Assembly (NCBI GenBank): GCA_001775095.1
Contig: MFCA01000025.1
Coordinates: forward strand, 181,232-245,231
Origin: Candidatus Curtissbacteria bacterium RIFOXYA1_FULL_41_14
Lineage (GTDB): Bacteria > Patescibacteriota > Microgenomatia > Curtissbacterales > GWA2-41-24
DNA length: 64,000 nucleotides
Reading direction: 5' to 3'
The first letter of the stretch is position 1; the number at the start of each line of letters is the position of its first letter. This document shows, piece after piece, positions 1 to 64,000 of this stretch. The notes under the pieces were generated by a model. That model was not told the origin of the DNA. It was given only the letters and a program-made list of their open reading frames with translations, and did no database searches. A program made the translations under genes and the position numbers.

Positions 1-382
1 AGGAGTTTCCAGTTTCTCCAGGCAGGGCCGTACCCGGAAAATGGGCAAGGGACTTATCAAATTTGAGATTATCTACTTGAACTTGGGCATTTTCAATTTC
101 AAGCTTTGGGATTGTTATTTGAAATTCCTGGGGTCTTTCACCTTGTGGCTTGTAATTGGTAGTGAAGTATGAAAAACCGTCCGGATCCTGGGCCACCTGG
201 ACATTAACAGCTAAAGTACTGCTTGCGGAGAGAACCTTTCCTGTGGGAATTGGAAATTCGTCTATTTTGGCAGTAAGCCTTGAAGCCGTAGTTAACTGCC
301 AGGAAAAATATGGCCAAAGCGCAAATATTAAAGACAAGAGACCAACTAACGAGATAAGAGAGAAGAAAAACCTGTCGCCCAT
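1..382 (-). CDS. Sortase family transpeptidase, partial (C-terminus runs off the window start)
   Basis: Manual minus-strand translation from the ATG at 382: MGDRFFFSLISLVGLLSLIFALWPYF... (TM anchor) followed by ...ITIPKLEIENAQVQVDNLKFDKSLAHFPGTALPGETGN, the conserved sortase N-terminal beta-strand and PGE-GN motif. Absent from the ORF track because no stop lies in the window. The plus-strand ORF 156..401 is its shadow. Confidence 0.6.
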   Translation of the reverse strand, partial: MGDRFFFSLISLVGLLSLIFALWPYFSWQLTTASRLTAKIDEFPIPTGKVLSASSTLAVNVQVAQDPDGFSYFTTNYKPQGERPQEFQITIPKLEIENAQVQVDNLKFDKSLAHFPGTALPGETGNS

Positions 383-472
383 TCGCTTACGCTCAGGGTA
401 AACTGCCTGCTTTTGAACTTTCGGCGGTTTTCGATAAACCGGGGGTTTTTTAATATAGACGGCCAAACTCAC

Positions 473-2662
473 TCAACTTGATTCTATTTTAAATGTGATT
501 TTAGATTTATTGCGCGGGATTGAACTGAAAAGAGGCAAATTCGGCGAAAAATCTACAACTACATCATTTACCTGGGGTATTTCCTTGATTATTGCCCTAG
601 TTTCTTTGATTCCCTTACCGGCGATTTTCTCTCGTAAATCATCCTCATTAAATTTTGGTACCAGTCCCACTTGGTATTTACCGGTGAGGTTGAGTGAGAG
701 ATCTTTTCTTTTAACATTCACATCCATAATTTCGACGTTTTCCTCTCTTGCCTGAAGATTTTCAGGGAGATCTTCGGTAGATTCAGCCAGTAATTTTTTT
801 AACTCGGACTCATTATAAACAATACCTGAAGCCTCAACTTCCATGTCGAGATTTAAAAGTGAAGCTTCCTCATCTACCTTTTTATCGAAAATCTTCTTTA
901 AAACTTTAACTATAACTATTTCCTCGGGTAATTTTTGGCCTGAAGTTTTACTTTTAAGATCAGCCTTTGCTTTCTCTGTCAGTGAATCAGTTAAATCTTT
1001 GGTGAGTCTATCCTGATCCTCCTGGGAAACTACTGTTATTTGTCTTTCTTCCCCGCCGGAAAAAGCTTCATCATTGTGTGCCGAATATAAAAGTTCATCG
1101 TACTGTTGAAAGGTGAAATCATTCCCTGCTCCAATATTGCCGCTGGTTCCAAATTCCTGGGCTTTAACAGCGGCTTTATTCTGACCGGGTGTTGAGGCAC
1201 TTCGGGAGGCAACTTCAATATCCCCCTCCAGAGTAAATTGAACCCCGTCTTTGGAAATGATAACTGCCTGAGAGGCAAAATTTTTAGGTGCAGTTGTCCA
1301 GTTTAAAACAGTAACTTCGCCGTGGGCATATTCTCCTAATTTTTTACTACCCGTGGTGACAGCTTTTTGATTTCCACTAGCTTGGACGGTTATTTCTTGG
1401 GCACCTATCTGACCTTCGGAAGCGTTAAGTGAACTACCCGGCAGCGCGCTGACGTTGAAATTATCCTCTTGGGGTTTTGCATCAACAATAATGCGCACTT
1501 GGGCTTCCGTTAATGTTTGGGCGGCAACAAAGGAGCCAATTAAGGCAATAATCAATAAGATACCCAAGATAATTAATAAATTCTTAAGAGGCGGTCTTTT
1601 TTTAAAGGCACCCAAAACCTTAGGCAGCCAGCCGACAGTCATTAAGTCCTGGGCAAAGTCTGACTTTTCGCTTGGTTCTGTTTCAACTCGCCGCGCAGCA
1701 GGTCCTGGTGTTTCGACAGCATATTCTTCTTCGGTATCCTTGGATGTTTTTTCTTCCAAATCGGCTGAGGGCTCTTTTTCCAAAGGAGATTCTTCCGGTT
1801 CCGATTCCTCCCCGGCCTTTTCCAGTAAAACATCCTCACCCTCAACGAATCCTAGTTCATCTGCACCTTTGCCAATTTTTTCTTTTTTTTCTCGTCTGTC
1901 AGCAACTAAGGAGCCTATAGTCGGCTCGTACCCCAATATATCTTGTGCCTGAGCATAGGCAATTGATTTTGCAAGATCCTCATCGCTTACTAGATCAATC
2001 CTTGGCTCCTGTACGAAAAGATCATGCCAGTCGGATTGCGAAAGTTTCTTGAAAATCTGAGAGCCTTCATCTGGTCCATAGATGATAATGCGCGATGGCA
2101 AGTCTGTGCCCTCTTCTTTTAATCTGCCAGCCAGCTGAAGAATTTTTTCAACGGTAGGTTGTGATTTAACAGTCTGACTTTTGACAACTTTATCGTTTTT
2201 TACTAGGTGAATTTCACAAAAATCTCCTAAAATACCAACTAAAAGAGCACTGGGTGTTGTCGATTCTTTAACTTTTAATAAGTGATTTAAACCAGATGCA
2301 AGTGATATAAAGGCTTGAGGATCAAGCTCTAAATCTTGGGCCAAATTTTTAAGAATTTTTGACGTGGCAGCTGAGGGTTCACCATCTTCAAACCAGTAGT
2401 GAGAAAGCCCGAAAACCGTCTGGGAAACATCGCTTTTAGCTTGTTCTGCCGCCGTATCAATGGCTGCCGCTGCCTGGTGAATAAGATTATCTGTATTTGT
2501 AAATGCCCTGTGGCTATATCCTAGAATTTCAACTTCATTTTGCAAATTAAAAGTCCATATGCAGACCAGGATTTTGTCGGGTGTTAAAGAAAGGGAAAGG
2601 TAGTTTTCTGAAGCACCTGTTTCTTTTTTAAAGGGTTTACCGATTATTCCCAAAAGTCCCAT
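473..2662 (-). CDS. PilM-like actin-fold domain fused to an acidic linker, a TM helix and a large extracytoplasmic domain (type IV pilus assembly-like fusion protein)
   Basis: The N-terminus (MGLLGIIGKPF...ENYLSLSLTPDKILVCIW...) resembles the PilM/FtsA actin-like fold. A long E/K/S-rich low-complexity segment follows, then one TM helix (LLIILGILLIIALIGSFVAA) and a ~380 aa C-terminal domain. 729 aa. Confidence 0.45.
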   Translation of the reverse strand: MGLLGIIGKPFKKETGASENYLSLSLTPDKILVCIWTFNLQNEVEILGYSHRAFTNTDNLIHQAAAAIDTAAEQAKSDVSQTVFGLSHYWFEDGEPSAATSKILKNLAQDLELDPQAFISLASGLNHLLKVKESTTPSALLVGILGDFCEIHLVKNDKVVKSQTVKSQPTVEKILQLAGRLKEEGTDLPSRIIIYGPDEGSQIFKKLSQSDWHDLFVQEPRIDLVSDEDLAKSIAYAQAQDILGYEPTIGSLVADRREKKEKIGKGADELGFVEGEDVLLEKAGEESEPEESPLEKEPSADLEEKTSKDTEEEYAVETPGPAARRVETEPSEKSDFAQDLMTVGWLPKVLGAFKKRPPLKNLLIILGILLIIALIGSFVAAQTLTEAQVRIIVDAKPQEDNFNVSALPGSSLNASEGQIGAQEITVQASGNQKAVTTGSKKLGEYAHGEVTVLNWTTAPKNFASQAVIISKDGVQFTLEGDIEVASRSASTPGQNKAAVKAQEFGTSGNIGAGNDFTFQQYDELLYSAHNDEAFSGGEERQITVVSQEDQDRLTKDLTDSLTEKAKADLKSKTSGQKLPEEIVIVKVLKKIFDKKVDEEASLLNLDMEVEASGIVYNESELKKLLAESTEDLPENLQAREENVEIMDVNVKRKDLSLNLTGKYQVGLVPKFNEDDLREKIAGKGIKETRAIIKEIPQVNDVVVDFSPNLPLFSSIPRNKSKITFKIESS

Positions 2663-2697
2663 AAAGTTTATCTAATTATAACAAGTGCAAAAAATTT

Positions 2698-3417
2698 TTA
2701 CTCCGTCTCGGGGATTGATTCTTCTGCTTGATCAGTAGCTTGTGGAAGGTCGGCAAATCCACCAGTGGTTCTTTTGGGCAGAGGCACTGGTTCTTCAACT
2801 TGTATCTCGTTAGCGTCATCGATTTTTACCGGTTCATTTGGTTTTTTACCCAATACGAAAAACCAGACCACAAATAATATAACTGCTACCAGAACTAGGG
2901 AAAAAATAACTATAGCTACAAGTCTTAATTTCTTAATCAGTGAGGGGGGTTCTTGGGGCGACTGGGGTATGTTTTGGTCTGACGAGCCTTGCTGTTTCTG
3001 GGCCACAAATGGGGTCGGATCCGGTTGGCTTGGGGCAACTTGTGTAATTTCACTGGAAGGAGAAGTTTCTTGTTGTGAGGTTAGGTCAGCTATTAGTGGA
3101 GGAACAGGAGGTTTAAATGAAGAAAGATTAGGACCAGCGGCAGAAGGTTCTTGAGGTAATGGCACAGGGGGTAGTCCCTGTGACGGTGACAGTGGTGATG
3201 GCGGGGATAAGGGTTTTTCCGGTATTTTTGGTAAGGTGCTGGGAGAGGGATTGATCGGGGGCGAAGCCGGAGCTGGTGGTTGTTTAAACACACCATCTTC
3301 CTCGCCTGCTACGACAAATTGACCTGGTTGAATTGGGCTTTTGGACAGCGGGGATCCGCCTGTGGGCATATTGGGGCTTTGCGGATTTTGATTGTTTTTT
3401 GGGGCAGATGGGTCCAT
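2698..3417 (-). CDS. Proline-rich membrane-anchored protein (hypothetical)
   Basis: 239 aa with extreme P/S/Q low complexity (PPVPLPQEPSAAGPN...) and a single C-terminal TM helix (LVAIVIFSLVLVAVILFVVWFFVLG). No recognisable catalytic domain. Confidence 0.45.
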   Translation of the reverse strand: MDPSAPKNNQNPQSPNMPTGGSPLSKSPIQPGQFVVAGEEDGVFKQPPAPASPPINPSPSTLPKIPEKPLSPPSPLSPSQGLPPVPLPQEPSAAGPNLSSFKPPVPPLIADLTSQQETSPSSEITQVAPSQPDPTPFVAQKQQGSSDQNIPQSPQEPPSLIKKLRLVAIVIFSLVLVAVILFVVWFFVLGKKPNEPVKIDDANEIQVEEPVPLPKRTTGGFADLPQATDQAEESIPETE

Positions 3418-3563
3418 TTATCGTTCCCTTCGGTCACAATTTCCAATTTCCATTTTCCAATTTTCGTTTTTCCGAAAATACGCTCTCGTATTTCCAATGA
3501 TTGAGCTTCTGGATTTATATTTATTTGAAATTTGACATTTGAAATTTGACATTTGAAATTATT
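3418..3563. repeat. AT-rich intergenic block with tandem repeats (14-bp ATTTGAAATTTGAC x2.5; TTCCAATTT-type repeats); one member of the recurrent AT-rich element family
   Basis: The direct repeat gaaatttgacatttgaaatttgacatttgaaatt and aatttccaatttccattttccaatttt are seen in sequence. The block lies between the alaS stop and the start of the downstream minus-strand gene. Confidence 0.6.
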
Positions 3564-5330
3564 TTACTTATTTATTGTAGCATATATTCTTCTAATTCCT
3601 GAACCTAATGACTCTTCTTTTATTATTTTAAATTTACCCAGCTTTCCGGTTGTTTTTGCATGAGGACCACCGCAAAATTCTTTGGAAAAAGCATCTTCGA
3701 TTTTATCTGTCGGTGAGATATAGTAAACGCTGACTAAATCGCCATATTTTTGCGCAAATAAGCCAATCGCTCCGGCCTCTTGGGCAGCTTCTTTGGGTAT
3801 AGTCTTTTGATAAACTTTAAGATCATTCTTAATTTTCTGATTGACAATATTTTCGACTTTTTTGATCTCGTTATCGGTTAATTTTTCTTGGTGGCTAAAA
3901 TCGAACCTTAATCTTTCTTCGGTAATATGAGACCCGGCTTGATGGACATGCGTGCCCAGGACTTCTCGAAGCGCCTGATGCAGTAGATGAGTAGCGGTGT
4001 GAAGTTTGACAGTTTTATCTGATTGACTTACCAAACCTCCTTTAGTTTTTTGACCAGCCTTCTGGGAAAGTTTCTGGTGTGCTCTAAATTCTTTCTCAAA
4101 ACCAACTATGTCTATCTTTTTGTTATTTTCCTCAGCAAGTTCTATGGTTAATTCAATTGGGAAACCATAGTTTTGATAAAGATCGAAAGCATACCGGCCG
4201 CTGATGTCGCCTTTTATCTTTTCAAACTGCCGGATACCTGAAGCAAGTGCCTTTTTAAATTTGTCTTCCTCTTTGGCAAGTTCCTCTAAAATTGTAGCTT
4301 GAAATTCCCCAAGATTTGGATAAATTTCGCCATAAGTCTTAATAACAATTTTAGCCAAATCATTTAAGAAATCCCTTTTAATTTGTAAAAGGGCAGCATG
4401 ACGAATCGCTCTTCTTACTAAACGCCTGAGAACATAACCGCGCTCTACATTTGAAGGAATAACTCCATCTAATATTAGAAAAACAGCTGCTCTCAGATGG
4501 TCAGCTACTATGCGAGCTGATTTTACATTGAAGTTTTCAGATAAATCTTCGATTTTTTTGGCAAGAGGCAAGAAAACATCAATTTCGTAAATCGAGGGGG
4601 TATTTTGAAGAACCATCAATATGCGTTCCAGACCCATACCAGTATCGACATTTTTTTGCTTAAGAGGCCTAAAACTTCCATCGGCCTGACGATCGTACTG
4701 CATAAAAACATCGTTCCAAATTTCGACAAATCGATTTGAATTTCCGGCCGGATCAACTTTTCCTTGACTTGGATTCAGGTCATAAAACATTTCGGTGTCC
4801 GGGCCGCAAGGACCTGTCTGGCCAATCGGTCCCCACCAATTTTGACTCTTGCCATATTTAAAGATATGATCCTCGTTTACCCCAAGTTTTCGCCAGATTT
4901 CGAATGACTCTTGATCAAATGGGGCATCGTTATCACCGGCAAAGACCGAAACATAAATCCTTTTGGAATCAAGTTTTAAGAAGTTTATTAAAAATTCATA
5001 CGACCAGGAAATTGTTTTTTCTTTCCAATAGTCGCCCAGCGACCAATTGCCCAGCATTTCGAAAAAAGTATTATGGACATTATCCCCAACATCTTCAATG
5101 TCATCAGTTCGCAGGCACCTCTGGATATTGACAAGTCTTTGACCTTCTGGATGGGACTGGCCTAAAAGATAAGGAACTAGGGGGTGCATGCCGGCAGTTG
5201 TGAAAAGAACACGTTGAGTCGGGGCAAACTCAACATTTTCCAGAGGGACCAGAGATGCAGATGGAATAATTTTATGCCCTTTCTCTTCAAAAAATTTAAG
5301 AAATTTCTGGCGAAGTTCAATAGATTTCAT
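3564..5330 (-). CDS. alaS: Alanine--tRNA ligase (catalytic and editing domains; lacks the C-terminal C-Ala domain)
   Basis: N-terminal MKSIELRQKFLKFFEEKGHKIIPSASLVP...FTTAGM... and the editing-domain zinc motif HTATHLLHQALREVLGTHVHQAGS...CGGPH. At 588 aa it is shorter than canonical AlaRS. Confidence 0.9.
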   Translation of the reverse strand: MKSIELRQKFLKFFEEKGHKIIPSASLVPLENVEFAPTQRVLFTTAGMHPLVPYLLGQSHPEGQRLVNIQRCLRTDDIEDVGDNVHNTFFEMLGNWSLGDYWKEKTISWSYEFLINFLKLDSKRIYVSVFAGDNDAPFDQESFEIWRKLGVNEDHIFKYGKSQNWWGPIGQTGPCGPDTEMFYDLNPSQGKVDPAGNSNRFVEIWNDVFMQYDRQADGSFRPLKQKNVDTGMGLERILMVLQNTPSIYEIDVFLPLAKKIEDLSENFNVKSARIVADHLRAAVFLILDGVIPSNVERGYVLRRLVRRAIRHAALLQIKRDFLNDLAKIVIKTYGEIYPNLGEFQATILEELAKEEDKFKKALASGIRQFEKIKGDISGRYAFDLYQNYGFPIELTIELAEENNKKIDIVGFEKEFRAHQKLSQKAGQKTKGGLVSQSDKTVKLHTATHLLHQALREVLGTHVHQAGSHITEERLRFDFSHQEKLTDNEIKKVENIVNQKIKNDLKVYQKTIPKEAAQEAGAIGLFAQKYGDLVSVYYISPTDKIEDAFSKEFCGGPHAKTTGKLGKFKIIKEESLGSGIRRIYATINK

Positions 5331-5383
5331 AGTTGCTTAATTATATAAAAATTATAATGAATATAAAGATTATAGTGAAATTT

Positions 5384-5746
5384 TTAAGATTCAGCGCGAT
5401 GGCGGCGGAAGAAGAAGCGGCGGCCTCTTTTTTGAATTTCAGCAATTTGGGATGGAATTTGGGCAGAAACATCTTCGACTTTTGACTTGACTTCCCGGAT
5501 TCCTTCCTCAATTTTATCCCGAACTTGTTGACTTTCTTCTTGTATATCTGGCTCTGCTTCTTCTAACTTTTTAATACCCTCCTGGACATTTTCCCCCATT
5601 TTTTCCAGAAGCTTGGCACCGTCTTTTAAGAATTGCTCTTTAATTTTTTGACCGTCTTTGGTACCAAAAAGATAGGTTAGGGCAGCTCCAATAACTACGC
5701 CGGCGATAAAAGTTGCAAGATTATTACCTTGCCTCTGATCGTTCAT
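5384..5746 (-). CDS. YtxH-like protein
   Basis: N-terminal hydrophobic segment (LATFIAGVVIGAALTYLFGTKDGQKIKEQ) followed by a charged coiled region, the typical YtxH architecture. Overlaps the upstream DUF948-like ORF by 4 bp. Confidence 0.55.
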   Translation of the reverse strand: MNDQRQGNNLATFIAGVVIGAALTYLFGTKDGQKIKEQFLKDGAKLLEKMGENVQEGIKKLEEAEPDIQEESQQVRDKIEEGIREVKSKVEDVSAQIPSQIAEIQKRGRRFFFRRHRAES

Positions 5747-6036
5747 TTTCCTTTTGTCCCCTCTGTCCCTTTTGTGTCTTTTGACCCCTTTTTCAAAAGA
5801 TGTGCAATACCAACACCGGCGGCCATAGCAGTAAATAAATTGCCGGCAGATTCGATTGGTTTTTTAACCTGGCCGACCAAATCATCGGCATCGTCAAAAA
5901 GTCTGTTTAAACGAAACAACGTTCTTCTAAGATCCTTAAGGACGAAATAGACCTGGAAGCCAATTACCACTAAAAAAACTGTTAAAACAATGATTACAGC
6001 AAGAAGAACTATTTGAGTGCTATCGACGGGCAGCAT
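5743..6036 (-). CDS. DUF948-like small membrane protein
   Basis: 97 aa with an N-terminal TM helix followed by a coiled segment. DUF948 proteins commonly precede ytxH. Confidence 0.5.
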   Translation of the reverse strand: MLPVDSTQIVLLAVIIVLTVFLVVIGFQVYFVLKDLRRTLFRLNRLFDDADDLVGQVKKPIESAGNLFTAMAAGVGIAHLLKKGSKDTKGTEGTKGK

Positions 6037-6087
6037 AATAGTTAGTCAAAGTCAACAGTCAAAGTTAAAAGTGACTCTGACTTATTG

Positions 6088-6117
6088 TGTATACTTCAAT
6101 TCCCTACTTCTTGTCAA
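6088..6117 (-). promoter_or_regulatory. Candidate sigma70-like promoter (TTGACA-N18-TATACA on the minus strand) upstream of the DUF948-ytxH-alaS gene string
   Basis: Minus strand reads TTGACAagaagtagggaattgaagTATACA. A hairpin follows (agtcagagtcacttttaactttgact). Confidence 0.3.
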
Positions 6118-6162
6118 TTCCTGGGAACTTGATAAGTTTATGTCATCAGATAAAAGGGGGTT

Positions 6163-6786
6163 TTAGCGAACCAGGCGAATTGTGCGGGTGGCTTTGGATT
6201 TTGGGGAAAGGCGTTTGGAGGCGATTATTTCTATGATGTTTTGACCGTCTTTAAGTTCTAGCTGGTAGGAAAAGTTACCCACCTCGTCTATTGGCACAAA
6301 CATACCTTCTATAGCAACTTGCGCATCTTTTTGGGTTTGTCCAGAAATCACCACGTAGGGAATAGATGTTGTTGAATCATCTTGCGGTGCGTAAATTTCC
6401 AGTTTTGGTGCAGATAGCAATGATAAATATTGAACTGTTAAGTAACCAACAAAGGTAAATACTACTGCGAAAATGGTAATTGTTAATAACTTATTGTATG
6501 TAAACACTATTTTTTTAGGCCGTCTTATGACTGCCTTGGAAGGGTATTTCTTTTCATCGTACTCCCTCCTGTAAAGTGCAGTCATGTGACTGGGGTCAAG
6601 ACCTAAATACGCCGCATAACTTTTAATAAAGCCTTTAACAAAAGGGGGCTCAGGCAAATTTTGCCAATCTCCTGCCTCAAGAGCCTCTAAATATTCTTTT
6701 TTAATGTGCAAGTCCCGGGCTATCTTTTCCAGAGAATACTTTTTTATGCGTCTTTGCGAAGAAAAAACCTCGCTCGTGGTCTTCAT
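6163..6786 (-). CDS. RodZ-like cytoskeleton protein (N-terminal HTH, TM segment, C-terminal domain)
   Basis: HTH-like N-terminus (LEKIARDLHIKKEYLEALEAGDWQNLPEPPFVKGFIKSYAAYLGLD) resembles RodZ. A TM helix (LLTITIFAVVFTFVGYLTV) and an extracytoplasmic tail follow. Confidence 0.55.
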   Translation of the reverse strand: MKTTSEVFSSQRRIKKYSLEKIARDLHIKKEYLEALEAGDWQNLPEPPFVKGFIKSYAAYLGLDPSHMTALYRREYDEKKYPSKAVIRRPKKIVFTYNKLLTITIFAVVFTFVGYLTVQYLSLLSAPKLEIYAPQDDSTTSIPYVVISGQTQKDAQVAIEGMFVPIDEVGNFSYQLELKDGQNIIEIIASKRLSPKSKATRTIRLVR

Positions 6787-6799
6787 GAATTTTTTATAA

Positions 6800-8905
6800 T
6801 CAGGAGGCTTGGGTTTGGGCCTGTATGTATTCCTCAGCGTCTTTTACCAGGACATCGCGGGGTTTTGATCCCTCACCCGGACCAACAATTCCAGCCATTT
6901 CTAACTCATCCAAAAGCCTGGCGGCTCGAGCGTAACCAATACGAAGTCTTCTCTGTAGAAGTGATGCGGAAGCCCTATCATATTGGCAAATTGTCCTCAC
7001 GGCCTCTTCGAAAAATTCATCCTTTGCACCCCCAGTTACGCCAGCAATTTTACCAACAGGCATTTGAGTAACTTCTTCGGTATATTCCGGCTCAATACCT
7101 GATCTTTTGAGAAAGGTAATTAAATTCCTTATCTCGGTATCCGAAACATAAATACCCTGAATTCTTGAAGGTTTTGAAGCATCAGGCGGCACGTAAAGCA
7201 TGTCGCCTTTTCCTAACAACTTCTCGGCACCGGGCTGATCGAGTATAACTCTTGAGTCGACCATTGAAGATACATTAAAGGCAATTCTGCAAGGAATATT
7301 AGCCTTAATTAGTCCAGTAATAACGTCGACAGATGGTCTTTGGGTTGCAACCACCAAATGGACACCGGTGGCCCTAGCCATAGCGGCAAGCCTAACGATG
7401 GCATTTTCAACCTCAACAGGGGCAAATTCCATTAAGTTTTGCAATTCGTCAACAATAATAATGATGTAGGGAAGTGCTTGAAAACCAGAAAGTTCATTAT
7501 ACCCGTTTATATTTCTAACCTGGGCTTCATGAAAGAGTCTGTAGCGTCTATCCATTTCCTGCATAGCCCATTTTAGAGCAGATAGAATTTTTTCAGGCTC
7601 AATAATAACTGGTGTTAATAGGTGAGGAATATCATTATATTCAGAAAGTTCAACACGCTTCGGGTCAACTAGAATAAGCTTAACTTCATGCGGGCTAGCT
7701 CTAAAAAGTAAAGTTGCGATAAAAGAATTTAAAAGAACCGATTTTCCCGAACCGGTCGTGCCGGCGATTAGAACATGGGGCATTCTAGCTATATCGGAAA
7801 TAACTGTGTTGCCTGAAACATCCAAGCCGAGAGCAACTGCCAACTTAGACTTATTGGTACGCAGAGAATCGTCCATCAAAGCATTTTTAAGAGTCACCAT
7901 TTCCGGGCTAAGATTGGGGATTTCTACTCCGACTAGGGATTTTCCGGGAATTGGTGCTTCAATTCTGACATTACCTGTTGAGGTTGCCAAAGCTAGTGCA
8001 AGGTCGTTTTGCAGTGCCAGAACTTTGGAGAGTTTTATGCCCATAGGAATTTCTAGGGCATACTGGGTGACAGTCGGACCAGGATTAACTTCAACAACTT
8101 TGGCGGTTATTCCAAAACTTTCAAGTGTCTTTTCAATTGTTTGGGCGTTATGTTTGACATTACCACGATTCGCAGACAGGCCTTTTGAATCATTAAGAAG
8201 AGATAAGGGAGGATATTGCCAGGCTTGGGTTTGTCCAGGCGCGTTGACGACTACGCTTTGGCCCAAGCCAACGTCTTTTTCTAAAGGTCGATCCTGCGAT
8301 CTTTGCTTCTGATCAACTCTATCGGTTGGCGACTTGATAACAAATTTAGGTTTTCCTAAGCCCAATAATTTAAATATTTTCTCTTGAGAGGACTTCGTTA
8401 GTTTTTTTAATTTTGTGTAAATAGTAACAATTGCATTGACTGCTTGATCGAAACTTGTGTTAAGCGCAATTATCAAAGAGATAAAAAAGGCAAAGAAGAG
8501 TACAAAAAAAGCTCCAACAGGAGTCACCAATGATTTAATAACCAGCCATAAATTAGAACCTAGAAGCCCGGCGAGATTTTCTCCAAAAATAGACATTAGT
8601 GCAATAAATGAAAGCAAGACGCCTAACGAGCCAAGTATTATATTTGGTTTGGAAAAACGGCTTTTTACACCAAGCAATGGTAAGCTAAATGTAATTATCA
8701 AGAATGGAACCAGAAACACGCCAATACCAAACAAATTGTCGAAGTAATCATGAAGCGAAAGTAAAATACCGGTTTGAGTAAAAAAGGATAGAAGAAGAAG
8801 TAAAGATCCTGCCAGCAATACAAAACCTATTATGGTAGAAATTGTTTTCTTCTCGAGAGAAAGTGGCGGATTTTTGTATTTCTTATATCTTCTCATTCTG
8901 GGCAT
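6800..8905 (-). CDS. ftsK: DNA translocase FtsK/SpoIIIE
   Basis: N-terminal TM segments, the motor domain with Walker A GTTGSGKS, and a C-terminal gamma (winged-helix) domain ...LLQRRLRIGYARAARLLDELEMAGIV. Confidence 0.9.
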   Translation of the reverse strand: MPRMRRYKKYKNPPLSLEKKTISTIIGFVLLAGSLLLLLSFFTQTGILLSLHDYFDNLFGIGVFLVPFLIITFSLPLLGVKSRFSKPNIILGSLGVLLSFIALMSIFGENLAGLLGSNLWLVIKSLVTPVGAFFVLFFAFFISLIIALNTSFDQAVNAIVTIYTKLKKLTKSSQEKIFKLLGLGKPKFVIKSPTDRVDQKQRSQDRPLEKDVGLGQSVVVNAPGQTQAWQYPPLSLLNDSKGLSANRGNVKHNAQTIEKTLESFGITAKVVEVNPGPTVTQYALEIPMGIKLSKVLALQNDLALALATSTGNVRIEAPIPGKSLVGVEIPNLSPEMVTLKNALMDDSLRTNKSKLAVALGLDVSGNTVISDIARMPHVLIAGTTGSGKSVLLNSFIATLLFRASPHEVKLILVDPKRVELSEYNDIPHLLTPVIIEPEKILSALKWAMQEMDRRYRLFHEAQVRNINGYNELSGFQALPYIIIIVDELQNLMEFAPVEVENAIVRLAAMARATGVHLVVATQRPSVDVITGLIKANIPCRIAFNVSSMVDSRVILDQPGAEKLLGKGDMLYVPPDASKPSRIQGIYVSDTEIRNLITFLKRSGIEPEYTEEVTQMPVGKIAGVTGGAKDEFFEEAVRTICQYDRASASLLQRRLRIGYARAARLLDELEMAGIVGPGEGSKPRDVLVKDAEEYIQAQTQAS

Positions 8906-8949
8906 ATATTTAATTTTACCTTAAATGTCATTAAATTGCTATAGGGTAC

Positions 8950-10011
8950 TTACCAGGAAGGCAAATATTGCTTTAGATTGTCTTTGGATAAAACTAATCT
9001 TTCGATTTTACCTTCCACTTTTAATTTAGCGATTTTGCGACAAATTCCATTGATCGTCCTGTCCAATGTTCTCATACCTGCATCAAAACCTAAAGGTCTG
9101 ACGATTTCCGGCCAAACTCCTTCTTGAAATTCCAGGTCTTGCTTTGATAAACCTGAAGCAACTATTGCCCTGGGTAGAAGATAGCTTTTGCCGATAATTG
9201 TTTTCTGTTCATCGCTGTAGGAAGGTAACTCAATAAGCTCCAGTCTATCTAAAACTGCTGTGGCGATACCTGCAGTATTATTGGCAGTAGCAATAAACAA
9301 TACTTCACTTAGGTCAAACGGGTAATCTATAAAATGATCAAGGAATTTGCTATTTTGCTCGGGGTCTAAAAGTTCAACCAACACTCCCATAATATCTCCC
9401 TTAGCTTCGTTGGTAATTCTGTCGATCTCGTCAAGAAGAATTACAGGGTTTTTGGTACCAATTCTTCTTAAAACTTTCATGATCTGGCCCGGCTCAGCGT
9501 CGGAGAATGCACGGGATCTTCCTCGAAGTTGCAGTGCCTCCCCCATTCCGCCCATCGGAATTCTTCCAAATTGGCGGCCAAGTGCCTGGGCAATTGAAAA
9601 GGCCATTGTTGTTTTGCCTGTGCCGACCAATCCAACCAAAAGTAAGGCCGGCGCTTTAGTAGAGTGCGGATTTGGATCTTGTTGATTTTGTTTCAAATTA
9701 ACAACAGAAATGTATTCTAAAATTCGTTCTTTGATGTTTTCTAAGCCGTAATGATTAGTGTCTAACACTTTCTTAGCGTGATCAAGGGAAAGAATATCCT
9801 GACTTCGTTTCTCCCAAGGAAGCGCAATAATCCAGTCCAAATATCTGGCGACTTGATCATATTCTTGGGAATAACCTTGAGACGCCGCAAATTTAACTAA
9901 TCTTTCAATTAGTGACTTAGCTCTTTGGTGGAGGTCGGGCGGAATTTTGGCAACATTAAGCTTTGACTCGAGAATCTTAATATCTTCCAGCAAGGCAGGC
10001 GAGGAATTCAC
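8950..10011 (-). CDS. Lon-family AAA+ ATPase domain protein lacking the Lon protease domain
   Basis: Collinear with the Lon ATPase region: YLDWIIALPWEKRS...LDTNHYGLENIKERILEY..LLLVGLVGTGKTT (Walker A)...ILLDEIDR (Walker B)...ELLDPEQNSKFLDHF...IATANN...LDRLELIELPSYSDEQK. The protein ends after the alpha-helical subdomain, with no Ser-Lys protease domain. The start overlaps the upstream ORF by 4 nt (ATGA). Confidence 0.7.
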   Translation of the reverse strand: MNSSPALLEDIKILESKLNVAKIPPDLHQRAKSLIERLVKFAASQGYSQEYDQVARYLDWIIALPWEKRSQDILSLDHAKKVLDTNHYGLENIKERILEYISVVNLKQNQQDPNPHSTKAPALLLVGLVGTGKTTMAFSIAQALGRQFGRIPMGGMGEALQLRGRSRAFSDAEPGQIMKVLRRIGTKNPVILLDEIDRITNEAKGDIMGVLVELLDPEQNSKFLDHFIDYPFDLSEVLFIATANNTAGIATAVLDRLELIELPSYSDEQKTIIGKSYLLPRAIVASGLSKQDLEFQEGVWPEIVRPLGFDAGMRTLDRTINGICRKIAKLKVEGKIERLVLSKDNLKQYLPSW

Positions 10012-11000
10012 TTTAGGTTAATTAAACCAGAAAACTCACTACTTCTCAAAATAAAGTCAAGTTCTCTAACTTGGTTAATTGATCTTGAATAATTATTGCT
10101 CCCTGAAAGAATAAAGTTTGTAAACACATCGCCGGTATTTTGGTCGTTATTTTTAAAAAGGATTATTAAAGATGCGAGAGGGGTATCTTTAGGCGGAAAA
10201 TCAAGTGAGGGCGTCTGAGATTTAAGGGTATTGATTAACTCCTGGGCAGCTTCATATGATGAAGTAAAATATATCAAATCCCCCTCTTGAAAAAATACAC
10301 AAGTTAAATCTTCTCCGTTTAAGCTCTGGGGTAATTTAAACAAATACAATTTAATGTTATCTGTTAATTCTTCTTTGTAGGCAGACTCGTCAGATTGAGG
10401 ATCATTGATATCTTTTAAAGCCAAAAAATCTATATTGGGATTTTTAAAAATAAGTGTAAAGTCGGAATTTGGACCGAATACTACAAGATATTGACCTTGG
10501 TCAGAGGCCAGATTCTTTGAAAGCCAAGCGGAAAATTCTTGGGATAAAATTAATCTTGATTTGATAAAAGCTATGAGATTGCCGCTAAAAACCGCCAAGT
10601 TGGTTGAGGTTGGAATTTTAATACTTTTGGCCTCTTGATCTTGTAGAAAAGACGTATTTACTTTACCTTTAAAGGCGATTTTTCCAGGCAAGATATTTAG
10701 ATTTGCTTTAACTGGCGTTGCGAACGTTAGTTTCGCACTGGAAGTGGCATCCAGTTCAAACTCAACTCCCTTGGCAACACTTTGGGGTAATCCTAATTTT
10801 TCTAGAACTTTCAGAAATTCACTTTGGTCATTGTTAGTAATATCGAAATTCAACTTAAATTCATTCTCGTTGGCGATTAGTGTTACCTGACTTGTATTTT
10901 TATTTTGGATAATAACCAGGACAGCTATGAAGATTAAAAAGAGTAAAGTCAGAGAGAGGGACAAAAATCTCCCAACGGGCGGGTGAAGATTTTTCTTCAT
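10008..11000 (-). CDS. Hypothetical membrane-anchored protein (N-terminal TM), translationally coupled to the Lon-ATPase-like ORF
   Basis: N-terminal signal anchor LSLSLTLLFLIFIAVLVII and a 300-aa extracytoplasmic region without recognised motifs. Its stop overlaps the start of 8950..10011. Confidence 0.45.
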   Translation of the reverse strand: MKKNLHPPVGRFLSLSLTLLFLIFIAVLVIIQNKNTSQVTLIANENEFKLNFDITNNDQSEFLKVLEKLGLPQSVAKGVEFELDATSSAKLTFATPVKANLNILPGKIAFKGKVNTSFLQDQEAKSIKIPTSTNLAVFSGNLIAFIKSRLILSQEFSAWLSKNLASDQGQYLVVFGPNSDFTLIFKNPNIDFLALKDINDPQSDESAYKEELTDNIKLYLFKLPQSLNGEDLTCVFFQEGDLIYFTSSYEAAQELINTLKSQTPSLDFPPKDTPLASLIILFKNNDQNTGDVFTNFILSGSNNYSRSINQVRELDFILRSSEFSGLINLK

Positions 11001-11002
11001 GA

Positions 11003-13270
11003 TTAATATCTTTTAGGGGGTCGTCTTCGGTCAAACCCTCTTGGGCGATTTCGATCAAACTTTCTGGGGCTAAAATTTCTTCTTCCACCACTAAAATCTT
11101 GTGGCTGTGAGTCCGCGGCATCTTTACCGAATCTGGCTGACAAATTGACTCTCCCTTGATCGTCTACTTCGACAACTCTGACTTTAAGCTCCTGTCCAAT
11201 CTGAACCACATCTTCAACTTTGTTAACCCTGTAGGGGGCAAGTTGCGAAATATTAACCAAACCTTCTTTCCCCGGAAGGATTTCAACCATCGCTCCAAAT
11301 GGAAGAATTCTGGTCACCTTGCCTTGATATTCCTCTCCGGGTTTAGCTTCTTTAACGATTCCCTCAACCCATTCTGCCGCTTTTTTACAAGCTTGAGGGT
11401 CTTTACCGCTTATTGTCACTGTTCCTTCATCGTTGATGTCGATTGCACTACCGGTAGCGGCAATAATCTTGTTTATTGTTCTTCCTCCCGAACCGATCAC
11501 CTCGCCGATTTTTGCTGGATCGATTTTAACTAAAATAACAGTAGGTGCAAATTTAGAGATTTTTTCTCTAGATATTGGAATAGCCTTGAGAATTTTTTCT
11601 AGAATGGAAAGTCGGGCAATTTTTGCTTTTTCAACTGCTTCCTTAACGATCTTAATAGGAATACCATCTAGTTTGATATCCATCTGGATTGCAGTTATTC
11701 CCTTAGATGTGCCGGCTATCTTAAAATCCATATCTCCCTGAGCATCTTCCTGATAAGCAATATCGGTTAAAAGAACATATTTTGAGGGATTTTTCTTATC
11801 TGTTACCAAACCAATTGAAATTCCGGCTACTGGTTCTTTAATCGGGACTCCGGCATCCATTAATGCCAACGTTGACCCACAACTTGCCGCCATAGAAGTT
11901 GATCCGGCTGAAGATAAAACTTCTGAAACGACTCTTATAGTGTAAGGGAATACATCTGTGGAAGGTAATACCGGTACAAGTGCTTTTTCGGCCAGTGCGC
12001 CATGTCCAATTTCCCTTCTTCCAGGCGGGCCCAATCTTCGAACTTCGCCTGCCGAAAAGGGAGGAAAGTTGTAGTGATGCATATACTTTTTGGTATTTTC
12101 TCCTTCCATATGTTCTATCAGTTGTTCCAGAGCCGGCGACCCTAAGGTTACGATTGAGAGCACTTGAGTTTCGCCTCTTTGGAAAAGGCCTGAACCATGA
12201 GTTCTTGGTAGAAGACTAACCTTGGCAGTAATTGGACGAATTTCATCAGGGGTGCGGCCATCAGTTCGCTTTTGACCCGCAAGAATTTTTTCCCTCAAGA
12301 AATCGGCAACAACCTCCTCTAAAGCACGGGCGAGCTGTTTTGAAGTAATTTCACTACTGTCATCTTTGACAAATTCCTCCTCAAGAAGTTTTAGTGACTC
12401 GTCAAACCATTTTTCATCTTGTGAAATGCCTGGTTTTTCCAGGTCTTTGATAATTTCTCTCTCAATAAAGTCTTTTACTTGCTTCTGGACAGTGACTTCG
12501 AGTTTATCCGGCTTATATTGTTGTTTTTCAACACCTGCTTCCTTGGTAAAATCGACTATAAGATCACTTACCTGTTTGTTTTTTTCAAGACCAAATTCAA
12601 TTGCACCCACGATTGACTTTTCATCTGTCTGATTGGCTCCAGCTTCAATCATGACGACTTCGTTTTCAGAAGACACCAGAACTAAATCAAGATTGGAAAA
12701 CTCTTCTTCACTTTCCGTTGGGTTTATGAAATAACCGCCGTTCTGTTGACCAACTCTGCATCCTGCTATTGGACCATTCCAAGGGATATCCGAAATAGAA
12801 AGAGCGGCTGAAGTCGCTATCAGTGCAAGAATATCCGGATCGTTCTCCTGATCAACAGAAAGAACAGTAATGATAACCTGAACCTCTGCCTGATAGTCTT
12901 TAGGAAAAAGTGGTCTTATGGAACGATCGATTAGCCTGGAAGTTAAAACGGCTTTTTCCGTGGGACGACCTTCACGTTTGATGAATCTGGAGGTTGAAAT
13001 TTTTCCCCCGGCATAAAGCTTTTCTTCATAATCTACGGCGAGAGGAAAAAAGTCTACGTCTGGTGAGGCTGGTTGAGAAACAACGGTTGCCAGTACTACA
13101 GTTTCCCCGTAGGTTGCCAGGATTGCCCCGTTTGCGTGAAGTGCTAGCTCTCCTGTTTCAAGAGTTAGCTTTCTACCTGCAAGTTCAATTTCTTTGTGAA
13201 CAACTTTTTGCATCGAATATAGTAATTTATGGAGAATTTGGAGCGTTAGAAATCGGGTATTAAGAGCCAA
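11003..13270 (-). CDS. pnp: Polyribonucleotide nucleotidyltransferase (PNPase) with an R/G-rich C-terminal tail
   Basis: Two RNase PH domains, then KH and S1 domains (...GKVTRILPFGAMVEILPGKEGLV...), then an RRNFSPRKFDRNRPRGFDRRRPPKRY tail. Lies directly downstream of rpsO as in the canonical operon. Confidence 0.95.
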   Translation of the reverse strand: MALNTRFLTLQILHKLLYSMQKVVHKEIELAGRKLTLETGELALHANGAILATYGETVVLATVVSQPASPDVDFFPLAVDYEEKLYAGGKISTSRFIKREGRPTEKAVLTSRLIDRSIRPLFPKDYQAEVQVIITVLSVDQENDPDILALIATSAALSISDIPWNGPIAGCRVGQQNGGYFINPTESEEEFSNLDLVLVSSENEVVMIEAGANQTDEKSIVGAIEFGLEKNKQVSDLIVDFTKEAGVEKQQYKPDKLEVTVQKQVKDFIEREIIKDLEKPGISQDEKWFDESLKLLEEEFVKDDSSEITSKQLARALEEVVADFLREKILAGQKRTDGRTPDEIRPITAKVSLLPRTHGSGLFQRGETQVLSIVTLGSPALEQLIEHMEGENTKKYMHHYNFPPFSAGEVRRLGPPGRREIGHGALAEKALVPVLPSTDVFPYTIRVVSEVLSSAGSTSMAASCGSTLALMDAGVPIKEPVAGISIGLVTDKKNPSKYVLLTDIAYQEDAQGDMDFKIAGTSKGITAIQMDIKLDGIPIKIVKEAVEKAKIARLSILEKILKAIPISREKISKFAPTVILVKIDPAKIGEVIGSGGRTINKIIAATGSAIDINDEGTVTISGKDPQACKKAAEWVEGIVKEAKPGEEYQGKVTRILPFGAMVEILPGKEGLVNISQLAPYRVNKVEDVVQIGQELKVRVVEVDDQGRVNLSARFGKDAADSQPQDFSGGRRNFSPRKFDRNRPRGFDRRRPPKRY

Positions 13271-13372
13271 AACCTTGATTCTTACTACTCAACTTCCAAC
13301 AGCCCAATTCCCTTTCTTTGCTTATAAAACCTGTATTATTATACGTTAAATTAAGATAGATAGCAAGTTAGT

Positions 13373-13642
13373 TTACTTGGGTAGTCCTAATTTACCAATA
13401 ATATCTTTATACCTTTCTGGGGCTTTTCTGGTCAGATAATGAAGGAGTCTGCGTCTTTTGTTAATCATCGATAATAGACCCCTTCGAGAATGATCGTCAT
13501 GGCCATGAGATTTTAGATGGGCACCAACATTTTGAATCCGCTGAGAAAGCAGGGCTACTTGAACTTCCGGTGAGCCGGTATCACCCTCGTGGGTTTTAAA
13601 TTTGTCAATTACTTGCTTTTTATTCTCGGCAGTTTTAGCCAT
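13373..13642 (-). CDS. rpsO: 30S ribosomal protein S15
   Basis: 89 aa with [53 protein letters not shown], the S15 signature. Confidence 0.95.
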
Positions 13643-13669
13643 ATAAGTAACTTAGGATGATACTATAAA

Positions 13670-14599
13670 TTAATTCTCTCTGTCAAAGGATTTTGACCCT
13701 TTATAAATTCTCGGTGGTTTCAGCCAATTCCGTGAGACAGCTGCATTTTTATATTCTTGTTTACTTTCAATTTCTTGTATCTTGGGAGTTCTATCCAAAA
13801 TATCAGGTTCAGTAACAGTTGAGGGTTGATAAGTTGGTTCTTGAGTATTTGACATTCTGGCAAAGCTTGACCTTGATACTCCAAATTTTAATAACCAGGC
13901 GGCTATTTCAAGTGCCTGTGAATTAATCCTTCCGGGAGAAAAATTCTGGGTCCCTTCAGATATCCCCGTATAAAGGTTGTAGGCTATGTCCTCGTTTACC
14001 GGTAATGCCAAATCCTGGATCATTTTGGCAGTTAATTCGCTAATTGTTGCAGCTTGGGGATCGTTTATATTAACCTGAGCAAATTTTTGATTCAATGTGC
14101 CTTTGCAAATATTTATAATGAAAGCTTCTGAACTAATATTTTGTTCGTGAGTAATTTGACTGCGCAAATCTTCTTGGGAGTCAAAGCCAATAGAAAAAAT
14201 CAAGTCTGCTTGTGTTATTGTCTCCTTTAATCTAATTTGATCTTTGCTTATTCCTCTTGATCCGGGAATTGGATGAATAAGTATTTTCAGTTGATTTCCT
14301 TCTAAAAAATAAGTTACCTTATCAACATTTTCTACCGCATCGTCAATTAAAACAGTTAAGCCACTTTTTCCTTGGGTCTTACCAATTTTATCTACCCCAT
14401 AAATCTTTTGAGCATCGGCAACTGAAGGAATACGAGAAAATATTGAAACATTTTTACCAAGTTTGACTAGAGAAAGATATAACGCAAGACCCGAAGCAAG
14501 TCCGTCCAGTTGTGAAGAATCGGAAACAACAATAGACACAGAGCCTGCTTTAGTAATTTTTTCCAATGCCTTTTCGTTCGAATTTTGATCCATTGCCAT
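13670..14599 (-). CDS. DHH/DHHA1-family phosphoesterase-like protein (NrnA-like); catalytic motifs appear degenerate
   Basis: Size, position in the nusA-infB-rpsO-pnp string and an N-terminal ...SVSIVVSDSSQLDGLASGLALYLSLVKLGKNV pattern resemble NrnA/DHH proteins. No clean DHH or GGGH motif is seen. Confidence 0.45.
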   Translation of the reverse strand: MAMDQNSNEKALEKITKAGSVSIVVSDSSQLDGLASGLALYLSLVKLGKNVSIFSRIPSVADAQKIYGVDKIGKTQGKSGLTVLIDDAVENVDKVTYFLEGNQLKILIHPIPGSRGISKDQIRLKETITQADLIFSIGFDSQEDLRSQITHEQNISSEAFIINICKGTLNQKFAQVNINDPQAATISELTAKMIQDLALPVNEDIAYNLYTGISEGTQNFSPGRINSQALEIAAWLLKFGVSRSSFARMSNTQEPTYQPSTVTEPDILDRTPKIQEIESKQEYKNAAVSRNWLKPPRIYKGSKSFDREN

Positions 14600-14658
14600 T
14601 TGCTCCTGAGTACTATTCTTATGCAGCTAATGCTTCAATTTAGCGTGTAAGTACATTT

Positions 14659-16092
14659 TTAACCCAAAGATTCTATTATATCTCCTTCTTTAAAGTCAAG
14701 AGCTGGATCTATTCCTAGCCCACAGTCCTGACCATTAGATACAGATTCAATGTTTTTCTTGAATCGTTTAAGAGAAATTATTTTTGTTTCCATAGAGGAA
14801 CCATCGGCTCTTTTGACTACAATGTTATCGCCATTTTTTAATTTGCCATGGGTAACCATAACACCGGCGATTTTTTTCCCTTCGATATCAAAACTGGCGA
14901 CTATTTTTGCCCGGCCAGTGATTTTTAATTCCTGTTTAGCTTTTTCAAAACCAACAACAACATCTTCTATGTCAGATAAAAGATCATAGATGACGTTATA
15001 TTTTTTTATAATAACTCCCTCTTTGTCTGCCTGAGAATTCGCTGCTTTATCGACCCGGACATTGAAAGCAAGTATTGGGGCTTGAGCGACTTTAGCAGTT
15101 GTGATATCAGCTTGGGTAACTTCTCCAACCCCGGCGGAAACTACCAGTAAATTCTCAGGTAAATTGGTAAGTATAGCCTCGAGTGAGCCAGTTACATCAG
15201 CTTTAATAATAACCTTGAACTTGGCCCGTGATTCTTCTGCTTTGGCAATAATGTCAGCAAACGAGGCAGATTTTTGGCTTTCGTGAGTTTTCGTTATAGT
15301 TAAATCATGAACAATACTTCCCACCTCTAAAACTTTTTTGAACCCCAATACCTCAACTGGTTTCCCTGGTTCAGCTTGCGGAATGTTTTTACCCCTATCG
15401 TCAATCAGTGCTTTTACAGTAATTGTCTCATTGTCTTTTTTAATCTTTTGTCCTAATTTGAGAGTGCCTTCTTTAATAATGACGGTGTTCACAGAACCTC
15501 GATTTTTGTCCAAAAAGGATTCAACGACAACTGCCTCAAGCGGGGCATCCGGAAGTGATTGTTGAGGTGATAACTGCCACAGAAGAAGGATCATTTCTAA
15601 TAAATCTTCAATACCTTTGCCTTTTGGAGCCGATACTTCAACAGTTGGAACTTTCCCGCCAAAACTCTCCACGATAATTCCCTCTCTTTCCAGTTCTTTC
15701 TTGACCTTTTCGAGGTTAATATTGGGAAGATCAGTTTTAGTAAATGCGACAATTGCCGGCTTATTAGCATTTTGGGCATGTTTGATGGCTTCAACCGTCT
15801 GAGGTTTAACTCCTTCAGTCGCAGCAACAACCAAAATAACAATATCAGCAACTTCAGCGCCGCGGGAACGCATTTTTTCAAATGCAGCGTGACCCGGGGT
15901 ATCAACAAACGTGATTGGTTTATCCTGAAAAGTTATTTGGTAGGCACCAATATGTTGAGTGATTCCGCCATGTTCGCGTCCTACAATATTGGTCTTGCGG
16001 ATCGCGTCAAGAAGAGTTGTTTTCCCATGATCAACATGACCCATTAAGGTCACAATTGGCGGTCGAAAATTGTCTTTTTCCTGCTTTTCCAT
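14659..16092 (-). CDS. infB: Translation initiation factor IF-2 (G domain to C-terminus; no long N-terminal region)
   Basis: PIVTLMGHVDHGKTTLLDAIRKTNIV...DTPGHAAF...NKPAIVAFTKTD, with the IF-2 C-terminal beta-barrels. Confidence 0.9.
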   Translation of the reverse strand: MEKQEKDNFRPPIVTLMGHVDHGKTTLLDAIRKTNIVGREHGGITQHIGAYQITFQDKPITFVDTPGHAAFEKMRSRGAEVADIVILVVAATEGVKPQTVEAIKHAQNANKPAIVAFTKTDLPNINLEKVKKELEREGIIVESFGGKVPTVEVSAPKGKGIEDLLEMILLLWQLSPQQSLPDAPLEAVVVESFLDKNRGSVNTVIIKEGTLKLGQKIKKDNETITVKALIDDRGKNIPQAEPGKPVEVLGFKKVLEVGSIVHDLTITKTHESQKSASFADIIAKAEESRAKFKVIIKADVTGSLEAILTNLPENLLVVSAGVGEVTQADITTAKVAQAPILAFNVRVDKAANSQADKEGVIIKKYNVIYDLLSDIEDVVVGFEKAKQELKITGRAKIVASFDIEGKKIAGVMVTHGKLKNGDNIVVKRADGSSMETKIISLKRFKKNIESVSNGQDCGLGIDPALDFKEGDIIESLG

Positions 16093-16126
16093 AATTTAAA
16101 ATGTCCTGTGGCAAAAAGGCTTTCAT

Positions 16127-17458
16127 TTAAGTAGTCTTGTCACCACTGGCATTTCCGTCTGCCGGCGGATTTGCGTTTTCATCTTGGTTTACAACCGCTG
16201 ATTCATCAGTGTCTTCAGTCTTGTTTTCAGTGTCCTGGGTGTTTGCAGCTTTCGATATACTCGATACTTTTGGTAACTTTGGCTCTTCTGGCTCTTTTGT
16301 CACTTTTGTACCCTTTATACCTTTGTCTTTCTGATTCGTTGACTGTACTTGATCATCGGTTACAACAGGTGCTTGCCGACCGCCTTTACCGCTTGATTTT
16401 TCTATCGCTCCCTTCTCCTTTACCTTTGGTACTTTTAGTCCCTTTTCAACTACTCCTAAGGCTTTCTTTGCTTTAGCTTGAGCTTCCTTTTCTTTAGCTT
16501 CTACTTCTTTTGGCAGACCGCTTTTACCACGAATATCAATTCTATAACCGGTGAGTCGTGCAGCAAGTCTAACGTTTTGACCCTCTTTGCCAATAGCCAG
16601 AGATAACTGATCGTCAGGTGAAATAACTTCGGCAGTTTTTTCTTTTTCATTGATATTCACCTGTAAATCCTTTGCTGGTGAAAGAGCCGCTTTAATAAAT
16701 TCGACCGGGTCATCCTGGTAGGCAATCACATCTATTTTTTCATCCCCGAGTTCATTTATTACTGCTTGAACCCTAACTCCTTTTTGACCAACACAAGACC
16801 CTACAGGATCCACACCTAATTGATTAGAGGCAACTGCTATTTTAGAACGCGATCCTGCCTCTCTTGCGATCACCTTGATTTGAACGGATCCCTGAGCAAT
16901 TTCCGGAACTTCTTGCTTGAAGAGACCTTCCACCAAACCATTTACAGCTCTTGAAACAATAATTTCTTCGCCTCTTGCGCCTTCCTTAATCCCAACAACA
17001 TAGAACTTTAAGCGCTGGTTTATGTGGTAGTTTTCGCCGTGAGATTGCTCTGCCGGTGGCATAATTCCTTCGGCCTTTCCTAAATTAACGGTGATCACCG
17101 GCCCAGATATTCGCTGAATCATGCCTGAAATAACGGTATCAATTTTGGAAGAATACTCCTGCAAAATTGCATTTTTTTCGGCTTCTCGAATACGCTGCAG
17201 AATTACCTGCTTGGCGGTCTGAGCAGCAATTCGGCCAAAGCCAGGTGGGGTGATATTTTTCTTGCCTTTGGCAAGTTTTACTTCTCCGGAATTAGCGTCA
17301 AGATCGACAACAATATCATCGGGTTCACCGTAATCTTTACGGTAAGCAGCTAGAATTGCTTGCTTAATTGATTCCAGAACAACTTCCGGCTCAATCCCGC
17401 GTTCAGAACATACTTGATTCAGGGCAGATGCAAATTCGGTTCTTGCTTGTATAGCCAT
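16127..17458 (-). CDS. nusA: Transcription termination/antitermination factor NusA with a K/E-rich C-terminal tail
   Basis: NusA N-terminal, S1 and tandem KH domains (...VNLGKAEGIMPPAEQSHGENYHINQRLKFYVV...), then a low-complexity tail. Confidence 0.9.
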   Translation of the reverse strand: MAIQARTEFASALNQVCSERGIEPEVVLESIKQAILAAYRKDYGEPDDIVVDLDANSGEVKLAKGKKNITPPGFGRIAAQTAKQVILQRIREAEKNAILQEYSSKIDTVISGMIQRISGPVITVNLGKAEGIMPPAEQSHGENYHINQRLKFYVVGIKEGARGEEIIVSRAVNGLVEGLFKQEVPEIAQGSVQIKVIAREAGSRSKIAVASNQLGVDPVGSCVGQKGVRVQAVINELGDEKIDVIAYQDDPVEFIKAALSPAKDLQVNINEKEKTAEVISPDDQLSLAIGKEGQNVRLAARLTGYRIDIRGKSGLPKEVEAKEKEAQAKAKKALGVVEKGLKVPKVKEKGAIEKSSGKGGRQAPVVTDDQVQSTNQKDKGIKGTKVTKEPEEPKLPKVSSISKAANTQDTENKTEDTDESAVVNQDENANPPADGNASGDKTT

Positions 17459-17492
17459 TTTTTAGGTTTATTTTTCTTAAGAATTTATTATT

Positions 17493-17517
17493 AAAAAAGG
17501 TGGACTTTCGGCCCACC
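17493..17517 (-). terminator. Intrinsic-terminator-like hairpin plus U-tract in the nusA leader (candidate attenuator)
   Basis: Minus-strand RNA would read GGUGGGC-CGAAA-GUCCACC-UUUUUU: a 7-bp stem with one G-U pair, a 5-nt loop and a 6-U tract, ending 35 nt before the nusA ATG. No minus-strand gene lies upstream to be terminated. Confidence 0.45.
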
Positions 17518-17544
17518 TAGGTCGCTTACCTAAAATGCACTGGA

Positions 17545-17573
17545 ATTTTAGCAAAATGCCTAAGAATAGTCAA
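17545..17573 (-). promoter_or_regulatory. Candidate sigma70-like promoter of the nusA operon (TTGACT-N17-TAAAAT on the minus strand)
   Basis: Minus strand reads TTGACTattcttaggcattttgcTAAAAT, with the -35 at 17568-17573 and the -10 at 17545-17550 (plus coordinates). Sits immediately upstream of the leader hairpin. Confidence 0.4.
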
Positions 17574-17603
17574 TCAAGCTAAGAGCTATAATTAGATTTT
17601 AAG

Positions 17604-18983
17604 ATGCTAAATTCTCTGATTACTCTTGCGGTCTCGTCGGTTGCTTTCTTGCGGACGATTGATGGATTTCCTTTGAGGAATTGGGACGAGGCTTGGTATG
17701 CTGAAGAAATTAAGAATATGGCCGTTGGTTCTTACAGTTTATTGGCAACATTTTGGAATGGTCATTATTACTTTGATAAGCCTCCTCTTTATTTCTGGCT
17801 TTCTTTACCCATCGTTGAATTTTTTGGATTAGGCCAATGGCAAGTCAGACTTGTTACAGTTTTATCGGCGATTTTTGCCTCGATACTTATCTATCTTATT
17901 GGCAAAAAACTTTTTAATGCTACTGTCGGAATAATTTCTTTTGTCGTCTTTGTCAGTCTTGGTCAGGTTGTTATCAGATTCGCTCATGGTAATTTAGATG
18001 CTCTTTTGGTTTTAATGTTTCTAACCTCATTTTATTTTTATCTTGTCTCCTTACAAAAAAGGGTGTTCGCGCCGATTTGCGGAATCGCACTGGGTTTTGG
18101 GTTTTTAGTCAAAGGATGGTTTATTGGCCTTTATCCCGCATTAATAATTTTTCTCTGGTCACTTTTCACCCAGAGAAAAATACCTCGCAATTTCATATTA
18201 ATCATGGTTTTTGCCTTAATTTCGTCTTCCTGGTATTTCATTTTAGGAACTTTAAGATTTGGTGAATCATTTTTCAATTGGTACCTTTTAAATCCTACGG
18301 GAGGACTTCTAAAGTCACCATTTGCCTCTTTCTCGCTTACTTATTTCAGGGACTTGGGACAAGATATCGGTTTTTGGTGGATTCCGATAGTCATTTTTAT
18401 ATTCAAATTTAGAAAAATAGCACAGGCTGAGAGGAAAGTGTTGATGACATTTTTAGTATCAATCCTGGCGTTTATAATCCCTCTTAATTTTCTTTCTGAA
18501 AAATTGGGCTGGTACAATTTGCCGACTTACCCTTTAGTTGCCATAATAGTCGCTTTTGTTTTGGAAAAGCTTTATCGAAAATCTGCCAAAGCGACTATCA
18601 TTTTGATTGGTGTGATTTTGATCTTGCAAATTTTTAATATTAATCGTATTGAAAATATTTATCCGGATAGGTCGAAAGTTGGAGCAAACTTAGGGCTTTT
18701 TGCCCAAAAACTTATCCCAAAAGAAGATACGGTTGTACTTGATGACCATGATTTCACGGCTTTTCTTTTTTATTCAAATCACGGGAAGGTTTTTGTTGTA
18801 GATAGTGAGGGACCAAAACCCGGTGAGTGGTGGATACTTAAATATGACCAACTGGCGATGTTTCTTCTGGACAATCCCAAAACTTGGATTGTTACACCAA
18901 ATTTAGAAAATCTGCCGTTTGAAGTAAAGAGCGAGCAAGTCGCCGGCAATCTCGGGGGCTACAGCTTCATCAAACTTTATTAG
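17604..18983 (+). CDS. GT39/GT83-like membrane glycosyltransferase (PMT/ArnT family)
   Basis: Polytopic membrane protein with an N-terminal ...RNWDEAWYAEEIKNM...FDKPPLYFWL... loop. This loop is characteristic of dolichyl/undecaprenyl-phosphate sugar transferases of the PMT/ArnT type. Confidence 0.65.
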   Translation: MLNSLITLAVSSVAFLRTIDGFPLRNWDEAWYAEEIKNMAVGSYSLLATFWNGHYYFDKPPLYFWLSLPIVEFFGLGQWQVRLVTVLSAIFASILIYLIGKKLFNATVGIISFVVFVSLGQVVIRFAHGNLDALLVLMFLTSFYFYLVSLQKRVFAPICGIALGFGFLVKGWFIGLYPALIIFLWSLFTQRKIPRNFILIMVFALISSSWYFILGTLRFGESFFNWYLLNPTGGLLKSPFASFSLTYFRDLGQDIGFWWIPIVIFIFKFRKIAQAERKVLMTFLVSILAFIIPLNFLSEKLGWYNLPTYPLVAIIVAFVLEKLYRKSAKATIILIGVILILQIFNINRIENIYPDRSKVGANLGLFAQKLIPKEDTVVLDDHDFTAFLFYSNHGKVFVVDSEGPKPGEWWILKYDQLAMFLLDNPKTWIVTPNLENLPFEVKSEQVAGNLGGYSFIKLY

Positions 18984-19025
18984 CAACTACAAGGTCGGAC
19001 CTCGTTGTGCTTTCTTCGACTTCGC

Positions 19026-19871
19026 TCAGGATAAATTCTCCAATTCCTCGAGTAAACGTTTTTGGTCACGATTTAATCTACTTGGAACATGAATTCTGAT
19101 TATGACGTAGTGGTCGCCTTGGCCGTGGCCGGAGACGCGGCGGATGCCTTTGCCACGCAAGCGGATTTGAGTACCGGCGCCAGTGCCAGAGGGAATACGA
19201 ATTTTGACAGGTCCGTCAATCGTCTCAATGTCCTTAACTGTCCCCAGTGCCGCTTGAGAAAAAGAAATTTCTTCCTCAGATATAACATCGTAGCCTCTTC
19301 TTTTAAATTTTCTGTGAGGAGATACCTGACACACAATTACAAAGTTTGAAAAGCGAATTTCCGAACCGTCATCAACACCGGGGGGAATTTTAATCTTTTG
19401 TCTCTTGCCTTCAATTTCAACTTCTTTGGCGACCCCGTGAACCGCTTCCATAAAATCTAAGTTGAGCACGTAGCGGGGCAAGCGGGCTTGACGGCCAAAT
19501 GGTGATCTTTCGCCAAAAACCATTTCAAAAATATCAAAAGGGTCGGCAAATCCGCCAGAATCAAAACCGCCGAAGTCGCCGCTTGACCAACTATAAGTTC
19601 GAAAACCGCCCCCGCCAGGTGGAGCACCAGCACCGCCAAATCCACCGCCGGGTTGAAAGGCAGAATGGCCGAATTGATCGTAAGCTCCCTTTTTCTGAGG
19701 ATCTGAAAGAACTTGGTAAGCTTCGTTTATTTCCTTGAACTTTTCCTCTGCACCGGCCGATTTATCAACGTCAGGATGATGCTTACGCGCCTTAGTACGA
19801 TATGCCTTTTTTAGTTCGTCGGGACTTGCATTTTTCCCGACACCAAGAACTTCGTAATAGTCTTTTTTCAT
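19026..19871 (-). CDS. dnaJ: J-domain chaperone (DnaJ/CbpA-like; G/F-rich region, no zinc-finger domain)
   Basis: J domain [35 protein letters not shown] (HPD motif) and a G/F-rich linker, followed by C-terminal substrate-binding domains. CxxCxGxG repeats are absent. Confidence 0.8.
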
Positions 19872-20024
19872 GAATTCAAAATTTCTAATTTCTAAATCCT
19901 AAATCCTAAATAAATCCAAATATCAAAATACAAAATACAAAATAATTTTAGTGCAAATTCCCCTTTTTTGCACATTTGAATTTTGAAATTGTTTAGAGTT
20001 TAGAATTTAGAGTTTAGGATTTGA
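19872..20024. repeat. AT-rich quasi-palindromic intergenic element (AAATCCTAAA / TTTAGGATTT units around a central hairpin)
   Basis: Left arm ctaaatcctaaatcctaaat..., central hairpin gtgcaaa-ttcccctt-tttgcac, and right arm tttagagtttagaatttagagtttaggattt, which is the imperfect reverse complement of the left arm. Confidence 0.55.
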
Positions 20025-20456
20025 TTAGTTGGAGACTTTCTTGCCAGCCAAATCCTGTCCGCCATATGTCGCTGTAGTCTTGTTGACTTTAAACCCTAAC
20101 TCTCCAACTTTCTGATTGTCTGCTAAGATTTCAAATCTGTAGAGGCCGGCGTGCTGCAGGGGAAAATTAACCAATTCCGTTAGCAAATTAGCTTTGCCGT
20201 TTTGGCCAAGCCTCAGGTTTAATTCTTTAGCTGGAAATTCCGGCTGGCCTTTTTCGGGCGGGATGAGCTTTAACTTTAAGGAATACTCCTGGCCTGGTTC
20301 GCCTTTTAGGACCGCAACCAAAAACATCCGAGGCCAGGTGGTCGGCAGATTGGCTACAAAAAACTGGTCAAAAACGCCGATTATAGAAAGTTTTTGCTCT
20401 TGGGAAACGGACGCATGATCACAAAGTACAAATAGTTCTGTTGAAAGTTTTGCCAT
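20025..20456 (-). CDS. Hypothetical 143-aa protein embedded between dnaK and dnaJ
   Basis: An ORF of clean length with no overlapping alternatives, co-oriented within the hrcA-grpE-dnaK-X-dnaJ string. No recognisable motif (MAKLSTELFVLCDHASVSQEQKLSIIGVFDQFF...). Confidence 0.5.
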   Translation of the reverse strand: MAKLSTELFVLCDHASVSQEQKLSIIGVFDQFFVANLPTTWPRMFLVAVLKGEPGQEYSLKLKLIPPEKGQPEFPAKELNLRLGQNGKANLLTELVNFPLQHAGLYRFEILADNQKVGELGFKVNKTTATYGGQDLAGKKVSN

Positions 20457-20465
20457 TTGTCATCC

Positions 20466-22382
20466 TTACTCTTTGACTACTTCGCCTTCCTGAACTTCAC
20501 CGGTGTCGCTGTCTGCTTTTGCTTTAGCCTCTTCTGTTTGCCCGTCCGGCTCTTTTGGCTCTTCTGGCCCCTTTGTACCTTCTGGTTCTTGTTTTTGATA
20601 CATCGACTCGCCTATTTTGGAAAGAACGCTGGAAAGCTCTTCACTTTTAGTTTTGACCTCATCAATCGGAGCAGATGATTCGATTTCTTTAAGAGCTTTA
20701 ATCTTTTCTTCAACCTCAGTCTTAACATCTGCCGGAACCTTGTCCCCGGCATCTTTAAGCGCTTTTTCGGCCTGATAAACTAAAGCATCGGCCCGGTTTC
20801 TGGTTTCTGTCTCTTCTTTTTTAGTTTCATCCTCTTTGGCATGTTCCTCGGCCTCTTTGGTCATCCTTTCAATCTCGTCTTGAGTCAAGCCTGTTGAGCC
20901 GGTAATCTTAATTGATTGTTCTTTATTTGTAGCTTTATCTTTGGCCTTGACGTTTAGAATTCCGTTGGCATCTAGATCAAAAGTGACCTCAACTTGAGGA
21001 ATTCCTCGAGGTGCCGGCGGAATTCCATCAAGAATAAACCGACCGAGTGATTTGTTATCGCTAGCCATTGGCCTTTCTCCCTGAAGAACATTAATTTCAA
21101 CAGAGGTCTGATTATCGGATGCTGTGGAGAAAACTTCTGTTTTGGAAGTCGGAATAGTGGTGTTTCTGGTTATCAGGGGAGTAGAGACAGCTCCCAAAGT
21201 TTCGATTCCAAGAGTTAGAGGCGTGACATCTAGAAGAACCATTTCCTTCATTTCTCCGCCCAAAACTGCTCCTTGAATAGCTGCTCCGACAGCCACAACT
21301 TCATCGGGATTCAAACCCTTATGCGGTTCTTTACCAAAAAAATCTTTAACTTTGGAAATAACAAGCGGCATTCTGGTCATACCGCCAACTAAAATAACTT
21401 CGTCAATCTTTTTGGCATCAAGTTTGGCGTCTTTGAGACAGTCGCGTACCGGGCCAAACGTTTTGTCAACCAATTCACCGATTATCGATTCGAGTTTTGC
21501 CCTTGAAAGCTTAAGCTGCAAATGTTTGGGTCCAGTTTGATCAGCTGTCAAATAGGGAATAGAAATTTCCGTTTCAGCGGTGGTAGAAAGTTCAATTTTA
21601 GCCTTTTCGGCAGCATCTCTTAGCCGCTGCAGCGCTTGTCTGTCTTTGGATATATCGATACCGGACTCTTTCTTAAATTCCTCTGATAAAAATTCGATAA
21701 TTTTCGCATCAAAATCATCTCCGCCAAGATGGGTATCCCCATTAGTTGCCTTAACTTCAAAAACACCCTCTCCAAGTTCCAGAGTCGAAATGTCAAAAGT
21801 TCCGCCGCCAAGATCGTAAACGGCAATAGTATGAGCATGTGCTTTATCAAGACCGTAAGCTAGTGCAGCCGCTGTCGGTTCGTTGATAATTCTCTCGACC
21901 TTAAAACCAGCAATTTCTCCGGCTTGTTTAGTAGCCTGGCGCTGAGAATCATCGAAGTACGCGGGAACAGTGATCACTGCTTGTTCCACCTTACCGCCAA
22001 GATAGCTTTCGGCATCGGCTTTCATTTTGCCCAAGACCATTGCCGAGATTTCCTGGGGGGTATAGTCTTTGCCTTCGACACTGACAACTGCCATGCCATC
22101 GCGACCTTCTTTAATGTCATATGGCAGCCACTTCATGTCCCTTTGAACTTCAGCATCTTTAAATTTGCGGCCCATCAGTCTTTTTATGGAAAAGATGGTA
22201 GTTTTAGGATTAACAACCATCTGGCGTTTGGCGACATCGCCGACGATGTGTTTTACAGGGTCGACAACCGACGGAATGATATTCCTGCCTTCTGCAGAAT
22301 GGATAACTTTAGGTTTCCCGGCTTCAACCACGGCAACTACCGAATTGGTTGTTCCTAAATCGATACCGATGATTTTAGACAT
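20466..22382 (-). CDS. dnaK: Chaperone protein DnaK (Hsp70)
   Basis: [14 protein letters not shown]..., DLGGGTFD, the full NBD and SBD, and a charged C-terminal tail. Confidence 0.97.
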
Positions 22383-22423
22383 ATATATCCTAATTTATCC
22401 GAATTTGATTGTCCGAATTTATC

Positions 22424-22957
22424 CTAATGCTCTAACTTAGTATATTCGGATTCATTCGTATTATTTTCATTCGTATACATTTGTGTGTTTTTTCCTTCTT
22501 CGGCTTTTTCTTCAGTCTTTTGGTCTATCTGCTGCCTCTCAACTGCAACTTGCGCCGGCCGCAAGACCTTACTATTTATTTTATAACCTTTCCTGATAAC
22601 CTTGGCAATCATGCCATCATTTTGGCCTTCGACAACTGATGTTGCTTCGTGTAAATTCGGGTCAAATTTACTTCCCTGTGCTTCTATTTCTTCAACTCCT
22701 TCTGAGGATAAAACATCTCTAAACTGCTTAATAACCATTTCCAAACCCTCATCCTTTAAGTGCTTCTGCGCATTTTCAAGATTATCAAGAACCGGCAGAA
22801 ACCTTTCAATTAGAATTGCACTTGAGAGTTGGCCAAGTAGCTTTCTTTCCTCTTCTACGCGTCTTTCAAGATTTTGGTAGTCCGCAAGAGCTCTTTTTAA
22901 CTGCTCCTCAAGCTGTTTACTTTTACTGTCGATTTTTGGCAATTGTTTTTTACTCAT
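22424..22957 (-). CDS. grpE: Nucleotide exchange factor GrpE
   Basis: Coiled-coil N-terminus (QLEEQLKRALADYQNLERRVEEE) and a C-terminal beta-domain. Sits between hrcA and dnaK. Confidence 0.85.
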   Translation of the reverse strand: MSKKQLPKIDSKSKQLEEQLKRALADYQNLERRVEEERKLLGQLSSAILIERFLPVLDNLENAQKHLKDEGLEMVIKQFRDVLSSEGVEEIEAQGSKFDPNLHEATSVVEGQNDGMIAKVIRKGYKINSKVLRPAQVAVERQQIDQKTEEKAEEGKNTQMYTNENNTNESEYTKLEH

Positions 22958-22961
22958 AAGA

Positions 22962-23681
22962 TTAAACTCCTAAGCTTGATAATAGTTGCGAAAAGTACCT
23001 CATTGTTGGAATAATCACCTGATAATTAAGTCGGGATGGACCTACTACTGCCAAAACGCCCCGGTGACTGGGCATCTGATAACGGGAAATCACGAACCCA
23101 CAAGGCTCAAGATACGGCACGCCCAATTCCTCACCGAAAAGTATTTTTATCTGTTCTTCTGTTGAAAGTTGGCCAAAGATCGCAGAAAGCATCTCTGCTT
23201 TATCAAGCATCGAAAGCACGGTTTTGGTGATATCGATATCGTAAAACTCCGGCATGTCTAAAATATTGGCCATACCAGACGCGTATATATCGTTTTCTTC
23301 GTCAGTTGCCAGTGCCATAGAGTGAGTTTGATCTGCCAAAACCTTGGCGGTATGGCGAAGGAGTTTGTCGAATCTTTCTTTCTTTTCGCCAAGTTCTTCT
23401 TTAATAGCAACTTCATCTTTTAGAGAAAGAGACTTTTCTTCCATCAATTGATCAACATAAAATTTCATACCGACTGATGTAGGAATCCGACCAGCGGAGG
23501 TGTGCGGTTGTCGAAGATAACCAAGGCTGGTCAGTTTAACCATCTCGTTCCTGATGGTTGCCGGCGAAACCCCAAGTTTTGATTCTTTTTCAATAGTTTC
23601 AGAACCGATTGGTTCGGCGGTTTCGATATATTTTTCGATAACTGCACGAAGCAGATTTTTTTGTCGATCAGTAAGGTCCAT
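22962..23681 (-). CDS. hrcA: Heat-inducible transcription repressor HrcA (short form)
   Basis: N-terminal winged HTH MDLTDRQKNLLRAVIEKYIETAEPIGSETI...GVSPATIRNEM..LGYL, as in HrcA. A CIRCE-like operator lies in its promoter. Confidence 0.85.
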   Translation of the reverse strand: MDLTDRQKNLLRAVIEKYIETAEPIGSETIEKESKLGVSPATIRNEMVKLTSLGYLRQPHTSAGRIPTSVGMKFYVDQLMEEKSLSLKDEVAIKEELGEKKERFDKLLRHTAKVLADQTHSMALATDEENDIYASGMANILDMPEFYDIDITKTVLSMLDKAEMLSAIFGQLSTEEQIKILFGEELGVPYLEPCGFVISRYQMPSHRGVLAVVGPSRLNYQVIIPTMRYFSQLLSSLGV

Positions 23682-23815
23682 CGTAAAATTCCTTCAGAAT
23701 TTAGTTATGAGTTCTGAGGGATGAGTAGTGAGTTTGATGTAATTTCTCAATCCCCAAATCTCAGTACTCAATACTTTTTAATGGCGAGTGGGCAGTTAGG
23801 GCATCTCGCCGTTAT

Positions 23816-23892
23816 TGTCCAGATACTATACAGTATCTGGTTTAAACAGATATCGTATGGTATCTGTTTAAACGGGTACCGTACGGTGCCTG
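23816..23892. repeat. Three consecutive palindromes in the hrcA 5' leader, of which two are tandem copies of a ~30-bp palindromic unit
   Basis: CCAGATACTatacAGTATCTGG followed by GTTTAAACAGATAtcgtatggTATCTGTTTAAAC, then GGTACCGTACGGTGCC. Units 1 and 2 share CAGATAYYRTAYRGTATCTG plus GTTTAAAC. Confidence 0.55.
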
Positions 23893-23893
23893 T

Positions 23894-23921
23894 TTAGCAG
23901 ACAATGTACCACGAGTGCTAA
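23894..23921. promoter_or_regulatory. CIRCE-like HrcA operator (TTAGCAGAC-N10-GAGTGCTAA) overlapping the hrcA promoter
   Basis: Plus strand reads ttagcagac aatgtaccac gagtgctaa. One half-site matches the CIRCE consensus exactly; the other has 7 of 9 matches, and the spacer is 10 nt rather than 9. Confidence 0.6.
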
Positions 23922-23931
23922 TCGTTGTCAA
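23903..23931 (-). promoter_or_regulatory. Candidate hrcA operon promoter (TTGACA-N17-TACATT on the minus strand) with CIRCE in the spacer and -10 region
   Basis: Minus strand reads TTGACAacgattagcactcgtggTACATT. This is the classic arrangement in which CIRCE overlaps the -10 region and the transcription start. Confidence 0.5.
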
Positions 23932-23987
23932 GCCCCCGGCAAATTAGCAATCCAGACATAATTCTGGTATATTTATAGGCCTTAATT

Positions 23988-24623
23988 ATGACAGAAAGAC
24001 GCCTGAAAGAAACAATTGCAACTTATAACGCTGTTGCTTCCGACTACGAACAGCGAACTAATCATCTTGCCCCCACAGAAGAACTGCCAAGATTTACCAG
24101 ATTACTTGCGGCTGGCGCTAAGGTTTTAGATGCAGGTTGTGGTTATGGTCGGGAGCTTCGCCATTTTGTAGATCAAGGATTTATCACATATGGAATTGAT
24201 CTCTCCGAAGGCATGCTTGCAAGAGCAAGACAAAGAACTCCAGAGGCAAGTATCTTAAAGATGGATGTTAGAAAATTAGGTTTTCAGGAAGATTTCCTTG
24301 ATGGTGTTTGGTGCCGGGGAGTATTGCATCATTTGGAAAGAAATCAAATACAAAAAACATTAATTGGGATAAAACGCATACTTAAATCTGATGGGATTTT
24401 GTTAGTCATTTGTCAAAGTGGGACTGGCGAAGCAAAAGTAGAGGAAGAATTAACCTGTGGAAAGCCAAGATTTTTTACTTATTTTTCTGGAAGTGAGCTT
24501 GCGACACTGGTAGCGGACTCGGGTTTTGCTTTAGTAGAAGGGTATACCTACAATGAAAAAGAGCGTTACGGCACAGGTCGAGCAAATTTGAATTTCATAG
24601 TTGTCTTAGCTAGAAAGCCTTAA
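23988..24623 (+). CDS. Class I SAM-dependent methyltransferase
   Basis: Motif I VLDAGCGYGRELRHF, with post-I acidic residues and a Rossmann-fold layout. Confidence 0.75.
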   Translation: MTERRLKETIATYNAVASDYEQRTNHLAPTEELPRFTRLLAAGAKVLDAGCGYGRELRHFVDQGFITYGIDLSEGMLARARQRTPEASILKMDVRKLGFQEDFLDGVWCRGVLHHLERNQIQKTLIGIKRILKSDGILLVICQSGTGEAKVEEELTCGKPRFFTYFSGSELATLVADSGFALVEGYTYNEKERYGTGRANLNFIVVLARKP

Positions 24624-24705
24624 AAATTTACCTAAATACTCTAATGATCTAGATTATTAGAGTGAGTCTATAATCTGAGAGAGCTCTCAATTTTATTAAT
24701 GCGAC

Positions 24706-25113
24706 TCAGAGGCTTTTGAGAAAAGCTTCGATTGTGGGGTAAAATTCGTCGAAAATGAGATAATGGCTTTCGGCTTTTTTCTGATCTCCGATTAAAATAC
24801 ATTTCTTGCCAAGGCCGTAAGCTATTCCGGCTTCAATATGGGCGGATTTGCCGGCAGGTAAAAGCAAAATGAGAATTTGTGAGTTTTTAAGTCCTTCAAG
24901 ATCCTTTTCAAAAATTTTCCTGACCCTTTGATCTTTTTGCCATTTCTTTGTCGATTCAAACTTTTTCATGACTGATTCTGGATCAAGCTTTGAATCAAAA
25001 ATAGAGAAAACTTTTTTTACTTCCCTCGAAGAAACTAAAAACTGTTTTATCTCTTTTTCGCAATCCTTTGACCAGTTCAAGCACTTTATCCCGATTGCGC
25101 CATCTGGAAGCAA
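24706..25113 (-). CDS. Nucleoside 2-deoxyribosyltransferase-like (NDT/LOG-fold) small protein; the start is uncertain (a TTG at 25113, or an internal ATG)
   Basis: ILLLPAGKSAHIEAGIAYGLGKKCILIG matches the NDT-fold core pattern S-x4-E-x-G-x-A-x3-G-K, in which the Glu is the nucleophile in bona fide NDTs. Confidence 0.4.
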   Translation of the reverse strand: MLPDGAIGIKCLNWSKDCEKEIKQFLVSSREVKKVFSIFDSKLDPESVMKKFESTKKWQKDQRVRKIFEKDLEGLKNSQILILLLPAGKSAHIEAGIAYGLGKKCILIGDQKKAESHYLIFDEFYPTIEAFLKSL

Positions 25114-25148
25114 TAAAATACTGATATTTCATATGAGGTCAAAAAGGC

Positions 25149-25655
25149 TTAAGAAGCTTTTGGCTGAATCTGAAAGCTTAATACATCCTTCGGGGATATT
25201 CCGTTACGAGGATCTTCACTCCTAATGAATTGACCTTGGTCACCTTCTTTGAATCTCTGGAACCTGAAACCATACCCAACAGAGCCCCTCGCAAGATTCA
25301 ATTCCATTTCTAATCTGCCTGGCCTTTCTGCTAAAGATTCTGGTAAATCTAAGGGAGGATCGACCAATAGGAAAAATTTTATACTGCTTCCATTATCTAC
25401 CTTTAGGTGAGGGATTTCTCCCGACCACTCGTTATACGTCGGTTCTAATACTTCCACTGCGAGCTTCGCATCTTTAGGCATTCTATCCTTATAGACAGGT
25501 TTAATGACCGTGTCCCAAAGAAAACTAGCTCTTTGTTCGAAAGCAGTATTTCCTCGTAGGGCATTCCATATATCCGCACATCCATTTAACCGCTCGTTAA
25601 GAGCTTCAACATGCGCCTGTTCGCTTTCAATTTCAGCCTGATCTGGACTTTGCAT
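25149..25655 (-). CDS. Hypothetical 168-aa protein (no recognised domain), paired with the NDT-like ORF downstream of lepA
   Basis: Clean ORF. The local composition looks somewhat GC-richer than neighbouring genes (by-eye impression). Confidence 0.4.
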   Translation of the reverse strand: MQSPDQAEIESEQAHVEALNERLNGCADIWNALRGNTAFEQRASFLWDTVIKPVYKDRMPKDAKLAVEVLEPTYNEWSGEIPHLKVDNGSSIKFFLLVDPPLDLPESLAERPGRLEMELNLARGSVGYGFRFQRFKEGDQGQFIRSEDPRNGISPKDVLSFQIQPKAS

Positions 25656-25703
25656 TATAATAAAATACTATCACAGGGTAGTAGTTAATTTCAAAATCGC
25701 CCT

Positions 25704-27620
25704 TTATAGTTTTAATACCGCAAGGAATGCTTCCTGGGGTATGTCTACTTGGCCGAATCTGCGCATGCGTTTTTTGCCTTTTTTTTGCTTTTCCAAAAGC
25801 TTCATTTTGCGCGTTACGTCGCCACCGTAGAGTTTTTGAGTGACGTCTTTTCTGAAAGATGGCACGGTTTCGCGGGCAATGATTTTACCGCCGATGGCTG
25901 CTTGAATCGGAACTGGAATTTGCTGGCGGGGAATAGCCTCTTTTAACTTTACCACTAAACTTTTGCCAACAGTTTCTGCCTTTTGACGCGGAACAATCTG
26001 GACCAAACCCTCAATTGGCTGATGGTTTACCAGAATATCAAGTTTTACAAGGTCGGCATCTTTATATTCGGTGACTTCAAAATCAAACGAGGCGAAGCCT
26101 GACGTTGCACTTTTTAATTGATCATAGAAACCAATCAATAAATCCAGAAGCGGCATCAAGACTTCGATTTTTAAGGTTTTGCCGATATTTTCGAAATTTA
26201 AAATCTCTCCACGTCTTTCATGAATTAAATTGGAAATTTGTCCATAGAATTTTTCCGGTGCGTAAATTACTACTTTGGCATAGGGCTCCTGAACGTTTTT
26301 TGAAGCAGGATTAAACTGGGATGGTTTGTTAATTATCTTCCCATCTACTTCGAAATTGACTGAGGGTGAAGTCACGATAATATCCAAGTCGTATTCGCGC
26401 TCAAGACGTTCCTGAGTAATTTGGGCATGAAGTAGGCCTAAAAAACCAAGGCGAAATCCTTGCCCTAAGGTGAGTGATGTCTCACTTGAGTATGTCAATG
26501 ATGAGTCGTTTAGTTTTAACTTGTCCAAACCGTCTTTCAATTTGAGTAGCTGGTGCGGATCGGTTGGGTAAAATGACAAAAAAACAACTGGTTTTGCCTC
26601 CTGATAACCGGGTAAAGCCTTAGGATTAAGAGTACCAGAAAGAGAAATCGTATCCCCGACTTTGACTTTTGACAGATCTTTGAGGTTTGTGACGAGAAAA
26701 CCTACTTCGCCACAGAAAAGTTTTTCGACATAAGTTGGTTTTGGAGAAAGATACCCGACTTGCAGGACTTCTGCCTTGGTACGTGTTGCCAGAAATAAAA
26801 TTTGACCACCTACTTTGATTTCACCGTCGAACAGGCGGACAGTAGCGACGACTCCTTTATAAGGATCAAGGGCGGAGTCGAAGATTAGTGCTTGAGTCCC
26901 CTTTTTCACTCCCGGAGTGTTCTCCCGGTGTTGGCCAGATTTCACTCCGGGAGTGTTGGCAGAAGACGAACCGGGTTCGCGCGCTTGCTTTTCGACTGTC
27001 CTTGAACCCGGTTCGGGCCAAGAGTTTGGTGCAGGAATTCGATCAATAATCGCTTTGATAACTGACTCGACATTCTCGCCAGTCTTTGCGGAAACCTTGA
27101 GGATTTCTTCTTCCAAAAATCCTAAACTAATTAATTCTTCCTGAGTTTTTTTTATTTCTGCCTGAGGCATGTCAATTTTGTTAATAACTGGAATTATCAT
27201 TAGATCCGCCTCCTTTGCCAAATTAAAGTTAGCGATCGTCTGAGCTTGGACACCCTGAGTGGCATCGACAATCAGAACTGCCCCTTCAACTGAGGCCAAA
27301 GATCTGGAAACTTCGTAGGAAAAGTCGACATGGCCGGGGGTGTCAATGAGGTTTAGCGTATAAGCAAAGCTTGCGGTCCTCGTCGAGTCAAGACTCGACT
27401 GCGGGCCTAAGGAATTAGCGTCTAGCGTATAGTTAAGACGGATGGCTTTAAGTTTAATAGTGATGCCGTGTTCGCGCTCAAGTTCCAAATTATCCAGAAG
27501 TTGGGCTTGGTGATTTTGAGAAACTGCGCCGCATATTTCCATAATCCTGTCGGCCAAAGTTGACTTGCCGTGATCGATATGGGCAATTAAAGCAAAGTTG
27601 CGGATGCATCTTTGATCCAT
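25704..27620 (-). CDS. lepA: Elongation factor 4 (LepA) carrying an in-frame ~38-aa insertion encoded by palindromic repeats
   Basis: MDQRCIRNFALIAHIDHGKSTLADR..., with all LepA domains including the LepA C-terminal domain. The insertion (WPEPGSRTVEKQAREPGSSSANTPGVKSGQHRENTPGVKK) sits between the conserved RIPAP and ALIFDS segments. Confidence 0.95.
   Translation of the reverse strand: MDQRCIRNFALIAHIDHGKSTLADRIMEICGAVSQNHQAQLLDNLELEREHGITIKLKAIRLNYTLDANSLGPQSSLDSTRTASFAYTLNLIDTPGHVDFSYEVSRSLASVEGAVLIVDATQGVQAQTIANFNLAKEADLMIIPVINKIDMPQAEIKKTQEELISLGFLEEEILKVSAKTGENVESVIKAIIDRIPAPNSWPEPGSRTVEKQAREPGSSSANTPGVKSGQHRENTPGVKKGTQALIFDSALDPYKGVVATVRLFDGEIKVGGQILFLATRTKAEVLQVGYLSPKPTYVEKLFCGEVGFLVTNLKDLSKVKVGDTISLSGTLNPKALPGYQEAKPVVFLSFYPTDPHQLLKLKDGLDKLKLNDSSLTYSSETSLTLGQGFRLGFLGLLHAQITQERLEREYDLDIIVTSPSVNFEVDGKIINKPSQFNPASKNVQEPYAKVVIYAPEKFYGQISNLIHERRGEILNFENIGKTLKIEVLMPLLDLLIGFYDQLKSATSGFASFDFEVTEYKDADLVKLDILVNHQPIEGLVQIVPRQKAETVGKSLVVKLKEAIPRQQIPVPIQAAIGGKIIARETVPSFRKDVTQKLYGGDVTRKMKLLEKQKKGKKRMRRFGQVDIPQEAFLAVLKL
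26896..27018. repeat. GC-rich palindromic mini-element inserted in-frame in lepA (2x CACTCCSGGAGTG and 2x GAACCSGGTTC)
   Basis: cactcccggagtg (26907-26919), cactccgggagtg (26943-26955), gaaccgggttc (26968-26978) and gaacccggttc (27004-27014). Related palindromes recur in metG, pcrA and the AddA-like gene. Confidence 0.7.
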
Positions 27621-27814
27621 AGATGAAAGTATAGCAAAGGTGGGGTTAGGTGAGATACGAATTCCTTAAATCCGAAGCACGAAATCCGAAATCCTAAACA
27701 ATATCAAAATCCAAATTACAAAAATTCAAAACTGGAAATTTAGTTTGGAATTTGGAATTTAAAAATTAGAATTTGTTTCGAAATTCGAATTTAGATATTA
27801 GGATTTACCGAATC
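27621..27814. repeat. AT-rich quasi-palindromic intergenic element (same family as 19872-20024)
   Basis: aaatccgaaatcctaaacaatatcaaaatccaaatt ... gaatttggaatttaaaaattagaatttgtttcgaaattcgaatttagatattaggattt. The right half is approximately the reverse complement of the left half. Confidence 0.55.
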
Positions 27815-29482
27815 CTACGGATTCGGTTGCTGGGCATCGATAGACGTAGGTGCAGGTCTGGCTAGCTTGGCAGGTAATCGGATAATTCTTTTGGCAAAAT
27901 TATAAAAAACGACGATCTGCTCAACCTTAAACAGCCAAGAAAGCAAAAGATAAACGGAAAGACCCACAGCTGTGGCAATGGAAGTTAAAACAATTAACTC
28001 AATGGTTCTGGTAGTATCAAAAACTAATTGGTCTAAGAGTTTCATCGGGATATAAAGAAAAATGGCAGTGACAAGACTAATTGCCGACATTTTCAAAATA
28101 GGTAAAAATAGCTCTTTTTGGACAAATTTAACTTTTCTATCTAACAAAAATAAAAGTAAAAGGACATTAATTATATTGGCAGTTGAATAGGCAATCGCAA
28201 GATAAACAATTGAAAGTTTAAAAATAAGGATAAATACAAAACTTAGGAAAATATTAAAAACGACAGTTAAAACATTTATCTTTACGGGCGTAACACTGTC
28301 CCTTAGAGCATAAAATCCCCTGGTTAAAAGCAGGCTCGCTGCTTGCGCGGCAATACCAATTGAAAAGGCAATTAACACTCTACCTGTTAAGAGGGTCGTT
28401 TCCCAAGGAAACTCTTTGGCGCCGAAAACTAGCCTTACAATAGGAACTCTAAGAATCGCCAAAATTGCAGCCGCCGGCAAAATCAAAAAGAGAATTTGGT
28501 GGAGTGATTCAACAAAAATCTTCTTAAATTGCTGATATCTTTTGGCATTAAATTCAATTGAGAGTGATGGCAGAGAGGCTTGAGCAATCGATGCGGCAAA
28601 AAGAGCCGCCGGCACATACTGTAAAACTTGGGCGAAATTAAAAGCGACAATTGAGCCAACTGTGGCGATTGAAGCTAAGGCAATATTGATCATATCTGAA
28701 ATCCTTACTAAGCCAAGAGCAATTGAACGTGGCCACATCAGAGAAAAAGTCTCACGCACATCTTTATTTTTAATATCGAGAACTGGTCTAAATTTAAAAC
28801 CAAGGGACAGTACAAGAGGTAATTGGACTACAAGATGAAGGAGTGCTCCCAGAATCATACCGATTGCCGGGGCATAAATACCAAAGACAGGTACCAAAAA
28901 TATTATTGAGACAATAATACCAATGTTATAAAAAACTGAAGCTAAGGCTGGAACCAGAAATCTCTGAAAAGACTGCAGGATCCCGGTTAAAAATATTGAA
29001 ATAACAAAAAACAACTGGGCTAGGATCATAATTCTTATAAGCCTAGCTATTAAAGGTAAGGTCATTGGATCTTTAGAAATAAGGCCGGGAGCAATTATTG
29101 GGGCGATAAATTTAGCGCAAATAATGACAAGGGCCGAAATGACAACAAAGGCTACAAGACTTAGGGTAATCATCGCGGAAGAAAGATGCCAGGCTTTTTC
29201 TAATTTATCTTTTGATAAGTATTGAGAAAAAACCGGAATGAAGGCAAGAGCAATTGTCCCAAAAATTAACACTTCGAAAATAGCCTCGGGCAAAATTGAT
29301 GCCGCAATGAAACTATCGAGGAGCTTGATGTTGTCACCAAAATACGAGGCCAATAGTCGGTAACGAACAAGACCTAAAATTCTTGAGAGGGCAACAGAAA
29401 AACCGATAACAAATGCGGCGGAAAGAATATCCTCCTGTCTTTTTTTAAAAAAGTTGGCTCCGTTTTTGAGAATATACAACAT
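27815..29482 (-). CDS. murJ: Lipid II flippase MurJ (MviN family)
   Basis: Polytopic (about 14 TM) protein. N-terminal ...AAFVIGFSVALSRILGLVRYRLLASYFG... is typical of MurJ. 555 aa. Confidence 0.8.
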   Translation of the reverse strand: MLYILKNGANFFKKRQEDILSAAFVIGFSVALSRILGLVRYRLLASYFGDNIKLLDSFIAASILPEAIFEVLIFGTIALAFIPVFSQYLSKDKLEKAWHLSSAMITLSLVAFVVISALVIICAKFIAPIIAPGLISKDPMTLPLIARLIRIMILAQLFFVISIFLTGILQSFQRFLVPALASVFYNIGIIVSIIFLVPVFGIYAPAIGMILGALLHLVVQLPLVLSLGFKFRPVLDIKNKDVRETFSLMWPRSIALGLVRISDMINIALASIATVGSIVAFNFAQVLQYVPAALFAASIAQASLPSLSIEFNAKRYQQFKKIFVESLHQILFLILPAAAILAILRVPIVRLVFGAKEFPWETTLLTGRVLIAFSIGIAAQAASLLLTRGFYALRDSVTPVKINVLTVVFNIFLSFVFILIFKLSIVYLAIAYSTANIINVLLLLFLLDRKVKFVQKELFLPILKMSAISLVTAIFLYIPMKLLDQLVFDTTRTIELIVLTSIATAVGLSVYLLLSWLFKVEQIVVFYNFAKRIIRLPAKLARPAPTSIDAQQPNP

Positions 29483-29497
29483 GAATTAATTAACCAA

Positions 29498-29527
29498 TTG
29501 ACCTATTTGACCTATTTGACCTAAAAT
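29498..29527 (+). promoter_or_regulatory. Candidate rpsT promoter (TTGACC-N18-TAAAAT) within a 3x tandem TATTTGACC repeat
   Basis: ttgacctatttgacctatttgacctaaaat lies about 50 nt upstream of the rpsT ATG. Confidence 0.35.
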
Positions 29528-29577
29528 TACCGGGGTCACAAAAGTTTAGTGAATTAATACTTAGAAATTTTATCGAT

Positions 29578-29844
29578 ATGCCGGTAACAAAACAAGCAAT
29601 CAAAAAGGTCAGAGCTGATAAGCGAAAGACGATTATCAATCTTAGAGTTAAAAAAAACCTTAAAAAAACAGTTGCGGCTTTTTCTAAAAACCCGACGACC
29701 GCAGCTTTAAAAACTGTTTATAAGCTGGCAGACCGTGCGGCAAAAACCAATATAATTCACAAAAATAAAGCGGCGCGTTTAAAATCAAGGCTCTCAAATC
29801 TAGTAAAATCTCCAACTAAAACTCGAAAAAAGTCTAATCGTTGA
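29578..29844 (+). CDS. rpsT: 30S ribosomal protein S20
   Basis: 88 aa, basic, MPVTKQAIKKVRADKRKTIINLRVKKNLKK..., with the S20 N-terminal pattern and its helical K/R-rich composition. Confidence 0.8.
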   Translation: MPVTKQAIKKVRADKRKTIINLRVKKNLKKTVAAFSKNPTTAALKTVYKLADRAAKTNIIHKNKAARLKSRLSNLVKSPTKTRKKSNR

Positions 29845-29880
29845 CATCGCGGTATACTAAATATTATCCTTATATAAGTA

Positions 29881-30108
29881 ATGATGAAATCTGCTCGAGT
29901 TATCGGCATTGTATCTTCAGGTTTAAGCTGGCTAACCTTAGCCACGGATGCTTTTGCCCAAACTGCGACCCAATCTGCAAGTAAAGGCGGCACGAGTGGC
30001 GCTCTCCCCAATGCAGGTACAACCGGACTAACCTATTTGATATTTGTGGGTGGTGTAATTTTGTTTGTTTTCGGTACTATCAAGTTGATCTTAAGCTATA
30101 GAAATTAA
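29881..30108 (+). CDS. Small secreted/membrane protein (signal peptide plus C-terminal TM), hypothetical
   Basis: Signal-like N-terminus ending AFAQTA, a G/T-rich middle and a C-terminal helix LTYLIFVGGVILFVFGTIKLIL. Reminiscent of small pilin-like or VirB2-like proteins, but this is not established. Confidence 0.35.
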   Translation: MMKSARVIGIVSSGLSWLTLATDAFAQTATQSASKGGTSGALPNAGTTGLTYLIFVGGVILFVFGTIKLILSYRN

Positions 30109-30111
30109 ATC

Positions 30112-31254
30112 TCACTTCTCTTCAAGTTTAAAGATCTCTCCTTGAATGTATTCTGCCAAATCGGTCCAATTGTTATTTTTGGGCACAAGCACAAACTGGC
30201 CATTATGAGCCTGCGAATCGCCAACTTCCAATACACTTTCATCTCTACCGACATCAAGTACAATTCTTCGAATTGTTGAAGGGTCTATTTTTGCTTCAAG
30301 TTTTAGAAAATAAGGCACATCTTCGTCTGTTATATCGGTGTCAATCGACTGTCCAAAGGTTTTAGCAAGATCAATAATGGTCTTGGGATTTAAGAGAGTC
30401 TGGGTCGATAAGGCCTTTTGGCGAAAGGCTAAGATTACCTTTTGTTGGCGGGCGCTTCTTGCGAAATCCGATCCTTGACCGTTTGTTCCATATCGACTTC
30501 TGACAAATTTTAGGGCCTTTGTTCCGTCCATATGGGTTAAGCCAGTATTAAATGATATCGTTTCATATCGACAGGTAAAGGGATTATTCTGGTCAGTTAT
30601 ATCTTCTAGAGGAATAGCCGAACCGGTAGCATCTTTAACAATTTCCCGAGATATACCGTCAACTTCTTCTGTTTCAATAGTAAGTCCGCAGAGATCGTCC
30701 TGCCTGCCGGCAATTGGATATCGGGAGTCGACAAAAGTATTTTCGACTTCAACATCAAGACCATTTACTAGATCTATAGCTTTAATAAACCCGTCAAAAT
30801 CTATTCGAAAGGCATAATGGATTGGCAGACCAAACAGTTCTACGGATGCCTTTTTTACCTGAGAGAGTCCACTTTCGTCTTTTTCCTGTCCGTAGGCATA
30901 GACTGCGTTGATTTTGGCAGAAACACCCGGCGCCCAAAGATCCCTGGGAATTGATACTAAAACAACGTCTTTTCCTTCTTTATCTACCGATGCCAAAATC
31001 ATTGTGTCAGAAAGATCAGGTCCTTCATGACCTTGTCCGCCAATACCCAGAAGTAGAATATTTGTTCTCCCGTTGTCGCTTTTAAGACCGGTGTCGGTAA
31101 TCAGCTGGACAACGGTTTTTGGACCTTTAAAGATAATCTTATCAAGGCCAGTTATTTTTATTGCTGCAAATGTGAGTGCGGTAAGTAAGATTGTGAAAGT
31201 TAATATTTTAAAAATATTTGGTGACTTTTTACGATCCGTTCCCAGCTGACGCAT
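30112..31254 (-). CDS. LCP family (LytR-CpsA-Psr) cell-envelope phosphotransferase
   Basis: N-terminal TM, then NILLLGIGGQGHEGPDLSDTMILASVDKEGKDVVLVSIPRDLW, the conserved LCP core. Confidence 0.8.
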   Translation of the reverse strand: MRQLGTDRKKSPNIFKILTFTILLTALTFAAIKITGLDKIIFKGPKTVVQLITDTGLKSDNGRTNILLLGIGGQGHEGPDLSDTMILASVDKEGKDVVLVSIPRDLWAPGVSAKINAVYAYGQEKDESGLSQVKKASVELFGLPIHYAFRIDFDGFIKAIDLVNGLDVEVENTFVDSRYPIAGRQDDLCGLTIETEEVDGISREIVKDATGSAIPLEDITDQNNPFTCRYETISFNTGLTHMDGTKALKFVRSRYGTNGQGSDFARSARQQKVILAFRQKALSTQTLLNPKTIIDLAKTFGQSIDTDITDEDVPYFLKLEAKIDPSTIRRIVLDVGRDESVLEVGDSQAHNGQFVLVPKNNNWTDLAEYIQGEIFKLEEK

Positions 31255-31258
31255 TATA

Positions 31259-31975
31259 TTATTGAATTATCGAGTTTTGAATTACTTGAATAAATATTTG
31301 AGGATCAACACTTGCCTGACCAATAAGCCCGCCATCCAAATTATCTTGAGTGAAGAATTCTTTCACATTTTCCGGATTAATGCTTCCTCCATAAATAATC
31401 GACACTTTCTGGCCAATTTTTTGTTTGATCTCTAGAGCTTTTTCATTAGCATTTTTCGGTCTTTCAGGTTTATATTCTCTGCCGCTACTGATAGCGGTTG
31501 GTGGTTCATAAACAAAGATAATTCTTTCTGAATTTTCGGTTATTTGGCTGCTTTCTGTAAGATATAAATCAAGTTGCTTCAGGTCGCTAACACAGAGAAT
31601 TGGGGTAATATTATTTACGAGTAAAGTCTTAACTTTTTTAATTGCATCATCAGCAGTCTCATTAAAATATTTTCTTCTTTCTGAATGACCAACAATTGAA
31701 TATTGTATAATATCCGCTATTTGTGATGCGGCGACTTCTCCGGTGTAAGCTCCTTGCTCAAATTTGGAAATGTCCTGACCTGCTAATTTTAATTTCCAAC
31801 CGGCTGTTTTGATCTTTTCAGCGCAAGAAGCAAGAAAGGTAAATGTTGGACAAACAATAATAGTTCCAGAAAAAGAATTTGAACGAGGTCCGACCTCCTC
31901 AAGCCAGATTGACATTTGATCCCAAGTCTTATTTGCCTTGAGATTGGCAATAACTATTGGTGTTGGATTATTCAT
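31259..31975 (-). CDS. tpiA: Triosephosphate isomerase
   Basis: IANLKAN..., VGHSERR, YEPPTAISSG and IIYGGSINPENV, the TIM catalytic motifs. Confidence 0.85.
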   Translation of the reverse strand: MNNPTPIVIANLKANKTWDQMSIWLEEVGPRSNSFSGTIIVCPTFTFLASCAEKIKTAGWKLKLAGQDISKFEQGAYTGEVAASQIADIIQYSIVGHSERRKYFNETADDAIKKVKTLLVNNITPILCVSDLKQLDLYLTESSQITENSERIIFVYEPPTAISSGREYKPERPKNANEKALEIKQKIGQKVSIIYGGSINPENVKEFFTQDNLDGGLIGQASVDPQIFIQVIQNSIIQ

Positions 31976-32255
31976 ATTTGGAGATTACCTTAATAAAGTT
32001 GTCTTTTTGGGTTGCGCCGATAATCCGATCTACTTCTTTATCTCCTTTTAGGAAAATGTAAGTCGGAATAGACATAACATTGTATTTGGCAGCCATTTCT
32101 TGATTTTCGTCAACATTGATTTTTTCAAAATCAACCTTGCCTTTGAACTCTTTTTCAACCTCATCCACAATCGGCTCCATGAATTTACAAGGGCCACACC
32201 ACTCGGCCCAGAAATCTATAATCTTTAGCATACTTTTGATATTATATATCAACAA
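31968..32255 (-). CDS. trxA: Thioredoxin
   Basis: 95 aa with FWAEWCGPCK (the CGPC active site). Confidence 0.9.
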   Translation of the reverse strand: MLIYNIKSMLKIIDFWAEWCGPCKFMEPIVDEVEKEFKGKVDFEKINVDENQEMAAKYNVMSIPTYIFLKGDKEVDRIIGATQKDNFIKVISKYE

Positions 32256-32391
32256 ACTCGAAATTCGAATATCGAAATTCTAAACAATATTTAAATTCAA
32301 ATGATCTAATGACCAAATTTTGAAGCACTCGTATTTCTGAAATTAGAATTTGTTTCGGATTTCGGATTTATGATTTCGAATTTATTGTAAG
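32256..32391. repeat. AT-rich quasi-palindromic element in the divergent trxA/pcrA promoter region (same family)
   Basis: tcgaaattcgaatatcgaaattctaaacaatatttaaattcaaat ... attagaatttgtttcggatttcggatttatgatttcgaattt. Confidence 0.5.
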
Positions 32392-34251
32392 ATGAATCTC
32401 CTTAAGGATTTAGATCCCGCCCAAGTTGAAGCTGTCAAACAAACAGAAGGACCGGTTTTGATTTTGGCTGGGGCGGGCAGTGGAAAAACACGAGTTTTGA
32501 CATATAAAGTCGCCTATTTAATTTCGCAAGGAGTGAGACCAGAAAATATTCTGGCGGTGACCTTCACAAATAAAGCGGCTAATGAGATGAAGGGGAGAGT
32601 CATAAAGTTATTAGTTCATGGTTCACAGTTCACAGACAGAACCCCCACACCTTATGTCGGTACTTTTCATTCCTTTTGCGCAAAGCTGTTGCGAGTCGAA
32701 GGCAAATATATCGGGATCCCTTCCGGTTATCTAATTTATGATGATGATGACAGTTTAAATTTGGTAAAAAATATCATGAATGAAGAAAGCATCTCGTCTA
32801 AAAATTTTCGGCCGAGTTCGATCTTGGCAGCAATTTCATCGGCAAAAAATGAGTTGGTCTCGTCTTCTGATTATGCCCAATTTGCTCACGGTTATTTTGC
32901 GCAAACCGTGGCGACTGTTTACAAGATTTACCAAAAAGAGCTTGTAAAAATTTACGCCTGTGACTTTGACGATCTATTGGTTAAAAGCGTCGAGGTATTC
33001 AGAAGTAATCCGACGATACTTGATAAATGGGCGAAAAGATTCAGTTATGTTCTGGTCGATGAATACCAGGATGTTAATACTGCCCAGTACATTTTGACAA
33101 AACAGCTTGCCAGCGCGCGTGGCAACTTAACTGTTGTCGGGGATGCCTCGCAGGCGATTTATTCTTTTAGGGGAGCCGATTTTCGCAATATCCTGAATTT
33201 TGAGAGGGATTTTCCCAATTCTAAAATATTTAATCTTGAGCAAAACTACCGATCAACACAAATGATTCTTGACGCAGCCAATGCTGTGATTATCCACAAC
33301 AGTTCACATCCGGTTTTAAAACTTTGGACCAAAAATCCGACCGGCGAAAAAATTGCTCTTTTTAATGCCTCAAGTGAAATTGATGAAGCGAATTTTATCG
33401 TCGAGAGGCTTCTCGATGACATAACAAAGAGACACTACCGGAGTGTGCCCCGAAGTAGCAAAGCGCACTCCGGAAGTGAAAACGGGCCGAGATTCTCTGA
33501 TTTTGCTGTTCTTTATAGAACTAATGCCCAGTCAAGAACTGTCGAGGAAGCATTTTTGCATTCCAATATTCCCTATCGGCTTTACGGGGGCGTGCGTTTT
33601 TACGGGCGCAAGGAAGTTAAAGACGTATTGGCTTATCTGCGCCTAATCGCCAACTCCAAGGACAAAATCGCCAAGGACAGAGTCGAAAAATTAGGCAAAA
33701 AACGCTTTGAAAAATTCCAAGAATTGAAAAAGGATCCGCACCTCGAAAAATTCTCACCGATAGAGCTTATTGATAAGGTACTTGAGACAACCGATTATTT
33801 AGCACTTATTGATGACGGTTCTGAGCAGGGCTTAGCACGGGTTGAAAACGTCAAAGAATTAAAATCTGTGGCTGCTGATTTTGAAAATCTTAGCAGCTTT
33901 TTAGAAAATGTGGCTTTGATGGAAGGAATGGTTACACCGGAAAAATCGTACGAGAATAAGGAGGAATCAGACGTAGTAACACTTATGACTATTCATTCTG
34001 CCAAAGGTTTGGAGTTTGACAATGTTTTTATTATAGGTATGGAAGAAGGTTTATTTCCGCATTCGCGAAGTATGCTGGATCCGTCTCAGATTGAGGAGGA
34101 AAGAAGACTTGCCTACGTTGGAATGACGCGGGCTAAAAAGAAACTTTATCTGACTTATGCGACTAACAGATTATACTTCGGAACCCACAGCGCCAATTTA
34201 GTTTCGCGGTTTGTGGTGGATATACCGGAAGAATTAATTACGGCAATTTAG
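32392..34251 (+). CDS. pcrA: UvrD/PcrA-type ATP-dependent DNA helicase with a short repeat-encoded in-frame insertion
   Basis: Walker A AGAGSGKTRVLTYKVAYLI, with helicase motifs through VLYRTNAQSR and the C-terminal GLEFD...MTRAKKKLYL. The insertion is around aa 345-365 (RHYRSVPRSSKAHSGSENGPR). Confidence 0.9.
   Translation: MNLLKDLDPAQVEAVKQTEGPVLILAGAGSGKTRVLTYKVAYLISQGVRPENILAVTFTNKAANEMKGRVIKLLVHGSQFTDRTPTPYVGTFHSFCAKLLRVEGKYIGIPSGYLIYDDDDSLNLVKNIMNEESISSKNFRPSSILAAISSAKNELVSSSDYAQFAHGYFAQTVATVYKIYQKELVKIYACDFDDLLVKSVEVFRSNPTILDKWAKRFSYVLVDEYQDVNTAQYILTKQLASARGNLTVVGDASQAIYSFRGADFRNILNFERDFPNSKIFNLEQNYRSTQMILDAANAVIIHNSSHPVLKLWTKNPTGEKIALFNASSEIDEANFIVERLLDDITKRHYRSVPRSSKAHSGSENGPRFSDFAVLYRTNAQSRTVEEAFLHSNIPYRLYGGVRFYGRKEVKDVLAYLRLIANSKDKIAKDRVEKLGKKRFEKFQELKKDPHLEKFSPIELIDKVLETTDYLALIDDGSEQGLARVENVKELKSVAADFENLSSFLENVALMEGMVTPEKSYENKEESDVVTLMTIHSAKGLEFDNVFIIGMEEGLFPHSRSMLDPSQIEEERRLAYVGMTRAKKKLYLTYATNRLYFGTHSANLVSRFVVDIPEELITAI
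33430..33480. repeat. Palindromic mini-element inside pcrA (CACTACCGGAGTG ... CACTCCGGAAGTG)
   Basis: cactaccggagtg at 33434-33446 and cactccggaagtg at 33466-33478. Same family as the lepA and metG inserts. Confidence 0.6.
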
Positions 34252-34338
34252 ATTTTGTTCTTCGACAGTAATGGAACTTATACATGGAGTAATTCTGACT
34301 AAAAATTACTACTGGAATAATATATACTATCTATAAAG

Positions 34339-34743
34339 ATGTCTCTATTTAAAGCAATCCATATCTTATTCACGTTGGCCCTTACTTTTTTTGGAATCAT
34401 TTTTGGCGGAATTTTTTTGTTTGGCGGCGGTTTTCCGTCATCCATACCAAAAAGTACAATCGAGTCATATTTTATTGGTCTAAGTTTTTTTGGATTAGTA
34501 TTCTTTTCAATCATGTTTCTGATCAATTTATCCAATTCTCTAAAAAATCTGGAATTACTCTCAAAGTATGGACTATTAGCAACCTCAGTGCTAAGTATTA
34601 TCGGATTAAGCATTTTTGGGAACAGTGAATGGGGACTAGTCTGTTGCCCTCGGGGATATACTGGAGGTTTCTACACAATTTTTTTCTTTTTACTGATCCT
34701 ACATTTTTTAAATTCTACTATCTTAGTTCTAATTAAAAAATAA
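34339..34743 (+). CDS. Hypothetical small polytopic membrane protein (uncertain)
   Basis: Four hydrophobic helices. Competes with the antisense ORF 34299..34613, and neither has recognisable motifs. Confidence 0.3.
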   Translation: MSLFKAIHILFTLALTFFGIIFGGIFLFGGGFPSSIPKSTIESYFIGLSFFGLVFFSIMFLINLSNSLKNLELLSKYGLLATSVLSIIGLSIFGNSEWGLVCCPRGYTGGFYTIFFFLLILHFLNSTILVLIKK

Positions 34744-34803
34744 AGCCTTTCCTCTTAATTTCAGTCTAGCAGATTTTGAGGTAGTTGATTGAGCGAGGTA
34801 GTG

Positions 34804-35229
34804 TTAGCGATAATCTTTTAAAGAGATCACTTTAATGTCTTTAATTTTCGCCTGGTGCTTTGGATTATCAGTAACCAAAACTGCATTTAACAATTTTGCC
34901 AAAGAAACAAAACACGCGTCGTAATAGGTAATTTTTGATTTTTCGCCAATTTTGTAAGTTTCTTCTGCCTGAACTGCACTTTCTGAAACAAATTTTACCG
35001 GCAAAGAATATAACGTGGCTAAACTTGTTTTGGCATCTTGGATTGTATAGTGCTTTCCAGTAAGTAAAGCGTTTCCGACTTCATATTTTGCAAGCTCTGG
35101 AGTAAATATTTCTATATTGCCTTTTTCTGCATCATTTATAATGGCATTTGCCTTGTCCAGACGCAGTTCGTCTTGGCTAGATAACCATTTAATGATAACT
35201 GAAGAATCGCAAATTACTTTTCCTTTCAA
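34804..35229 (-). CDS. vapC: PIN-domain ribonuclease toxin (VapC-like)
   Basis: VICDSSVIIKWLSSQDE...YDACFVSLAK...LVTDN, giving the PIN acidic residues D8, E and D/D. Overlaps the upstream antitoxin ORF by 4 bp. Confidence 0.75.
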   Translation of the reverse strand: MKGKVICDSSVIIKWLSSQDELRLDKANAIINDAEKGNIEIFTPELAKYEVGNALLTGKHYTIQDAKTSLATLYSLPVKFVSESAVQAEETYKIGEKSKITYYDACFVSLAKLLNAVLVTDNPKHQAKIKDIKVISLKDYR

Positions 35230-35603
35230 TGTCTTTGTCTATCTTCTGCAATAAATGCTGATAGATTACCTCTTTTTCCTTTAAGAGAGCGTGATTTTTC
35301 TATCATACGCCACAAATTACGCCAATAAATTGCGTTTAAATGGGAAAGTGATTTGGCTTTAACAGTTTTGCCCCCTCTGTATTCCTTCATACTTTGATTA
35401 GTTGATCTTAGTGCATCTTCGATTTCAAATTCTTCTAATTTCTTATTCATTTTTTCAAGGGTTCGGACATCAACGATGGCAATATCAGGCTTGTTGTTCT
35501 TTAAGACTACAATAGGTTGTTTGGTTTTTTTGACTTCTTCAAAGACATGTTTGTAGTTTCGTTGGATCTCGCGTATGGTGGTAGTTTTAGGGAAAGTAAA
35601 CAT
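35226..35603 (-). CDS. Phd/YefM-like antitoxin with a C-terminal extension
   Basis: The N-terminal TTTIREIQRNYKHVFEEVKKTKQPIVVLKNNKPDIAIVDVRTLEKM is Phd/YefM-like. Its stop overlaps the PIN gene start. Confidence 0.6.
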   Translation of the reverse strand: MFTFPKTTTIREIQRNYKHVFEEVKKTKQPIVVLKNNKPDIAIVDVRTLEKMNKKLEEFEIEDALRSTNQSMKEYRGGKTVKAKSLSHLNAIYWRNLWRMIEKSRSLKGKRGNLSAFIAEDRQRH

Positions 35604-35612
35604 AGTATTGTC

Positions 35613-35653
35613 ATACTATCATATGTAAAATTTACTGTCAATATACAGATGAT
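35613..35653 (-). promoter_or_regulatory. TA-operon promoter (TTGACA-N17-TAGTAT) flanked by a 10-bp inverted repeat (candidate autoregulatory operator)
   Basis: Minus strand reads ATCATCTGTAtaTTGACAgtaaattttacatatgaTAGTAT. The inverted repeat ATCATaTGTA / TACAgATGAT (35618-35627 and 35644-35653) brackets the -35. Confidence 0.45.
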
Positions 35654-35677
35654 AATTTATGCTATTATTGAACCGAG

Positions 35678-36118
35678 ATGGCGGGACTTTTGGTTGGCTT
35701 AATTATTGTTGTCATAATGTTTGGTGCTGGTTTTTCAGTTTATTCAAAATTTTTATCAAACCAAAACATAATTTCATCCAGTCCGTCCCCAATTCAGGAA
35801 GTAAATATTTCAAGTGGTATTGCTGGAAAGATTTTACTTGGTCCTCAATGTCCGGCCGTACAAATAAATCATGAGGATCAGAATTGTGAACCTCGGCCGT
35901 ATCAAACAACGATTGTTGTTAAGACAATTGACGGAAGAAAAGTCACCGAGTTTAGTTCAAACATCAACGGCGAATTTAGGATAAACCTAGCGCCAGGAAG
36001 TTATCGGCTTGAGACCGCTGATCAATCGGAACTTCCTTATCTAACTCCAACTCCGGTTGATGTCGAAGTAAATAAATTTAAAGAAGTAACTCTGCGTTTC
36101 GATACAGGAATCAGATAA
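35678..36118 (+). CDS. Hypothetical secreted/anchored protein (N-terminal TM plus a beta-rich domain)
   Basis: N-terminal LLVGLIIVVIMFGAGF, a Cys pair (CPAV...NCEP), and a beta-strand-rich C-terminus. Confidence 0.4.
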   Translation: MAGLLVGLIIVVIMFGAGFSVYSKFLSNQNIISSSPSPIQEVNISSGIAGKILLGPQCPAVQINHEDQNCEPRPYQTTIVVKTIDGRKVTEFSSNINGEFRINLAPGSYRLETADQSELPYLTPTPVDVEVNKFKEVTLRFDTGIR

Positions 36119-36122
36119 TTCT

Positions 36123-36791
36123 ATGAGGGAAAACCAAATTATCAAGCTGTTAAGATACGTTTTGGTTTTAGGATTTTTATTTATTCTAATTTTGCCCGGA
36201 TACGTCTATTTTCAACATAGGGGTTGGTTTTCTTTTTTGGCAGGAGCTGATTTTAAAACCGCTGCCAGGTTACTTTTTCCTCTTTTCGGTCTCTACGCGT
36301 TTACCTTACTTTGGTCACAACTAATTCTAGGTCCGAATGCCATTTTATTTAGAAAAGTCCAGCCGAAAATTACTATATTTCATCATCGCCAGGGAATTTT
36401 TATCTTTCTTTTGGCAGTTTTTCATCCTACACTAATTTTGATTGCATTTGGATTTTCTCAATATCTAGGCTATAAATTTTTGCCGCAACCGCTTGCTTTG
36501 TATGCATTCTTGGGGACATTAGCCTTGGGTCTTTTGACCTTAACTGTAATCACTGCAATCCTTTCCCGGCTTTCTTTCTTAAGTTACAAATGGCGGATTT
36601 TCCATTTTCTCAACTATGTTGTCTTTGCCTTGGCTTGGATTCATTCCTGGAATTTAGGATCGGATATCAAAAGTACAAATCTTAAATATCTCTGGATATT
36701 TTTCGGGGGGACAGCTTTAATTTCTGCTTTTTTGAGATTCAGACGGACAGGAATTAAAATCGTCTTTTCAAGCCTACGAGGCCAAAAGTAG
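36123..36791 (+). CDS. Polytopic membrane protein with conserved His pairs (ferric-reductase-like / MsrQ-like TM domain?)
   Basis: Six predicted TM helices with His residues spaced within helices (FHHRQGIFIFLLAVFH...; FHFLNYVVFALAWIH). Assignment is tentative. Confidence 0.35.
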   Translation: MRENQIIKLLRYVLVLGFLFILILPGYVYFQHRGWFSFLAGADFKTAARLLFPLFGLYAFTLLWSQLILGPNAILFRKVQPKITIFHHRQGIFIFLLAVFHPTLILIAFGFSQYLGYKFLPQPLALYAFLGTLALGLLTLTVITAILSRLSFLSYKWRIFHFLNYVVFALAWIHSWNLGSDIKSTNLKYLWIFFGGTALISAFLRFRRTGIKIVFSSLRGQK

Positions 36792-37263
36792 TCAAGGAGA
36801 TTCCAAAAACCAAGATTGCCACTGTCGGTAAGATTGATCCTGCCGGAGCGAGACCACCTGCACCTGAGGTGGCAATACTTTCGGGTAGTTGGCCGATGGT
36901 TAGAGTGAATGAGGCGGATTGACTGCCGGATGTAATTGAGACAGTGTTATCACCTGTTAAATCAGCCGCAGGGGTCCAAGACCAGTTACTGGAAGCGTCA
37001 GCAGTTGCCGAAACTGACTGGTTTCCTACTGTGCCGGTAACTGCTGCGCCCGCAGTTGTAATACCTGAGAAAGTCGGCCTTGATGATGTTACCCAAAACT
37101 GAGTTGCTCCCTGAATAAAAGTAGCACCGCCGATTGAGGAAATAAGGCCGGAACCAGCCAAAACAGTGATAAGTGATAAGTGTAAAGTGATAAGTGTAAG
37201 GGAAAAAACTGTTATAGCACTAAGCATTAATCGTTTAGCGTTCAGCGTTAAACGGGCAGCCAT
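36754..37263 (-). CDS. S/T/G-rich putative surface protein with a C-terminal TM plus basic tail; the N-terminal region overlaps GTGATAAGT repeats
   Basis: 169 aa; ...TVAILVFGISLTTFGLVGLKRRF resembles a sorting/anchor signal. Its 3' end overlaps the convergent ORF 36123..36791 by about 38 bp. Confidence 0.35.
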   Translation of the reverse strand: MAARLTLNAKRLMLSAITVFSLTLITLHLSLITVLAGSGLISSIGGATFIQGATQFWVTSSRPTFSGITTAGAAVTGTVGNQSVSATADASSNWSWTPAADLTGDNTVSITSGSQSASFTLTIGQLPESIATSGAGGLAPAGSILPTVAILVFGISLTTFGLVGLKRRF

Positions 37264-37345
37264 AATTTTACGATAGCAGCTTGGTGTAAAAAATGCAAAA
37301 AAAATTGGCTGATTGGACTTTCAGATGGTAGGATAGTTAAGAGAA

Positions 37346-38356
37346 ATGATTGTTCGCGAAGTTAGAGAGGAAGAAAAGACTGCATATAATAAAGCCGTTA
37401 GTCACGTCATTCAATCCTGGGAATGGGGAGAATTTCGCAGAAAAATGGGGCTTGATCTGGTTAGACTTGGACACTTCGAAAGCAATAACTTGTCTTGTGC
37501 TTACCAATTAACTTTTCATCCAGTACCATTTTTTAAATATTCAATCGGCTATTTGCCGAAAGGACCGATGCCGGATGAAAAAATGGTTGAGGCTTTAAAA
37601 ACACTCGGGCAAAAGAAAAATGTCGCCTTTATTAAAATTGAACCCAACGTAATCAGTGATAAGTCAAAAGTGATAAGTGATAAGTTTAGAAATTTAGGAC
37701 TTGTTCAGTCTAAAAAATCACTGTTTACCAAATATAACTTTCTTATTGATCTAACAAAAACGGAAGAACAGCTTTTAGCGGCTATGCATCCGAAAACCCG
37801 TTATAACATCGGGATTGCTCAGAAAAAGGGAGTCGAGGTCTACGAAAGCACTAAAGAAGAAGATTTTGAGATTTATTTAAAACTTTATTTTGAAACCACC
37901 AAACGGCAAAAATATTTTGGCCACACTTCCTCTTATCATAAACTTGTTTGGCAAACGTTAGCCCCCGTCAAAATGGCGCGCTTGCTCATTGCAAAATACC
38001 AGGGAGAACCGCTTGTTGCTTGGATGCTTTTGAATTTCGCCAGTACACTTTATTACCCTTATGGCGGATCATCGAAAGAATATAAGGATGTGATGGCTTC
38101 AAATCTTATTGCTTGGGAAGCAATTCGCCTGGGTAAAAAAATGGGGCTTAAGGTTTTTGACATGTGGGGAGCGCTGGCACCTGATGCTAAAGAGTCTAAT
38201 CCCTGGTACGGATTTCACCGTTTTAAAGCCGGTTATGGTCCGGCGCATGTTGAATATGTCGGAACGTATGACCTTATTTTAAAACCTGCTCTTTACAATA
38301 CTTTAAATATCGCTGATAAGCTCAGATGGATTTATCTTAGGACAAGGCACAGGTAA
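37346..38356 (+). CDS. FemAB/FemX-family peptidoglycan interpeptide-bridge aminoacyltransferase
   Basis: 336 aa, MIVREVREEEKTAYNKAVSHVIQSWEWGEFRRKMG...FLIDLTKTEEQLLAAMHPKTRYNIGIAQKKGVEV..., typical FemX/FemAB motifs. Confidence 0.8.
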   Translation: MIVREVREEEKTAYNKAVSHVIQSWEWGEFRRKMGLDLVRLGHFESNNLSCAYQLTFHPVPFFKYSIGYLPKGPMPDEKMVEALKTLGQKKNVAFIKIEPNVISDKSKVISDKFRNLGLVQSKKSLFTKYNFLIDLTKTEEQLLAAMHPKTRYNIGIAQKKGVEVYESTKEEDFEIYLKLYFETTKRQKYFGHTSSYHKLVWQTLAPVKMARLLIAKYQGEPLVAWMLLNFASTLYYPYGGSSKEYKDVMASNLIAWEAIRLGKKMGLKVFDMWGALAPDAKESNPWYGFHRFKAGYGPAHVEYVGTYDLILKPALYNTLNIADKLRWIYLRTRHR

Positions 38357-38663
38357 CTTGAGCTAGTTTACCCATAGTTGTTTTAATCTCTTGTGGTGTT
38401 TATCGAAAATTTAGTATAATTAATTATCTTCGTTTTTAAGAATTCCTCTTAAAAATACCCGTTTCTAATAAAAACCTCTCAAAATTATCTTTTTTGATCA
38501 TTTTCTTGCAAAAAAACTTTAATATTTAATAAAAAACTGCCAATTGGGGGAATTTTTTAGTATTGAGTGGTCAAATTTTTGTATTTTTTGTGCTTAAACA
38601 AGCAGAATAATTTCTGGCATTAAATAAAATTCATTAGAAGTTTTTATTAATTTTTAAGATTGC

Positions 38664-39476
38664 CTATAGTGGGTTTTGGTCGGACTCTAATTTGCTTGGT
38701 TTATATTGATAAACCAAAAAAGCTTGACTAAATGAGTTCCATTCGGGTGTGACTTCAATAATTCCTCTGTATGCTACGGGTAGAAATAATCTTTTTCTTG
38801 TTTTAGTGAAGCCGAGATCCCAAGAATCTAATTCCTGAAAGAGCTTTCTTTTAAACCTAAATCCATACTCTCTTTGTAAAAATTCTCTGATTAGCCTGGA
38901 ATCTTCATTACTGGCCCTTAAAGGAAAATTATTCATCAAAGCAACACCACCCAATCTTAAAACTCTATGAATCCCTTTAAGCATCGCCATTGGATCGGCA
39001 AGATATTGTGCAGCATGAACTGCTGTGATTATATCGAAAGATTCCGGCCTTAAATATCTCGCTAAAGATTGGGCGTCAGCGATTTTAATCTCAATTCCGT
39101 TCTCATGGATAGCAGAAGGTACTGTGTGATCTGGAGATTCTGGAGGGCAATGATACGGATAAGCTGAGACACCAGTACATTTAATCCGATCGCTCCATTT
39201 TTCTCCACATTCAATCAGGGAGCGGCCTGCACCACAACCAACATCCAGCAAACTGACAAATCCATTTACTGCAATCTTTTCATCCGTAAGCACTATAAAA
39301 TCTTCTCCATTAAAAGACAGTAGATCAGCGTAACCGTTAACATCTTCTCCATCAGCTTTTCTATGCATTAATAACCCTCTTTCAACTTCATACGAAAGCT
39401 CTCTCTGCTGAAACTCAAAGCTATCTCTTCGCACCGACAATATATTAGAAATATTTGGGGCCATTTCTTTAAACAT
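38664..39476 (-). CDS. Class I SAM-dependent methyltransferase
   Basis: Motif I LLDVGCGAGRSLIE and motif post-II ...ESFDIITAVHAAQYL. Confidence 0.75.
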   Translation of the reverse strand: MFKEMAPNISNILSVRRDSFEFQQRELSYEVERGLLMHRKADGEDVNGYADLLSFNGEDFIVLTDEKIAVNGFVSLLDVGCGAGRSLIECGEKWSDRIKCTGVSAYPYHCPPESPDHTVPSAIHENGIEIKIADAQSLARYLRPESFDIITAVHAAQYLADPMAMLKGIHRVLRLGGVALMNNFPLRASNEDSRLIREFLQREYGFRFKRKLFQELDSWDLGFTKTRKRLFLPVAYRGIIEVTPEWNSFSQAFLVYQYKPSKLESDQNPL

Positions 39477-39531
39477 AGTTGGGGAATTCTAACTGAGCTT
39501 TGACTCAAAATCAAATTCAGAGTTGTTATAC

Positions 39532-40122
39532 TTAGGAAATTCTGTAGAGGAAAATTTCGTTTTCTGATTTTAAAGGCTTTTTTTTAGGGAATGCATTAGT
39601 ATTGACCACAATTCGCGCTCCCCTTTTGGCGTTTTGAAAGACGAAATCTTCGAATTTCTGCATGGTTTTTTTGCGGCCGTAGACAAAAATGACATCAGCA
39701 ATTTTAAGATTAGCTTTCCAGAGATTCTGGCGTTTTACGATGACACTCCCTGTCATTCTGGCTTGTCCAGAATCGATTCTGGAGTCGCTTCGCTCCCCAG
39801 AATGACAAGAAGGAAATAGAAAGTAAGCTTTAACTTTGGTAAAGACAATTAAAAATGGATTGATTTCGTAGCCAACAGCGTGGACGCCAGACTTGGCTGC
39901 TGCAAATAAAAGCCGGCCGTCTCCGGAACCAAGATCAACAACAGTCTCGCCCTTTTTAATATTGGCAAGTCTAATAATCGTTCCTATCTTTTCCTTCTTT
40001 GTAGCAACGTAGGGAAGATCTAAGAACAAATCAATGGCAAATAAAAAGAAGGTAATAATGACAAAAAGAAGTAAAAAGATGATGAGTAATAAGAGAACCG
40101 AGATAATGATTATCATAAACAA
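39532..40122 (-). CDS. Membrane-anchored class I SAM-dependent methyltransferase carrying an in-frame repeat insertion
   Basis: N-terminal TM, then VVDLGSGDGRLLFAAAKSGVHAVGYEINPF. A TGTCATTCTGG...CCAGAATGACA element (39751-39807) encodes ...SCHSGERSDSRIDSGQARMTGSV... within the ORF. Confidence 0.6.
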   Translation of the reverse strand: MFMIIIISVLLLLIIFLLLFVIITFFLFAIDLFLDLPYVATKKEKIGTIIRLANIKKGETVVDLGSGDGRLLFAAAKSGVHAVGYEINPFLIVFTKVKAYFLFPSCHSGERSDSRIDSGQARMTGSVIVKRQNLWKANLKIADVIFVYGRKKTMQKFEDFVFQNAKRGARIVVNTNAFPKKKPLKSENEIFLYRIS

Positions 40123-40123
40123 T

Positions 40124-40250
40124 ATCCTATCATCAAATTGACCTAATTGATCTAATATCAGCTAAACTTCATTAGATTTTTAATATTAATTACAATAAAT
40201 AATTGAAGTTTAGCTGATATTAGAAATTAGAGTAATTAGAAATTTATGAC
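40124..40250. repeat. Dispersed ~130-bp repeat, copy 1 (CCTAATTGATCTAAT flank plus an 18-bp-arm hairpin ATATCAGCTAAACTTCA...TGAAGTTTAGCTGATAT)
   Basis: Copy 2 is at 57175-57260 with the same flanks and arms, but the ~30-nt loop is in the reverse-complement orientation. The TTAGAAATTAGAG tail is also shared. Confidence 0.6.
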
Positions 40251-40357
40251 AGATCATTGGATCTTGGCAAGGGAAAAAGGACATATGGTGTTGTATCAGC
40301 AGGTCGCCTTGCGAGGCTTCGCCCTCGCAATGGCGCTCCTCTGATATAGCCGCAATC

Positions 40358-43300
40358 TCAACTTATTTTAGCTAAACTAAATGGACAGATTGCGTTATAA
40401 GCGCAGTAATTGCATGCAGGCACGCGGCCGAAGTATTTGGGATTGGCAACAAAATTGTTGTTTTTTGTGTCCCGGCGGATGTTTTCGGCCGTTTCTAAAA
40501 TTAAATTTTCGGTTTTTTCCAAATCCGCCTTAGTGGGACTGTATGAACCTTCAATCCCCGTTTCTAAAAAATGCAGAGTTACTTTTTCGGGAATAATTTG
40601 ATGACGCTTCCAGTAATTTAGGGCGTAAATAGAAAGTTGTGTTGACTCTTTGGCTTGAGCGTTAGCCCGATCCTCGTCGATATTTTCAGATGATTTATAA
40701 TCTATAATCGTCACTTTACTGCCAAGTCTAATATCTACCCGGTCAAAACGGCCGGTAACAATGACATTTTTTAGGGGAAAATCGAATCTTGCTTCAATCA
40801 GTGTTGGGATATCTTTATTTCTTGCCTCTCGTCTGTAAAATGAGGAAATCGCCAACTTGCCTTGGGCTTTTCGTTTTTCTTCATGCTCAATTGATAAAAA
40901 TCCCTCGCTGTCCCAGGCATTTTCAAATACTTCCAGAACTTGCGGCAGAGTCAAGTTTTTGCCGTTTTTCTTGGATCTTAAGAAGGCGGCAACAGCAGCA
41001 TGCAGTGCCGCGCCGTAAACTATCGCGTGATGACGGAGAATTGGCACACGCAAAATATGGATATAACGATATTTGTAAGCACAGGTCAAATAGTCGTCGA
41101 TTGATCCTTGAGTCAGTTTTAAAACGCTTGTATCAAAAAGAGCTGTCTGAAGACTACGAGCTGGAGTCGGCGCAAATTTTTCGATTTTTTCGACTGGCGA
41201 AAGTCTGGCCGGTGTCGCATCCGTTTTTGGCTTATCTTGAGCCTCCAGAACAAAAGGTGAGACTTTTTTAACTCTCTTGCCGCCGATATCCCTCGAGTGG
41301 GAAAAATACAGTAAATCTTTGGCCCGCGTCATCCCGACATAAAAAAGGCGCCTTTCCTCTTCCTGATGCCAATCGCCTGTTGGCAGTGTTTCTTTGATTA
41401 GTTCTTCGGGAATATCGATTACGTCACCGCGCTGACGTGTTGGAAAATGATCAGAGACCAGATTCACCAGAAAAACAACCCGGAATTCTAAACCTTTGGC
41501 TCCATGAACCGTCATAACATTAACAGCATCCAATTCCGGATCAAATTCAATTGTTGCCGGATCATCGCCTGCCCCACGGATTGCTTCCAGATAATCAACA
41601 AATTGGCTAACTTTCTGGCCGCGGGCAACGTCGGTGAATTCTTTAATCTTGTCGAAAAATTTGGCGATATTTTGAATTTTAATCTGTCCTTCGACTCCTC
41701 CGGTTCTTTCAAGCTTCTTGAGATAACCTGTTCTTTTCAGAAAATCATAAGTAACCCGGCCGACATTTTCACTTCTTCCCAGTTTGATTGACTCCTCAAG
41801 ATCCAAAAGGACTTTATCAATGATTGCTTTTGACTGGTCTGAAATTTCAAGATCATCATGTGAAGCCGAGGCCTGAGGCAGGTTTTTTAGAACATAATAG
41901 AGGGAACGAGTTTTACGACGGGCAAAGGAAGCCAGTTTAATAGCGTCGGTCGGCGGTATTTGGTAAATGTCCGAGGTGATTAAGTTATACAGATTAAGAC
42001 TGTCTTCGAAATCGGAAATTGCGCCTAAAAAAGAAATCAAAAGAGCAATTTCTTCCTGTTGATAAAGGCCTGAGGAGCCGACAAATTTATGGGGAATTCC
42101 TTTCATGTTTAAGGCTCTTAAGAAATGGTCGGCTGCAGCATTGGCACGAACAAGGATGGCAAAATCTTTGTAGTTGTAACGTGTTACTTGTCGCTTGTTA
42201 CGTGTTGCCATTAATTTTTCGATTTCGGAAGCTACAAGATCTGCTTCTTCAGAAATGGTGTCGGCAAATATTTCCTGAGGTGGAATACCTTTTCCTGTTC
42301 TTATTTTACCCCTGGGGTGCGCTGAGTTATGGCCCGGCACACCCCAGGGGTGTATCGATTTGAGTTTTTTGTCGATTCTATTTTGAACTTCGAGTCTGTC
42401 CGGGTCGTTGTGTCTGATTAGTCTATAGGCGCTATCCAAAGTTGGCTGGGTTGAGCGGTAATTTTGAGTCAAAACAACTTGTTTTGCTTTTGGAAAATCT
42501 TTGACGAATTCTAAAATATTGGAAATGGCAGCTCCGCGGAATTTGTAGATAGATTGATCATCATCACCAACGACACAAATATTCTTGTGATTTCTGGCCA
42601 ATATTTTAACCAGTTCATTTTGAGCGTAGTTGGTATCTTGATATTCATCGACCAGAATATATTTAAATTGCTCCTGATATTTACTTAAGATTTTGGGTCT
42701 TTTTTGGAAAAGTTCAATGGTTTTAACAACCTGATCGCCAAAATCCAAAAATCCGGCTTCGTCTTTTAATTTCTCATACATCTCAAAAGCGCCAGCCAGC
42801 TCCTGATATTTCTTTGACTCGATTTTTGACTCTTTGTCTTTAGTCCGCCGGTCTTCGACCCTGAGGCTCAGACCCGAAGGGCTGACGGATTGCGTTAAGC
42901 GTTTAGCGTATAGCGAAAACTCTTTCGGATTTATATTTTCGTCTTTCAGACGCGAAAAAAAAGAAAGGACTGCTGAAATAAATTTTGTCGGATTAGAAAG
43001 AGGCCGCCAGTAATCCAATTGGAACCTAAAAAGATTTTGCTGAAAAAACAATACCTGCTGGGGTCGGGAAAGAATCTTGAAATCCGGTGAAAGACCGATA
43101 TCAAAAGCGTTGTCTCTGAGAATTCGGTCACCAAAGGCATGAAAGGTAGAAATCCAGGTATCGATAAAACCGTATGGGACTAAAATGTCAACTCGTTCTT
43201 CCATTTCACCGGCAGCTTTATCAGTGAAAGTTAAAGCCAAGATTTCTGAGGGTTTGGCCAGTTTCTTTTCGATAATATAGGCGATCCTTCTGGCGATAAC

Positions 43301-43477
43301 GGCAGTCTTGCCTGTACCGGCACCGGCAATAATCAAAAGCGGACCTTCGGTAGTTGTTACTGCTTCTTTTTGCTGTGGATTTAAATTTTTGAGGATCCCA
43401 CTATCCTTACTTCTCGCCTTTTCACTATTGTTCATAGACGGCTCGAAGAGCGAATTTGAGGGACGAGTATCACTCAC
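40358..43477 (-). CDS. AddA/UvrD-like helicase fused to a C-terminal PD-(D/E)XK nuclease with Cys4 (Fe-S) motifs
   Basis: Walker A AGAGTGKTAV and UvrD helicase motifs. The C-terminus has Cas4/AddB-like Cys residues (..DYLTCAYKYRYIHIL... and CNYCAYNAICPF). An internal palindromic insert is at 42308-42353. Confidence 0.85.
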   Translation of the reverse strand: MSDTRPSNSLFEPSMNNSEKARSKDSGILKNLNPQQKEAVTTTEGPLLIIAGAGTGKTAVIARRIAYIIEKKLAKPSEILALTFTDKAAGEMEERVDILVPYGFIDTWISTFHAFGDRILRDNAFDIGLSPDFKILSRPQQVLFFQQNLFRFQLDYWRPLSNPTKFISAVLSFFSRLKDENINPKEFSLYAKRLTQSVSPSGLSLRVEDRRTKDKESKIESKKYQELAGAFEMYEKLKDEAGFLDFGDQVVKTIELFQKRPKILSKYQEQFKYILVDEYQDTNYAQNELVKILARNHKNICVVGDDDQSIYKFRGAAISNILEFVKDFPKAKQVVLTQNYRSTQPTLDSAYRLIRHNDPDRLEVQNRIDKKLKSIHPWGVPGHNSAHPRGKIRTGKGIPPQEIFADTISEEADLVASEIEKLMATRNKRQVTRYNYKDFAILVRANAAADHFLRALNMKGIPHKFVGSSGLYQQEEIALLISFLGAISDFEDSLNLYNLITSDIYQIPPTDAIKLASFARRKTRSLYYVLKNLPQASASHDDLEISDQSKAIIDKVLLDLEESIKLGRSENVGRVTYDFLKRTGYLKKLERTGGVEGQIKIQNIAKFFDKIKEFTDVARGQKVSQFVDYLEAIRGAGDDPATIEFDPELDAVNVMTVHGAKGLEFRVVFLVNLVSDHFPTRQRGDVIDIPEELIKETLPTGDWHQEEERRLFYVGMTRAKDLLYFSHSRDIGGKRVKKVSPFVLEAQDKPKTDATPARLSPVEKIEKFAPTPARSLQTALFDTSVLKLTQGSIDDYLTCAYKYRYIHILRVPILRHHAIVYGAALHAAVAAFLRSKKNGKNLTLPQVLEVFENAWDSEGFLSIEHEEKRKAQGKLAISSFYRREARNKDIPTLIEARFDFPLKNVIVTGRFDRVDIRLGSKVTIIDYKSSENIDEDRANAQAKESTQLSIYALNYWKRHQIIPEKVTLHFLETGIEGSYSPTKADLEKTENLILETAENIRRDTKNNNFVANPKYFGRVPACNYCAYNAICPFSLAKIS
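42308..42353. repeat. Palindromic mini-element inside the AddA-like CDS (ACCCCTGGGGTGCGC ... GCACACCCCAGGGGT)
   Basis: 15-bp inverted arms whose cores are themselves palindromic (CCCCTGGGG / CCCCAGGGG), with a 13-nt loop. It encodes ...HPWGVPGHNSAHPRG... in frame. Confidence 0.55.
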
Positions 43478-43502
43478 GGTGCCATTTTAGCATGGCATAT
43501 AA

Positions 43503-45410
43503 TTGGTGCATAATGAAATTATGAAGAAATCTTTTTTGGCCGTCTTTTTATTTTTTATCTTTTTTCTGTTTTTCCCGAATTCCATTTTGGCAAAAGATTA
43601 CTATTTTCCAAAAGTTGAAGGTCAGTATCAAATCCAGAGCGATGGGTCGGTCGGAGTTTTGGAACGAAGAACTTATGAATTTTCAGGAAGCTTTAGTTGG
43701 GCAGATATTTTCATTCCTCTTAAGATTTCGCGCAAGGGTTACAGCTATAATGCGCAAATTATAAATTTCATGGTTTCGGAAAATGGCAAGGGGGTAAATT
43801 TAGTCGAAAACGGCCCTCAAGGCGACAAATATTACGCTAAATGGACTTACAGCGCTTTTAACCAAACAAGAACTTTTGATATTTCCTACACGCTAATTGG
43901 GGCTTTGGGGCAAGGAGAAGATTACACCGAATTTTACTGGCAGGTTATTGGTGATCAGTGGGATAAGAGGACCCAAAACGCAGAATTTTTGGTGACTTTT
44001 CCCAATAATATCCCAAGAGATCAAGTTTATGTATTTGCTCACGGGCCTCTAAACGGAAAGTATGATTTTGTAGGCAATAACCAGGCTAAATTTACAGTTT
44101 CTGATATAAGACCGAAGCAATTCGTTGAGGTCAGATTAGTATTCCCTAAGGGCAATATACTGGCTCAACAAAACTCGCAAAATAACTTGCAAAAGTTACT
44201 AGCTGAGGAAAAGAGCATTCTAGAAAAAGAGCAAAGAAATGCAGTTTTAAGGGGTGTATTCTTACTACTATTATTTTTGGTCACCGGATTGTGGGTAGTG
44301 TATTGGATTTGGGCTTGGTTTAAATACGGTAAGGAGTATAAGGTGGAAGTACCTAAATATCATCACGATCCCCCATCCAGACTGCCGCCGGCACTAGTGG
44401 AAATTCTTTTAAACCAGAATAATAATATCGGTACCCAGTCTTTCATAGCCACGCTTTTTGATTTGGCAAAAAAGAAATATCTCTCAGTCGCGACAAGGAG
44501 GTATTTGGTAAAGATCTTATTTTTTACACAGTCTAAGTACGAATATGCAATAGTTTTCAAGATTGAAAGAGAGAATCTTAACAATAATCCGAATCTTAGT
44601 ACATTCGAAAAAATGTATTTAAGAGAACTTGGAGATTTACATTCCCATTTGACTGAAGAACAACTTGTAGGTTTTGGTATAAAACGGGATGATCACGTTG
44701 TTACTTTTGATGACCTTAAAAAACATATAAAGACCGCTGGATTTGGAAGTTTTTGGCAATCTTTTAGAAAGGCAGTTAAAAAAGAGGCGGAGAAAAGAGG
44801 TTTTTTGGAGCAGGGTAGTGTTAAGAAGCATAACTGGTTCTGGATTTCTGCTGCTATTCTTGGTGTCTTAAACTTTACTGCTCTTAGTTTACTTTCCAAT
44901 GCTTTTTTTACGGGGGTCTTGGCATCATTTTTTTCCCTTTTTTGGTTTGTTGTCATTTTCCGCATCATATTGGGCATAAGGCTTTTATTCTCCAAAAAAG
45001 GGAGGGGGTTCCATCTTTTCTACTTTATGAGACGCTGGAGTAAAACTTACGGGGAGGAAGCCCGCAAGTGGCAGGCATTCAGGAATTTCTTGGAAGACAT
45101 CGGACATTTTAGGGATAAATTACCCCACCATTTACCGATTTGGGAAGAATACTTAGTCTACGGAATACTTTTTGGTCAAACAGACAAAATTCTAAAGCTT
45201 ATGCCGCAATACATTGGTGAACAGGTACCTAATTGGTACGTAGGCGATGGCTATGTAGGAATAGGTTCCTTTTCGGATTTTTCAACTTCACTGAATAGTT
45301 TATCTACTAATATCTCCTCCAGCTTCAAAGCCGGAACCGGCGGAAGTTTTTCCGGTGGTGGCGGTTTCGGTGGCGGAGGAGGAGGTGGAGGCGGTGGCGG
45401 CGCCGGATAA
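43503..45410 (+). CDS. DUF2207-like membrane protein with a poly-Gly C-terminus
   Basis: Signal/TM N-terminus and a large extracytoplasmic domain, then TM helices. The tail is SFSGGGGFGGGGGGGGGGGAG. This architecture is typical of DUF2207/YciQ-like proteins. Confidence 0.65.
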   Translation: MVHNEIMKKSFLAVFLFFIFFLFFPNSILAKDYYFPKVEGQYQIQSDGSVGVLERRTYEFSGSFSWADIFIPLKISRKGYSYNAQIINFMVSENGKGVNLVENGPQGDKYYAKWTYSAFNQTRTFDISYTLIGALGQGEDYTEFYWQVIGDQWDKRTQNAEFLVTFPNNIPRDQVYVFAHGPLNGKYDFVGNNQAKFTVSDIRPKQFVEVRLVFPKGNILAQQNSQNNLQKLLAEEKSILEKEQRNAVLRGVFLLLLFLVTGLWVVYWIWAWFKYGKEYKVEVPKYHHDPPSRLPPALVEILLNQNNNIGTQSFIATLFDLAKKKYLSVATRRYLVKILFFTQSKYEYAIVFKIERENLNNNPNLSTFEKMYLRELGDLHSHLTEEQLVGFGIKRDDHVVTFDDLKKHIKTAGFGSFWQSFRKAVKKEAEKRGFLEQGSVKKHNWFWISAAILGVLNFTALSLLSNAFFTGVLASFFSLFWFVVIFRIILGIRLLFSKKGRGFHLFYFMRRWSKTYGEEARKWQAFRNFLEDIGHFRDKLPHHLPIWEEYLVYGILFGQTDKILKLMPQYIGEQVPNWYVGDGYVGIGSFSDFSTSLNSLSTNISSSFKAGTGGSFSGGGGFGGGGGGGGGGGAG

Positions 45411-45421
45411 TCCGTAAGGAA

Positions 45422-46414
45422 TTATTTCTCTTTCAAAGATTTTGCAGATTTTCCCTCAATGGATTGGACTGTAGAGATCCTTGAGGATAGACGGGTGAAG
45501 CGGGTATTGACATCGTCTGATGATGCAGCGGCGTTTTTGATGTGTTTGGTAAGGACGGAGAGAGACCCTCCGAATTTCTCGGTTTCGTCACCGATCTCGC
45601 GAAGTGCGGCCAAAATTTGTCCGGCTTGCTTTTCAATTTTGGCTCCCTCCAAACTCATAATGATCGCTCGAAGATAAGCGTATAGAGTGTTGGGCGACAC
45701 CGGCCGAACGCGTTTACGGTAAGCGTAGTCATCAATTTCTGGGGAGTTGGTTAAAATTTCATAATAAACAGGTTCCGCAGGAATATACATCAGGGCAAAA
45801 TCCAAAGTTCCCTCCTGGGGTCTAATGTATTTTGAGGCGATTGCGTCAATATGTTTTTTGACGTCGGCAATGAAGGCTTTTCGATGATCGTTTCTTTCCT
45901 TTTCGCCGTCGGCTTTGGCCATTTTGCGAAAATTTTCCATCGGGAATTTGGCGTCAATCGGAATAATTCCCTGCTCCAACTTTAGAGCAGCATCGACAAT
46001 TTCGCCTCCTTTAAAAGCATACTGAAGATGGAAATTCTGTTTGGGAAGGATTTGACCAAGTAGATCTTTTAAAATTGCTTCCCCTATCTGACCGCGCATT
46101 TTTGGCGAACGCAAGAATTCCTGAAGATCGCGCATCGACCTTCCTAGTTCAGTCATCTCGCCGACAGACTTGGAAACATCCGAAATTACCTGGGCGGCCC
46201 GATCCAACCTTTCATTAATTGCGCGAGTTTGCTTAACCATCGAGTCGGTAGTTTTATCCATCGATCCGCGCATGTCAGAGACAAGCTGAGTCAAAAGTTT
46301 AGTGGTTTCGTCAGAAGATTTTGAGTCAAGTAACTTTTTGATTTGGAAATAAAGAACGGCGAAGGCAATAACCACCAACGCACCGATTATTAATATTATG
46401 GCTTGAGAATCCAT
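45422..46414 (-). CDS. rmuC: DNA recombination protein RmuC
   Basis: N-terminal TM, a long coiled coil and the C-terminal RmuC nuclease-like domain (...FALMYIPAEPVYYEI...). Confidence 0.8.
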   Translation of the reverse strand: MDSQAIILIIGALVVIAFAVLYFQIKKLLDSKSSDETTKLLTQLVSDMRGSMDKTTDSMVKQTRAINERLDRAAQVISDVSKSVGEMTELGRSMRDLQEFLRSPKMRGQIGEAILKDLLGQILPKQNFHLQYAFKGGEIVDAALKLEQGIIPIDAKFPMENFRKMAKADGEKERNDHRKAFIADVKKHIDAIASKYIRPQEGTLDFALMYIPAEPVYYEILTNSPEIDDYAYRKRVRPVSPNTLYAYLRAIIMSLEGAKIEKQAGQILAALREIGDETEKFGGSLSVLTKHIKNAAASSDDVNTRFTRLSSRISTVQSIEGKSAKSLKEK

Positions 46415-46596
46415 CCGCTAGATTGTACCAAATGTTGTGTAATTTTCAATTTGAAATTCCCGACCTCGTCTCGACTCGGTCGAGGACGGGTTGAAATTTT
46501 TAATCAAATCTAAATGTTTCAATTTTGAAAAATTAGATCATTGAAAATTCAATAAAAATTGTAAATTAAAAATTAAAAATTGTTTACAATGGTATT
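46415..46596. repeat. AT-rich element with an embedded GC-rich hairpin (CCCGACCTCGTCTCGAC TCGGTCGAGGACGGG) in the divergent promoter region
   Basis: aatttcaatttgaaattcccgacctcgtctcgactcggtcgaggacgggttgaaattttt..., with an ATTGAAAATT-rich context like the other AT-rich elements. Confidence 0.5.
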
Positions 46597-46971
46597 ATGG
46601 TTCGCCTTTTGCCTTTTGCTTTTTTGATTCTCTGTGCCTCGCTGTTCGGTCTCTTCTGGATTGTGATTGAGGTTGATCCTGATTCGGCACCTTGGTATAT
46701 CTTTGTTCTGTTGATCCTCCTGGTCTTTCTGACTGTCTTCTCTTTTTTGGGACTTTTTCTCTATTTTCTAAGAACCAGATTTTACAAGCGATACAGCGCT
46801 AAGTGGTATGTCTATACTTCTTTTAAAATGGCCTTTTTTGTGGCACTTTTCGTGACATTGACTGCAACTTTGGCTATTTTGCAGTTAGTGACTCTTTTTA
46901 ACGTGATCTTGGCAATCTCGGCAGTATCTCTGTTTGCCATTTGGAGTTATTTGGGAAAAAATAGTTACTAG
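46597..46971 (+). CDS. Hypothetical small membrane protein (four TM helices)
   Basis: 124 aa and entirely hydrophobic helices. No motifs. Confidence 0.35.
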   Translation: MVRLLPFAFLILCASLFGLFWIVIEVDPDSAPWYIFVLLILLVFLTVFSFLGLFLYFLRTRFYKRYSAKWYVYTSFKMAFFVALFVTLTATLAILQLVTLFNVILAISAVSLFAIWSYLGKNSY

Positions 46972-46988
46972 TTTCTAGTCGCTAGTCC

Positions 46989-47465
46989 CTAGTCACTTAA
47001 GATAATTATCCCTTCCCTCCAGCCGCCGGGGTCTTTGATTAATTGGCCGTCCTTTTGATAAATATGTGAGGTAATAGCAATCGACTTATTTTGATAGGAG
47101 GATGGAATTTGCCAGTCGAGTTTATACGGAGCTGATTTTACCTCTCCAATCATCTGCCATTTACCATCAGTATAAGTTTTGACCCAAAACTGTACTTTAT
47201 CAACTTTTTGCGGCTCGTCGACCGACAGTTCAATTAATAAGTTGTTACTTCTGACGATATCGCCTGCTTGTGGATTGACAAGGATACCGCCAGTTGCATT
47301 TTCCTGTTGATTTTGCTGGATAACTGTCGTCGGTCTTGTCAAAAGCGGCCTGACGATCAGAAAAACTACAATTAAAGCGAAAGCGGCCAATGCGACAACT
47401 CCGAAAGGATTAATCGGCCAGGCTTCTCTTCCTTTTTCTATCGGCCCGCGTTTTTCTGATTCCAT
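46989..47465 (-). CDS. Hypothetical membrane-anchored protein with a beta-rich ectodomain
   Basis: N-terminal TM VVALAAFALIVVFLIV and a C-terminal ~110 aa domain (FWVKTYTDGKWQMIGEVKSAPYKLDWQIP). Confidence 0.4.
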   Translation of the reverse strand: MESEKRGPIEKGREAWPINPFGVVALAAFALIVVFLIVRPLLTRPTTVIQQNQQENATGGILVNPQAGDIVRSNNLLIELSVDEPQKVDKVQFWVKTYTDGKWQMIGEVKSAPYKLDWQIPSSYQNKSIAITSHIYQKDGQLIKDPGGWREGIIILSD

Positions 47466-47539
47466 ACTTTTATATAATTTTATCTTGTTTTAGCCCACTG
47501 TCAAATTAAAAGTTTTTGATATAGAATACTTTCGCAACA

Positions 47540-49882
47540 ATGCTTAAATTTACTTTGATAAAAAAATCACTGTTTAAAATACTCTCGATCTTCATTATTT
47601 TTTTAACATGGTTTATCAGACTGGATATCTTCATAGGAGATGTAACGATCTTTCTTATCAAAACGATTCTTTTATCAATCGGGAGGCTTCTTAAAAAATT
47701 AAACTTAGATTTACGAAAAAGGGCGCCAGCAGTATTTCACACGCTTGACAGGCTAATCCATCATCCAGTAGTCGGGCAAGATCGCAGTTTTAAAGTAGGC
47801 TTGGCCACAATTTTTATCCTGATTTTCGCAATCTGGTTCACTACGCGTGATTTACCAAGCCCAAAACAACTTGAGACAAGAAAACTACCCCAAACCACCA
47901 AGATTTATGACCGAGATGGTGAGTTACTTTACAACATTTATTCTGATCAAAATCGCACTGTAGTGCCGCTTTCAGAAATCCCCAATTCGCTAAAGCAAGC
48001 AACAATTGCCATTGAAGATAAAGACTTTTATAAACATAAGGGCTTTGATATCTATGGTATTGCCCGGGCAACCAGAAAAACGGTTTTTGAAGGAAATCTG
48101 CAAGGAGGTTCAACTATAACTCAGCAATTAGTCAAGAGCGCTTTTCTCTCACCTGAGAGGACAATAAGCCGAAAAATCAAGGAACTTTACCTTGCTTTTA
48201 GAGTAGAAATGGCCTTCCCGAAAGACCGGATCTTGGAAATGTATTTAAACCAGGTTCCATACGGAGGAACGGCTTGGGGAGCGGCAGCAGCAGCCGAACA
48301 ATATTTTGGCAAAGATGTTAAAGATCTAACTCTAGCGCAGTCAGCCCTGCTGGCAGGTTTACCAGCGGCTCCTACCTACTATTCGCCTTTTGGACAAGAT
48401 TCCAAACGGGCTAAAGAAAGACAGAAACAGGTCCTAAGAAGAATGGTTGAGGATGGCTATATCTTAAAAGAAGAGGCGGACGCTGCAGCAGGTGAAGAGC
48501 TTTCATTCAAACCCTCAGCGACTGACATCAAAGCTCCCCATTTTGTAATGTATGTCCGCGAGTATTTGGCTGAAAAATATGGTGAAGCAGTAGCTGCTCA
48601 AGGGGGACTTAAGGTGACAACTACCTTGGATTTAGATATTCAGGAAAGCGCGCAGAAAATTGTTAAAGATAACATAGATAAACTCAAAGTGCATCGAGTC
48701 TCAAATGGTTCGGCATTGGTGACTAAACCAAAAACTGGGGAGATTCTGGCAATGGTCGGATCAAAAGATTTTTTTGACACTTCAATCGACGGCAATGTCA
48801 ACGTGACTATTGCTTCGCGTCAACCAGGATCTTCAATCAAACCGGTTAATTACGCAACTGCACTTGAAAGAAGACTAATAACGCCTGCAACAATCATCAT
48901 GGATGTCCCAACCACTTTTTCCGGCGGGCCAGTCCCTTATCGACCAGTTAATTACGATGGCAGATTCCATGGCCCCGTGCAGGTTCGCTTTGCGCTCGGC
49001 AACTCATACAATATTCCGGCTGTAAAAGTTTTGGCCTTAAACGGCGTTGGCGAAATGATTAAGATGGCTAGGGAAATGGGTATAACAACCTTCACCGATG
49101 AATCGCGTTATGGACTTTCTCTAACGCTAGGCGGCGGAGAAGTAAAAATGACCGAAATGGCACAAGCGTTTGGAGTTTTCGCAAACGAAGGTGCCAAGGT
49201 TGACGTAACACCGATTCTCAAAATCGAAGACTCAAACGGAAAAACTTTGGAGGAGTTTAAACCAAAAACCGGCAAAAAGGTCCTTTCGCCGCAAACTTCT
49301 TTTCTGATTTCCTCGATTTTATCTGATAATAGTGCCAGAACTGCCGCTTTCGGACCAAGTAGTAAATTGGTGATTAAAGATAAAACTGTAGCAGTCAAAA
49401 CAGGTACTACTGACGATAAACGCGATAATTGGACAATCGGCTATACACCCAGTTACTTTGTAGCCACTTGGGTTGGCAATAATGACAATACTCCGATGAA
49501 TCCTGCTATTTCTTCTGGTATTACCGGTGCAACGCCGATTTGGAATGAAATTATGACAGATGTTCTAAAAGACAAAGTTAATGAAGCATTCAAAGTGCCA
49601 ACTGGAGTTACGGGCATGGAAATCTGCTCAGTAACCGGAGGAGCTAAAAACGAGGCATGTCCAGGGCGCTTTGAGTATTTTATCGCCGGAACTGAACCGA
49701 AAAAAGATACTTTCGCCAAAGCCAAAGTTTGGATTGACGTGACAACCGGCCAAGTCGTTGAACCTGGATCGCCAAATGCAGAGGAGAAAGAAGAAGTAGT
49801 TCTGCAAGATCCCTATTCCAAGAAAGACTTCTGCGTGACATGCCCAAGGCCCCAAACTTCACCATCACCGGCGCCGGGATAA
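47540..49882 (+). CDS. Class A penicillin-binding protein (transglycosylase plus transpeptidase)
   Basis: GT51 motifs (IAIEDKDFYKHKGFD, ...RKTVFEGNLQGGSTITQQLVK) and transpeptidase motifs SSIKP (SxxK), SYN and KTGT. Confidence 0.9.
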   Translation: MLKFTLIKKSLFKILSIFIIFLTWFIRLDIFIGDVTIFLIKTILLSIGRLLKKLNLDLRKRAPAVFHTLDRLIHHPVVGQDRSFKVGLATIFILIFAIWFTTRDLPSPKQLETRKLPQTTKIYDRDGELLYNIYSDQNRTVVPLSEIPNSLKQATIAIEDKDFYKHKGFDIYGIARATRKTVFEGNLQGGSTITQQLVKSAFLSPERTISRKIKELYLAFRVEMAFPKDRILEMYLNQVPYGGTAWGAAAAAEQYFGKDVKDLTLAQSALLAGLPAAPTYYSPFGQDSKRAKERQKQVLRRMVEDGYILKEEADAAAGEELSFKPSATDIKAPHFVMYVREYLAEKYGEAVAAQGGLKVTTTLDLDIQESAQKIVKDNIDKLKVHRVSNGSALVTKPKTGEILAMVGSKDFFDTSIDGNVNVTIASRQPGSSIKPVNYATALERRLITPATIIMDVPTTFSGGPVPYRPVNYDGRFHGPVQVRFALGNSYNIPAVKVLALNGVGEMIKMAREMGITTFTDESRYGLSLTLGGGEVKMTEMAQAFGVFANEGAKVDVTPILKIEDSNGKTLEEFKPKTGKKVLSPQTSFLISSILSDNSARTAAFGPSSKLVIKDKTVAVKTGTTDDKRDNWTIGYTPSYFVATWVGNNDNTPMNPAISSGITGATPIWNEIMTDVLKDKVNEAFKVPTGVTGMEICSVTGGAKNEACPGRFEYFIAGTEPKKDTFAKAKVWIDVTTGQVVEPGSPNAEEKEEVVLQDPYSKKDFCVTCPRPQTSPSPAPG

Positions 49883-49942
49883 ACCCTATTCGTCATTCTG
49901 AGCGAAGTCGAGTCCTAATTCGACAAAGCGAGGAATCTTGAC

Positions 49943-50515
49943 TCAATCTAAAAATCTAAAGGTTGCGAGGATTTGGCTCAAATTTTGGCCGGATATATTC
50001 ATTATTCTATCGCTTGAAATAGAAATTATTACATGGCTTTCTGAAATTTTTATGGCTTTTCTACTTGCTACCGTTATTTCTTTAGCGTTAGGATAGTAGT
50101 CTTTTCTTATTTTATCGACTGTATCGCCTTGTGCTCCAAAACCGAATATAAAAACTTCGTTTCCTTTATGATCACCGTCGCTGTGATCTGCTTTTGTACC
50201 TTCCATAAAAAAACTAACGTTTTCTTCTTGAGGAAGCCAGGAGGGACTTTCATAAAACCAGTTAGGAGGATATTTGAAGACAAAGTATTTGTTTTCATAG
50301 ATTTTCCAATTTGCTGTTTCCGCGGAACCATTCGGTTCACGGCCAGCGTCTGAAATTGGACTGGGTTGGGCTTGAACCGACGGTTCGGAACTTGGAGTTG
50401 ATTTGTTTTTGATGTTTTTGAGGAGAGTAGTGTTGAAATAAAGAGTTAATGCCACGCCAAGAGTAATCAGGGCGAGAATAATCATTACCGGAGGAGTTAA
50501 ATATCCCCTTCTCAT
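49943..50515 (-). CDS. Paralog family member 1: secreted/anchored protein with a conserved signal anchor, an ETANWK-YPxxW motif and a C-terminal QILATFRFLD
   Basis: MRRGYLTPPVMIILALITLGVALTLYFNTTLLKNIKNKSTPSSEPS... is nearly identical at DNA level to the N-terminus of 53138..53791. The C-terminal motif is shared with all three paralogs. Confidence 0.6.
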   Translation of the reverse strand: MRRGYLTPPVMIILALITLGVALTLYFNTTLLKNIKNKSTPSSEPSVQAQPSPISDAGREPNGSAETANWKIYENKYFVFKYPPNWFYESPSWLPQEENVSFFMEGTKADHSDGDHKGNEVFIFGFGAQGDTVDKIRKDYYPNAKEITVASRKAIKISESHVIISISSDRIMNISGQNLSQILATFRFLD

Positions 50516-50557
50516 ACTTTCATCATTTCACTTCCGTGAGAGAGAGTCAAAGGAGAC

Positions 50558-50971
50558 TTACAATAATTCCGCGGGGGTAACCGGTAACAGTTTTTCTATT
50601 TTGGAAAAATCAGTGTCATAAGTAACTAGCTTTACATCACTAGGTACTTGAGTGACAATCAAACAGTCTGCATATTTAATATTGTGTTTCTTATAAAGTA
50701 AAAGGGCTCTTCTGGTGTCTGTTTTTTCGATTATTGTTAAATTTCTCAAAGAAATCAGGTTGTCGGTATCAGAAAGCACTTTATCTTTTGGAAATTTGTA
50801 AAGCTTAATCAGTACAAACTGGATTTCCAAAACTACTATATTGGAAGTGTAAGAACGGATTTTTCCTTCTTCTCCGGCTTCAAAAAATTTTTGACATTCT
50901 TCGAATTTTTGTTTGTCGTCAGCAGTTAAAAATCGGATAAAGACGCTCGTGTCTATAAAAACTTTTGTCAT
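50558..50971 (-). CDS. vapC: PIN-domain toxin (VapC-like); start placed at the internal ATG (MTKVFIDTSVF...) just downstream of the antitoxin stop
   Basis: VFIDTSVFIRFLTADD...NIVVLEIQ...ADCLIVTQVPSDVKLVTYDTDF, the PIN acidic residues. The longer track ORF (to 51031) overlaps the antitoxin. Confidence 0.7.
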   Translation of the reverse strand: MTKVFIDTSVFIRFLTADDKQKFEECQKFFEAGEEGKIRSYTSNIVVLEIQFVLIKLYKFPKDKVLSDTDNLISLRNLTIIEKTDTRRALLLYKKHNIKYADCLIVTQVPSDVKLVTYDTDFSKIEKLLPVTPAELL

Positions 50972-50975
50972 TTTC

Positions 50976-51203
50976 TTATCTGGAGTAATCGATGTATTCG
51001 CGAATTTTTTCTGCAGGAATAGGCTTAGCAACTTTGTATTTACCAGCCAGCGACATAAGTTTGGATTTTAATGGTTCGATAATTATTTTTGATTGTTCAA
51101 CCTTTATAAGTGCTCTACCATGTTTTGTAAGCCCTGCTTTCTTGCGGATCGAAACAGGTATGTGGACTTGGAATTTAGGAGTAATTGTGGTTATTGTTTC
51201 CAT
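50976..51203 (-). CDS. vapB: AbrB/SpoVT-type antitoxin (VapB-like)
   Basis: 75 aa; TITPKFQVHIPVSIRKKAGL... resembles a swapped-hairpin AbrB domain. It lies immediately upstream of the PIN gene. Promoter: TTGACA-N17-TACAAT with the inverted repeat TATTGAC...GTCAATA over the -35 (51214-51245). Confidence 0.6.
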   Translation of the reverse strand: METITTITPKFQVHIPVSIRKKAGLTKHGRALIKVEQSKIIIEPLKSKLMSLAGKYKVAKPIPAEKIREYIDYSR

Positions 51204-51319
51204 ATCAATACATATTGTATGTTATTGACTTTTTATTGTCAATAATTAAACAACATCAATTACTTAATTTAATCGAGGAATTTGCTTGCAGTGCTTGCCC
51301 TGAGTTTACCGAAGGGAGA

Positions 51320-52195
51320 TTATTCGAATCTGAAGGTGGAGAGGATTTGGTCAAAAATTTCTTGCCCTTTAAGTATTTCTTTTTCGTCCCGGGATTGAGT
51401 TTCCAATTCTAATATTAGAATCCGCTTAAAATCTTTCGAGAAAAGATCTACAGCAGTGATATGTTCAGAACCTGCGCGAGGAAGCGGTTGAATCCCTTCT
51501 TGCCCATTCACTCTTACAGTCTTTATCGTGTAAGGTAACTGTTCGAAATCATAAAGGTCAGCAAATGGTTTTCCAGTATTATTATTATAATTCCCTTGAT
51601 TTATGAAACTTAATAAATATGCACCTTGTGGGTCTTCTATTTCTTGAACTGACCTACTCCCAAAGATTTGGATAGATTTTTGTGTCCAACTTGTAGGATA
51701 TTTGAAAGAGTACGAATTGTCTTGAGAGGTGTATGTTTTCCAATTTGCAGTTTCGTCGGATTGATTTTGCTCAATAAGCTTTAAAAGTATTTGTTTGTCG
51801 GTGTCATTTATCACACCATCCGCATCTAAATCAGCAAGCGGATGATAATTTTTTTGCCCTCGACTAGTTCCTAAGGCAGTATTAAGTAAATTAAGATCTG
51901 CAACATTACACATTCCATCTGAGTTGACATCGCAAGGTGCAATATCTAACGATTCTTGGTTGATGACTTCGGTAAAAGATTTACCATCAGGGGTTTTACA
52001 TTGTCTAGGGTAGGTTAAAATGATTCGGTTGCCGGCTCTGGCACAATCTTCAAATGAATTTATTGCGGGACTTGGGGTTGGTTGGTTCTTGATGTTTTTG
52101 AGAAGATTGGTGTTGAGGAAAAGAGTTAATGCAACGCCAAATGTAATCAGGGCGAGGATAATAAGTACTGGCGGCGTTAGATATCCCCTTCTCAT
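51320..52195 (-). CDS. Paralog family member 2 with an extra module containing two dockerin-like Ca-binding repeats
   Basis: Same N-terminus (MRRGYLTPPVLIILALITFGVALTLFLNTNLLKNIKNQPTPS) and same C-terminus (FDQILSTFRFE). The middle carries DVNSDGMCNVADLNLL and DLDADGVINDTDKQILLKLI, which follow the dockerin type I DxNxDGxxNxxD pattern. Confidence 0.6.
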   Translation of the reverse strand: MRRGYLTPPVLIILALITFGVALTLFLNTNLLKNIKNQPTPSPAINSFEDCARAGNRIILTYPRQCKTPDGKSFTEVINQESLDIAPCDVNSDGMCNVADLNLLNTALGTSRGQKNYHPLADLDADGVINDTDKQILLKLIEQNQSDETANWKTYTSQDNSYSFKYPTSWTQKSIQIFGSRSVQEIEDPQGAYLLSFINQGNYNNNTGKPFADLYDFEQLPYTIKTVRVNGQEGIQPLPRAGSEHITAVDLFSKDFKRILILELETQSRDEKEILKGQEIFDQILSTFRFE

Positions 52196-52240
52196 ACTTT
52201 CATCATTTCATTTCCTCAGAGAAGAGTCAAAGTGAGGAAG

Positions 52241-52280
52241 AGCCAGAGAGTCAGAAAGTCAGAAAGTCAGAAAGTCAGAG
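52241..52280. repeat. Tandem octamer repeat (AGTCAGAA x4-5) in the leader between the PIN stop and the paralog-2 start
   Basis: agccagag agtcagaa agtcagaa agtcagaa agtcagag. Confidence 0.7.
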
Positions 52281-52283
52281 AGG

Positions 52284-52700
52284 TTAGAGACGAAAAGTTT
52301 CGAAGAGATCTTTTGGTGTTAAAGCAATCGAGGGCTTTAAAAATTCGGCTACTTTTTTGTTTAAAAAGTCTTTTTTATCCAAAGTTACCAAAAAATCAGA
52401 TTTTGATTGTTTTGCTTCGGCTAAAATAACCGCATCTTTTTCGACAATTATCTTTTTCGCTTGTCTGATTAACTCTAAGTCTGGTTTTTGATCTAAAATA
52501 TGGGTTTTCTCTACCAACTTAAAAAAACGCTCAAGTGCATATGACTGCAATTTTTTTCTGATATTTCTTTCAGTTTCGGTCAGAACCAAGTGCGAAACAA
52601 CCAGCTTGATATTTTTATAGGTAAAAAGTTTAGCCGAGCCGCCTGTTGGAGAATTAGCAGCAGTGAATAGAACGCTTGAATCAATAAAGACAGACTTCAT
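52284..52700 (-). CDS. PIN-domain toxin (VapC-like)
   Basis: MKSVFIDSSVLFTAAN...VVSHLVLTETERN...FLVTLDKKDF (PIN). Its start overlaps the antitoxin stop by 1 nt. Confidence 0.7.
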   Translation of the reverse strand: MKSVFIDSSVLFTAANSPTGGSAKLFTYKNIKLVVSHLVLTETERNIRKKLQSYALERFFKLVEKTHILDQKPDLELIRQAKKIIVEKDAVILAEAKQSKSDFLVTLDKKDFLNKKVAEFLKPSIALTPKDLFETFRL

Positions 52701-52963
52701 TATAGTCTATCTTCTTTTTGCCACTTTTCGATTTCCTTTTTAGTGAATTCTCTCGTTAGAGGCAGAAGGGTAGGATCGATAAACGTCTTGCCGTAAATTT
52801 TTCTAATTTCTTCTTCAAGTTTCGTAAGATAATCAATATCGACAAGGGCCGCGCGAGGCGTACCGCCTTTAGTAAGTATGATATATTTTTCCCCTTTGAC
52901 CTTTTGGGTCAGGCTGCTTAAATTGCTTCTGACTTTCGTTATCGGAACGATATCGATATTCAT
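52700..52963 (-). CDS. Phd/YefM-family antitoxin
   Basis: 87 aa; ITKVRSNLSSLTQKVKGEKYIILTKGGTPRAALVDIDYLTKLEE is the Phd/YefM fold pattern. Confidence 0.65.
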   Translation of the reverse strand: MNIDIVPITKVRSNLSSLTQKVKGEKYIILTKGGTPRAALVDIDYLTKLEEEIRKIYGKTFIDPTLLPLTREFTKKEIEKWQKEDRL

Positions 52964-53137
52964 ATTTTAATTATCCAACACGTACAAAAAAATGTCAAGT
53001 ATTATGTACATTATACTGTCATTCTGAGCCTTTCGCCGGTCACTCTGAATCCTTCGATTGTCATTCTGAACGTAGTGAAGAATCTCAGGGTAAACTCCGT
53101 AAAGGGTCTCAAGATAAACTCCGCGAAGAATCTTGAT

Positions 53138-53791
53138 TCAGTCTAAAAATCTGAACGTTGAGAGGATTTGGTCAAAAACTTGCTCATGATTACCCTGAAA
53201 ATCTAAATTGGGATAACTAATCATATATTGATTGCTGTTATGATTAACATAAACTCTAGCTTCTTTTCTGCGGGGTCCTTCGGATTTTTCAGTTGTTATA
53301 TTAACAACACCTTTCTCACCTGCAACTTCGAAACTTGTGAAGGTGTCGTATTTTGTAGATTTTGGTAATGGTCCGTAATCGGGGTCTTCAGGTATTGGTT
53401 GAACATAGACATAAAAATCCGCTGGTAGAACATCACCAAAAAAACAATCTGCAAGTGCCGTTTTATTTACAAAAAGATAGCCTCGAATACCCTTGTCGCA
53501 AGGTGGAGTTTCATTATCGTAAACAAACCAACTGGAAGGGTACTTGATCGAGAACCCCAACTGGGTGTTTGTATATGTTTTCCAATTTGCTGTTTCCGCG
53601 GAATCATTCGGTTCACGGCCAGCGTCTGAAATTGGACTGGGTTGGTCTTGAACCGACGGTTCGGAACTTGGAGTTGATTTGTTTTTGATGTTTTTTAGAA
53701 GATTTGTGTTGAAATAAAGAGTTAATGCCACGCCAAGAGTAATCAGGGCGAGAATAATCATTACCGGAGGAGTTAAATATCCCCTTCTCAT
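53138..53791 (-). CDS. Paralog family member 3 (same signal anchor, ETANWKTY...KYPSSW motif and C-terminal FDQILSTFRFLD)
   Basis: The first ~60 aa are nearly identical to 49943..50515. The central ~120 aa are divergent. Its 3' flank repeats the 3' flank of paralog 1. Confidence 0.6.
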   Translation of the reverse strand: MRRGYLTPPVMIILALITLGVALTLYFNTNLLKNIKNKSTPSSEPSVQDQPSPISDAGREPNDSAETANWKTYTNTQLGFSIKYPSSWFVYDNETPPCDKGIRGYLFVNKTALADCFFGDVLPADFYVYVQPIPEDPDYGPLPKSTKYDTFTSFEVAGEKGVVNITTEKSEGPRRKEARVYVNHNSNQYMISYPNLDFQGNHEQVFDQILSTFRFLD

Positions 53792-53853
53792 ACTTTCATC
53801 ATTTCACTTCCTGTTTTTAAACACAATTGGCATAGTGAGAATCTAATCAATAT

Positions 53854-53916
53854 TGTCATTCCGAACTTGCTTCGGAATCTAACTCCCGAAGTGGGAAGTT
53901 GGAAGTGAGAATGTAG
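53854..53916. repeat. TGTCATTCCG hairpin element (TGTCATTCCGAACTTGCTTCGGAATC ... GTGAGAATGTAG) in the divergent promoter region
   Basis: Inverted repeat ATTCCGAA cttgc TTCGGAAT. Same terminal motif as the elements at 39751, 49886, 53025, 58984 and 63449. Confidence 0.55.
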
Positions 53917-54079
53917 ATATTGTGGTGGGATGTGGGAAGAAAACAAAATCCCACTTCTCATATCATTAATCCTTTAATCCCATTTCTCACCTCTCACTTC
54001 ATAGATTCTGGATCCTGAATCGAGTTCAGGATGACAAAAGGGCATAGGTTTTGGAACCGTTTCATACTATAATTTGCTC

Positions 54080-55567
54080 ATGGTGAAACGAATATACATT
54101 ACTACTGCGATTCCGTACGTTAATGCAGCGCCGCATATTGGTTTTGCTTTGGAGGCCGTGCAGGCGGATTGTCTGGCGCGGTTCTATCGAGCGATTGGCT
54201 ATGACGTTTATTTTTCAACTGGAACGGACGAGAACAGCCTCAAAAATGTCCAGGCAGCGGAAGCTGAGGGTATTCCCGTCCAAAAACTGGTCGATAAATA
54301 CGCCAAACAGTTTGAACATCTGAAAGGGGCTTTAAATCTCTCCTGGGATGTCTTTATCAGAACCAGTAACCAGACACACTTTGTGGGTGCCCAGAAACTA
54401 TGGAGTCTTTGCAACAAAGATATTTATAAGAAGAAATATCGGGGCCTTTATTGCGTTGGCTGTGAATTGTTTTACTCCCCTGGCGAACTGATTGACGGAA
54501 AGTGTCCTGAGCATCAAACGATACCGGAGGAAGTCGAAGAAGAAAATTATTTTTTTGCTCTCTCAAAGTATCAAGAATATCTGGAGAAATTGATTGCCAC
54601 GGATAAATTGCGGATTACGCCGATAAGTCGGAAGAATGAGGTTTTGTCATTTATTAAAAGAGGGCTTGAGGATTTTAGTATTTCAAGATCAGTTGCGAGG
54701 TCAAGAGGCTGGGGAGTACCGGTCCCTGGTGACCAGAGTCAAGTTCAATATGTCTGGTTTGATGCCTTGACTAACTACCTAACAGCACTGGGTTTTGGGA
54801 ATGATGAAACTCTATACAAAAAATATTGGGCTGATTCCCCTAGATCCACTCCAGGAGTGAGCTTAGTTACATCCCGGCACACTCCGGGAGTGAACAAAGA
54901 CCGAGTAACTCGCCTGCATGTCATCGGTAAAGGCATTATCAGATTTCATGCAATCTATTGGCCGGCCATGCTAGCTTCAGCCGGACTTCCCCTGCCAAAT
55001 GAGGAGTTTGTCCATGGCTACATTACAGTAGAAGGACAAAAGATTTCCAAGTCACTTGGAAATGTAATTGATCCTTTCGAATTAACCGAAAAATTTGAGG
55101 TTGATCCTGTCCGCTACTTTCTGCTTAGGGAAATTCCTGCCTGGGGCGATGGTGATTTTTCGATTATCAGATTTAAAGAGCTTTACAATGGCGAACTGGC
55201 CAATGGTTTGGGAAATTTAGTGGCCAGAGTAGCTAGACTTTGTGCGGATGTGAATTTGAATTTACCGTCGAAAAAGAATTTTAAATTTAAAAAAGTGGTC
55301 AGTGACAACCTAAAAAACTTCCGTTTTGATCTTGCGTTACTTTCTCTTTGGGACGATATTTCTTCTCTTGATAAAAAAATAAATGAGGAAAAACCTTGGG
55401 AACTTGAGGGTAAAACCCTGAAAAAAGCAATTTCACCCATTGCCCAACAAATCCGCGAGGTTGCTTTTAATTTAAGTCCGTTTTTACCGGAAACTTCTGA
55501 AAAGATCATTGAACACTTTACTGGCACGGTTAAACAACAAGCTCCGCTCTTTCCCCGCCTTCACTAA
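54080..55567 (+). CDS. metG: Methionine--tRNA ligase (catalytic core) with an in-frame repeat-encoded insertion; likely leaderless (TATAAT at 54068-54073)
   Basis: HIGH motif PHIGFA and KMSKS as KISKSLGN, with a zinc-knuckle-like C..C..C region. The track ORF starts at the TTG at 54074, and the ATG at 54080 is preferred. Insertion: DSPRSTPGVSLVTSRHTPGVNKDRVTR, just before the conserved HVIGKGIIRFH. Confidence 0.9.
   Translation: MVKRIYITTAIPYVNAAPHIGFALEAVQADCLARFYRAIGYDVYFSTGTDENSLKNVQAAEAEGIPVQKLVDKYAKQFEHLKGALNLSWDVFIRTSNQTHFVGAQKLWSLCNKDIYKKKYRGLYCVGCELFYSPGELIDGKCPEHQTIPEEVEEENYFFALSKYQEYLEKLIATDKLRITPISRKNEVLSFIKRGLEDFSISRSVARSRGWGVPVPGDQSQVQYVWFDALTNYLTALGFGNDETLYKKYWADSPRSTPGVSLVTSRHTPGVNKDRVTRLHVIGKGIIRFHAIYWPAMLASAGLPLPNEEFVHGYITVEGQKISKSLGNVIDPFELTEKFEVDPVRYFLLREIPAWGDGDFSIIRFKELYNGELANGLGNLVARVARLCADVNLNLPSKKNFKFKKVVSDNLKNFRFDLALLSLWDDISSLDKKINEEKPWELEGKTLKKAISPIAQQIREVAFNLSPFLPETSEKIIEHFTGTVKQQAPLFPRLH
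54838..54912. repeat. Palindromic mini-element inside metG (CACTCCAGGAGTG ... CACTCCGGGAGTG ... GAGTAACTC)
   Basis: cactccaggagtg at 54847-54859 and cactccgggagtg at 54880-54892. The same 13-mer palindrome occurs in lepA. Confidence 0.65.
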
Positions 55568-55590
55568 AGTTTCGGCGGGCAAGCTAGAAT

Positions 55591-56268
55591 ATGACTGATA
55601 AGACTAATAAGACAAAACTTTTCGTTTGGGATTTTCATGGAACTTTAGAGGAGGGTGTCGAGATAGGTTTTTTTGAAATTTTAAAAAAACTTGCCAAGAA
55701 ATTTAAGGCTGATAGAAAGATTACACTTTTTGAGGTCAGGGAAAAATACGGAATAACCGTTGCTGAATATCTGAGATTTTTTTTCCCAAAAGCTAACATT
55801 CTCCAAATTAAGAAAATGATGGAGGAGGTCGCCGAAATTCAAAATCAAAACCATCTCAAAGAATATGTCAGGCCTGCTCCAGGAGCCATTGAGGTTTTAT
55901 CAAAAATCAAAAAGGCCGGGTATGAGAATATTGTGGTTTCAAATTCGCACCCTAAGCATATCGAATTTCTAATCGATATTGTCGGAATGAAAAATCTGAT
56001 TAGCCGAGTTTTTGCGGTTGACCGGCATTACAGCCATAGAAAACAGAATCCGACAAAAGAAAAGGTCAAGATTTTCAAAATGATTATCAAACAAAAAAAC
56101 TTGAAGGCCAGACAGCTAATTACAATTGGAGATAAAGCAACTGATGTCAATGCTGGAATTTTGGCAGGAGGGACAACCTATCAGTATCTTCATAAAGGAT
56201 TTCCGATTGATGGGACAGAAGCAGACTATAAAATTCACGATCTTAGAGAGATTTTGGGGGAAATTTGA
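55591..56268 (+). CDS. HAD-superfamily hydrolase
   Basis: Motif I FVWDFHGTLEEG (a DxHGT-type start), a C-terminal ITIGDKATDVNAG (motif IV-like) and a capping region. Confidence 0.65.
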   Translation: MTDKTNKTKLFVWDFHGTLEEGVEIGFFEILKKLAKKFKADRKITLFEVREKYGITVAEYLRFFFPKANILQIKKMMEEVAEIQNQNHLKEYVRPAPGAIEVLSKIKKAGYENIVVSNSHPKHIEFLIDIVGMKNLISRVFAVDRHYSHRKQNPTKEKVKIFKMIIKQKNLKARQLITIGDKATDVNAGILAGGTTYQYLHKGFPIDGTEADYKIHDLREILGEI

Positions 56269-57170
56269 TGCTAGTTGATAGTCACGCTCATCTAGACTCA
56301 GTCGAGGATCTTGGGACCGTCCTCGGCCATGCCAGGTCTGAGGGAATTAGCGAAATAATTACAGCCGGAACTTCGATTGAATCGAGCAGAAAGTGCGTGG
56401 AAATTGCAGAACAACGCAGAATAGGTACGCGGATATACGCAACGATTGGTATTCACCCTCAAGATGGAGAAAATGAAATAAAGAATCTCGGTTTGTATCA
56501 ATGTATTAATTCATTGATACAAATCACTAAGACTTCTGACAGAGTAATTGGAATTGGGGAAACAGGATTGGATTATTACGAGACAGGCGACACGAAACAA
56601 GTAACAAGTAAGGATGATAAAAAAAATCAGAGAGAATTATTTAGAGAACAGGTAAAACTTGCGGTGCAGCTAAAACTACCGCTTGTCATTCATTGCCGTA
56701 ATGCGTGGGAGGAGACCTTTAGTTTACTGACAAGACATAATCATTATTCTTCGAGTGGAGCGAAGCGGAATCGAGAAGTTCCGATAAAGAAGTTCTCGAC
56801 AAGCCTTTCGACCATGAGCTCAAGACCGAATGGCTCGAACAATAAGTTAACAGGTGTTTTTCATTCATGGACTGGAGATTGGAACGCGGCAAGAAAAGCT
56901 TTAGATCTCGGTTTTTACATCTCTTTTTCCGGAATCGTCACTTTCAAAAATGCTCAAGAAATCCAGGAAGTTGCTCAAAAAGTGCCTCTGGATCGAATAC
57001 TACTGGAGACTGATTCCCCATATCTTTCTCCAGAACCGCTTCGTGGAAAAACAAATGAACCGAAAAATGTTAAAATAGTGGCTCAGTTTGTTGCCGATCT
57101 TCGGCATTTGTCTTTTGAAGAGATAGCGGGAATTACATCGGAAAATGCGGGGAGGTTGTTTGGAATTTGA
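56265..57170 (+). CDS. tatD: TatD-family metal-dependent hydrolase/DNase with a ~35-aa insertion
   Basis: MMLVDSHAHLDS, IGETGLDYY, PLVIHCRNAWEE, and a C-terminal LLETDSPYLSPEP. The insertion (HYSSSGAKRNREVPIKKFSTSLSTMSSRPNGSNNKL) contains DNA related to the GAGCGAAG...GGAATC repeat family (about 56750-56860). Confidence 0.85.
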   Translation: MMLVDSHAHLDSVEDLGTVLGHARSEGISEIITAGTSIESSRKCVEIAEQRRIGTRIYATIGIHPQDGENEIKNLGLYQCINSLIQITKTSDRVIGIGETGLDYYETGDTKQVTSKDDKKNQRELFREQVKLAVQLKLPLVIHCRNAWEETFSLLTRHNHYSSSGAKRNREVPIKKFSTSLSTMSSRPNGSNNKLTGVFHSWTGDWNAARKALDLGFYISFSGIVTFKNAQEIQEVAQKVPLDRILLETDSPYLSPEPLRGKTNEPKNVKIVAQFVADLRHLSFEEIAGITSENAGRLFGI

Positions 57171-57174
57171 ATAA

Positions 57175-57400
57175 TTAACCTAATTGATCTAATTGTTCTA
57201 ATATCAGCTAAACTTCAATTATTGTAATTAATATTAAAAATCTAATGAAGTTTACTGATATATCAGATTCGCCGAAGGCGAAGGCTGATATTAATCTAAA
57301 TAAATCCCAATTAAAAAAATACCCAAAAATAATTTAGTCATTAGTCATTGGGAGTTGGGAATTGATTAGAATAATTAGACTAATTAGAAATTAGAGATTT
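57175..57400. repeat. Dispersed repeat, copy 2 (CCTAATTGATCTAAT...ATATCAGCTAAACTTCA hairpin with the loop inverted relative to copy 1), plus a nested ATATCAG..CTGATAT GC-hairpin and a TTAGAAATTAGAG tail
   Basis: Compare with 40124-40250. Copy 2 adds atatcagattcgccgaaggcgaaggctgatat (nested palindrome TTCGCC-GAA-GGCGAA). Confidence 0.6.
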
Positions 57401-57404
57401 TAAT

Positions 57405-58895
57405 ATGCTGAAACGCTTTGTTGAGCGCTACGATAAACAAGTTCATCGCTTCCTGGAGATTCTTCCGGGAACTTTTTCGTGGAGTTTAATTCTTTTCCCG
57501 ATATGGGGTTCATTCTGGATTCCCCACTACGTTGCTTATTACATCATCCTTTTTGATATTTTTTGGTTCTATAAAGCCGGGGCCTTGGCTATAACTTCAC
57601 TGATGTCACATATAAAGTTAAATGCCTCCTCAAAGTATGACTGGCTTTCAGATGTTAAGAAACTGCCCGATTTTAAAAAGGTCCATCATCTGGTAGTCAT
57701 TCCCACATTTAAAGAACCTTTGGGCACTATTGATCGGGGAGTTGAATCTATCGCTAAACAAGACTTCCCGAAAGATCAAATTTCGGTTTGCGTTGCTTTT
57801 GAAGAAAGGGAAGGCCAGACTGCTCGGGAGAAAGCCAAGGTTCTCAATAAAAAGTTCGGAAGCAAATTTGCCAATTTTATCATTACCTTCCATCCGGATA
57901 TCACCAAAGAGGTTAAGGGAAAATCTTCTAATCAAGCTTATGCCGGAAGAATTGCCAAGCAAATACTAGTAGATAAACAAAAGCTAGATATCAACCATAT
58001 AACCGTTACATCCAAAGATGCAGATGGAGTTTTTAGTGAAAAATACTTCTCTTGCCTTGCCTATAAGTTCTTAACAAGCGAAAATAAATATCTCCTCTTT
58101 TGGCAACCGATTGTCCTTTTTTATTCGAATATCTGGAAAGTCCCAGTGCCAATCAGAGTTATGAGCACCTTTTCATCTGTCTGGCAAACCGCTTTGAATT
58201 CAAGAACGGATAGACTGGTGAATTATTCGATGTATTCCCTTTCTCTGAAACTTCTTGATGATGTCGGCTACTGGGATGTTGACGTCATTCCGGAGGACTA
58301 TCGAATCTTTTTCAAAACCTTTTTTGCCAAAGACGGCAAGATTGAGGTTGATCCGATCTTTTTAGCAGTTTATGCGGATGCCGCCGAATCCAAAGGTTAT
58401 TTTAAATCGCTTGTCAATCTTTACGAGCAGGAAAAAAGGTGGGCCTGGGGAGTTTCCGATGACGCTTACATCATCAAAAAATGGCTGACTCATACGCATA
58501 TTCCGTTTTGGCAAAGAACTATCCGCGTATTTAAAGTCTTGGAAGACCACTTTTTGTGGCCGGTTAATTGGTTCGCAATTACTTTAGGCGCGACTATTCC
58601 GGTTCTTTTAAATCCTGCTTTTGCCCAGACTGTCATGGGACAAAACTTGCCGAAGGTTTCTTTTGGAATTTTATCCGCCTGCTGGATCTTTTTGGCTGTA
58701 ATTCTAGTTATTGATTTCCGCCAGAGGCCAAAAAGACAAGAGCAAATTTCATTTCTTCGGAAACTGATGATTCCCTTTGAATTTGTCTTGATGCCTGTTG
58801 TTACTTTGATTTTCACCGCTCTTCCCGGTATCGATGCTCACACCCGACTAATGCTTGGGAAATATTTGGAATATAGAGTCACAGAGAAGGTATAG
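57405..58895 (+). CDS. Family 2 membrane glycosyltransferase (processive synthase-like)
   Basis: N-terminal TM helices, then a GT-A domain (HHLVVIPTFKEPLGTIDRGVESIAKQDFPKD...; the DAD equivalent is VTSKDADGVF), then C-terminal TM helices. A QxxRW-like WQRTIRVF is present. Confidence 0.7.
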   Translation: MLKRFVERYDKQVHRFLEILPGTFSWSLILFPIWGSFWIPHYVAYYIILFDIFWFYKAGALAITSLMSHIKLNASSKYDWLSDVKKLPDFKKVHHLVVIPTFKEPLGTIDRGVESIAKQDFPKDQISVCVAFEEREGQTAREKAKVLNKKFGSKFANFIITFHPDITKEVKGKSSNQAYAGRIAKQILVDKQKLDINHITVTSKDADGVFSEKYFSCLAYKFLTSENKYLLFWQPIVLFYSNIWKVPVPIRVMSTFSSVWQTALNSRTDRLVNYSMYSLSLKLLDDVGYWDVDVIPEDYRIFFKTFFAKDGKIEVDPIFLAVYADAAESKGYFKSLVNLYEQEKRWAWGVSDDAYIIKKWLTHTHIPFWQRTIRVFKVLEDHFLWPVNWFAITLGATIPVLLNPAFAQTVMGQNLPKVSFGILSACWIFLAVILVIDFRQRPKRQEQISFLRKLMIPFEFVLMPVVTLIFTALPGIDAHTRLMLGKYLEYRVTEKV

Positions 58896-59108
58896 AAAGT
58901 ATGGAAGTGGACTCTGCGGTCCTCATCGAGACAGGCTCGATTGCGGGCCTAAGGGTAACTGAAAAGGTATGAATTTTAAGGGAGTCATTCTGTTCCTTGC
59001 TTCGCTCGAAAAATTTCTCGCTACGCAAGCAAATACGCGTGACGGAGAAAGTATAACTTCCCTTGTCAACTTGACTTATCAGTTTTCACTTGGTAAGGTA
59101 CGGACTCC

Positions 59109-60338
59109 ATGGACTCGTCTCTGTCCGAAGACCACCATAGTAAGTTGAAAGTTGCCCTGGTGTGGGGGCTTTCTATGACCCTGATAGTCGGGGTCTTTTT
59201 TTTAGGCCTTTTTTTAACCAATAGAAATCCCTATATTAAAAATTTTCTTAAAAAGCCCAGCAAGAATGACAGGTGGGAAATATTTGGTTTTGCCCCTTTT
59301 TGGTCGCTCGACAGGCTCAGTAACATCGATTGGAATGTATTAACTACGTTTGCTTACTTTTCCATACCCGTTGATGCCGATGGTTCACTAAATAAAGATT
59401 CGTATGAGTGGAGTGTTTTTAATTCCCAAAAGCTCAAGAAGCAATTTGATCTTGCAAAGGCAAATAACGTAAAGAGGGTCGTAACTTTGACTCAAATGGA
59501 GAAAGGCAGCATTGAATCGTTTCTAGCTGATTCTTCGAATTGGCAAAGGCTGGCTAGTGAAAGTGTCGATTTGCTTTCTGGGGATCAGCTTGAGGGGGTA
59601 AATATAGATTTTGAATACATGCCCTCAAATGACTTTTTGCGAAATAGATTTTCCGAATTTATGGAAAATTATAGCCAGATACTTTCTGAAAAATTACCTT
59701 ATGATCCTTACATCACTGTTTCAGTAATAGCGTCTTCTGAAAAGGAAAATAGCAAAATGATATATGACATTCAAAGACTTTCCAAATCTGCCGATTCAAT
59801 TTTTATGATGGCATATGACTTTTATTATCCTGGTTCGGAAAAGATCGGGCCTAGTGCTCCGCTTTACGGATACAACGGGGGAAATGGACCCTTCTGGTAT
59901 GACGTATCAACAGCAGTCGAGGATTTTTTAAAAGTCACAGAACCTTCCAAAATAATCATGGGTGTTCCCTACTATGGCTGGAATTATCCTGCTTATTCAC
60001 CGGAACCTAAAACCCCAAAGTTAGCGGGAACACAAGGTTTTCCAACAACAAATGAGAGGGTGGAAGAGAGTAGACTGTTGAAAGTTACCCCCTTGGGTGG
60101 GTGGGATGATCAGGCAAAAGTCAGCTGGCGGAGTTATTGGGACGGAAATAATTGGTACGTTGTATACATGGAAGATGAAAATTCCCTTTCTTATAAGTTT
60201 GATTTTGTCAAAGACAAAAAACTTGCGGGAGTTGGAATTTGGGCTCTTGGTTTTGACTCGCCCGATTCCCAGTTCTGGTCGCTCATGCTTCGGAAATTTG
60301 GAGAAAAGGAGAAGAGTTTAGCATTTTTAGGAAACTAG
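59109..60338 (+). CDS. Glycoside hydrolase family 18-like protein (membrane-anchored); start uncertain
   Basis: Catalytic-motif region GVNIDFEYM (the DxxDxDxE-like acid E), and a C-terminal LAGVGIWALGFD typical of GH18. The first ~20 codons lie in GC-rich, repeat-like DNA, so the true start may be the downstream Met. Confidence 0.65.
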   Translation: MDSSLSEDHHSKLKVALVWGLSMTLIVGVFFLGLFLTNRNPYIKNFLKKPSKNDRWEIFGFAPFWSLDRLSNIDWNVLTTFAYFSIPVDADGSLNKDSYEWSVFNSQKLKKQFDLAKANNVKRVVTLTQMEKGSIESFLADSSNWQRLASESVDLLSGDQLEGVNIDFEYMPSNDFLRNRFSEFMENYSQILSEKLPYDPYITVSVIASSEKENSKMIYDIQRLSKSADSIFMMAYDFYYPGSEKIGPSAPLYGYNGGNGPFWYDVSTAVEDFLKVTEPSKIIMGVPYYGWNYPAYSPEPKTPKLAGTQGFPTTNERVEESRLLKVTPLGGWDDQAKVSWRSYWDGNNWYVVYMEDENSLSYKFDFVKDKKLAGVGIWALGFDSPDSQFWSLMLRKFGEKEKSLAFLGN

Positions 60339-60418
60339 TTAACATTTTTGGTCTAGGGAACAAAGCTGGAAGAGTTGAAAAAAGACTGATTCTTACCGCA
60401 CTACTCATCTTTTTAAGC

Positions 60419-61405
60419 TTGTTTGTTATCGCCCGCAAAACTGAGGTTAAATCGACTCTCACTGATGATTCAGTTACTTTTGAGGCAAAAGATCATCTAG
60501 AAAAGGCAAAAAATAAAATAAAAGGGGACGAGAATTGGAAACCTCAAGGATGGGGATCCGGCGAGTATCTAGAAACTATTCCAAAAATAAAAGCGGGGGT
60601 TGTTTTGAATTTAGAAAGCGGTGATGTAATCTGGTCAATGAATCTTAAAGATAAAATTGCACCCGCGTCCTTAACAAAAGTGGCAACTGTCATAACCGCA
60701 ATAGATCTTCAAGCCCTGGACACGCAGCTTGAAGTTTCCTCACAAGCAGCTTCGCAGATACCGACAATAATTGGCCTAAAGGCTGGGGAAAAATTAACGT
60801 TATCTGAGGCGATATCGGCTGCAATTTTGACAAGCGCAAACGATGCAACCGAAGCAATAGCCTCATCTATTGGCCTTATGGTTGGAAATGGAACCGCGGA
60901 TTTTGAAGAAGTGGTAAACTACAAACTTCAAAAGATCGGGGCTCGTCAAACCCACTTTGTAACTTCGACGGGTCTTGACGACCCAAATCACTATTCAACA
61001 GTTTATGATCTTGCGATAATCGCCCATGAAGCTCTTTCCAACTACCCCTTTGTTGCTGATGTCGCAGATGATACCTATCGAAGACTGGACGCTAACAGTA
61101 ATCACCCTTTATTCGACCTTCCCAACTGGAACGCTCTTTTGGGCACATATCCGGGAGTTAACGGCTTAAAAATCGGTTTTACTGAAGACGCCGGACATGT
61201 AAATATAGTATCCGCAGAGCGTGAAGGTAAGAAATTACTCTCAATAGTTATCGGTGCAAAATCCTTGGAAGAAAGAGAGATTGCGGCGGCTACTCTTTTA
61301 AACTATGGCTTTTCAAAATATAATATTGAACCTTTTCCTGTTGAACAGTTGAATTTAGTTGAAAGATATCAAGATTGGCAGAAACAATTGAGTTCAGTCA
61401 AGTAA
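60419..61405 (+). CDS. D-alanyl-D-alanine carboxypeptidase (S11 family, PBP5-like)
   Basis: PASLTKVATVITAID (SxxK), SANDA (SxN) and KIGFTEDAG (KTG-like). Confidence 0.8.
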   Translation: MFVIARKTEVKSTLTDDSVTFEAKDHLEKAKNKIKGDENWKPQGWGSGEYLETIPKIKAGVVLNLESGDVIWSMNLKDKIAPASLTKVATVITAIDLQALDTQLEVSSQAASQIPTIIGLKAGEKLTLSEAISAAILTSANDATEAIASSIGLMVGNGTADFEEVVNYKLQKIGARQTHFVTSTGLDDPNHYSTVYDLAIIAHEALSNYPFVADVADDTYRRLDANSNHPLFDLPNWNALLGTYPGVNGLKIGFTEDAGHVNIVSAEREGKKLLSIVIGAKSLEEREIAAATLLNYGFSKYNIEPFPVEQLNLVERYQDWQKQLSSVK

Positions 61406-61427
61406 ACTAAAAGGTGCTACTATTAAA

Positions 61428-62246
61428 TTGATGAGAAAAGGTGTTACCCTCATCGAACTTTTGGTTGTTATCTCCATTCTGGTTATACTGGCGGTCATCT
61501 TCGCAATGATATTCATAGGTCCTGCAGCCAGGGCCAGAGATAGCGGCAGGCTCTATGATTCAGACAGGTTAAGGAAAAATCTGGAAATTTATCGCTCTGA
61601 GAATGACAAGTACCCGGAGTCAGACGAGTGGACAAAGTTGGAAGACGATGCGGAAGCTAATGGCCCTTTCTATCAGGCAATGATCACTTATCTTAAAAAC
61701 ATTCCCCAAGATCCTCTCAATGGTAAAGAGAATTATGGCTTCTATTACAAAACAATTAATAATGGTGATTGCTACAAAATCCACATCGAAATGGAAAAAC
61801 GCGATCCTTATGAAATCTCCGGTGTTTGTGGCGGTGATATTGCCTATGATGTCGGAGGGGGTGGAGGACCCTCTCCATCACCATCAGGTGGTGGACCATC
61901 TACTTCTCCGGCACCATCCGGGGGTGAAGATATGACGCAAGAATGTATTGAAAATGCAGAGGTTGACGAGTGGATAATTGACTTTGGACATATAGGAGAT
62001 TTGGATAAAGTTAGGATACGTGGACTTCCTAATGATTGCAGCGGTCTACTTTTGACAGTTATTCTATCCGGAAATTTGCCAAATGACGGCTGCGGAGATG
62101 GGGGTGATCCAGAACTCGCAAGGGCAAGTTCGATCATTGCAAACGATGGTGATAACGAAAATAAGACCACCGTAGATTTTGTTCCCAACGTTCCTATTGA
62201 ACCAATTGAGTGTATAGATGCAGAGGTAAGTGGCATATATGAGTAA
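61428..62246 (+). CDS. Type IV pilin / pseudopilin-like protein (prepilin-type N-terminal cleavage/methylation domain)
   Basis: MMRKG|VTLIELLVVISILVILAVIFA, a class III signal with Glu at +5. Followed by a globular domain, a P/S/G linker and a Cys-containing C-terminal domain. Confidence 0.75.
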   Translation: MMRKGVTLIELLVVISILVILAVIFAMIFIGPAARARDSGRLYDSDRLRKNLEIYRSENDKYPESDEWTKLEDDAEANGPFYQAMITYLKNIPQDPLNGKENYGFYYKTINNGDCYKIHIEMEKRDPYEISGVCGGDIAYDVGGGGGPSPSPSGGGPSTSPAPSGGEDMTQECIENAEVDEWIIDFGHIGDLDKVRIRGLPNDCSGLLLTVILSGNLPNDGCGDGGDPELARASSIIANDGDNENKTTVDFVPNVPIEPIECIDAEVSGIYE

Positions 62247-62724
62247 AATTATAGTTTCGATAATTATTATTCTAATGCTAATCGGAGGGCTTTCAATCTG
62301 GTATTTTAGCCCACTAAGAAAAGGTGGACAGCTCCAATTTATTAAAACAAAGGGGAATGGACCTCAGAAACTTGCTATTAAAACAGGAAGGCCGGGGGAA
62401 TTTAAGTTAGTGAAATTTTCAGAGGATGTGGTCAATCCTCTCGAAGTTGAAGGTATCCCAAGTAATAATTTTTCAAAAAATGACAGAATAGGTATCGAGG
62501 GTAAAGTAAATATTCAAAACTCGCAAGCATCAACTATACGAATTTTGGGGAAAGAGAGAGAAGAAATTCAAAAAATCAACCCTTCAATACAAACCAAACC
62601 TGATGGGAGAATTATAATCTGTTGTATTGCCCCTCCAGATAAACCGGGAGAATATGTTTTAGAGTTTCTCTTAAATGGCGAAAGGGCGCCAATTTTCCCT
62701 CTCCTGTTTAAGGTTTCTTCTTAA
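62230..62724 (+). CDS. Hypothetical membrane-anchored protein
   Basis: N-terminal TM IIVSIIIILMLIGGLSIWYF and a 130-aa beta-rich domain. Overlaps the pilin-like gene end by 17 bp. Confidence 0.35.
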   Translation: MAYMSKIIVSIIIILMLIGGLSIWYFSPLRKGGQLQFIKTKGNGPQKLAIKTGRPGEFKLVKFSEDVVNPLEVEGIPSNNFSKNDRIGIEGKVNIQNSQASTIRILGKEREEIQKINPSIQTKPDGRIIICCIAPPDKPGEYVLEFLLNGERAPIFPLLFKVSS

Positions 62725-62739
62725 AAAATCGCCTGTGAT

Positions 62740-63426
62740 CTACAGTCTATCGTATCCGGGGAAATAATCGCGCTTGATATGTTCGGCAGGTACGCCCATT
62801 CCCGGCAGTAATTCTTCAAAATCAACCACCATCGGCTTAGGACCGGAGATATAAAAGTAGAGTTTCGCCAGATCCGGTACATATTTTCTGATTGCTATCT
62901 CGTCCAAATAGTTTGGGGGGACTATGTAGTGTATTTTCAAGTCGGAATGTCTCTTCGCAAGTTGATCGAATTCTTCTTTATATACAATGTCATTAGTTCT
63001 TGAGGCGTAAAGCAAAATCGCATTAATCGGTAGCCTTTGATAATCCAAATCCAAAAGAATCGCCCGAAATGGTGTTACCCCGATGCCGCCCGCAATAAAT
63101 ACACAGTTGCCAGTCGGATCATCAATCACAAAACTCCCTCTTGGACCTTCTGCATAAATTGTCGACCCAATTGGCAAGCCAAAAAGCACTTTTTTGAAGC
63201 TGCTTCCTCTTTCCCGGTCAAATCTTGTCGTCAGTATGATTTGCTTCTCAAACGGAGCGGAGGCAATTGAGAAATAGCGTCTTTCCCCTCTTTCATCAGG
63301 ATTTGGATGTTCAACTCGATACATCAAAAATTGTCCCGGTTTCCATCCAAAATCTTCCTCGCTGTGGAAGATAAATGAATAAACATCACTTGCTTCTTTT
63401 TTCTTGCTGATCAATCCTAAAGTCAT
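62740..63426 (-). CDS. Ferredoxin-NADP reductase-type FAD/NAD(P)-binding oxidoreductase; the track ORF extends to a TTG at 63444, and the ATG at 63426 is preferred
   Basis: RYFSIASAP (the RxYS FAD-binding motif), GGIGVTPF (NAD(P)-binding GxGxxP) and a C-terminal YISGPKPMV. Confidence 0.7.
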   Translation of the reverse strand: MTLGLISKKKEASDVYSFIFHSEEDFGWKPGQFLMYRVEHPNPDERGERRYFSIASAPFEKQIILTTRFDRERGSSFKKVLFGLPIGSTIYAEGPRGSFVIDDPTGNCVFIAGGIGVTPFRAILLDLDYQRLPINAILLYASRTNDIVYKEEFDQLAKRHSDLKIHYIVPPNYLDEIAIRKYVPDLAKLYFYISGPKPMVVDFEELLPGMGVPAEHIKRDYFPGYDRL

Positions 63427-63435
63427 AACGTATAA

Positions 63436-63547
63436 GAGTTTCAAACTCTGTCATTCCGCACTTGCTCGCCCTGAGCAAGGTCGAAGGGATGCGGAATCTA
63501 TACAAATAAGTTTCCAGCTGGATTCTCACTTTCGTGAGAATGACATG
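63436..63547. repeat. Cluster of TGTCATTCCG-family hairpins upstream of the FNR-like gene
   Basis: AGAGTTTcAAACTCT; TGTCATTCCGCACTTGCTCGccctGAGCAAGgtcgaagggaTGCGGAATC; GATTCTCACtttcGTGAGAATGACAT. Confidence 0.55.
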
Positions 63548-63567
63548 AGGATTTTGGTTTCAGTCCT

Positions 63568-63735
63568 CTTACTCCTTTTCCTCTTTCAACTTTTGAAGAA
63601 GCTTCATGGTATTTTCCTTTGCTTCTTCGGCTGATTGGCCAGTCACTTTAGCCGCATCTTCAAAAGATTTATCGGTAATATTGGCCGGAAAACCATGATC
63701 TTCATCCGGCATTTCACACCCGCAGTTATAGCACA
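63568..63735 (-). CDS. Small 55-aa Cys-motif protein (MCYNCGCEMPDEDHGF...), not in the ORF track
   Basis: Manual minus-strand translation: MCYNCGCEMPDEDHGFPANITDKSFEDAAKVTGQSAEEAKENTMKLLQKLKEEKE. Has a CxxCxC motif followed by H. Lies between the FNR-like gene and the hydrolase. Confidence 0.35.
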
Positions 63736-63760
63736 TAAATGTTACACCTCCTTTCGAATT

Positions 63761-64000
63761 TTATTTTAAGTATTTATCAAAAAATTCAACTGACCTTTGC
63801 ATGGCCAGATTAAAACTTGCCCCTGAAATATTGTGATCTGCTCCATCATAGGTGTAATACTCAACTGTTTTACTTGCAGCCTCCAGCGCAGCCTTTAAAC
63901 TTTCGGAAAATTCGGGAGGCACCGATTCATCGGCAAGACCATGATGAAGCTGTATGGGGCCCGAAATATCGGCAACAAAACTAATGGGAGCTATCGACTT
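63761..64000 (-). CDS. Alpha/beta-hydrolase (dienelactone-hydrolase / S9-like) C-terminal fragment; the gene continues beyond the window end
   Basis: Manual translation: ...KSIAPISFVADISGPIQLHHGLADESVPPEFSESLKAALEAASKTVEYYTYDGADHNISG..., which is the catalytic His region (H-G-x-x-D, then a later DH) of an alpha/beta hydrolase. Confidence 0.5.
   Translation of the reverse strand, partial: KSIAPISFVADISGPIQLHHGLADESVPPEFSESLKAALEAASKTVEYYTYDGADHNISGASFNLAMQRSVEFFDKYLK

What the first reader, a model, noticed from the sequence alone, without database searches (positions are those of the whole stretch)
8950..11000. Lon ATPase module without a protease domain, translationally coupled to an unknown membrane protein
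ORF 8950..10011 aligns collinearly with the Lon AAA+ module: Walker A GLVGTGKTT, Walker B ILLDEIDR, sensor regions, and the LDRLELIELPSY helical subdomain. It stops where the Lon Ser-Lys peptidase domain would begin, and no peptidase-like ORF follows; ftsK starts 45 bp later.

Its start overlaps the stop of a 330-aa membrane-anchored protein by ATGA. That suggests either a two-component membrane AAA+ machine or a decaying Lon gene.
Basis: partly seen in the sequence, partly recalled or inferred. Interest (0 to 1): 0.55.

Follow-up and report, generated by a model that had tools for sequence, protein, structure and literature searches.

The report
Protease-less Lon ATPase of Patescibacteria
This gene encodes only the ATP-driven motor part of the Lon protease. 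It is not a broken gene but a strongly conserved stand-alone protein found across the tiny-genome Patescibacteria (CPR). The membrane protein next to it is a lineage-specific neighbour, not a conserved partner.

Summary
On the minus strand, 8950-10011 encodes a 353-aa protein that matches the LonA AAA+ module end to end. It has no N-terminal substrate domain and no S16 protease domain, and the window holds no remnant of either. One detail is wrong: the 4-nt overlap with the upstream ORF is GTGA (GTG start), not ATGA.

It is not a decaying gene or an assembly artefact. More than 120 relatives at 68-100% identity are all 345-360 aa. Its dN (0.11) is like that of ftsK (0.10) and pnp (0.15), with synonymous sites saturated. 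Short Lon-ATPase-only proteins form one clade across Microgenomates, Dojkabacteria, and Saccharibacteria- and Nomurabacteria-labelled genomes, and none carries Lon_C.

All ATPase and ring-communication residues are kept. The substrate-gripping pore loop (R-R-T-Y-I/V-G) is replaced by an acidic S-R-x-x-P-D/E-A-E-P-G loop.

The 330-aa membrane protein accompanies the ATPase only in Curtissbacteria, plus a Daviesbacteria homologue. It evolves about three times faster and is predicted to lie mostly outside the cell. The widely conserved context is rpsO-pnp-[Lon-ATPase]-(udg)-rnj-ftsK-rodZ, or, in five loci, divergent from groES-groEL.

Most likely it is a ring ATPase used for non-proteolytic protein remodelling. 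That function is inferred, not shown. I rate it a new variant of a known kind, of moderate interest.

The parts
8950..10011 (-). Stand-alone LonA-derived AAA+ ATPase, 353 aa, GTG start; no N-terminal substrate domain, no S16 protease domain
   Evidence: AF2 model pLDDT 84.6; Foldseek TM 0.80-0.87 to Lon AAA+ modules, including the excised E. coli AAA+ construct 6n2i (TMq 0.85/TMt 0.88)
9682..10011 (-). N-terminal helical region (aa 1-110), equivalent to the LonA NTD-3H helices before the AAA+ fold; keeps Y57/W60 (= Y294/W297 of E. coli/Y. pestis Lon)
   Evidence: residue roles from PMC7239648
9610..9633 (-). Walker A GLVGTGKT (canonical Lon: GPPGVGKT)
9487..9519 (-). Diverged pore-loop 1: RSRAFSDAEPG in place of canonical HRRTY(I/V)G(A/S)MPG; F169 = Y398, S170 = I399, D171 = G400
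   Evidence: role of Y398/I399 from PMC7239648
9418..9441 (-). Walker B ILLDEIDR (D194/E195 = D423/E424)
9244..9282 (-). Sensor-1 N244 (9280-9282) and trans Arg finger R256 (9244-9246)
8953..9225 (-). Lon-type lid (small alpha subdomain) with sensor-2 R314 (9070-9072); protein ends at the AAA/protease linker
10008..11000 (-). 330-aa protein with one N-terminal TM helix (aa 9-34) and an alpha/beta domain; no family hit; Curtissbacteria/Daviesbacteria-specific; overlaps the ATPase start by GTGA; 2 nt after the pnp stop
11003..13270 (-). pnp (polynucleotide phosphorylase), the widely conserved upstream neighbour of the ATPase in CPR
13373..13642 (-). rpsO (ribosomal protein S15), start of the conserved block
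6800..8905 (-). ftsK, 44 nt downstream of the ATPase
6163..6786 (-). RodZ-like HTH_25 protein, end of the conserved block

Best explanation
The gene encodes a functional, stand-alone ATPase derived from LonA. It belongs to a family conserved across Patescibacteria (CPR) that has lost both the N-terminal substrate-recognition domain and the S16 protease domain. It keeps the whole nucleotide-hydrolysis and subunit-communication apparatus: Walker A/B, sensor-1, trans Arg finger, sensor-2, the E447-type acidic bridge, and the PS1-beta-hairpin/NTD-3H aromatic contacts. A conserved trans Arg finger only makes sense in an oligomer, so it most likely still forms a Lon-like hexameric ring that cycles ATP (inferred). 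The hydrophobic Tyr-Ile/Val-Gly tip of pore-loop 1, which in Lon grips and threads polypeptides, is replaced by a conserved acidic x-Pro-Asp/Glu-Ala-Glu-Pro-Gly loop. I therefore propose that it works as a non-proteolytic ATP-dependent protein remodeller or chaperone-like factor, a 'Lon reduced to its ATPase'. It may act on basic clients rather than feeding a degradation chamber (inferred, not shown). The 330-aa membrane-anchored protein upstream is a fast-evolving, probably surface-exposed, lineage-specific gene inserted into the compact rpsO-pnp-...-ftsK operon-like block. It is co-transcribed but not a general partner.
For: Identity as a Lon AAA+ module. No protease or N-domain remnant in the window or in 50 CPR loci totalling 614 kb. 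Conservation: more than 120 clusters at 68-100% identity, all 345-360 aa. dN 0.11 versus ftsK 0.10 and pnp 0.15, pS about 0.71, dN/dS about 0.05. The identical gene lies on many independent contigs. Family: 28 representatives form one NJ clade separate from full-length Lon. None has Lon_C or the LON N domain, including the longer members of 529-669 aa. 39 GTDB species genomes labelled Shapiro-, Ames-, Levy-, Davies-, Roizman-, Nomura-, Saccharibacteria or 'Patescibacteria group' carry 344-472 aa versions. Catalytic motifs are invariant while pore-loop 1 is rewritten; the aromatic is kept in Curtissbacteria (about 100 of 105) but variable (R/H/Q/S/N/K/F/Y) in the wider clade. Residue roles come from PMC7239648. 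Proteostasis hint: in 5 loci the gene is divergent from groES-groEL. Partner not general. Partner dN is 0.30, three times that of its neighbours. Its N-terminal tail is unconserved, with invariant columns starting only after the TM helix.
Against: No biochemical or genetic data exist for any member, and no paper on it was found. Ring formation, ATPase activity and remodelling are all inferred. In Curtissbacteria the pore loop still has an aromatic (F169 here), so threading cannot be excluded. I could not scan the rest of the genome for a separate protease partner or for a second, full-length lon. The most common genomic context (pnp, rnj, udg, ftsK) is nucleic-acid related, not proteostasis related. 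The NJ tree is a simple distance tree without support values.
Confidence: 0.6

Rival explanations
1. Split Lon. The ATPase ring docks in trans onto a separately encoded peptidase (a stand-alone S16 domain or another self-compartmentalising protease) elsewhere in the genome, as ClpX does with ClpP or HslU with HslV.
For: HCLR-clade relatives ClpX and HslU work this way (established knowledge). The ATPase is fully competent by motif. Curtissbacteria keep an aromatic in pore-loop 1.
Against: No S16-like or Lon N-domain coding sequence lies within about 6-10 kb of the gene in the window or in any of 50 CPR loci. The Tyr-hydrophobic-Gly threading motif is not conserved across the family. The only full-length CPR-labelled Lon found (Falkowbacteria P0325) has no closer relative among the 120 best hits listed than 44-45% identity, and the named ones are Desulfobacterales-type Lons, so it is an isolated case.
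Confidence: 0.15
2. Nucleic-acid-linked role. The ATPase acts with the RNA-decay or chromosome-handling genes that flank it (PNPase, RNase J, UDG, FtsK), for example as an ATP-dependent assembly or remodelling factor of an RNA-degrading complex.
For: pnp lies within 3 genes in 24 of 39 CPR loci and rnj in 20 of 39, on the same strand with short spacers. LonA itself binds DNA: 6n2i is deposited as 'DNA-binding ATP-dependent protease La'.
Against: From my own knowledge, not tested here, rpsO-pnp ... rnj-ftsK is an old syntenic block of unrelated housekeeping genes in Bacillota and Actinomycetota, so adjacency may be inherited order. An acidic pore loop is ill-suited to nucleic acid. Curtissbacteria lost rnj and udg from the block but kept the ATPase. 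Other lineages place it next to groES-groEL or elsewhere.
Confidence: 0.12
3. Two-component membrane machine. The cytoplasmic ATPase ring is tethered to or works through the 330-aa membrane-anchored protein.
For: A 4-nt start/stop overlap is conserved in four Curtissbacteria lineages down to 72% ATPase identity. A homologous partner sits at the same place in one Daviesbacteria genome. Other lineages sometimes have an unrelated TM-anchored protein just upstream: L005 DUF4012 and L026.
Against: Most CPR lineages have no such gene. The partner has only 41 detectable relatives against thousands for the ATPase. It evolves 3 times faster. Its pre-TM tail is short, variable in length and unconserved. 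The positive-inside rule puts the globular domain outside the cell (inference). 4-nt overlaps occur in 4 of 39 gene pairs in this window. The upstream TM proteins of L005 and L026 are not homologous to it.
Confidence: 0.1
4. Decaying lon pseudogene or assembly truncation.
For: The domain architecture looks like a fragment of LonA.
Against: Length is uniform across hundreds of genomes. Purifying selection is strong. Catalytic residues are intact. No remnants are found. Gene order is identical on independent assemblies.
Confidence: 0.01

Closest known systems
LonA protease (endopeptidase La, TIGR00763), AAA+ module
   Same: 35-45% identity and a collinear alignment over the whole protein (E. coli residues 252-579). 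Same fold: TM 0.80-0.87, and 0.85/0.88 to the excised E. coli AAA+ construct 6n2i. Same Walker A/B, sensor-1, Arg finger, sensor-2, DPEQN acidic bridge and NTD-3H aromatic pair.
   Different: No LON N-terminal domain (PF02190) and no S16 Ser-Lys protease domain (PF05362). It scores 327 bits against a cutoff of 608. Pore-loop 1 Y-I/V-G is replaced by x-P-D/E-A-E. Walker A is G-L-V-G-T-GKT instead of GPPGVGKT.
ClpX / HslU (HCLR-clade unfoldases encoded separately from their peptidase)
   Same: A stand-alone AAA+ polypeptide of the same clade without its own protease domain (established knowledge).
   Different: Those keep a G-Y-V-G pore loop and have a dedicated peptidase partner, usually encoded nearby. 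Here the threading motif is not conserved and no peptidase gene is nearby.
Proteolytically inactive Lon acting as a chaperone (yeast Pim1 / bacterial Lon active-site mutants)
   Same: The idea that the Lon ATPase alone can assist protein assembly or remodelling.
   Different: Those are engineered mutants that still carry the N and protease domains. This is a natural, domain-minimal protein.
LonB and LonC subfamilies
   Same: Lon-family variants with altered domain sets.
   Different: From my own knowledge, LonB has a membrane insertion in the AAA+ module and LonC a degenerate ATPase, and both retain the protease domain. This protein has an intact ATPase, no TM segment and no protease.
Multi-AAA+ Lon proteins (e.g. 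P0162, Candidatus Dependentiae)
   Same: Lon-type AAA+ modules with unusual pore loops, found in the same search.
   Different: They have 2-3 tandem modules plus a C-terminal Lon_C domain. They fall outside the short clade.

Membership tests
LonA protease (endopeptidase La) | N-terminal LON substrate-binding domain (PF02190) | tested here: not met
   No Pfam hit. tblastn with 40 Lon N-domains against the window found nothing below E=0.1.
LonA protease (endopeptidase La) | AAA+ module with Lon-type lid | tested here: met
   PF00004 E=5e-18 and PF22667 E=2.5e-9. PDB Lon hits at E=1e-76. Foldseek TM 0.80-0.87.
LonA protease (endopeptidase La) | C-terminal S16 Ser-Lys peptidase domain (PF05362) | tested here: not met
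   No Pfam hit. The ORF ends at the lid, and 44 nt later ftsK starts. No remnant in any frame of the window.
LonA protease (endopeptidase La) | Score above the curated equivalog cutoff (TIGR00763, 608 bits; NF008053, 891 bits) | tested here: not met
   327 and 250 bits.
LonA protease (endopeptidase La) | Pore-loop 1 aromatic-hydrophobic pair (Y398-I399) followed by Gly | tested here: not met
   The query has F169-S170-D171. Across the clade the first position varies and the motif is x-P-[DE]-A-E-P-G. Roles from PMC7239648.
Catalytically competent ring-forming AAA+ ATPase (HCLR clade) | Walker A Lys/Thr, Walker B Asp-Glu, sensor-1 Asn, trans Arg finger, sensor-2 Arg | tested here: met
   K133/T134, D194/E195, N244, R256 and R314 are invariant in the diverse family alignment.
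Catalytically competent ring-forming AAA+ ATPase (HCLR clade) | Hexamer formation and ATP hydrolysis | not testable with these tools
   Only inferred from conservation of the trans-acting Arg finger and the E447-type bridge (E218).
Pseudogene / decaying lon | Frameshifts, in-frame stops, domain remnants, relaxed selection, patchy presence | tested here: not met
   (dN/dS about 0.05).
Split Lon (ATPase and peptidase on separate genes) | An S16 peptidase gene adjacent to or co-occurring with the ATPase gene | tested here: inconclusive
   Not adjacent in the window or in 50 CPR loci. The rest of the genome could not be searched.
Membrane-anchored AAA+ two-component system with the 330-aa protein | Partner gene co-conserved with the ATPase across the family | tested here: not met
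   The partner is present only in Curtissbacteria and one Daviesbacteria locus and is absent from the other CPR loci.
Anti-phage defence ATPase (PADLOC families) | Significant full-length match to a defence-system model | tested here: not met
   Only weak partial P-loop hits (IetA 24.5 bits; TRIP13 20 bits). The partner has no hit.

The most novel reading that the evidence does not exclude
Patescibacteria as a group have swapped the universal Lon protease for a protease-free Lon-derived AAA+ ring with an acidic, non-canonical pore loop. It is kept as a core, slowly evolving housekeeping gene. It would be the only Lon-family protein in most of these genomes, and it would perform an ATP-dependent remodelling job, possibly on basic clients such as ribosomal or nucleoid proteins or the neighbouring RNA-decay enzymes. 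No such job has a described counterpart in model bacteria.
Probability: 0.3. Interest if true: 0.65.

Novelty: new variant of a known kind. Interest (0 to 1): 0.5.

Why it matters
Lon is one of the most conserved quality-control proteases, and its ATPase and peptidase are classically fused. This family is a natural one in which only the motor survives. It is under selection as strong as on ftsK or pnp, and it sits in organisms with about 1-Mb genomes that discard anything dispensable. That argues the Lon AAA+ ring has an essential activity independent of proteolysis. It also offers a minimal natural system of about 350 aa for studying that activity. The rewritten acidic pore loop could show how substrate handling can be retuned within the HCLR clade. 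Databases currently label these proteins inconsistently ('hypothetical', 'AAA family ATPase', 'ATP-dependent Lon protease'). The last label would wrongly credit CPR genomes with a Lon protease in metabolic or proteostasis reconstructions.

Tried and rejected
1. I looked for protease or N-domain remnants with tblastn, using 40 Lon C-termini and 40 N-termini against the window. I repeated it with 10 of each against 50 CPR loci. Nothing was found.

2. I tried to learn whether a full-length lon exists elsewhere in the genome, but no tool can scan a whole genome. A CPR-labelled full-length Lon (Falkowbacteria P0325) was used as a query. Apart from its own 91%-identical cluster mate, the 120 best hits listed are only 42-45% identical, and the named ones are Desulfobacterales-type Lons, with no Microgenomates. 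This is suggestive but not conclusive.

3. I compared the 330-aa partner with DUF4012 and with other upstream TM proteins. They are unrelated.

5. I searched for a CIRCE/HrcA operator near the gene in the window and in the groES-adjacent loci. There were no matches.

6. The promoter/terminator scan of 6000-14000 did not exceed shuffled expectation. It can only be said that no obvious terminator separates rpsO from rodZ.

7. Rfam found no RNA family in the window.

8. PADLOC gave no defence-system membership.

9. Six literature searches found no paper describing a protease-less Lon in CPR. only supplied Lon residue roles.

10. A complex prediction of the pair was not possible, because the tool folds single chains only.
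Full report
**1. What is in the sequence**

All genes in the region lie on the minus strand and are tightly packed.
- rpsO is at 13373-13642.
- pnp is at 11003-13270.
- A 330-aa ORF is at 10008-11000 and starts 2 nt after the pnp stop.
- The 353-aa ORF of the finding is at 8950-10011.
- ftsK is at 6800-8905, 44 nt further on.
- A RodZ-like HTH_25 gene is at 6163-6786.

There is no in-frame ATG before residue 136, so a non-ATG start is unavoidable. A TTG six codons in is the only alternative (P0008).

The window is about 92% coding. Four of 39 same-strand neighbour pairs overlap by exactly 4 nt. The overlap therefore says little about function on its own.

The identical protein and gene order occur on many independent contigs. 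24 were read, and the protein is indexed in 109 blocks of the collection; one is GCA_001775005.1. Relatives at 70-76% identity are named Candidatus Curtissbacteria. The window is therefore from a Curtissbacteria-type member of the Patescibacteria (CPR).

**2. The protein is a complete Lon AAA+ module and nothing else**

- Pfam finds AAA plus Lon_lid only.
- NCBIfam aligns it to positions 256-567 of the 795-position 'lon' equivalog at 327 bits, far below the 608-bit cutoff.
- It aligns without large gaps to B. subtilis LonA (E=1.8e-76) and to E. coli LonA residues 252-579.
- An AlphaFold2 model (pLDDT 84.6) superposes on Lon AAA+ modules with TM 0.80-0.87. It superposes on the experimentally excised E. 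coli Lon AAA+ domain 6n2i with TM 0.85/0.88.

The natural protein is thus almost exactly the construct structural biologists cut out of Lon. It comprises the last helices of the N-region (NTD-3H), the alpha/beta subdomain and the lid. It ends three residues after the lid alignment, at the linker to the protease domain.

tblastn with the C-terminal 230 aa and N-terminal 240 aa of 40 full-length Lons found no protease or N-domain remnant in any frame of the 64-kb window. Precomputed Pfam annotation of about 60 kb of the window shows no Lon, Clp or Hsl peptidase either.

**3. It is not a pseudogene or an artefact**

- The 120 best database clusters (68-100% identity) are all 345-360 aa.
- Against a homologue at 84% amino-acid identity, dN is 0.11. 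ftsK gives 0.10 and pnp 0.15 in the same pair of genomes. Synonymous sites are near saturation (pS 0.71), so dN/dS is about 0.05.
- An exhaustive profile-free search of 1.8 billion representatives shows further short proteins (348-486 aa) at 44-53% identity.
- In a distance tree of 183 AAA+ modules, 28 short-type representatives form one clade apart from canonical LonA. This is a simple NJ tree without support values.
- None of the clade members has Lon_C or the LON N domain. That includes longer ones with extra N- or C-terminal sequence (529-669 aa).
- A scan of one genome per GTDB species returned 39 CPR loci with 344-472 aa versions at 40-58% identity. Their labels are Shapiro-, Ames-, Levy-, Davies-, Roizman-, Nomura-, Saccharibacteria and 'Patescibacteria group'. 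The remaining hits were ordinary 765-860 aa Lons from other phyla.
- Two further members are named Candidatus Dojkabacteria.

**4. What is kept and what is changed**

Residue numbering is E. coli/Y. pestis, and residue roles are from Shin et al. 2020 (PMC7239648).

The query keeps the following:

| Element | Query residues | Lon equivalent |
|---|---|---|
| Walker A | K133/T134 | Walker A |
| Walker B | D194/E195 | D423/E424 |
| Sensor-1 | N244 | N473 |
| Trans Arg finger | R256 | R484 |
| Sensor-2 | R314 | R542 |
| Inter-subunit acidic bridge | E218 | E447 |
| PS1-beta-hairpin residues | F227, D229 | Y456, E458 |
| NTD-3H aromatics | Y57, W60 | Y294, W297 |

The substrate-gripping tip of pore-loop 1 is changed. 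Canonical H-R-R-T-Y398-I399-G-(A/S)-M-P-G becomes R-S-R-A-F-S-D-A-E-P-G.
- Within Curtissbacteria the aromatic is usually retained: Y or F in about 100 of 105 sequences.
- Across the wider clade that position is R, H, Q, S, N, K, L, F or Y.
- The conserved signature is instead x-P-[D/E]-[A/S]-E-P-G.
- Walker A is also clade-specific: G-L-[V/A/Q]-G-x-GKT instead of GPPGVGKT.

A conserved trans Arg finger and acidic bridge imply that the protein still works as an oligomeric ring that hydrolyses ATP (inference). Loss of the Tyr-hydrophobic-Gly motif, the N domain and the protease together argue that classical 'recognise-thread-degrade' is no longer its job (inference).

**5. The neighbour**

- The 330-aa protein has no Pfam, NCBIfam or PADLOC hit and only 41 detectable relatives.
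- Its AF2 model is confident (pLDDT 84, pTM 0.80). It has one N-terminal TM helix (aa 9-34) followed by a mixed alpha/beta domain.
- The only structural match is marginal: the Treponema lipoprotein TP0453, E=1.2e-3, TM 0.33/0.41.
- The pre-TM tail is short, basic, variable in length and unconserved. Invariant columns start at N46. By the positive-inside rule the globular part lies outside the cell (inference).
- Its dN is 0.30, three times that of its neighbours.
- Within Curtissbacteria the gene and its 4-nt overlap with the ATPase are conserved down to 72% ATPase identity.
- A homologous N-terminal half sits at the same position in one Daviesbacteria genome (hhalign probability 95%).
- Elsewhere it is absent.

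In 24 of 39 CPR loci pnp lies within three genes of the ATPase, usually directly upstream. In 20 of 39 RNase J follows it, sometimes after a UDG-family gene, and then come ftsK and rodZ. The common block is therefore rpsO-pnp-[Lon-ATPase]-(udg)-rnj-ftsK-rodZ. Curtissbacteria lack rnj and udg at this place and carry the membrane protein gene between pnp and the ATPase.

In five other loci, including a Roizmanbacteria genome, the ATPase is transcribed divergently from groES-groEL, with 58-256 nt between them. No CIRCE operator was found there or in the window.

Upstream TM proteins in two further lineages (a DUF4012 protein in L005 and a zinc-ribbon/TM protein in L026) are not homologous to the partner.

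**6. Interpretation**

Best supported (confidence about 0.6 for the whole statement, about 0.9 for 'functional conserved stand-alone Lon-derived ATPase'): this is a ring-forming AAA+ ATPase that has been freed from proteolysis. It probably acts as an ATP-dependent remodeller or chaperone-like factor, and its acidic pore loop suggests basic clients. The membrane protein is a lineage-specific, probably surface-exposed gene sharing the transcript.

Rivals:
- **Split Lon working with a peptidase encoded elsewhere (0.15).** No such gene lies near the ATPase in 50 CPR loci totalling 614 kb. The rest of the genome could not be searched.
- **A role tied to the flanking RNA-decay or chromosome genes (0.12).** The synteny is striking. 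However, from my own knowledge, this block is an old arrangement of unrelated housekeeping genes in Bacillota and Actinomycetota.
- **A pseudogene (0.01).**

On whether a full-length lon exists in the same genome, I could only show three things. None is in the 64-kb window. None is in the flanks of any CPR locus. The one CPR-labelled full-length Lon I found (Falkowbacteria, 822 aa) has no closer relative among the 120 best hits listed than 44-45% identity; the named ones are Desulfobacterales-type Lons, and no other CPR proteins appear. This hints that canonical Lon is rare in CPR but does not prove it.

**7. Comparison and novelty**

The protein works like, and descends from, the LonA AAA+ module. 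It fails three defining features of LonA membership: the N domain, the S16 domain and the equivalog cutoff. It also fails the pore-loop signature.
- It resembles ClpX and HslU in being a protease-less HCLR polypeptide, but it lacks their GYVG loop and a nearby peptidase.
- It differs from LonB and LonC, both of which retain the protease.
- It is not a defence ATPase.

I found no paper describing it. Databases call it 'hypothetical protein', 'AAA family ATPase' or, misleadingly, 'ATP-dependent Lon protease'.

I rate it a new variant of a known kind, with interest 0.5. It is a clear, well-conserved and apparently undescribed family with an unusual pore loop in a poorly understood group of bacteria. 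Its function is inferred only, and the fold and chemistry are familiar.

Noticed in passing
Proteins P0162, P0165, P0166, P0168, P0171 (no window coordinates): Lon proteins with two or three tandem Lon-type AAA+ modules followed by a single Lon_C protease domain. P0162 (1113 aa) is from Candidatus Dependentiae. Several modules have degenerate pore loops or Walker motifs.
   Followed up: partly
L023, L024, L036, L037, L040 (about 3.7-7.1 kb in each locus): In these CPR genomes (L037 is Roizmanbacteria) the short Lon-ATPase gene is divergently adjacent to groES-groEL, with 58-256 nt between them. No CIRCE operator is detectable.
   Followed up: partly
L007-L045 (e.g. L013 2.9-11.7 kb): The block rpsO-pnp-LonATPase-(UDG family)-RNase J-ftsK-rodZ is conserved across Microgenomates and some other CPR. 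Curtissbacteria lack the rnj and udg genes at this place, and no RNase J was seen in the annotated ~60 kb of the 64-kb window.
   Followed up: partly
L008, L009, L011, L012, L014 etc., and L030: Many loci with clear CPR synteny and CPR-type proteins carry record titles such as 'uncultured Gammaproteobacteria bacterium' or 'Candidatus Methanoperedens sp.'. These are probably wrong taxonomic labels on binned MAGs.
   Followed up: no
P0325 / P0224 (Candidatus Falkowbacteria, 822 aa): A canonical full-length Lon assigned to a CPR genome. Apart from its own cluster mate, the best hits listed are only 42-45% identical, and the named ones are Desulfobacterales-type Lons. This is compatible with horizontal acquisition or mis-binning.
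   Followed up: partly
window ~34.8-35.6 kb, ~50.5-51.2 kb and ~52.3-53.0 kb: Three toxin-antitoxin-like pairs lie in the 64-kb window of a small genome. Two are PhdYeFM antitoxin plus PIN; the third is an unannotated 75-aa ORF plus PIN. Coordinates are approximate, mapped from loci L090 and L091.
   Followed up: no
window 3564-5330 (-) and 14659-16092 (-): Unusually short housekeeping proteins: alanyl-tRNA synthetase of 588 aa and IF-2 of 477 aa. From my own knowledge, the usual bacterial sizes are about 870 and about 700-890 aa. This is consistent with CPR domain loss.
   Followed up: no
L005 6133-7995 (+): In a distant CPR relative a 620-aa TM-anchored DUF4012 protein ends 5 nt before the Lon-ATPase gene. 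In L026 a 301-aa zinc-ribbon/TM protein overlaps its start by 1 nt. Neither is homologous to the Curtissbacteria partner.
   Followed up: partly
window 19026-24000 (-): An hrcA-grpE-dnaK-(DUF6941)-dnaJ chaperone cluster lies about 9-14 kb upstream of the Lon-ATPase on the same strand.
   Followed up: no

Follow-up and report, generated by a model that had tools for sequence, protein, structure and literature searches.

A putative promoter-embedded HrcA operator and a candidate triplicated 5'-terminal stem-loop leader upstream of hrcA in a Curtissbacteria species

The hrcA Operon and Its Short Repressor

The stretch of Curtissbacteria (CPR) DNA analyzed here, 64 kb in length and referred to as the window, carries on its minus strand a heat-shock operon of the order hrcA-grpE-dnaK-DUF6941-dnaJ, as judged from open reading frames and profile matches, with Pfam matches for GrpE and DnaJ included. 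The first gene of the operon, hrcA (22962 to 23681), encodes a protein of 239 aa, and its upstream region holds a promoter, a CIRCE-like operator, and a long leader with tandem palindromes, beyond which a SAM-methyltransferase gene (23988 to 24623, plus strand) is transcribed divergently. Repression of dnaK and groE operons through HrcA and CIRCE is widespread in bacteria, and the B. subtilis-type system shares with the locus described here the gene order hrcA-grpE-dnaK-dnaJ, the conserved winged-helix domain of the repressor, and the placement of an operator before the repressor's own operon.

The assignment of HrcA relies on a match to the equivalog model TIGR00331 (214.3 bits, with a curated cut-off of 197.2) and on the Pfam domains PF01628 (E = 7e-22) and PF03444 (28.6 bits vs 21). 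Residues 3-93 align to residues 15-105 of the Thermotoga maritima HrcA structure 1STZ (E = 5.6e-20), and the aligned region, including the QPHTSAGRIPT stretch, is invariant over 28 relatives. Judged by this alignment, the winged helix-turn-helix DNA-binding domain is intact, which disposes of the degenerate domain that a prior sequence-only reading of the locus had listed as a finding that would count against it. In length the protein departs from the B. subtilis type, as its 239 residues compare with about 340 in the full three-domain architecture, which is not present here. The protein is about 100 residues short of both the 338-residue TIGR00331 model and the 1STZ chain, the match to TIGR00331 is in two stretches, and PF01628 is covered only at profile positions 93-215. 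This short form is common to all Microgenomates relatives. The AF2 model of the short HrcA (pLDDT 55.6) is too poor to locate the missing segment, and no information on HrcA domain boundaries was found in PMC8533110.

A CIRCE-Like Operator within the hrcA Promoter

On the minus strand, the hrcA promoter consists of a -35 hexamer TTGACA (23931-23926), invariant in related hrcA promoters, a 17-nt spacer ending in TGG, and a -10 hexamer TACATT (23908-23903), so that the extended -10 element TGG-TACATT occupies 23903 to 23911, with its TG at 23911-23910. With a score of 10/12 plus the TG, this is the top promoter-like site within 23300-24400, and the TTGACA-N17-TACATT arrangement proposed from the sequence alone is thus upheld. 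In the 27-mer class of relatives the TG is kept in 81-88% and the TA...T in 98-100% of cases. The reading of this site as the promoter of the hrcA-grpE-dnaK-dnaJ heat-shock operon, predicted to be of the sigma-70 type, is strongly supported by these comparisons.

The extended -10 element lies inside the spacer of a CIRCE-like HrcA operator, TTAGCACTC-N10-GTCTGCTAA (23894 to 23921, minus strand), which covers positions -26 to +2 as counted from the putative start site. This is the sole match in the 64-kb window at up to three mismatches to the N10 version of the element (0.01 expected by chance). The left half-site is perfect (9/9), the right half-site, GTCTGCTAA, has two mismatches (7/9), and the inverted-repeat character of CIRCE, TTAGCACTC / GAGTGCTAA, is retained; the single perfect half-site and the location over the spacer and the -10 element are as first read. 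The spacer, at 10 nt, differs from the canonical 9 nt, and nothing in the window matches the element in its N9 form. No further CIRCE copies were found in the window, which has no groESL. Both departures are shared with relatives. The right half-site nnsTGCTAA is the norm for the clade, and, while the spacer is mostly N9 across relatives, a Curtissbacteria subclade, lon promoters included, has N10, both lengths being present among close relatives.

The conservation of this arrangement, together with the established biology of HrcA and CIRCE, argues for HrcA binding to CIRCE and autorepressing its own operon. Of 80 related Microgenomates genomes, 77 carry the promoter-embedded CIRCE ahead of hrcA, with one copy at each locus, and the promoters before hrcA in Curtiss-, Levy-, Gottesman-, Shapiro-, and Woykebacteria have all kept the composite TTGACA-N4-TTAGCAsTC-(TGnTAnnnT within the spacer)-nnsTGCTAA. 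In metagenomes, the embedded CIRCE precedes hrcA at 59 sites. The same design recurs in the lon promoter of Curtissbacteria GW2011_GWD1_40_8 and, on metagenomic contigs, upstream of lon, clpB, and hsp20. Metagenomic groES genes also have a CIRCE upstream, but with a differing spacer that holds no -10 element; these matches probably come from another lineage, and no groES with the promoter-embedded version was seen among the metagenomic matches. A search for CIRCE copies outside this promoter, suggested in the sequence-only reading, has thus been productive in relatives and metagenomes, and with such sites present there and the HrcA DNA-binding domain intact, the objections that reading had raised against itself are answered as far as CIRCE is concerned.

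The system most closely compared, the B. subtilis type, has the same perfect left half-site TTAGCACTC in inverted repeat with ...TGCTAA. Its CIRCE lies downstream of the start site, whereas here the operator is in the promoter, from -26 to +2, with the -10 in its spacer. As the spacer, the -10 element, and the start site are all inside CIRCE, a bound HrcA dimer would occlude RNA polymerase. Further differences are the 10-nt spacer in the Curtissbacteria subclade (9 nt in its neighbors) and the right half-site relaxed to nnsTGCTAA. Compact CIRCE regulons are known from other reduced genomes, covering dnaK, lon, and clpB in Mycoplasma and dnaK and groE in Chlamydia. The likeness here is in a small-genomed organism with CIRCE before lon, clpB, hsp20, and the dnaK operon; the difference is that the regulon (hrcA, lon, clpB, hsp20) has been pieced together from the metagenomic contigs of relatives rather than from one genome.

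The position of the transcription start can be suggested from sigma-70 geometry, which points to an A at 23895 (minus strand), 8 nt past the -10 element, and from the relatives. In 33 of 108 relatives the homology-anchored hrcA ATG falls between -1 and +8 nt from the CIRCE end, and these leaderless hrcA genes support a start site at about 23895. No other promoter-like sites were found inside the leader. With hrcA transcription predicted to start there, and the ATG at 23681, the leader in the window would measure about 212-214 nt, the longest of the 108; the original estimate of about 215 nt thus holds, the length being 214 nt if transcription starts at about 23895.

A Palindromic Array Downstream of the Promoter

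The first part of the leader is occupied by three tandem palindromic units of 26-27 bp (23895-23819, minus strand). TRF reports a repeat at 23820-23896 of period 26, with 2.9 copies, 76% matches, and a consensus of CAGATACCGTACGGTATCTG+TTTAAA, which is a perfect 20-bp palindrome. The 20-mers of the array are at 23820-39, 23847-66, and 23873-92, and GTTTAAAC occurs at 23840-47 and 23866-73. The sequence-only reading was right that palindromes are present, but it took them for two units followed by a third palindrome, while by TRF they are three copies of one unit. On the plus strand the palindromes have the invariant positions C1, G3, T5, A6, T10, A11, G14, T15, C18, T19, and G20. The unit motif may be written for genome searches as CAGATAYYRTAYRGTATCTG.

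All three units are predicted to fold as hairpins in the mRNA strand. Unit A (23870 to 23895, minus strand; +1 to +26; -8.8 kcal/mol) forms the 5'-terminal hairpin AAAC-AGGCACC-GUAC-GGUACCC-GUUU. Unit B (23844 to 23869, minus strand; +27 to +52; -8.5 kcal/mol, z -6.5) forms AAACAGAUACC-AUAC-GAUAUCUGUUU, and unit C (23819 to 23840, minus strand; +56 to +77; -12.4 kcal/mol, z -4.7), with a perfect inverted repeat of 9 bp, forms CCAGAUACU-GUAU-AGUAUCUGG. Folding of the array departs far from random whichever strand is taken, the mRNA strand reaching -28.5 kcal/mol (z = -5.8) and the plus strand -43.4 kcal/mol (z = -9.2).

As to its distribution, six contigs of this species, each recovered from different samples, carry the array without any difference, and its units are absent from more than 160 related promoters, including that of the closest other species. 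In the latter, with 90% HrcA identity, CIRCE is followed directly by a conserved GGCGAG hairpin, without the array. No intermediate state was recovered, as exact-protein look-ups gave identical loci of the same species, and the next species is without the array. No copy of the units exists elsewhere within the 64-kb window, which is the outcome of the palindrome search that had been called for, and neither the array nor other leader modules recur as dispersed repeats, whether within the window or among some 200 related loci; a dispersed-repeat or MITE origin of the leader modules was rejected on these grounds. REP/BIME palindromes are likewise imperfect, of 20-26 bp, tandem, and intergenic, but they differ in having many dispersed copies, while the palindromes here are at a single locus, co-oriented, and at the 5' rather than the 3' end of an operon. 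A replication origin was also considered as an explanation for the repeats, the GC-skew minimum of the window being at 22-26 kb, and was rejected, as DnaA boxes are at chance level, with none intergenic, and the genes of relatives are co-oriented here.

The restriction of the array to one species bears on an idea from the sequence-only reading, that the palindromes are operators of a second dimeric regulator, shared with the divergent methyltransferase gene. Such a regulator, bound at +3 to +76, would either roadblock hrcA or control the methyltransferase, and the family of palindromes with invariant positions, their regular 26-27 bp spacing, and their location between two divergent genes would suit it. 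We consider it very unlikely. A conserved second regulator is not expected when the array is missing from the closest species and from more than 160 promoters. No transcription-factor gene is nearby, the 64 kb hold no other copy of the palindrome, and at a spacing of 26-27 bp, or 2.5 helical turns, adjacent sites would face opposite sides of the helix. The adjacency of the methyltransferase gene to hrcA is not conserved, and this gene has a promoter-like site of its own, TTAGCA-N18-(TG)TATATT (23944 to 23973, plus strand), 14 nt upstream of its ATG, which is a consensus match only (9/12, TG present). In relatives, the slot of the array is filled by hairpins of unrelated sequence, pointing to structure rather than sequence as the property that matters.

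These hairpins of relatives are in fact frequent. Among the 69 relatives' leaders of 25 nt or more, 22 have a hairpin of -5 kcal/mol or lower starting at nt 1-4, compared to 4.0 expected from shuffles, with sequences unrelated to the array. At L008, one of the related loci, the slot of unit A is taken by one 26-nt hairpin, GCACC...GGTGC. In E. coli ompA and in the B. subtilis aprE and ermC leaders, 5'-terminal stem-loops act as mRNA stabilizers. The likeness to these is in a hairpin that starts at +1 to +4 of the transcript, leaving no single-stranded 5' tail, unit A being paired from +1 under the predicted start, and in a structure that recurs across relatives when its sequence does not; the differences are that three tandem copies are present here instead of one, and that the stabilizing effect is deduced. 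Based on these parallels, the array is probably a tandemly triplicated 5'-terminal mRNA stem-loop acting as a stabilizer.

An alternative that we regard as unlikely is that the array is a neutral and recent tandem duplication of a 5' hairpin, through slippage on the palindrome, and that only the promoter and CIRCE, perhaps with the first hairpin, matter. An array confined to one species may be functionless, and leaders within this clade are mosaics built from insertions particular to single lineages. The differences between units are all transitions, those from A to B all being GC-to-AT, which matches the mutation bias. Covariation between units falls short of significance, 55 of 500 shuffles reaching the same level. 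Against neutrality, each unit keeps 7-8 of its 8 stem pairs despite a divergence of 25-35%, with two pairs altered on both sides, the populations sampled show no differences in the array, and 11 transitions vs 0 transversions exceed a 2:1 bias ((2/3)^11, or about 0.012).

The stem pairs also raise the question of the strand. On the mRNA strand 21 of the 24 stem cells are paired, while on the plus strand all 24 are standard, three of them being G.U, since all three mismatches of the mRNA are A.C, each of which reads as G.U in the complement. Mismatches of the A.C kind only, along with the better folding of the plus strand, are in the wrong direction for selection acting on the mRNA. They would fit a cis-antisense RNA starting from within the 5' end of hrcA, with the array hairpins as its terminator or stabilizer, and pairing with the hrcA leader, and a promoter-like TTGTCG-N17-TAAAAT is present on the plus strand at 23661-23689. 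We nevertheless hold this highly improbable, given that three of three mismatches in one direction amount to a p of 1/8 only, that the promoter match is weak (9/12, no TG) and half fixed by hrcA codons, that the hairpins have no following U-tract, and that the 5' hairpins of relatives reveal no clear strand bias (28 A.C vs 15 G.U, with the window supplying 5). Also speaking against it, a 58-aa ORF on the plus strand (23721-23897) has no Pfam match; this ORF is species-specific and was treated as spurious.

The Remainder of the Leader

Downstream of the array, the leader holds three more predicted hairpins, and as a whole it is highly structured (z -6.6). The first of these, GGCGAG...CUCGCC with the loop AUGCCCUAACUGCCCA (23783 to 23810, minus strand; z -4.0), has BLAST matches in the related loci L001, L087-89, and L009. 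Sequence conservation among Curtissbacteria relatives is limited, within the leader, to this one element, whose stem is invariant in six species, with no covariation. The second is a long imperfect hairpin forming the 3' leader module (23722 to 23770, minus strand; -14.4 kcal/mol, z -2.7), common to the locus L004 only. The third is a small hairpin, AAAUUCU-GAA-GGAAUUU (23686 to 23702, minus strand), whose stem takes in GGA from the Shine-Dalgarno sequence GAAGGA (23690-23695). L004 has AAAAUCC-GCA-GGAUUUU at this position, with compensatory changes, as far as two sequences can tell.

A heat-shock gene with a highly structured leader invites the interpretation of the array units as RNA-thermometer hairpins controlling hrcA translation, which was put forward in the sequence-only reading. 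Thermometers of the ROSE type have multi-hairpin leaders, and in the last small AU-rich hairpin of this leader UUCU is paired to the Shine-Dalgarno GGAA, a further likeness to ROSE and fourU elements. The units themselves are at +1 to +77, and the Shine-Dalgarno sequence is at +201 to +206. Lying 120-210 nt upstream of it, ending 124 nt short of it, and not pairing with it in the folds predicted for 10-45 C, they are not thermometers in the usual sense. The Shine-Dalgarno sequence is covered instead by the separate hairpin at 23686-23702, and the predicted occlusion does not melt in the model, the probability of its GGA being unpaired staying at or below 0.17 from 10 to 45 C. No Rfam family reached its gathering score anywhere in the window, and at E up to 10 the region 23600-24050 gave only chance miRNA and snoRNA matches, with no ROSE, fourU, or other thermometer family among them. 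With the units also absent in relatives, we find a thermometer role for them most improbable.

Concluding Remarks

Overall, we somewhat favor the reading of this locus as a promoter-embedded CIRCE followed by a leader that opens with a triplicated 5'-terminal mRNA stem-loop. On this proposal, HrcA would be inactivated by heat or unfolded protein, permitting transcription from about 23895. The hrcA mRNAs of this lineage would have been ancestrally leaderless or short-leadered, and the species in the window would have gained a modular leader of 214 nt, in which one 26-nt module was tripled in tandem and then diverged. The stem-loop of the module would open at the first transcribed nucleotide, its 5' AAAC pairing with the downstream GUUU, and the array units would act in the mRNA by burying the 5' end, thus modulating mRNA lifetime in the fashion of the known 5' stabilizers, while translation would be controlled separately by the hairpin occluding the Shine-Dalgarno sequence (23686-23702). 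To our knowledge, the RNases of CPR bacteria are uncharacterized. A broader proposal would combine a minimal Microgenomates heat-shock regulon (short HrcA, promoter-fused CIRCE, tolerance of 9/10-nt spacers) with repeated evolution of leaderless into long-leadered genes and with the array as a post-transcriptional device, either a barrier to 5' decay or the end of a cis-antisense RNA; taken as a whole, we consider this combination distinctly unlikely.

No relevant description of HrcA or CIRCE in CPR/Patescibacteria was found in the searchable literature. None of the results overturn current understanding. Instead, they extend what appears to be the classical HrcA/CIRCE switch, in a compact promoter-embedded form, to uncultivated CPR bacteria, with a start site predicted computationally through the leaderless hrcA genes of many relatives. 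The operator consensus should be usable for predicting a CPR stress regulon comprising hrcA-grpE-dnaK, lon, clpB, and hsp20. The leader presents an evolutionary case in which a leaderless gene may have gained a long structured leader through insertion and duplication of hairpin modules, and, if the proposed role is true, the array would add a second layer of control over that of HrcA.

Promoter and operator of hrcA

The hrcA gene (239 aa, 23681-22962, minus strand) is separated from a divergent SAM-methyltransferase gene (23988-24623, plus strand) by an intergenic region at 23682-23987, and it is followed by grpE, dnaK, a DUF6941 gene and a dnaJ-like gene, in that order, the DUF6941 gene (20025-20456, minus strand) being positioned within the heat-shock operon. 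By its HrcA relatives the window belongs to Candidatus Curtissbacteria (Microgenomates, CPR/Patescibacteria), the best match at species level being 89% identical; an identical protein, listed under Curtissbacteria names, is present on many groundwater contigs. For a 58-aa open reading frame on the plus strand (23721-23897), antisense to the entire hrcA leader, two public contigs (L082, L086) carry a gene call; confined to one species and without a Pfam match, the frame is probably spurious.

The hrcA promoter is the top promoter-like site of the region (10/12 plus an extended -10 TG), and consists, on the minus strand, of a -35 TTGACA (23931-23926), a 17-nt spacer ending in TGG and a -10 TACATT (23908-23903). 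Within it lies the CIRCE-like repeat, TTAGCACTC-N10-GTCTGCTAA (23921-23894, minus strand), the only such match in the 64-kb window, with 0.01 expected by chance; the site gives no match with the canonical N9 spacer and requires N10. The sequence-only reading had described this promoter, the repeat and the palindromes downstream, and all of these are indeed present at 23931-23819.

Across 80 genome loci, from Curtiss-, Levy-, Gottesman-, Shapiro- and Woykebacteria and unnamed relatives, the composite motif TTGACA-N4-TTAGCAsTC-(r)TGnTAnnnT-nn(n)-sTGCTAA occurs in exactly one copy, always just 5' of hrcA, in 77, and thus the -10 always falls within the CIRCE spacer. Judged by position frequencies, the bases that hardly vary are those of the left half-site, of TGCTAA and of both TG and TA...T in the extended -10, while the three bases preceding TGCTAA vary freely. 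If the start is taken at the final A of the repeat, the operator spans -26 to +2, a promoter-occlusion layout. The majority of the sites are 27-mers (N9), and 28-mers (N10) are found in a Curtissbacteria subclade including the window; as close relatives and lon promoters alike include both lengths, the one-base difference seems to be tolerated. The promoter/operator is real and conserved, and binding by HrcA is a prediction strongly supported by comparison.

HrcA and further CIRCE sites

The protein scores 214 bits on TIGR00331 (cut-off 197), and its residues 1-93 align to the winged-helix domain of Thermotoga maritima HrcA (1STZ; E = 5.6e-20), so it is, by these matches, a true HrcA, and the degenerate DNA-binding domain that would have counted against the original proposal is not what is found. 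It is approximately 100 residues shorter than the TIGR00331 model and 1STZ (about 239 versus 338 aa), a short form common to all the Microgenomates relatives compared, and PF01628 matches it only at profile positions 93-215. The missing segment is possibly the dimerisation insert; the AlphaFold (AF2) model, at pLDDT 55.6, is of too low confidence to place it.

Neither is the operator an isolated occurrence, as CIRCE-like sites are present in relatives and in metagenomes. Scanning metagenomes for the composite promoter/operator gave 80 readable loci, of which 59 precede hrcA and 21 do not; several of the 21 are truncated by contig ends or lie before unassigned ORFs, and the remainder are 5' of heat-shock genes, with Lon substrate-binding, Clp_N/AAA (clpB-like), HSP20 and Cpn10 domains. 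A Lon homologue named as Curtissbacteria GW2011_GWD1_40_8 (40.1% G+C, similar to the window) is preceded, 88 nt 5' of its ATG, by TTGACA-TCAA-TTAGCACTC-GTGATATTCT-AACTGCTAA, the N10 design of the window. These sites, along with the sound winged helix, answer the two objections foreseen to a working HrcA/CIRCE system. In such a system, strongly supported by comparison, HrcA on 23894-23921 would block RNA polymerase, and loss of HrcA activity under stress would release the operon, hrcA itself included.

Predicted transcription start

With hrcA start codons anchored by homology to the MDLTDRQ...LL N-terminus in 108 non-redundant Microgenomates promoters, the ATG is found -1 to +8 nt from the CIRCE end in 33 (L092, L118, L150, L179, L183 and 28 more), and in 5 of the 33 the ATG begins with the final A of TGCTAA. 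This implies leaderless or near-leaderless hrcA mRNAs, which in turn would place +1 at 7-8 nt past the -10, and in the window at A23895 (minus strand). No second promoter-like site is present between A23895 and the hrcA ATG. The leader of the window is the longest among the 108, at 212 nt from the CIRCE end and 214 nt from +1. A further leaderless-looking case, in the window, is the gene that starts at 35603 (minus strand), 9 nt past the -10 of TTGACA-N17-TGATAGTAT (35641-35613, minus strand).

The palindromic array

Directly 3' of the CIRCE-like repeat, a unit of 26-27 nt is repeated head-to-tail to give three copies, detected by TRF at 23820-23896 (period 26, 2.9 copies, consensus CAGATACCGTACGGTATCTG+TTTAAA), the 20-mer of the consensus being a perfect palindrome. 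The palindromes were therefore correctly noticed at first, and it is their division into two units plus a third palindrome that gives way to one triplicated unit. The intergenic region (309 nt) is identical in six contigs from different samples with identical or 99%-identical HrcA. In the nearest other species (L001, L087-L089; 90% and 87% HrcA identity), TGCTAA runs directly into CGGCGAG...CTCGCC, after which come 8 nt and the ATG. By comparison, the window carries two stretches as insertions: the array, of 82 nt, and a 3' module that is about 100 nt long and found elsewhere only in L004. The array pattern is absent from all the other loci compared and from the rest of the window, and is species-specific.

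While the sequence does not recur, the structure does. In L008, a single 26-nt hairpin, TGCCGCACC-AGTTT-GGTGCGGCA-TAA, between TGCTAA and TAACGGCGAG, corresponds in length and position to a single unit of the window and has GCACC...GGTRC in common with unit A, the first of the three. One hairpin of unrelated sequence is present in L002, L007, L009, L011, L014, L022, L024, L042 and others, and likewise in L057, L067, L068, L093, L122, L154 and L155. These single hairpins begin at +1 to +4, often using AAU from the CIRCE end, and overall a 5'-terminal hairpin (dG <= -5 kcal/mol) is found in 22 of 69 distinct leaders of at least 25 nt, versus 4.0 expected from shuffles. Recurrent structure without recurrent sequence points to an RNA (or single-strand) element rather than a protein-binding DNA site.

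The proposal of operators for a second regulator, shared with the methyltransferase gene, fares poorly: the palindromes are unconserved and have no further copy in the window or at the other loci compared, no regulator gene is nearby, and the methyltransferase gene is not consistently found beside hrcA and has a promoter-like site of its own. The -35 region of the latter, TTAGCAATC (23944-23952, plus strand), 22 bp from the true operator, resembles a CIRCE left half-site, and some relatives have exactly TTAGCAATC in their CIRCE; no right half-site follows it, and the likeness is probably due to chance. Confinement to a single locus also speaks against a dispersed REP-like element. A reading as replication-origin repeats is likewise rejected: DnaA boxes are at chance level, with none in 23.6-24.1 kb. 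The cumulative GC skew (plus strand) has a minimum at about 22-26 kb, being negative at 11-23 kb and positive at 24-64 kb, and genes left of the minimum are almost all on the minus strand and past 32 kb mostly on the plus strand. The minimum, within 22-32 kb, resembles an origin-type inflection, and the divergent intergenic region at 31976-32391 (tpiA/UvrD-like helicase) has one 1-mismatch DnaA box, at 32161.

Some observations sit awkwardly with an element of the mRNA. The 11 substitutions that separate successive units are transitions without exception. Standard pairs account for 21 of 24 stem pairs on the mRNA strand versus 24 of 24 on the plus strand, the three mismatches being A.C on the former and G.U on the latter, and the array folds at -28.5 kcal/mol as mRNA versus -43.4 as plus-strand RNA. 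This would fit a minor rival reading, of a cis-antisense RNA with selection acting on the plus strand; however, three of three mismatches in one direction has p = 1/8, the sole upstream plus-strand promoter-like site is weak, and the hairpins of relatives reveal no clear strand bias.

Leader structure and proposed function

The leader spans +1 to +214, with the AUG from +215, and as a whole folds far better than shuffled sequences (z -6.6). Unit A (+1 to +26), whose 5' AAAC pairs with GUUU and buries the 5' end, and units B (+27 to +52) and C (+56 to +77) are followed by a GGCGAG...CUCGCC hairpin (+86 to +113; 23783-23810, minus strand), a long imperfect hairpin (+126 to +174) and a small one, AAAUUCU-GAA-GGAAUUU (+194 to +210; 23686-23702, minus strand), that pairs the GGA of the SD, 8 nt before the AUG. 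The early suggestion of RNA thermometers in the units finds no support, as these lie too far from the SD, form no pairs with it and have no Rfam match. As to the SD hairpin, L004 (2975-2991) has a counterpart, AAAAUCC-GCA-GGAUUUU, with compensatory changes, two sequences in all, and the hairpin is predicted to stay closed across 10-45 C, with no melting up to 45 C; on these two sequences, it is a candidate for a role in translation or thermosensing, and the notion that it limits translation is weakly supported.

The GGCGAG hairpin is conserved in sequence in at least 10 loci (7 distinct sequences) of Curtissbacteria relatives, its stem invariant and thus without covariation. As GGCGAG-nUGCyCUArCUGCC-CUCGCC, it is the sole leader element with sequence conservation among Curtissbacteria (also in L001, L005, L007, L008, L009, L024 and L087-L089), and in short-leader relatives it lies 8-16 nt 5' of an SD-less ATG. 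Its loop can be read as a start/one-codon/stop mini-ORF in 4 of the 7 sequences (ATG CCC TAA in the window). Two other modules that recur in the leaders of relatives, apparently structured, are absent from the window: ...AAATTTTATCnAGCTTnGCTnGnAAAATTT...TAAAGGGAAAGGAATATTAAGGGAAAACCG...CCCTTAAAG (L007, L008, L010, L025) and CCACAGTATAA..CTTACTTGCTC..GCAAG..GAGTATA..GGCAAGCC (L062, L095, L107, L129, L147). Short GACCCTTCGA-N-ACTCAGGGTC palindromes, often several per intergenic region, are found upstream of the hrcA promoter in L003, L007, L009, L010, L021, L022 and L027, with none in the hrcA region of the window, suggesting that some Curtissbacteria genomes have a family of dispersed hairpin repeats.

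Returning to the three units as an mRNA element, the transcript from 23895 would fold its first 77 nt into three stem-loops, which may shield the 5' end and tune mRNA lifetime, since 5'-terminal hairpins recur in relatives and hairpins of this sort are known from Escherichia coli and Bacillus subtilis mRNAs. Most simply, the triplication would be a slippage duplication of an original single hairpin. With a function that we infer, the triplicated hairpin ranks as a curiosity of one species. The HrcA/CIRCE system itself is textbook, and the literature searched holds no paper on it in CPR bacteria, where it differs in small ways: the operator is fused to the core promoter, N9 and N10 spacers both seem tolerated, HrcA is short and hrcA is frequently leaderless.

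Follow-up and report, generated by a model that had tools for sequence, protein, structure and literature searches.

Palindrome doublets lying in frame in genes of a Curtissbacteria genome are probably REP-like elements of a RAYT transposase clade

Short GC-rich palindromes, arranged as inverted pairs, lie inside protein-coding genes in a 64-kb stretch of a Curtissbacteria genome (hereafter the window, meaning the whole stretch of DNA that was analysed). These elements are probably REP doublets (REPIN-like) of a RAYT clade, which persist in frame at permissive loops of their host proteins, and we give this reading a probability of roughly 0.7. In other bacteria, RAYT genes have identical or closely related palindromes on either side, and the elements of the window therefore represent a fresh case of a known phenomenon, that of intragenic REPs and of Rickettsia palindromic elements (RPEs).

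The 13-mer palindromes of the window (n = 10) are GC-rich, capable of forming stem-loops, and repeated. With up to two mismatches allowed, CACTCCGGGAGTG has 13 strand-matches in the window, compared with 0.51 expected from shuffled sequence, and 13 matches were reached in none of 100 shuffles. Across 596 Gb of genomes, the doublet was found at 55 loci belonging to many phyla, where our own uniform-composition estimate gives about 0.03 loci. Thus, the repeats proposed in the initial annotation are real, and their frequency is far above chance both in the window and, as doublets, across genomes, which leaves its interpretation standing. It had also set GC-rich repeats against an AT-rich genome; the 13-mers do have 62–73% GC, whereas the genome, at about 40%, is moderately AT-rich. 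The idea that chance or an assembly artefact lies behind the pattern draws on the shortness of the motif and nothing more, and it is already refuted by the shuffle controls and the number of doublet loci, as well as by the recurrence of the identical LepA protein in 98 blocks of the collection and of identical doublet DNA in separate NCBI, ENA and JGI records at all four places examined. An nhmmer profile of the type A units recovered the four known loci and no further copies in the whole window, and the 9.5 kb beyond its start hold zero copies, so that copy density is uneven. The window has neither Rfam matches nor tRNA genes.

Pairs of the 13-mer CACYCCNGGRGTG, 33 or 36 bp apart, occur in lepA, pcrA, an AddA/AdnB-like gene and metG, and the relevant features are the following.

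25704..27620, minus strand: lepA (elongation factor 4), host gene
26907..26955, minus strand: candidate REP doublet in lepA, CACTCCCGGAGTG, 23-nt spacer, CACTCCGGGAGTG; type B
26967..27015, no strand assigned: second lepA doublet, CGAACCGGGTTCG, 23-nt spacer, TGAACCCGGTTCG
26898..27017, minus strand: whole LepA insert, about 40 codons (residues ~202–241), in the linker between G domain and domain II
32392..34251, plus strand: pcrA/uvrD-family helicase, host gene
33433..33478, minus strand: candidate REP doublet in pcrA/uvrD, type A, 20-nt spacer, antisense to the gene
33421..33480, plus strand: PcrA insert, about 19 extra codons relative to Curtissbacteria orthologues, boundaries approximate
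40358..43477, minus strand: UvrD-type helicase-nuclease (AddA/AdnB-like), host gene
42307..42352, plus strand: candidate REP doublet in the AddA/AdnB-like gene, type A, antisense to the gene
54074..55567, plus strand: metG (methionyl-tRNA synthetase), host gene
54847..54892, plus strand: candidate REP doublet in metG, type A, sense, CACTCCAGGAGTG, 20 nt, CACTCCGGGAGTG
54839..54904, plus strand: MetRS insert, about 22 extra codons just before the HVIGKGI strand, boundaries within about 2 codons either way

The initial annotation had described one palindrome at five places; there are in fact four gene loci with five doublets, the fifth being a GAACCSGGTTC pair in lepA, and they are not all one kind of repeat. 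Its coordinates for lepA and metG are exact, as is the second copy in pcrA, the first copy there lying one base away at 33433–33445. Every copy in the window is within an intact ORF, as had been said, and the extragenic location characteristic of REPs is not seen in the window. Its description of the hosts as essential genes does not suit lepA and addA, which are not generally essential.

The common unit consists of two 13-bp GC-rich palindromes (CACYCC-N-GGRGTG), inverted around a spacer of 20–23 nt, which as a single strand gives a hairpin with a 12–16-bp stem. A 46-nt type A unit is common to metG, pcrA and the AddA-like gene, and the match in lepA is weaker (type B, with a spacer starting ttctcc). 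By nhmmer, the unit is in plus orientation in metG and the AddA-like gene and in minus orientation in pcrA and lepA; sense copies translate as TPGV, and antisense copies as H(S/P)xx. In lepA, the copies at 26907–26919 and 26943–26955 read NTPGV-KSGQHRE-NTPGV on the coding strand. The pcrA copies (33433–33445 and 33466–33478; CACTACCGGAGTG and CACTCCGGAAGTG) have 1–2 mismatches each and slightly decayed arms, and translate as HYRSVPRSSKAHSGS. The arms of the AddA-like doublet are compensated (TACCCCTGGGGTG at 42307–42319, 20 nt, CACCCCAGGGGTG at 42340–42352; translation HPWGVPGHNSAHPRG), and the metG copies (54847–54859 and 54880–54892) translate as TPGVSLVTSRHTPGV. The single-stranded DNA hairpins of all four 13-mer doublets score below shuffled sequence, with z-scores from −3.9 to −7.1: −15.9 kcal/mol in lepA (z −5.4), −14.9 in pcrA (z −7.1), −16.5 in the AddA-like gene (z −3.9) and −12.9 in metG (z −4.5). 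The spacers also hold partial third cores, such as ttCTCCCGGtGTt in lepA. The GAACCSGGTTC copies (26968–26978 and 27004–27014) share the 36-bp period and the CCSGG centre of the 13-mer doublet in lepA, encode EPGS..EPGS and form a hairpin of −13.6 kcal/mol (z −2.3). Their frequency is not above chance (2 found; at least 2 in 19 of 100 shuffles), and such doublets are absent from 145 other loci. These results do not establish the pair as a repeat family. Several other kinds of element were considered and rejected: for a CRISPR-like array the units are too short and have two copies only, an intein or intron would be longer and is not translated through as these are, and the spacing does not fit a CIRCE or LexA operator as generally known. 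A restriction-site carrier, for which the CCNGG core is suggestive, was set aside.

All copies are in-frame insertions specific to the lineage and lie at loops or inter-domain linkers, as judged by comparison with solved structures for all four proteins and also with orthologues for LepA, MetRS and PcrA; on the same basis, the extra residues noted earlier at each site are confirmed. In LepA, the segment from NS to GTQ has 40 aa, and the 38 residues originally given for the insert correspond to those that HMMER leaves unaligned; its alignment to EF4 structures splits at query residues 205–242. An AlphaFold2 model gives pLDDT below 50 and coil for residues 202–238, and the LepA insert is thus predicted to be a disordered linker joining the G domain to domain II. 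The insert is missing from 80 of 120 Curtissbacteria LepA proteins, in which the linker has at most 14 aa and usually 8–12. PcrA orthologues at three Curtissbacteria loci (L147, L017 and L151) lack the insert, which stands just upstream of the conserved DFAVLYRTNAQSR segment and is spanned by gaps totalling 17 residues in the alignment to 1pjr. The AddA-like protein has about 16–20 extra residues around residues 311–318 compared with PcrA. In MetRS, the segment FDALTNY..IGKGIIRFH is 64 aa long here and mostly 38–43 aa (range 29–53) in 99 of the 100 best cluster representatives, and alignments to 2csx and 4dlp break at the insert.

Among the 120 LepA proteins, the linker carries three different palindrome families scattered across the tree. 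TPGV-type inserts stand at no fewer than six separate positions with insert-free sisters, in a neighbour-joining tree that is indicative only. The nearest LepA relative is 73–74% identical, and the orthologues with NTPGV..NTPGV do carry palindromic DNA, as CACTCCSGGAGTG pairs at L147 and L148, and at L149 as a compensated CACCCCSGGGGTG in both copies, in which CACTCC has become CACCCC, a synonymous change for TPGV. The initial annotation had made its interpretation depend on whether relatives with the extra residues also have the palindromes, and these orthologues leave it intact. The recurrence of the TPGV frame in LepA of eight Curtissbacteria lineages and in MetRS, together with the synonymous change at L149, could suggest that selection acted on the protein, through acquisition of a useful peptide module (TPGV..TPGV). 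We consider this highly improbable and largely refuted because of the frames and strands in use: pcrA and the AddA-like gene read the unit in another frame and on the opposite strand (HYRS.., HPWG..), and UvrB and PcrA of other genomes translate it as HSRS... Moreover, the unit is intergenic in Omnitrophota and flanks transposase genes, and the LepA insert is predicted to be disordered.

The repeats are DNA-level units common to unrelated genes, as is shown by their occurrence in both orientations and in two reading frames. Their arms are kept far better than their spacers, with 92% and 61% identity, respectively, in the type A copies, and compensatory changes contribute to this. The inverted arrangement of the two palindromes is evident from the centre bases, which in 53 distinct doublets are complementary in 41 and the same in 12, with no other combination. 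The conservation of the arms also raises the question of whether the hairpins are exapted REPs rather than passengers, retained for a function of the nucleic acid such as slowing of ribosomes for co-translational folding at domain boundaries, stabilisation of mRNA, or binding of a host protein. The arms are perfect or compensated at synonymous positions although the LepA proteins are only about 70% identical, and the spacers drift; in addition, inserts are located at inter-domain linkers (between G domain and domain II in LepA, upstream of DFAVLYRTNAQSR in PcrA), and the single LepA linker bears three palindrome families in different lineages. Nevertheless, recent or repeated insertion, or recognition by a transposase, predicts equal conservation, and the many insert-free LepA orthologues, the ordinary intergenic setting in Omnitrophota and the differences in host genes and sites among related genomes all make a retained function rather improbable.

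The doublets of the window recur as ordinary intergenic repeats at an Omnitrophota locus (L030), while most copies seen in Curtissbacteria and Beckwithbacteria sit inside genes, and host genes and insertion sites vary between related genomes. In other Microgenomates, reading of the translations suggests PcrA, a RarA-like protein, a class I aaRS and, in two cases, UvrB among the hosts. An ORF of Planctomycetales (L054) is flanked on both sides by gGTACACTCCCGGAGTGTACc, the CACTCC variant, and matches PF01797 with 30.2 bits (cut-off 23) and NF047646 with 66 bits (below its cut-off of 80); the RAYT link for this variant comes from this single locus. RAYT genes of Patescibacteria at L060 and L066 are flanked by CACCCCWGGGGTG, the CACCCC variant found in the AddA-like doublet. 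Among 80 metagenomic RAYT loci, a perfect CACNCN-N-NGNGTG palindrome is present on both sides in 21 and on one side only in none, and reading of the listing by eye places a palindrome of the CACC..GGTG type on both sides in roughly 60. The flanked genes have the characters of RAYTs, namely the Y1_Tnp fold, HUH, and the Tyr of YxxxNP, and they are nearer to TnpA-REP than to IS200 TnpA; PTH(V/I/F)H and RYIHLNP show little or no variation (L054, L060, L063, L066), and the best solved homologue is E. coli TnpA-REP (4er8). A tblastn search, with IS200 and RayT probes and then with members of the clade itself, detected no RAYT in the window, at L147–L151 or at L152, and among L005–L059 detected one at L054 only. 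Neither about 74 kb of the source genome (the window plus 9.5 kb beyond) nor any Curtissbacteria locus examined yielded one, and a profile search of the protein database gave more than 6900 homologues, the best 120 of which include none labelled Curtissbacteria. This lack of a RAYT near any Curtissbacteria copy would suit a local origin by template switching, quasi-palindrome correction or gene conversion, with no transposase and no true mobility. Partial third cores in spacers, such as ttCTCCCGGtGTt in lepA, are what local duplication gives, and the LepA protein P0093 has a single copy compared with two in P0088, a difference that also fits recombination between direct repeats. However, the identical 13-mer and related 20-nt spacers recur in unrelated genes and different species, the 13-mer is common to many phyla, and RAYT genes are flanked on two sides, never on one in the 80 loci, and we therefore regard a purely local origin as unlikely, marginally more so than a retained hairpin function.

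Under the preferred reading, that of REP doublets of a RAYT clade, the palindrome family would be cognate to a RAYT (HUH/Y1) clade of Omnitrophota, Patescibacteria, Elusimicrobia and Planctomycetes, and a RAYT acting in trans would copy doublets to new sites via single-stranded hairpin DNA, on the model of IS200/IS605 TnpA and E. coli TnpA-REP. Where genes are dense and intergenic space is scant, the survivors would be the in-frame, stop-free copies in permissive surface loops, whose translation would yield short disordered peptides (TPGV.. or HSxS..). The original proposal of a mobile element tolerated as a loop insertion agrees with the insert status, the coil of the LepA model and the DNA-level origin; mobility we infer from the distribution of the doublets, and the copies in the window may now be relics, no RAYT having been found in the 74 kb of the source genome searched. 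A broader view, which we hold as a tentative and still doubtful possibility, is that the RAYT clade is large and possesses a 13-bp REP family of its own, without a tag (CACNCN-N-NGNGTG), and that its REPINs are mainly intragenic in gene-dense Microgenomates, strike the same permissive linkers time and again (in LepA, three palindrome families or more), generate loop insertions in CPR proteins generally, and possibly retain a hairpin function. For some of the unexplained insertions in CPR proteins, the doublets offer a concrete DNA-level source. They also provide a RAYT clade that is very large and little studied with a REP sequence that can be recognised and searched for, and transposase-REP specificity is therefore testable in vitro. 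For annotation, NTPGV..NTPGV, HSRSxxxxHSGS, RPGL..KAWP and RHSERSEES in Microgenomates are to be read as translated repeats, not as conserved protein motifs.

Several known systems resemble these elements. Rickettsia palindromic elements, reportedly described by Ogata et al. in 2000, are likewise palindromic repeats that sit in frame in unrelated genes of a small genome, where the proteins tolerate them as surface peptides. RPE-1 is roughly 100–150 bp long, and the elements of the window are shorter; to our knowledge RPEs have no dedicated transposase, whereas the 13-mer family flanks RAYT genes. RPE-4 and RPE-6 of R. conorii are CGTC-tagged (PMC3733652). There is no evident common motif, and described length and tag set the two apart; the analogy drawn initially with Rickettsia is apt for in-frame insertion in unrelated genes, but the elements are of the REP/REPIN type and RAYT-linked. 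HIP1 of cyanobacteria is also an over-represented short palindrome tolerated in coding sequence in several frames; it is an 8-mer, dense throughout genes, that creates no insertions, in contrast to the discrete doublets of about 50–110 bp that add residues here. In-frame MITEs, such as the QMITEs of Coxiella (PMC5896051), are similarly small non-autonomous repeats that extend or interrupt ORFs. MITEs have terminal inverted repeats and a target-site duplication; here, the arms are the sole inverted repeat, and the four window copies have no direct repeat beside them.

The closest likeness is to REPs. REPINs with RAYT transposases have reportedly been described by Bertels and Rainey in 2011, Nunvar in 2010, Ton-Hoang in 2012 and Messing in 2012. 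Like intragenic REPs and REPINs, the window elements are short GC-rich palindromes, mostly in inverted doublets 20–100 bp apart that form a longer hairpin; copies encode 20–30 residues, hosts include UvrD/Rep helicases, RecB-type nucleases, Uvr proteins and tRNA synthetases, and, as in a REPtron, the palindrome stands in other genomes on both sides of a Y1/HUH transposase gene. Intragenic REPs in UvrD, RecBCD and Uvr genes and in tRNA synthetases have already been described (Di Nocera, De Gregorio and Rocco 2013, PMC3733652), and the window elements are therefore a further example of a known phenomenon, less unusual than the initial annotation had supposed. Literature searches for the exact 13-mers returned two unrelated papers only, and of the papers listed for REP/RAYT with CPR, Patescibacteria or Omnitrophica, none deals with both subjects. 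Unlike classical REPs, the elements are intragenic, not extragenic, and belong to a CPR bacterium; their core is just 13 bp, a nearly perfect palindrome shorter than classical REPs. The clade motifs THVH and YIHLNP resemble RAYT subclass 2.1 (Group 1), in which association with REPs is recorded as slight or absent (PMC6006769 Table 1; PMC5581495). In the tagged REP superfamilies, one end of the stem-loop carries GTAG or CGTC as an unpaired tetranucleotide (PMC3733652), and unlike most described REPs, all copies here lack a conserved tag of either kind in their flanks. Another repeat family in the window (GTCATTCTG..) looks CGTC-like.

The palindrome pairs reported inside genes by the initial annotation are real, as is the excess of their 13-mer in the window: in sequence of about 40% GC, from the Candidatus Curtissbacteria (Microgenomates, CPR) population at Rifle, CACTCCGGGAGTG has 13 strand-matches at up to two mismatches where 0.51 would be expected, and not one of 100 shuffles approached 13. 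The degenerate pattern CACYCCNGGRGTG, used for picking up pairs, yielded the four listed here, each surrounded by an intact ORF; their orientations come from nhmmer.

Palindrome pairs in the window
26907 and 26943, period 36 bp, in lepA; element on the - strand, sense to the gene, peptide TPGV
33433 and 33466, period 33 bp, in pcrA; element on the - strand, antisense to the gene, peptide H-Y/S-R/G-S
42307 and 42340, period 33 bp, in the AddA-like gene; element on the + strand, antisense to the gene, peptide H-P-W/R-G
54847 and 54880, period 33 bp, in metG; element on the + strand, sense to the gene, peptide TPGV

Paired GC-rich 13-mers were confined to these four genes in an exhaustive palindrome listing, and a profile search of the window returned no copies beyond the same loci. 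A second pair in lepA, CGAACCGGGTTCG / TGAACCCGGTTCG at a spacing of 36 bp, is not above chance when taken alone and has no second copy in any fetched locus. Upstream of metG, the long intergenic region holds a lone degenerate 13-mer, AACTCCCGAAGTG, followed by GGGAAGT / CCCACTTCTC-type inverted repeats, together at 53881-53960.

The elements in metG, the AddA-like gene and pcrA share a 46-nt unit (13-mer, 20-nt spacer, 13-mer) that is alignable over its full length, with a common spacer resembling (a/c)gcttaGtTAc.tcCcGGCA. As single-stranded DNA, each unit folds into a single long hairpin with a 12-16 bp stem and a 14-23-nt loop, with energies of -12.9 to -16.5 kcal/mol and z-scores of -3.9 to -7.1 for the CACYCC doublets. 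The arms are 92% conserved versus 61% for the spacers, and the pcrA copy is visibly decayed. The repeat is one of DNA, not of protein.

Each copy is an insertion, as had been proposed, by comparison with orthologues and structures for LepA, MetRS and PcrA, and with PcrA for the AddA-like protein. The LepA linker between R(I/V)P.P and ALIFDS is no longer than 14 residues (8-12 as a rule) in 80 of 120 Curtissbacteria-type orthologues, while among the same 120 an NTPGV..NTPGV insert is found in 8 proteins, an RPGL..KAWP insert in 10, and a CGTC-like RHSERSEES..QDD insert in about 18. In a neighbour-joining tree built with the insert columns left out, TPGV-type LepA occupies at least six separate positions, each with insert-free sister taxa. 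The window LepA is itself identical to the protein on contig MFCG01000011.1 of GCA_001775235.1 and on ENA/JGI contigs of 210-266 kb. At the DNA level, lepA of two other Curtissbacteria loci (L147 and L148) carries CACTCCSGGAGTG pairs, that of L149 has CACCCCSGGGGTG in both copies, a fourfold compensated and synonymous change, that of L150 has GTTAAGGCCAGGCCTTAAC with a degenerate second copy, and that of L151 contains a CGTCATTCTGAGC.. element. LepA orthologues that share the extra residues thus share the palindromic DNA too, and therefore the search for orthologues with the residues but without the palindromes does not refute the insertion reading. When LepA is aligned to Thermus EF4 (5imq) with HMMER, the alignment is interrupted around query residues 205-242, where the G domain gives way to domain II, and in an AlphaFold2 model (mean pLDDT 79.5) residues 202-238 are predicted to be a coil whose pLDDT stays below 50, flanked by a helix (184-194) and a strand (243-252).

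In MetRS, the segment FDALTNY..IGKGIIRFH has 64 residues in the window protein, versus mostly 38-43 (29-53 overall) in 99 of the 100 top-ranking 50%-cluster representatives; the one case of comparable length (P0404, 63 residues) contains a different insert, and the alignments with 2csx and 4dlp are interrupted at the insert point. The PcrA insert of about 19 residues is missing from 1pjr and from the orthologues of three Curtissbacteria loci (L147, L017 and L151), with L017 PcrA carrying a CACTCC doublet of its own elsewhere in the protein. Compared with PcrA, the AddA/AdnB-like protein is longer by about 16-20 residues in the region of residues 311-318. The inserts are by implication translated, because their lengths keep the frame and stop codons are absent.

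In other Curtissbacteria the LepA linker holds a third family of 13-mers, (A)AGGCC-N-GGCCT(T), built around CCNGG and read as the RPGL..KAWP insert (proteins P0018, P0024, P0025, P0027, P0028, P0032, P0043, P0049, P0079 and P0105); its DNA lies at about 10600-10670 of L150, a position estimated, not computed. That three palindrome families recur in one and the same linker is worth following up. Just upstream of lepA in L148, a reverse transcriptase (RVT_1) and a bAvd gene (8045-9723) are hallmarks of a diversity-generating retroelement. In L149, the ORF at 1007-1825, in the syntenic place of pcrA/uvrD, has only a faint LAGLIDADG_3 match, which hints at a possible intein or homing endonuclease in this helicase gene.

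The doublet is not restricted to the window. An exact-pattern scan with CACTCCNGGAGTG-N16-26-CACTCCNGGAGTG over one genome per species (596 Gb in total) recovered 55 loci versus about 0.03 expected, the latter being an estimate under uniform composition. The matches include Microgenomates (Curtiss-, Beckwith-, Davies- and Gottesmanbacteria, with one Patescibacteria MAG holding 15 copies), Acidobacteriota, Planctomycetales, Omnitrophota, Makaraimicrobium and Anaerolineaceae, as well as a few Proteobacteria and Actinobacteria, and spacer and flanks differ lineage by lineage. The centre bases of the two palindromes are complementary in 41 of 53 distinct doublets, identical in 12 and unrelated in none, where chance would leave about half unrelated, and the doublets are therefore mostly inverted. 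In an Omnitrophota locus (L030) they lie between genes, as ordinary REPs do; those of low-GC Microgenomates loci usually fall within long ORFs, whose products, named from translated sequences, are PcrA, UvrB (two genomes), a class I aminoacyl-tRNA synthetase, a RarA-like ATPase, two glycosyltransferases and the C-terminus of ribosomal protein L15. In the Patescibacteria MAG H41-bin253_1, the doublet is part of a longer, MITE-like unit that has terminal inverted repeats of its own (ggacttacgcaaatt .. aatttgcgtaagtcc), present in at least 13-15 copies on separate contigs (loci L008, L010, L015, L016, L021, L029, L034, L035, L037, L049-L051 and L057).

The palindromic core is associated with genes for RAYTs (REP-associated tyrosine transposases). 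A Planctomycetales locus (L054) has gGTACACTCCCGGAGTGTACc directly upstream and directly downstream of an ORF that matches PF01797 Y1_Tnp at 30.2 bits (cut-off 23) and NCBIfam NF047646 'REP-associated tyrosine transposase' at 66 bits, below the model cut-off of 80. This ORF has more than 6900 homologues at E below 1e-10, mostly from Omnitrophota but also from Patescibacteria, Elusimicrobia and Berkelbacteria; the motifs PTH(V/I/F)H and RYIHLNP are invariant or nearly so in this clade, and the nearest solved structure is E. coli TnpA-REP (4er8), ahead of IS200/IS605 transposases. Among three Patescibacteria members fetched with flanks, two are bracketed by CACCCCWGGGGTG, the AddA-like variant of the window, and the third by CACCCGNCGGGTG. 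A perfect CACNCN-N-NGNGTG palindrome occurs within 200 nt on both sides of the gene in 21 of 80 metagenomic clade loci and on one side only in none, and some CACC..GGTG-type palindrome, from reading of the listing, in roughly 60 of the 80, about 25-150 nt (mostly 35-60) before the start and within some 30 nt (mostly 0-20) after the stop. Such an arrangement has been described for RAYTs as the REPtron (PMC3733652; PMC5581495). No RAYT gene turned up in the window, in 9.5 kb past its start or among the other Curtissbacteria loci fetched, and the window copies may be relics.

The view of the copies as inserted elements is supported, and can be narrowed to elements of REP/REPIN type that belong with a RAYT clade. 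By analogy with E. coli TnpA-REP and IS200/IS605, the transposase would recognise the hairpin on single-stranded DNA and would copy the doublet to new sites without target duplication; in a mostly coding genome, the surviving copies would be those that are in frame, stop-free and in flexible linkers. Intragenic REPs have been reported, in the form of dimers that code for 20-30 residues (Di Nocera et al. 2013; PMC3733652), their hosts being predominantly genes of replication and repair (UvrA/B/D, RecBCD, DnaE) and tRNA synthetases (PMC3733652), and REP insertions as in frame and tolerated in linkers (Quentin et al. 2018); the in-gene phenomenon is therefore already known. What differs here is the CPR host, the untagged core of only 13 bp, the mainly intragenic position of the Microgenomates copies and the transposase clade. 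From its motifs (W-E, YIHLNP) and a length of about 220 aa, we infer that the transposase clade resembles RAYT subclass 2.1 / Group 1, which is listed with no or weak REP association; the REP-RAYT pairing in this huge uncharacterised clade is worth following up. The RPEs of R. conorii are CGTC-tagged REPs (PMC3733652). The window elements are like RPEs in their way of working, a likeness that need not mean membership of the RPE family.

A second palindromic family also enters a gene in the window: at 39746-39812, within ORF 39532-40122 (- strand), ccctGTCATTCTGGcttgTCCAGAATCGATTCTGGAgtcgcttcgctcCCCAGAATGACaag encodes ..SCHSGERSDSRIDSGQARMTGS.. in a 196-aa protein that we take, from its sequence, to be a putative methyltransferase. 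This repeat looks like the CGTC-tagged REP type (PMC3733652). Intergenic copies and clusters of this same (C)GTCATTCTGA.. repeat, for example tCGTCATTCTGAGCGAAGTCGAG..GCGAGGAATCTTGA, lie at 49890-49945, 53017-53135, 53853-53893 and 54003-54037, with GTCA(T/C)TCTGA three times in tandem at 53018-53069, and GTCATTCTGR with at most one mismatch has 23 matches in the window versus 7.2 expected. Two ORFs that adjoin CGTC-type repeats, 49943-50515 and 53138-53791 (both - strand; 190 and 217 aa), are possible paralogues, and both carry the palindromes TTCCGCGGAA and GAACCGACGGTTC at a 56-bp spacing (50318/50374; 53594/53650). The intergenic region that separates ORF 39532-40122 from the AddA-like gene contains an AT-rich inverted repeat, TCTAATATCAGCTAAACTTCA, whose two 21-nt arms (40151-40171 and 40204-40224) match perfectly and enclose a 32-nt loop. 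Nested palindromes on GTTTAAAC(A/G)G..CTGTTTAAAC lie at 23840-23896, in the divergent intergenic region adjoining hrcA (22962-23681, - strand), and are presumably a poor fit to the CIRCE consensus.
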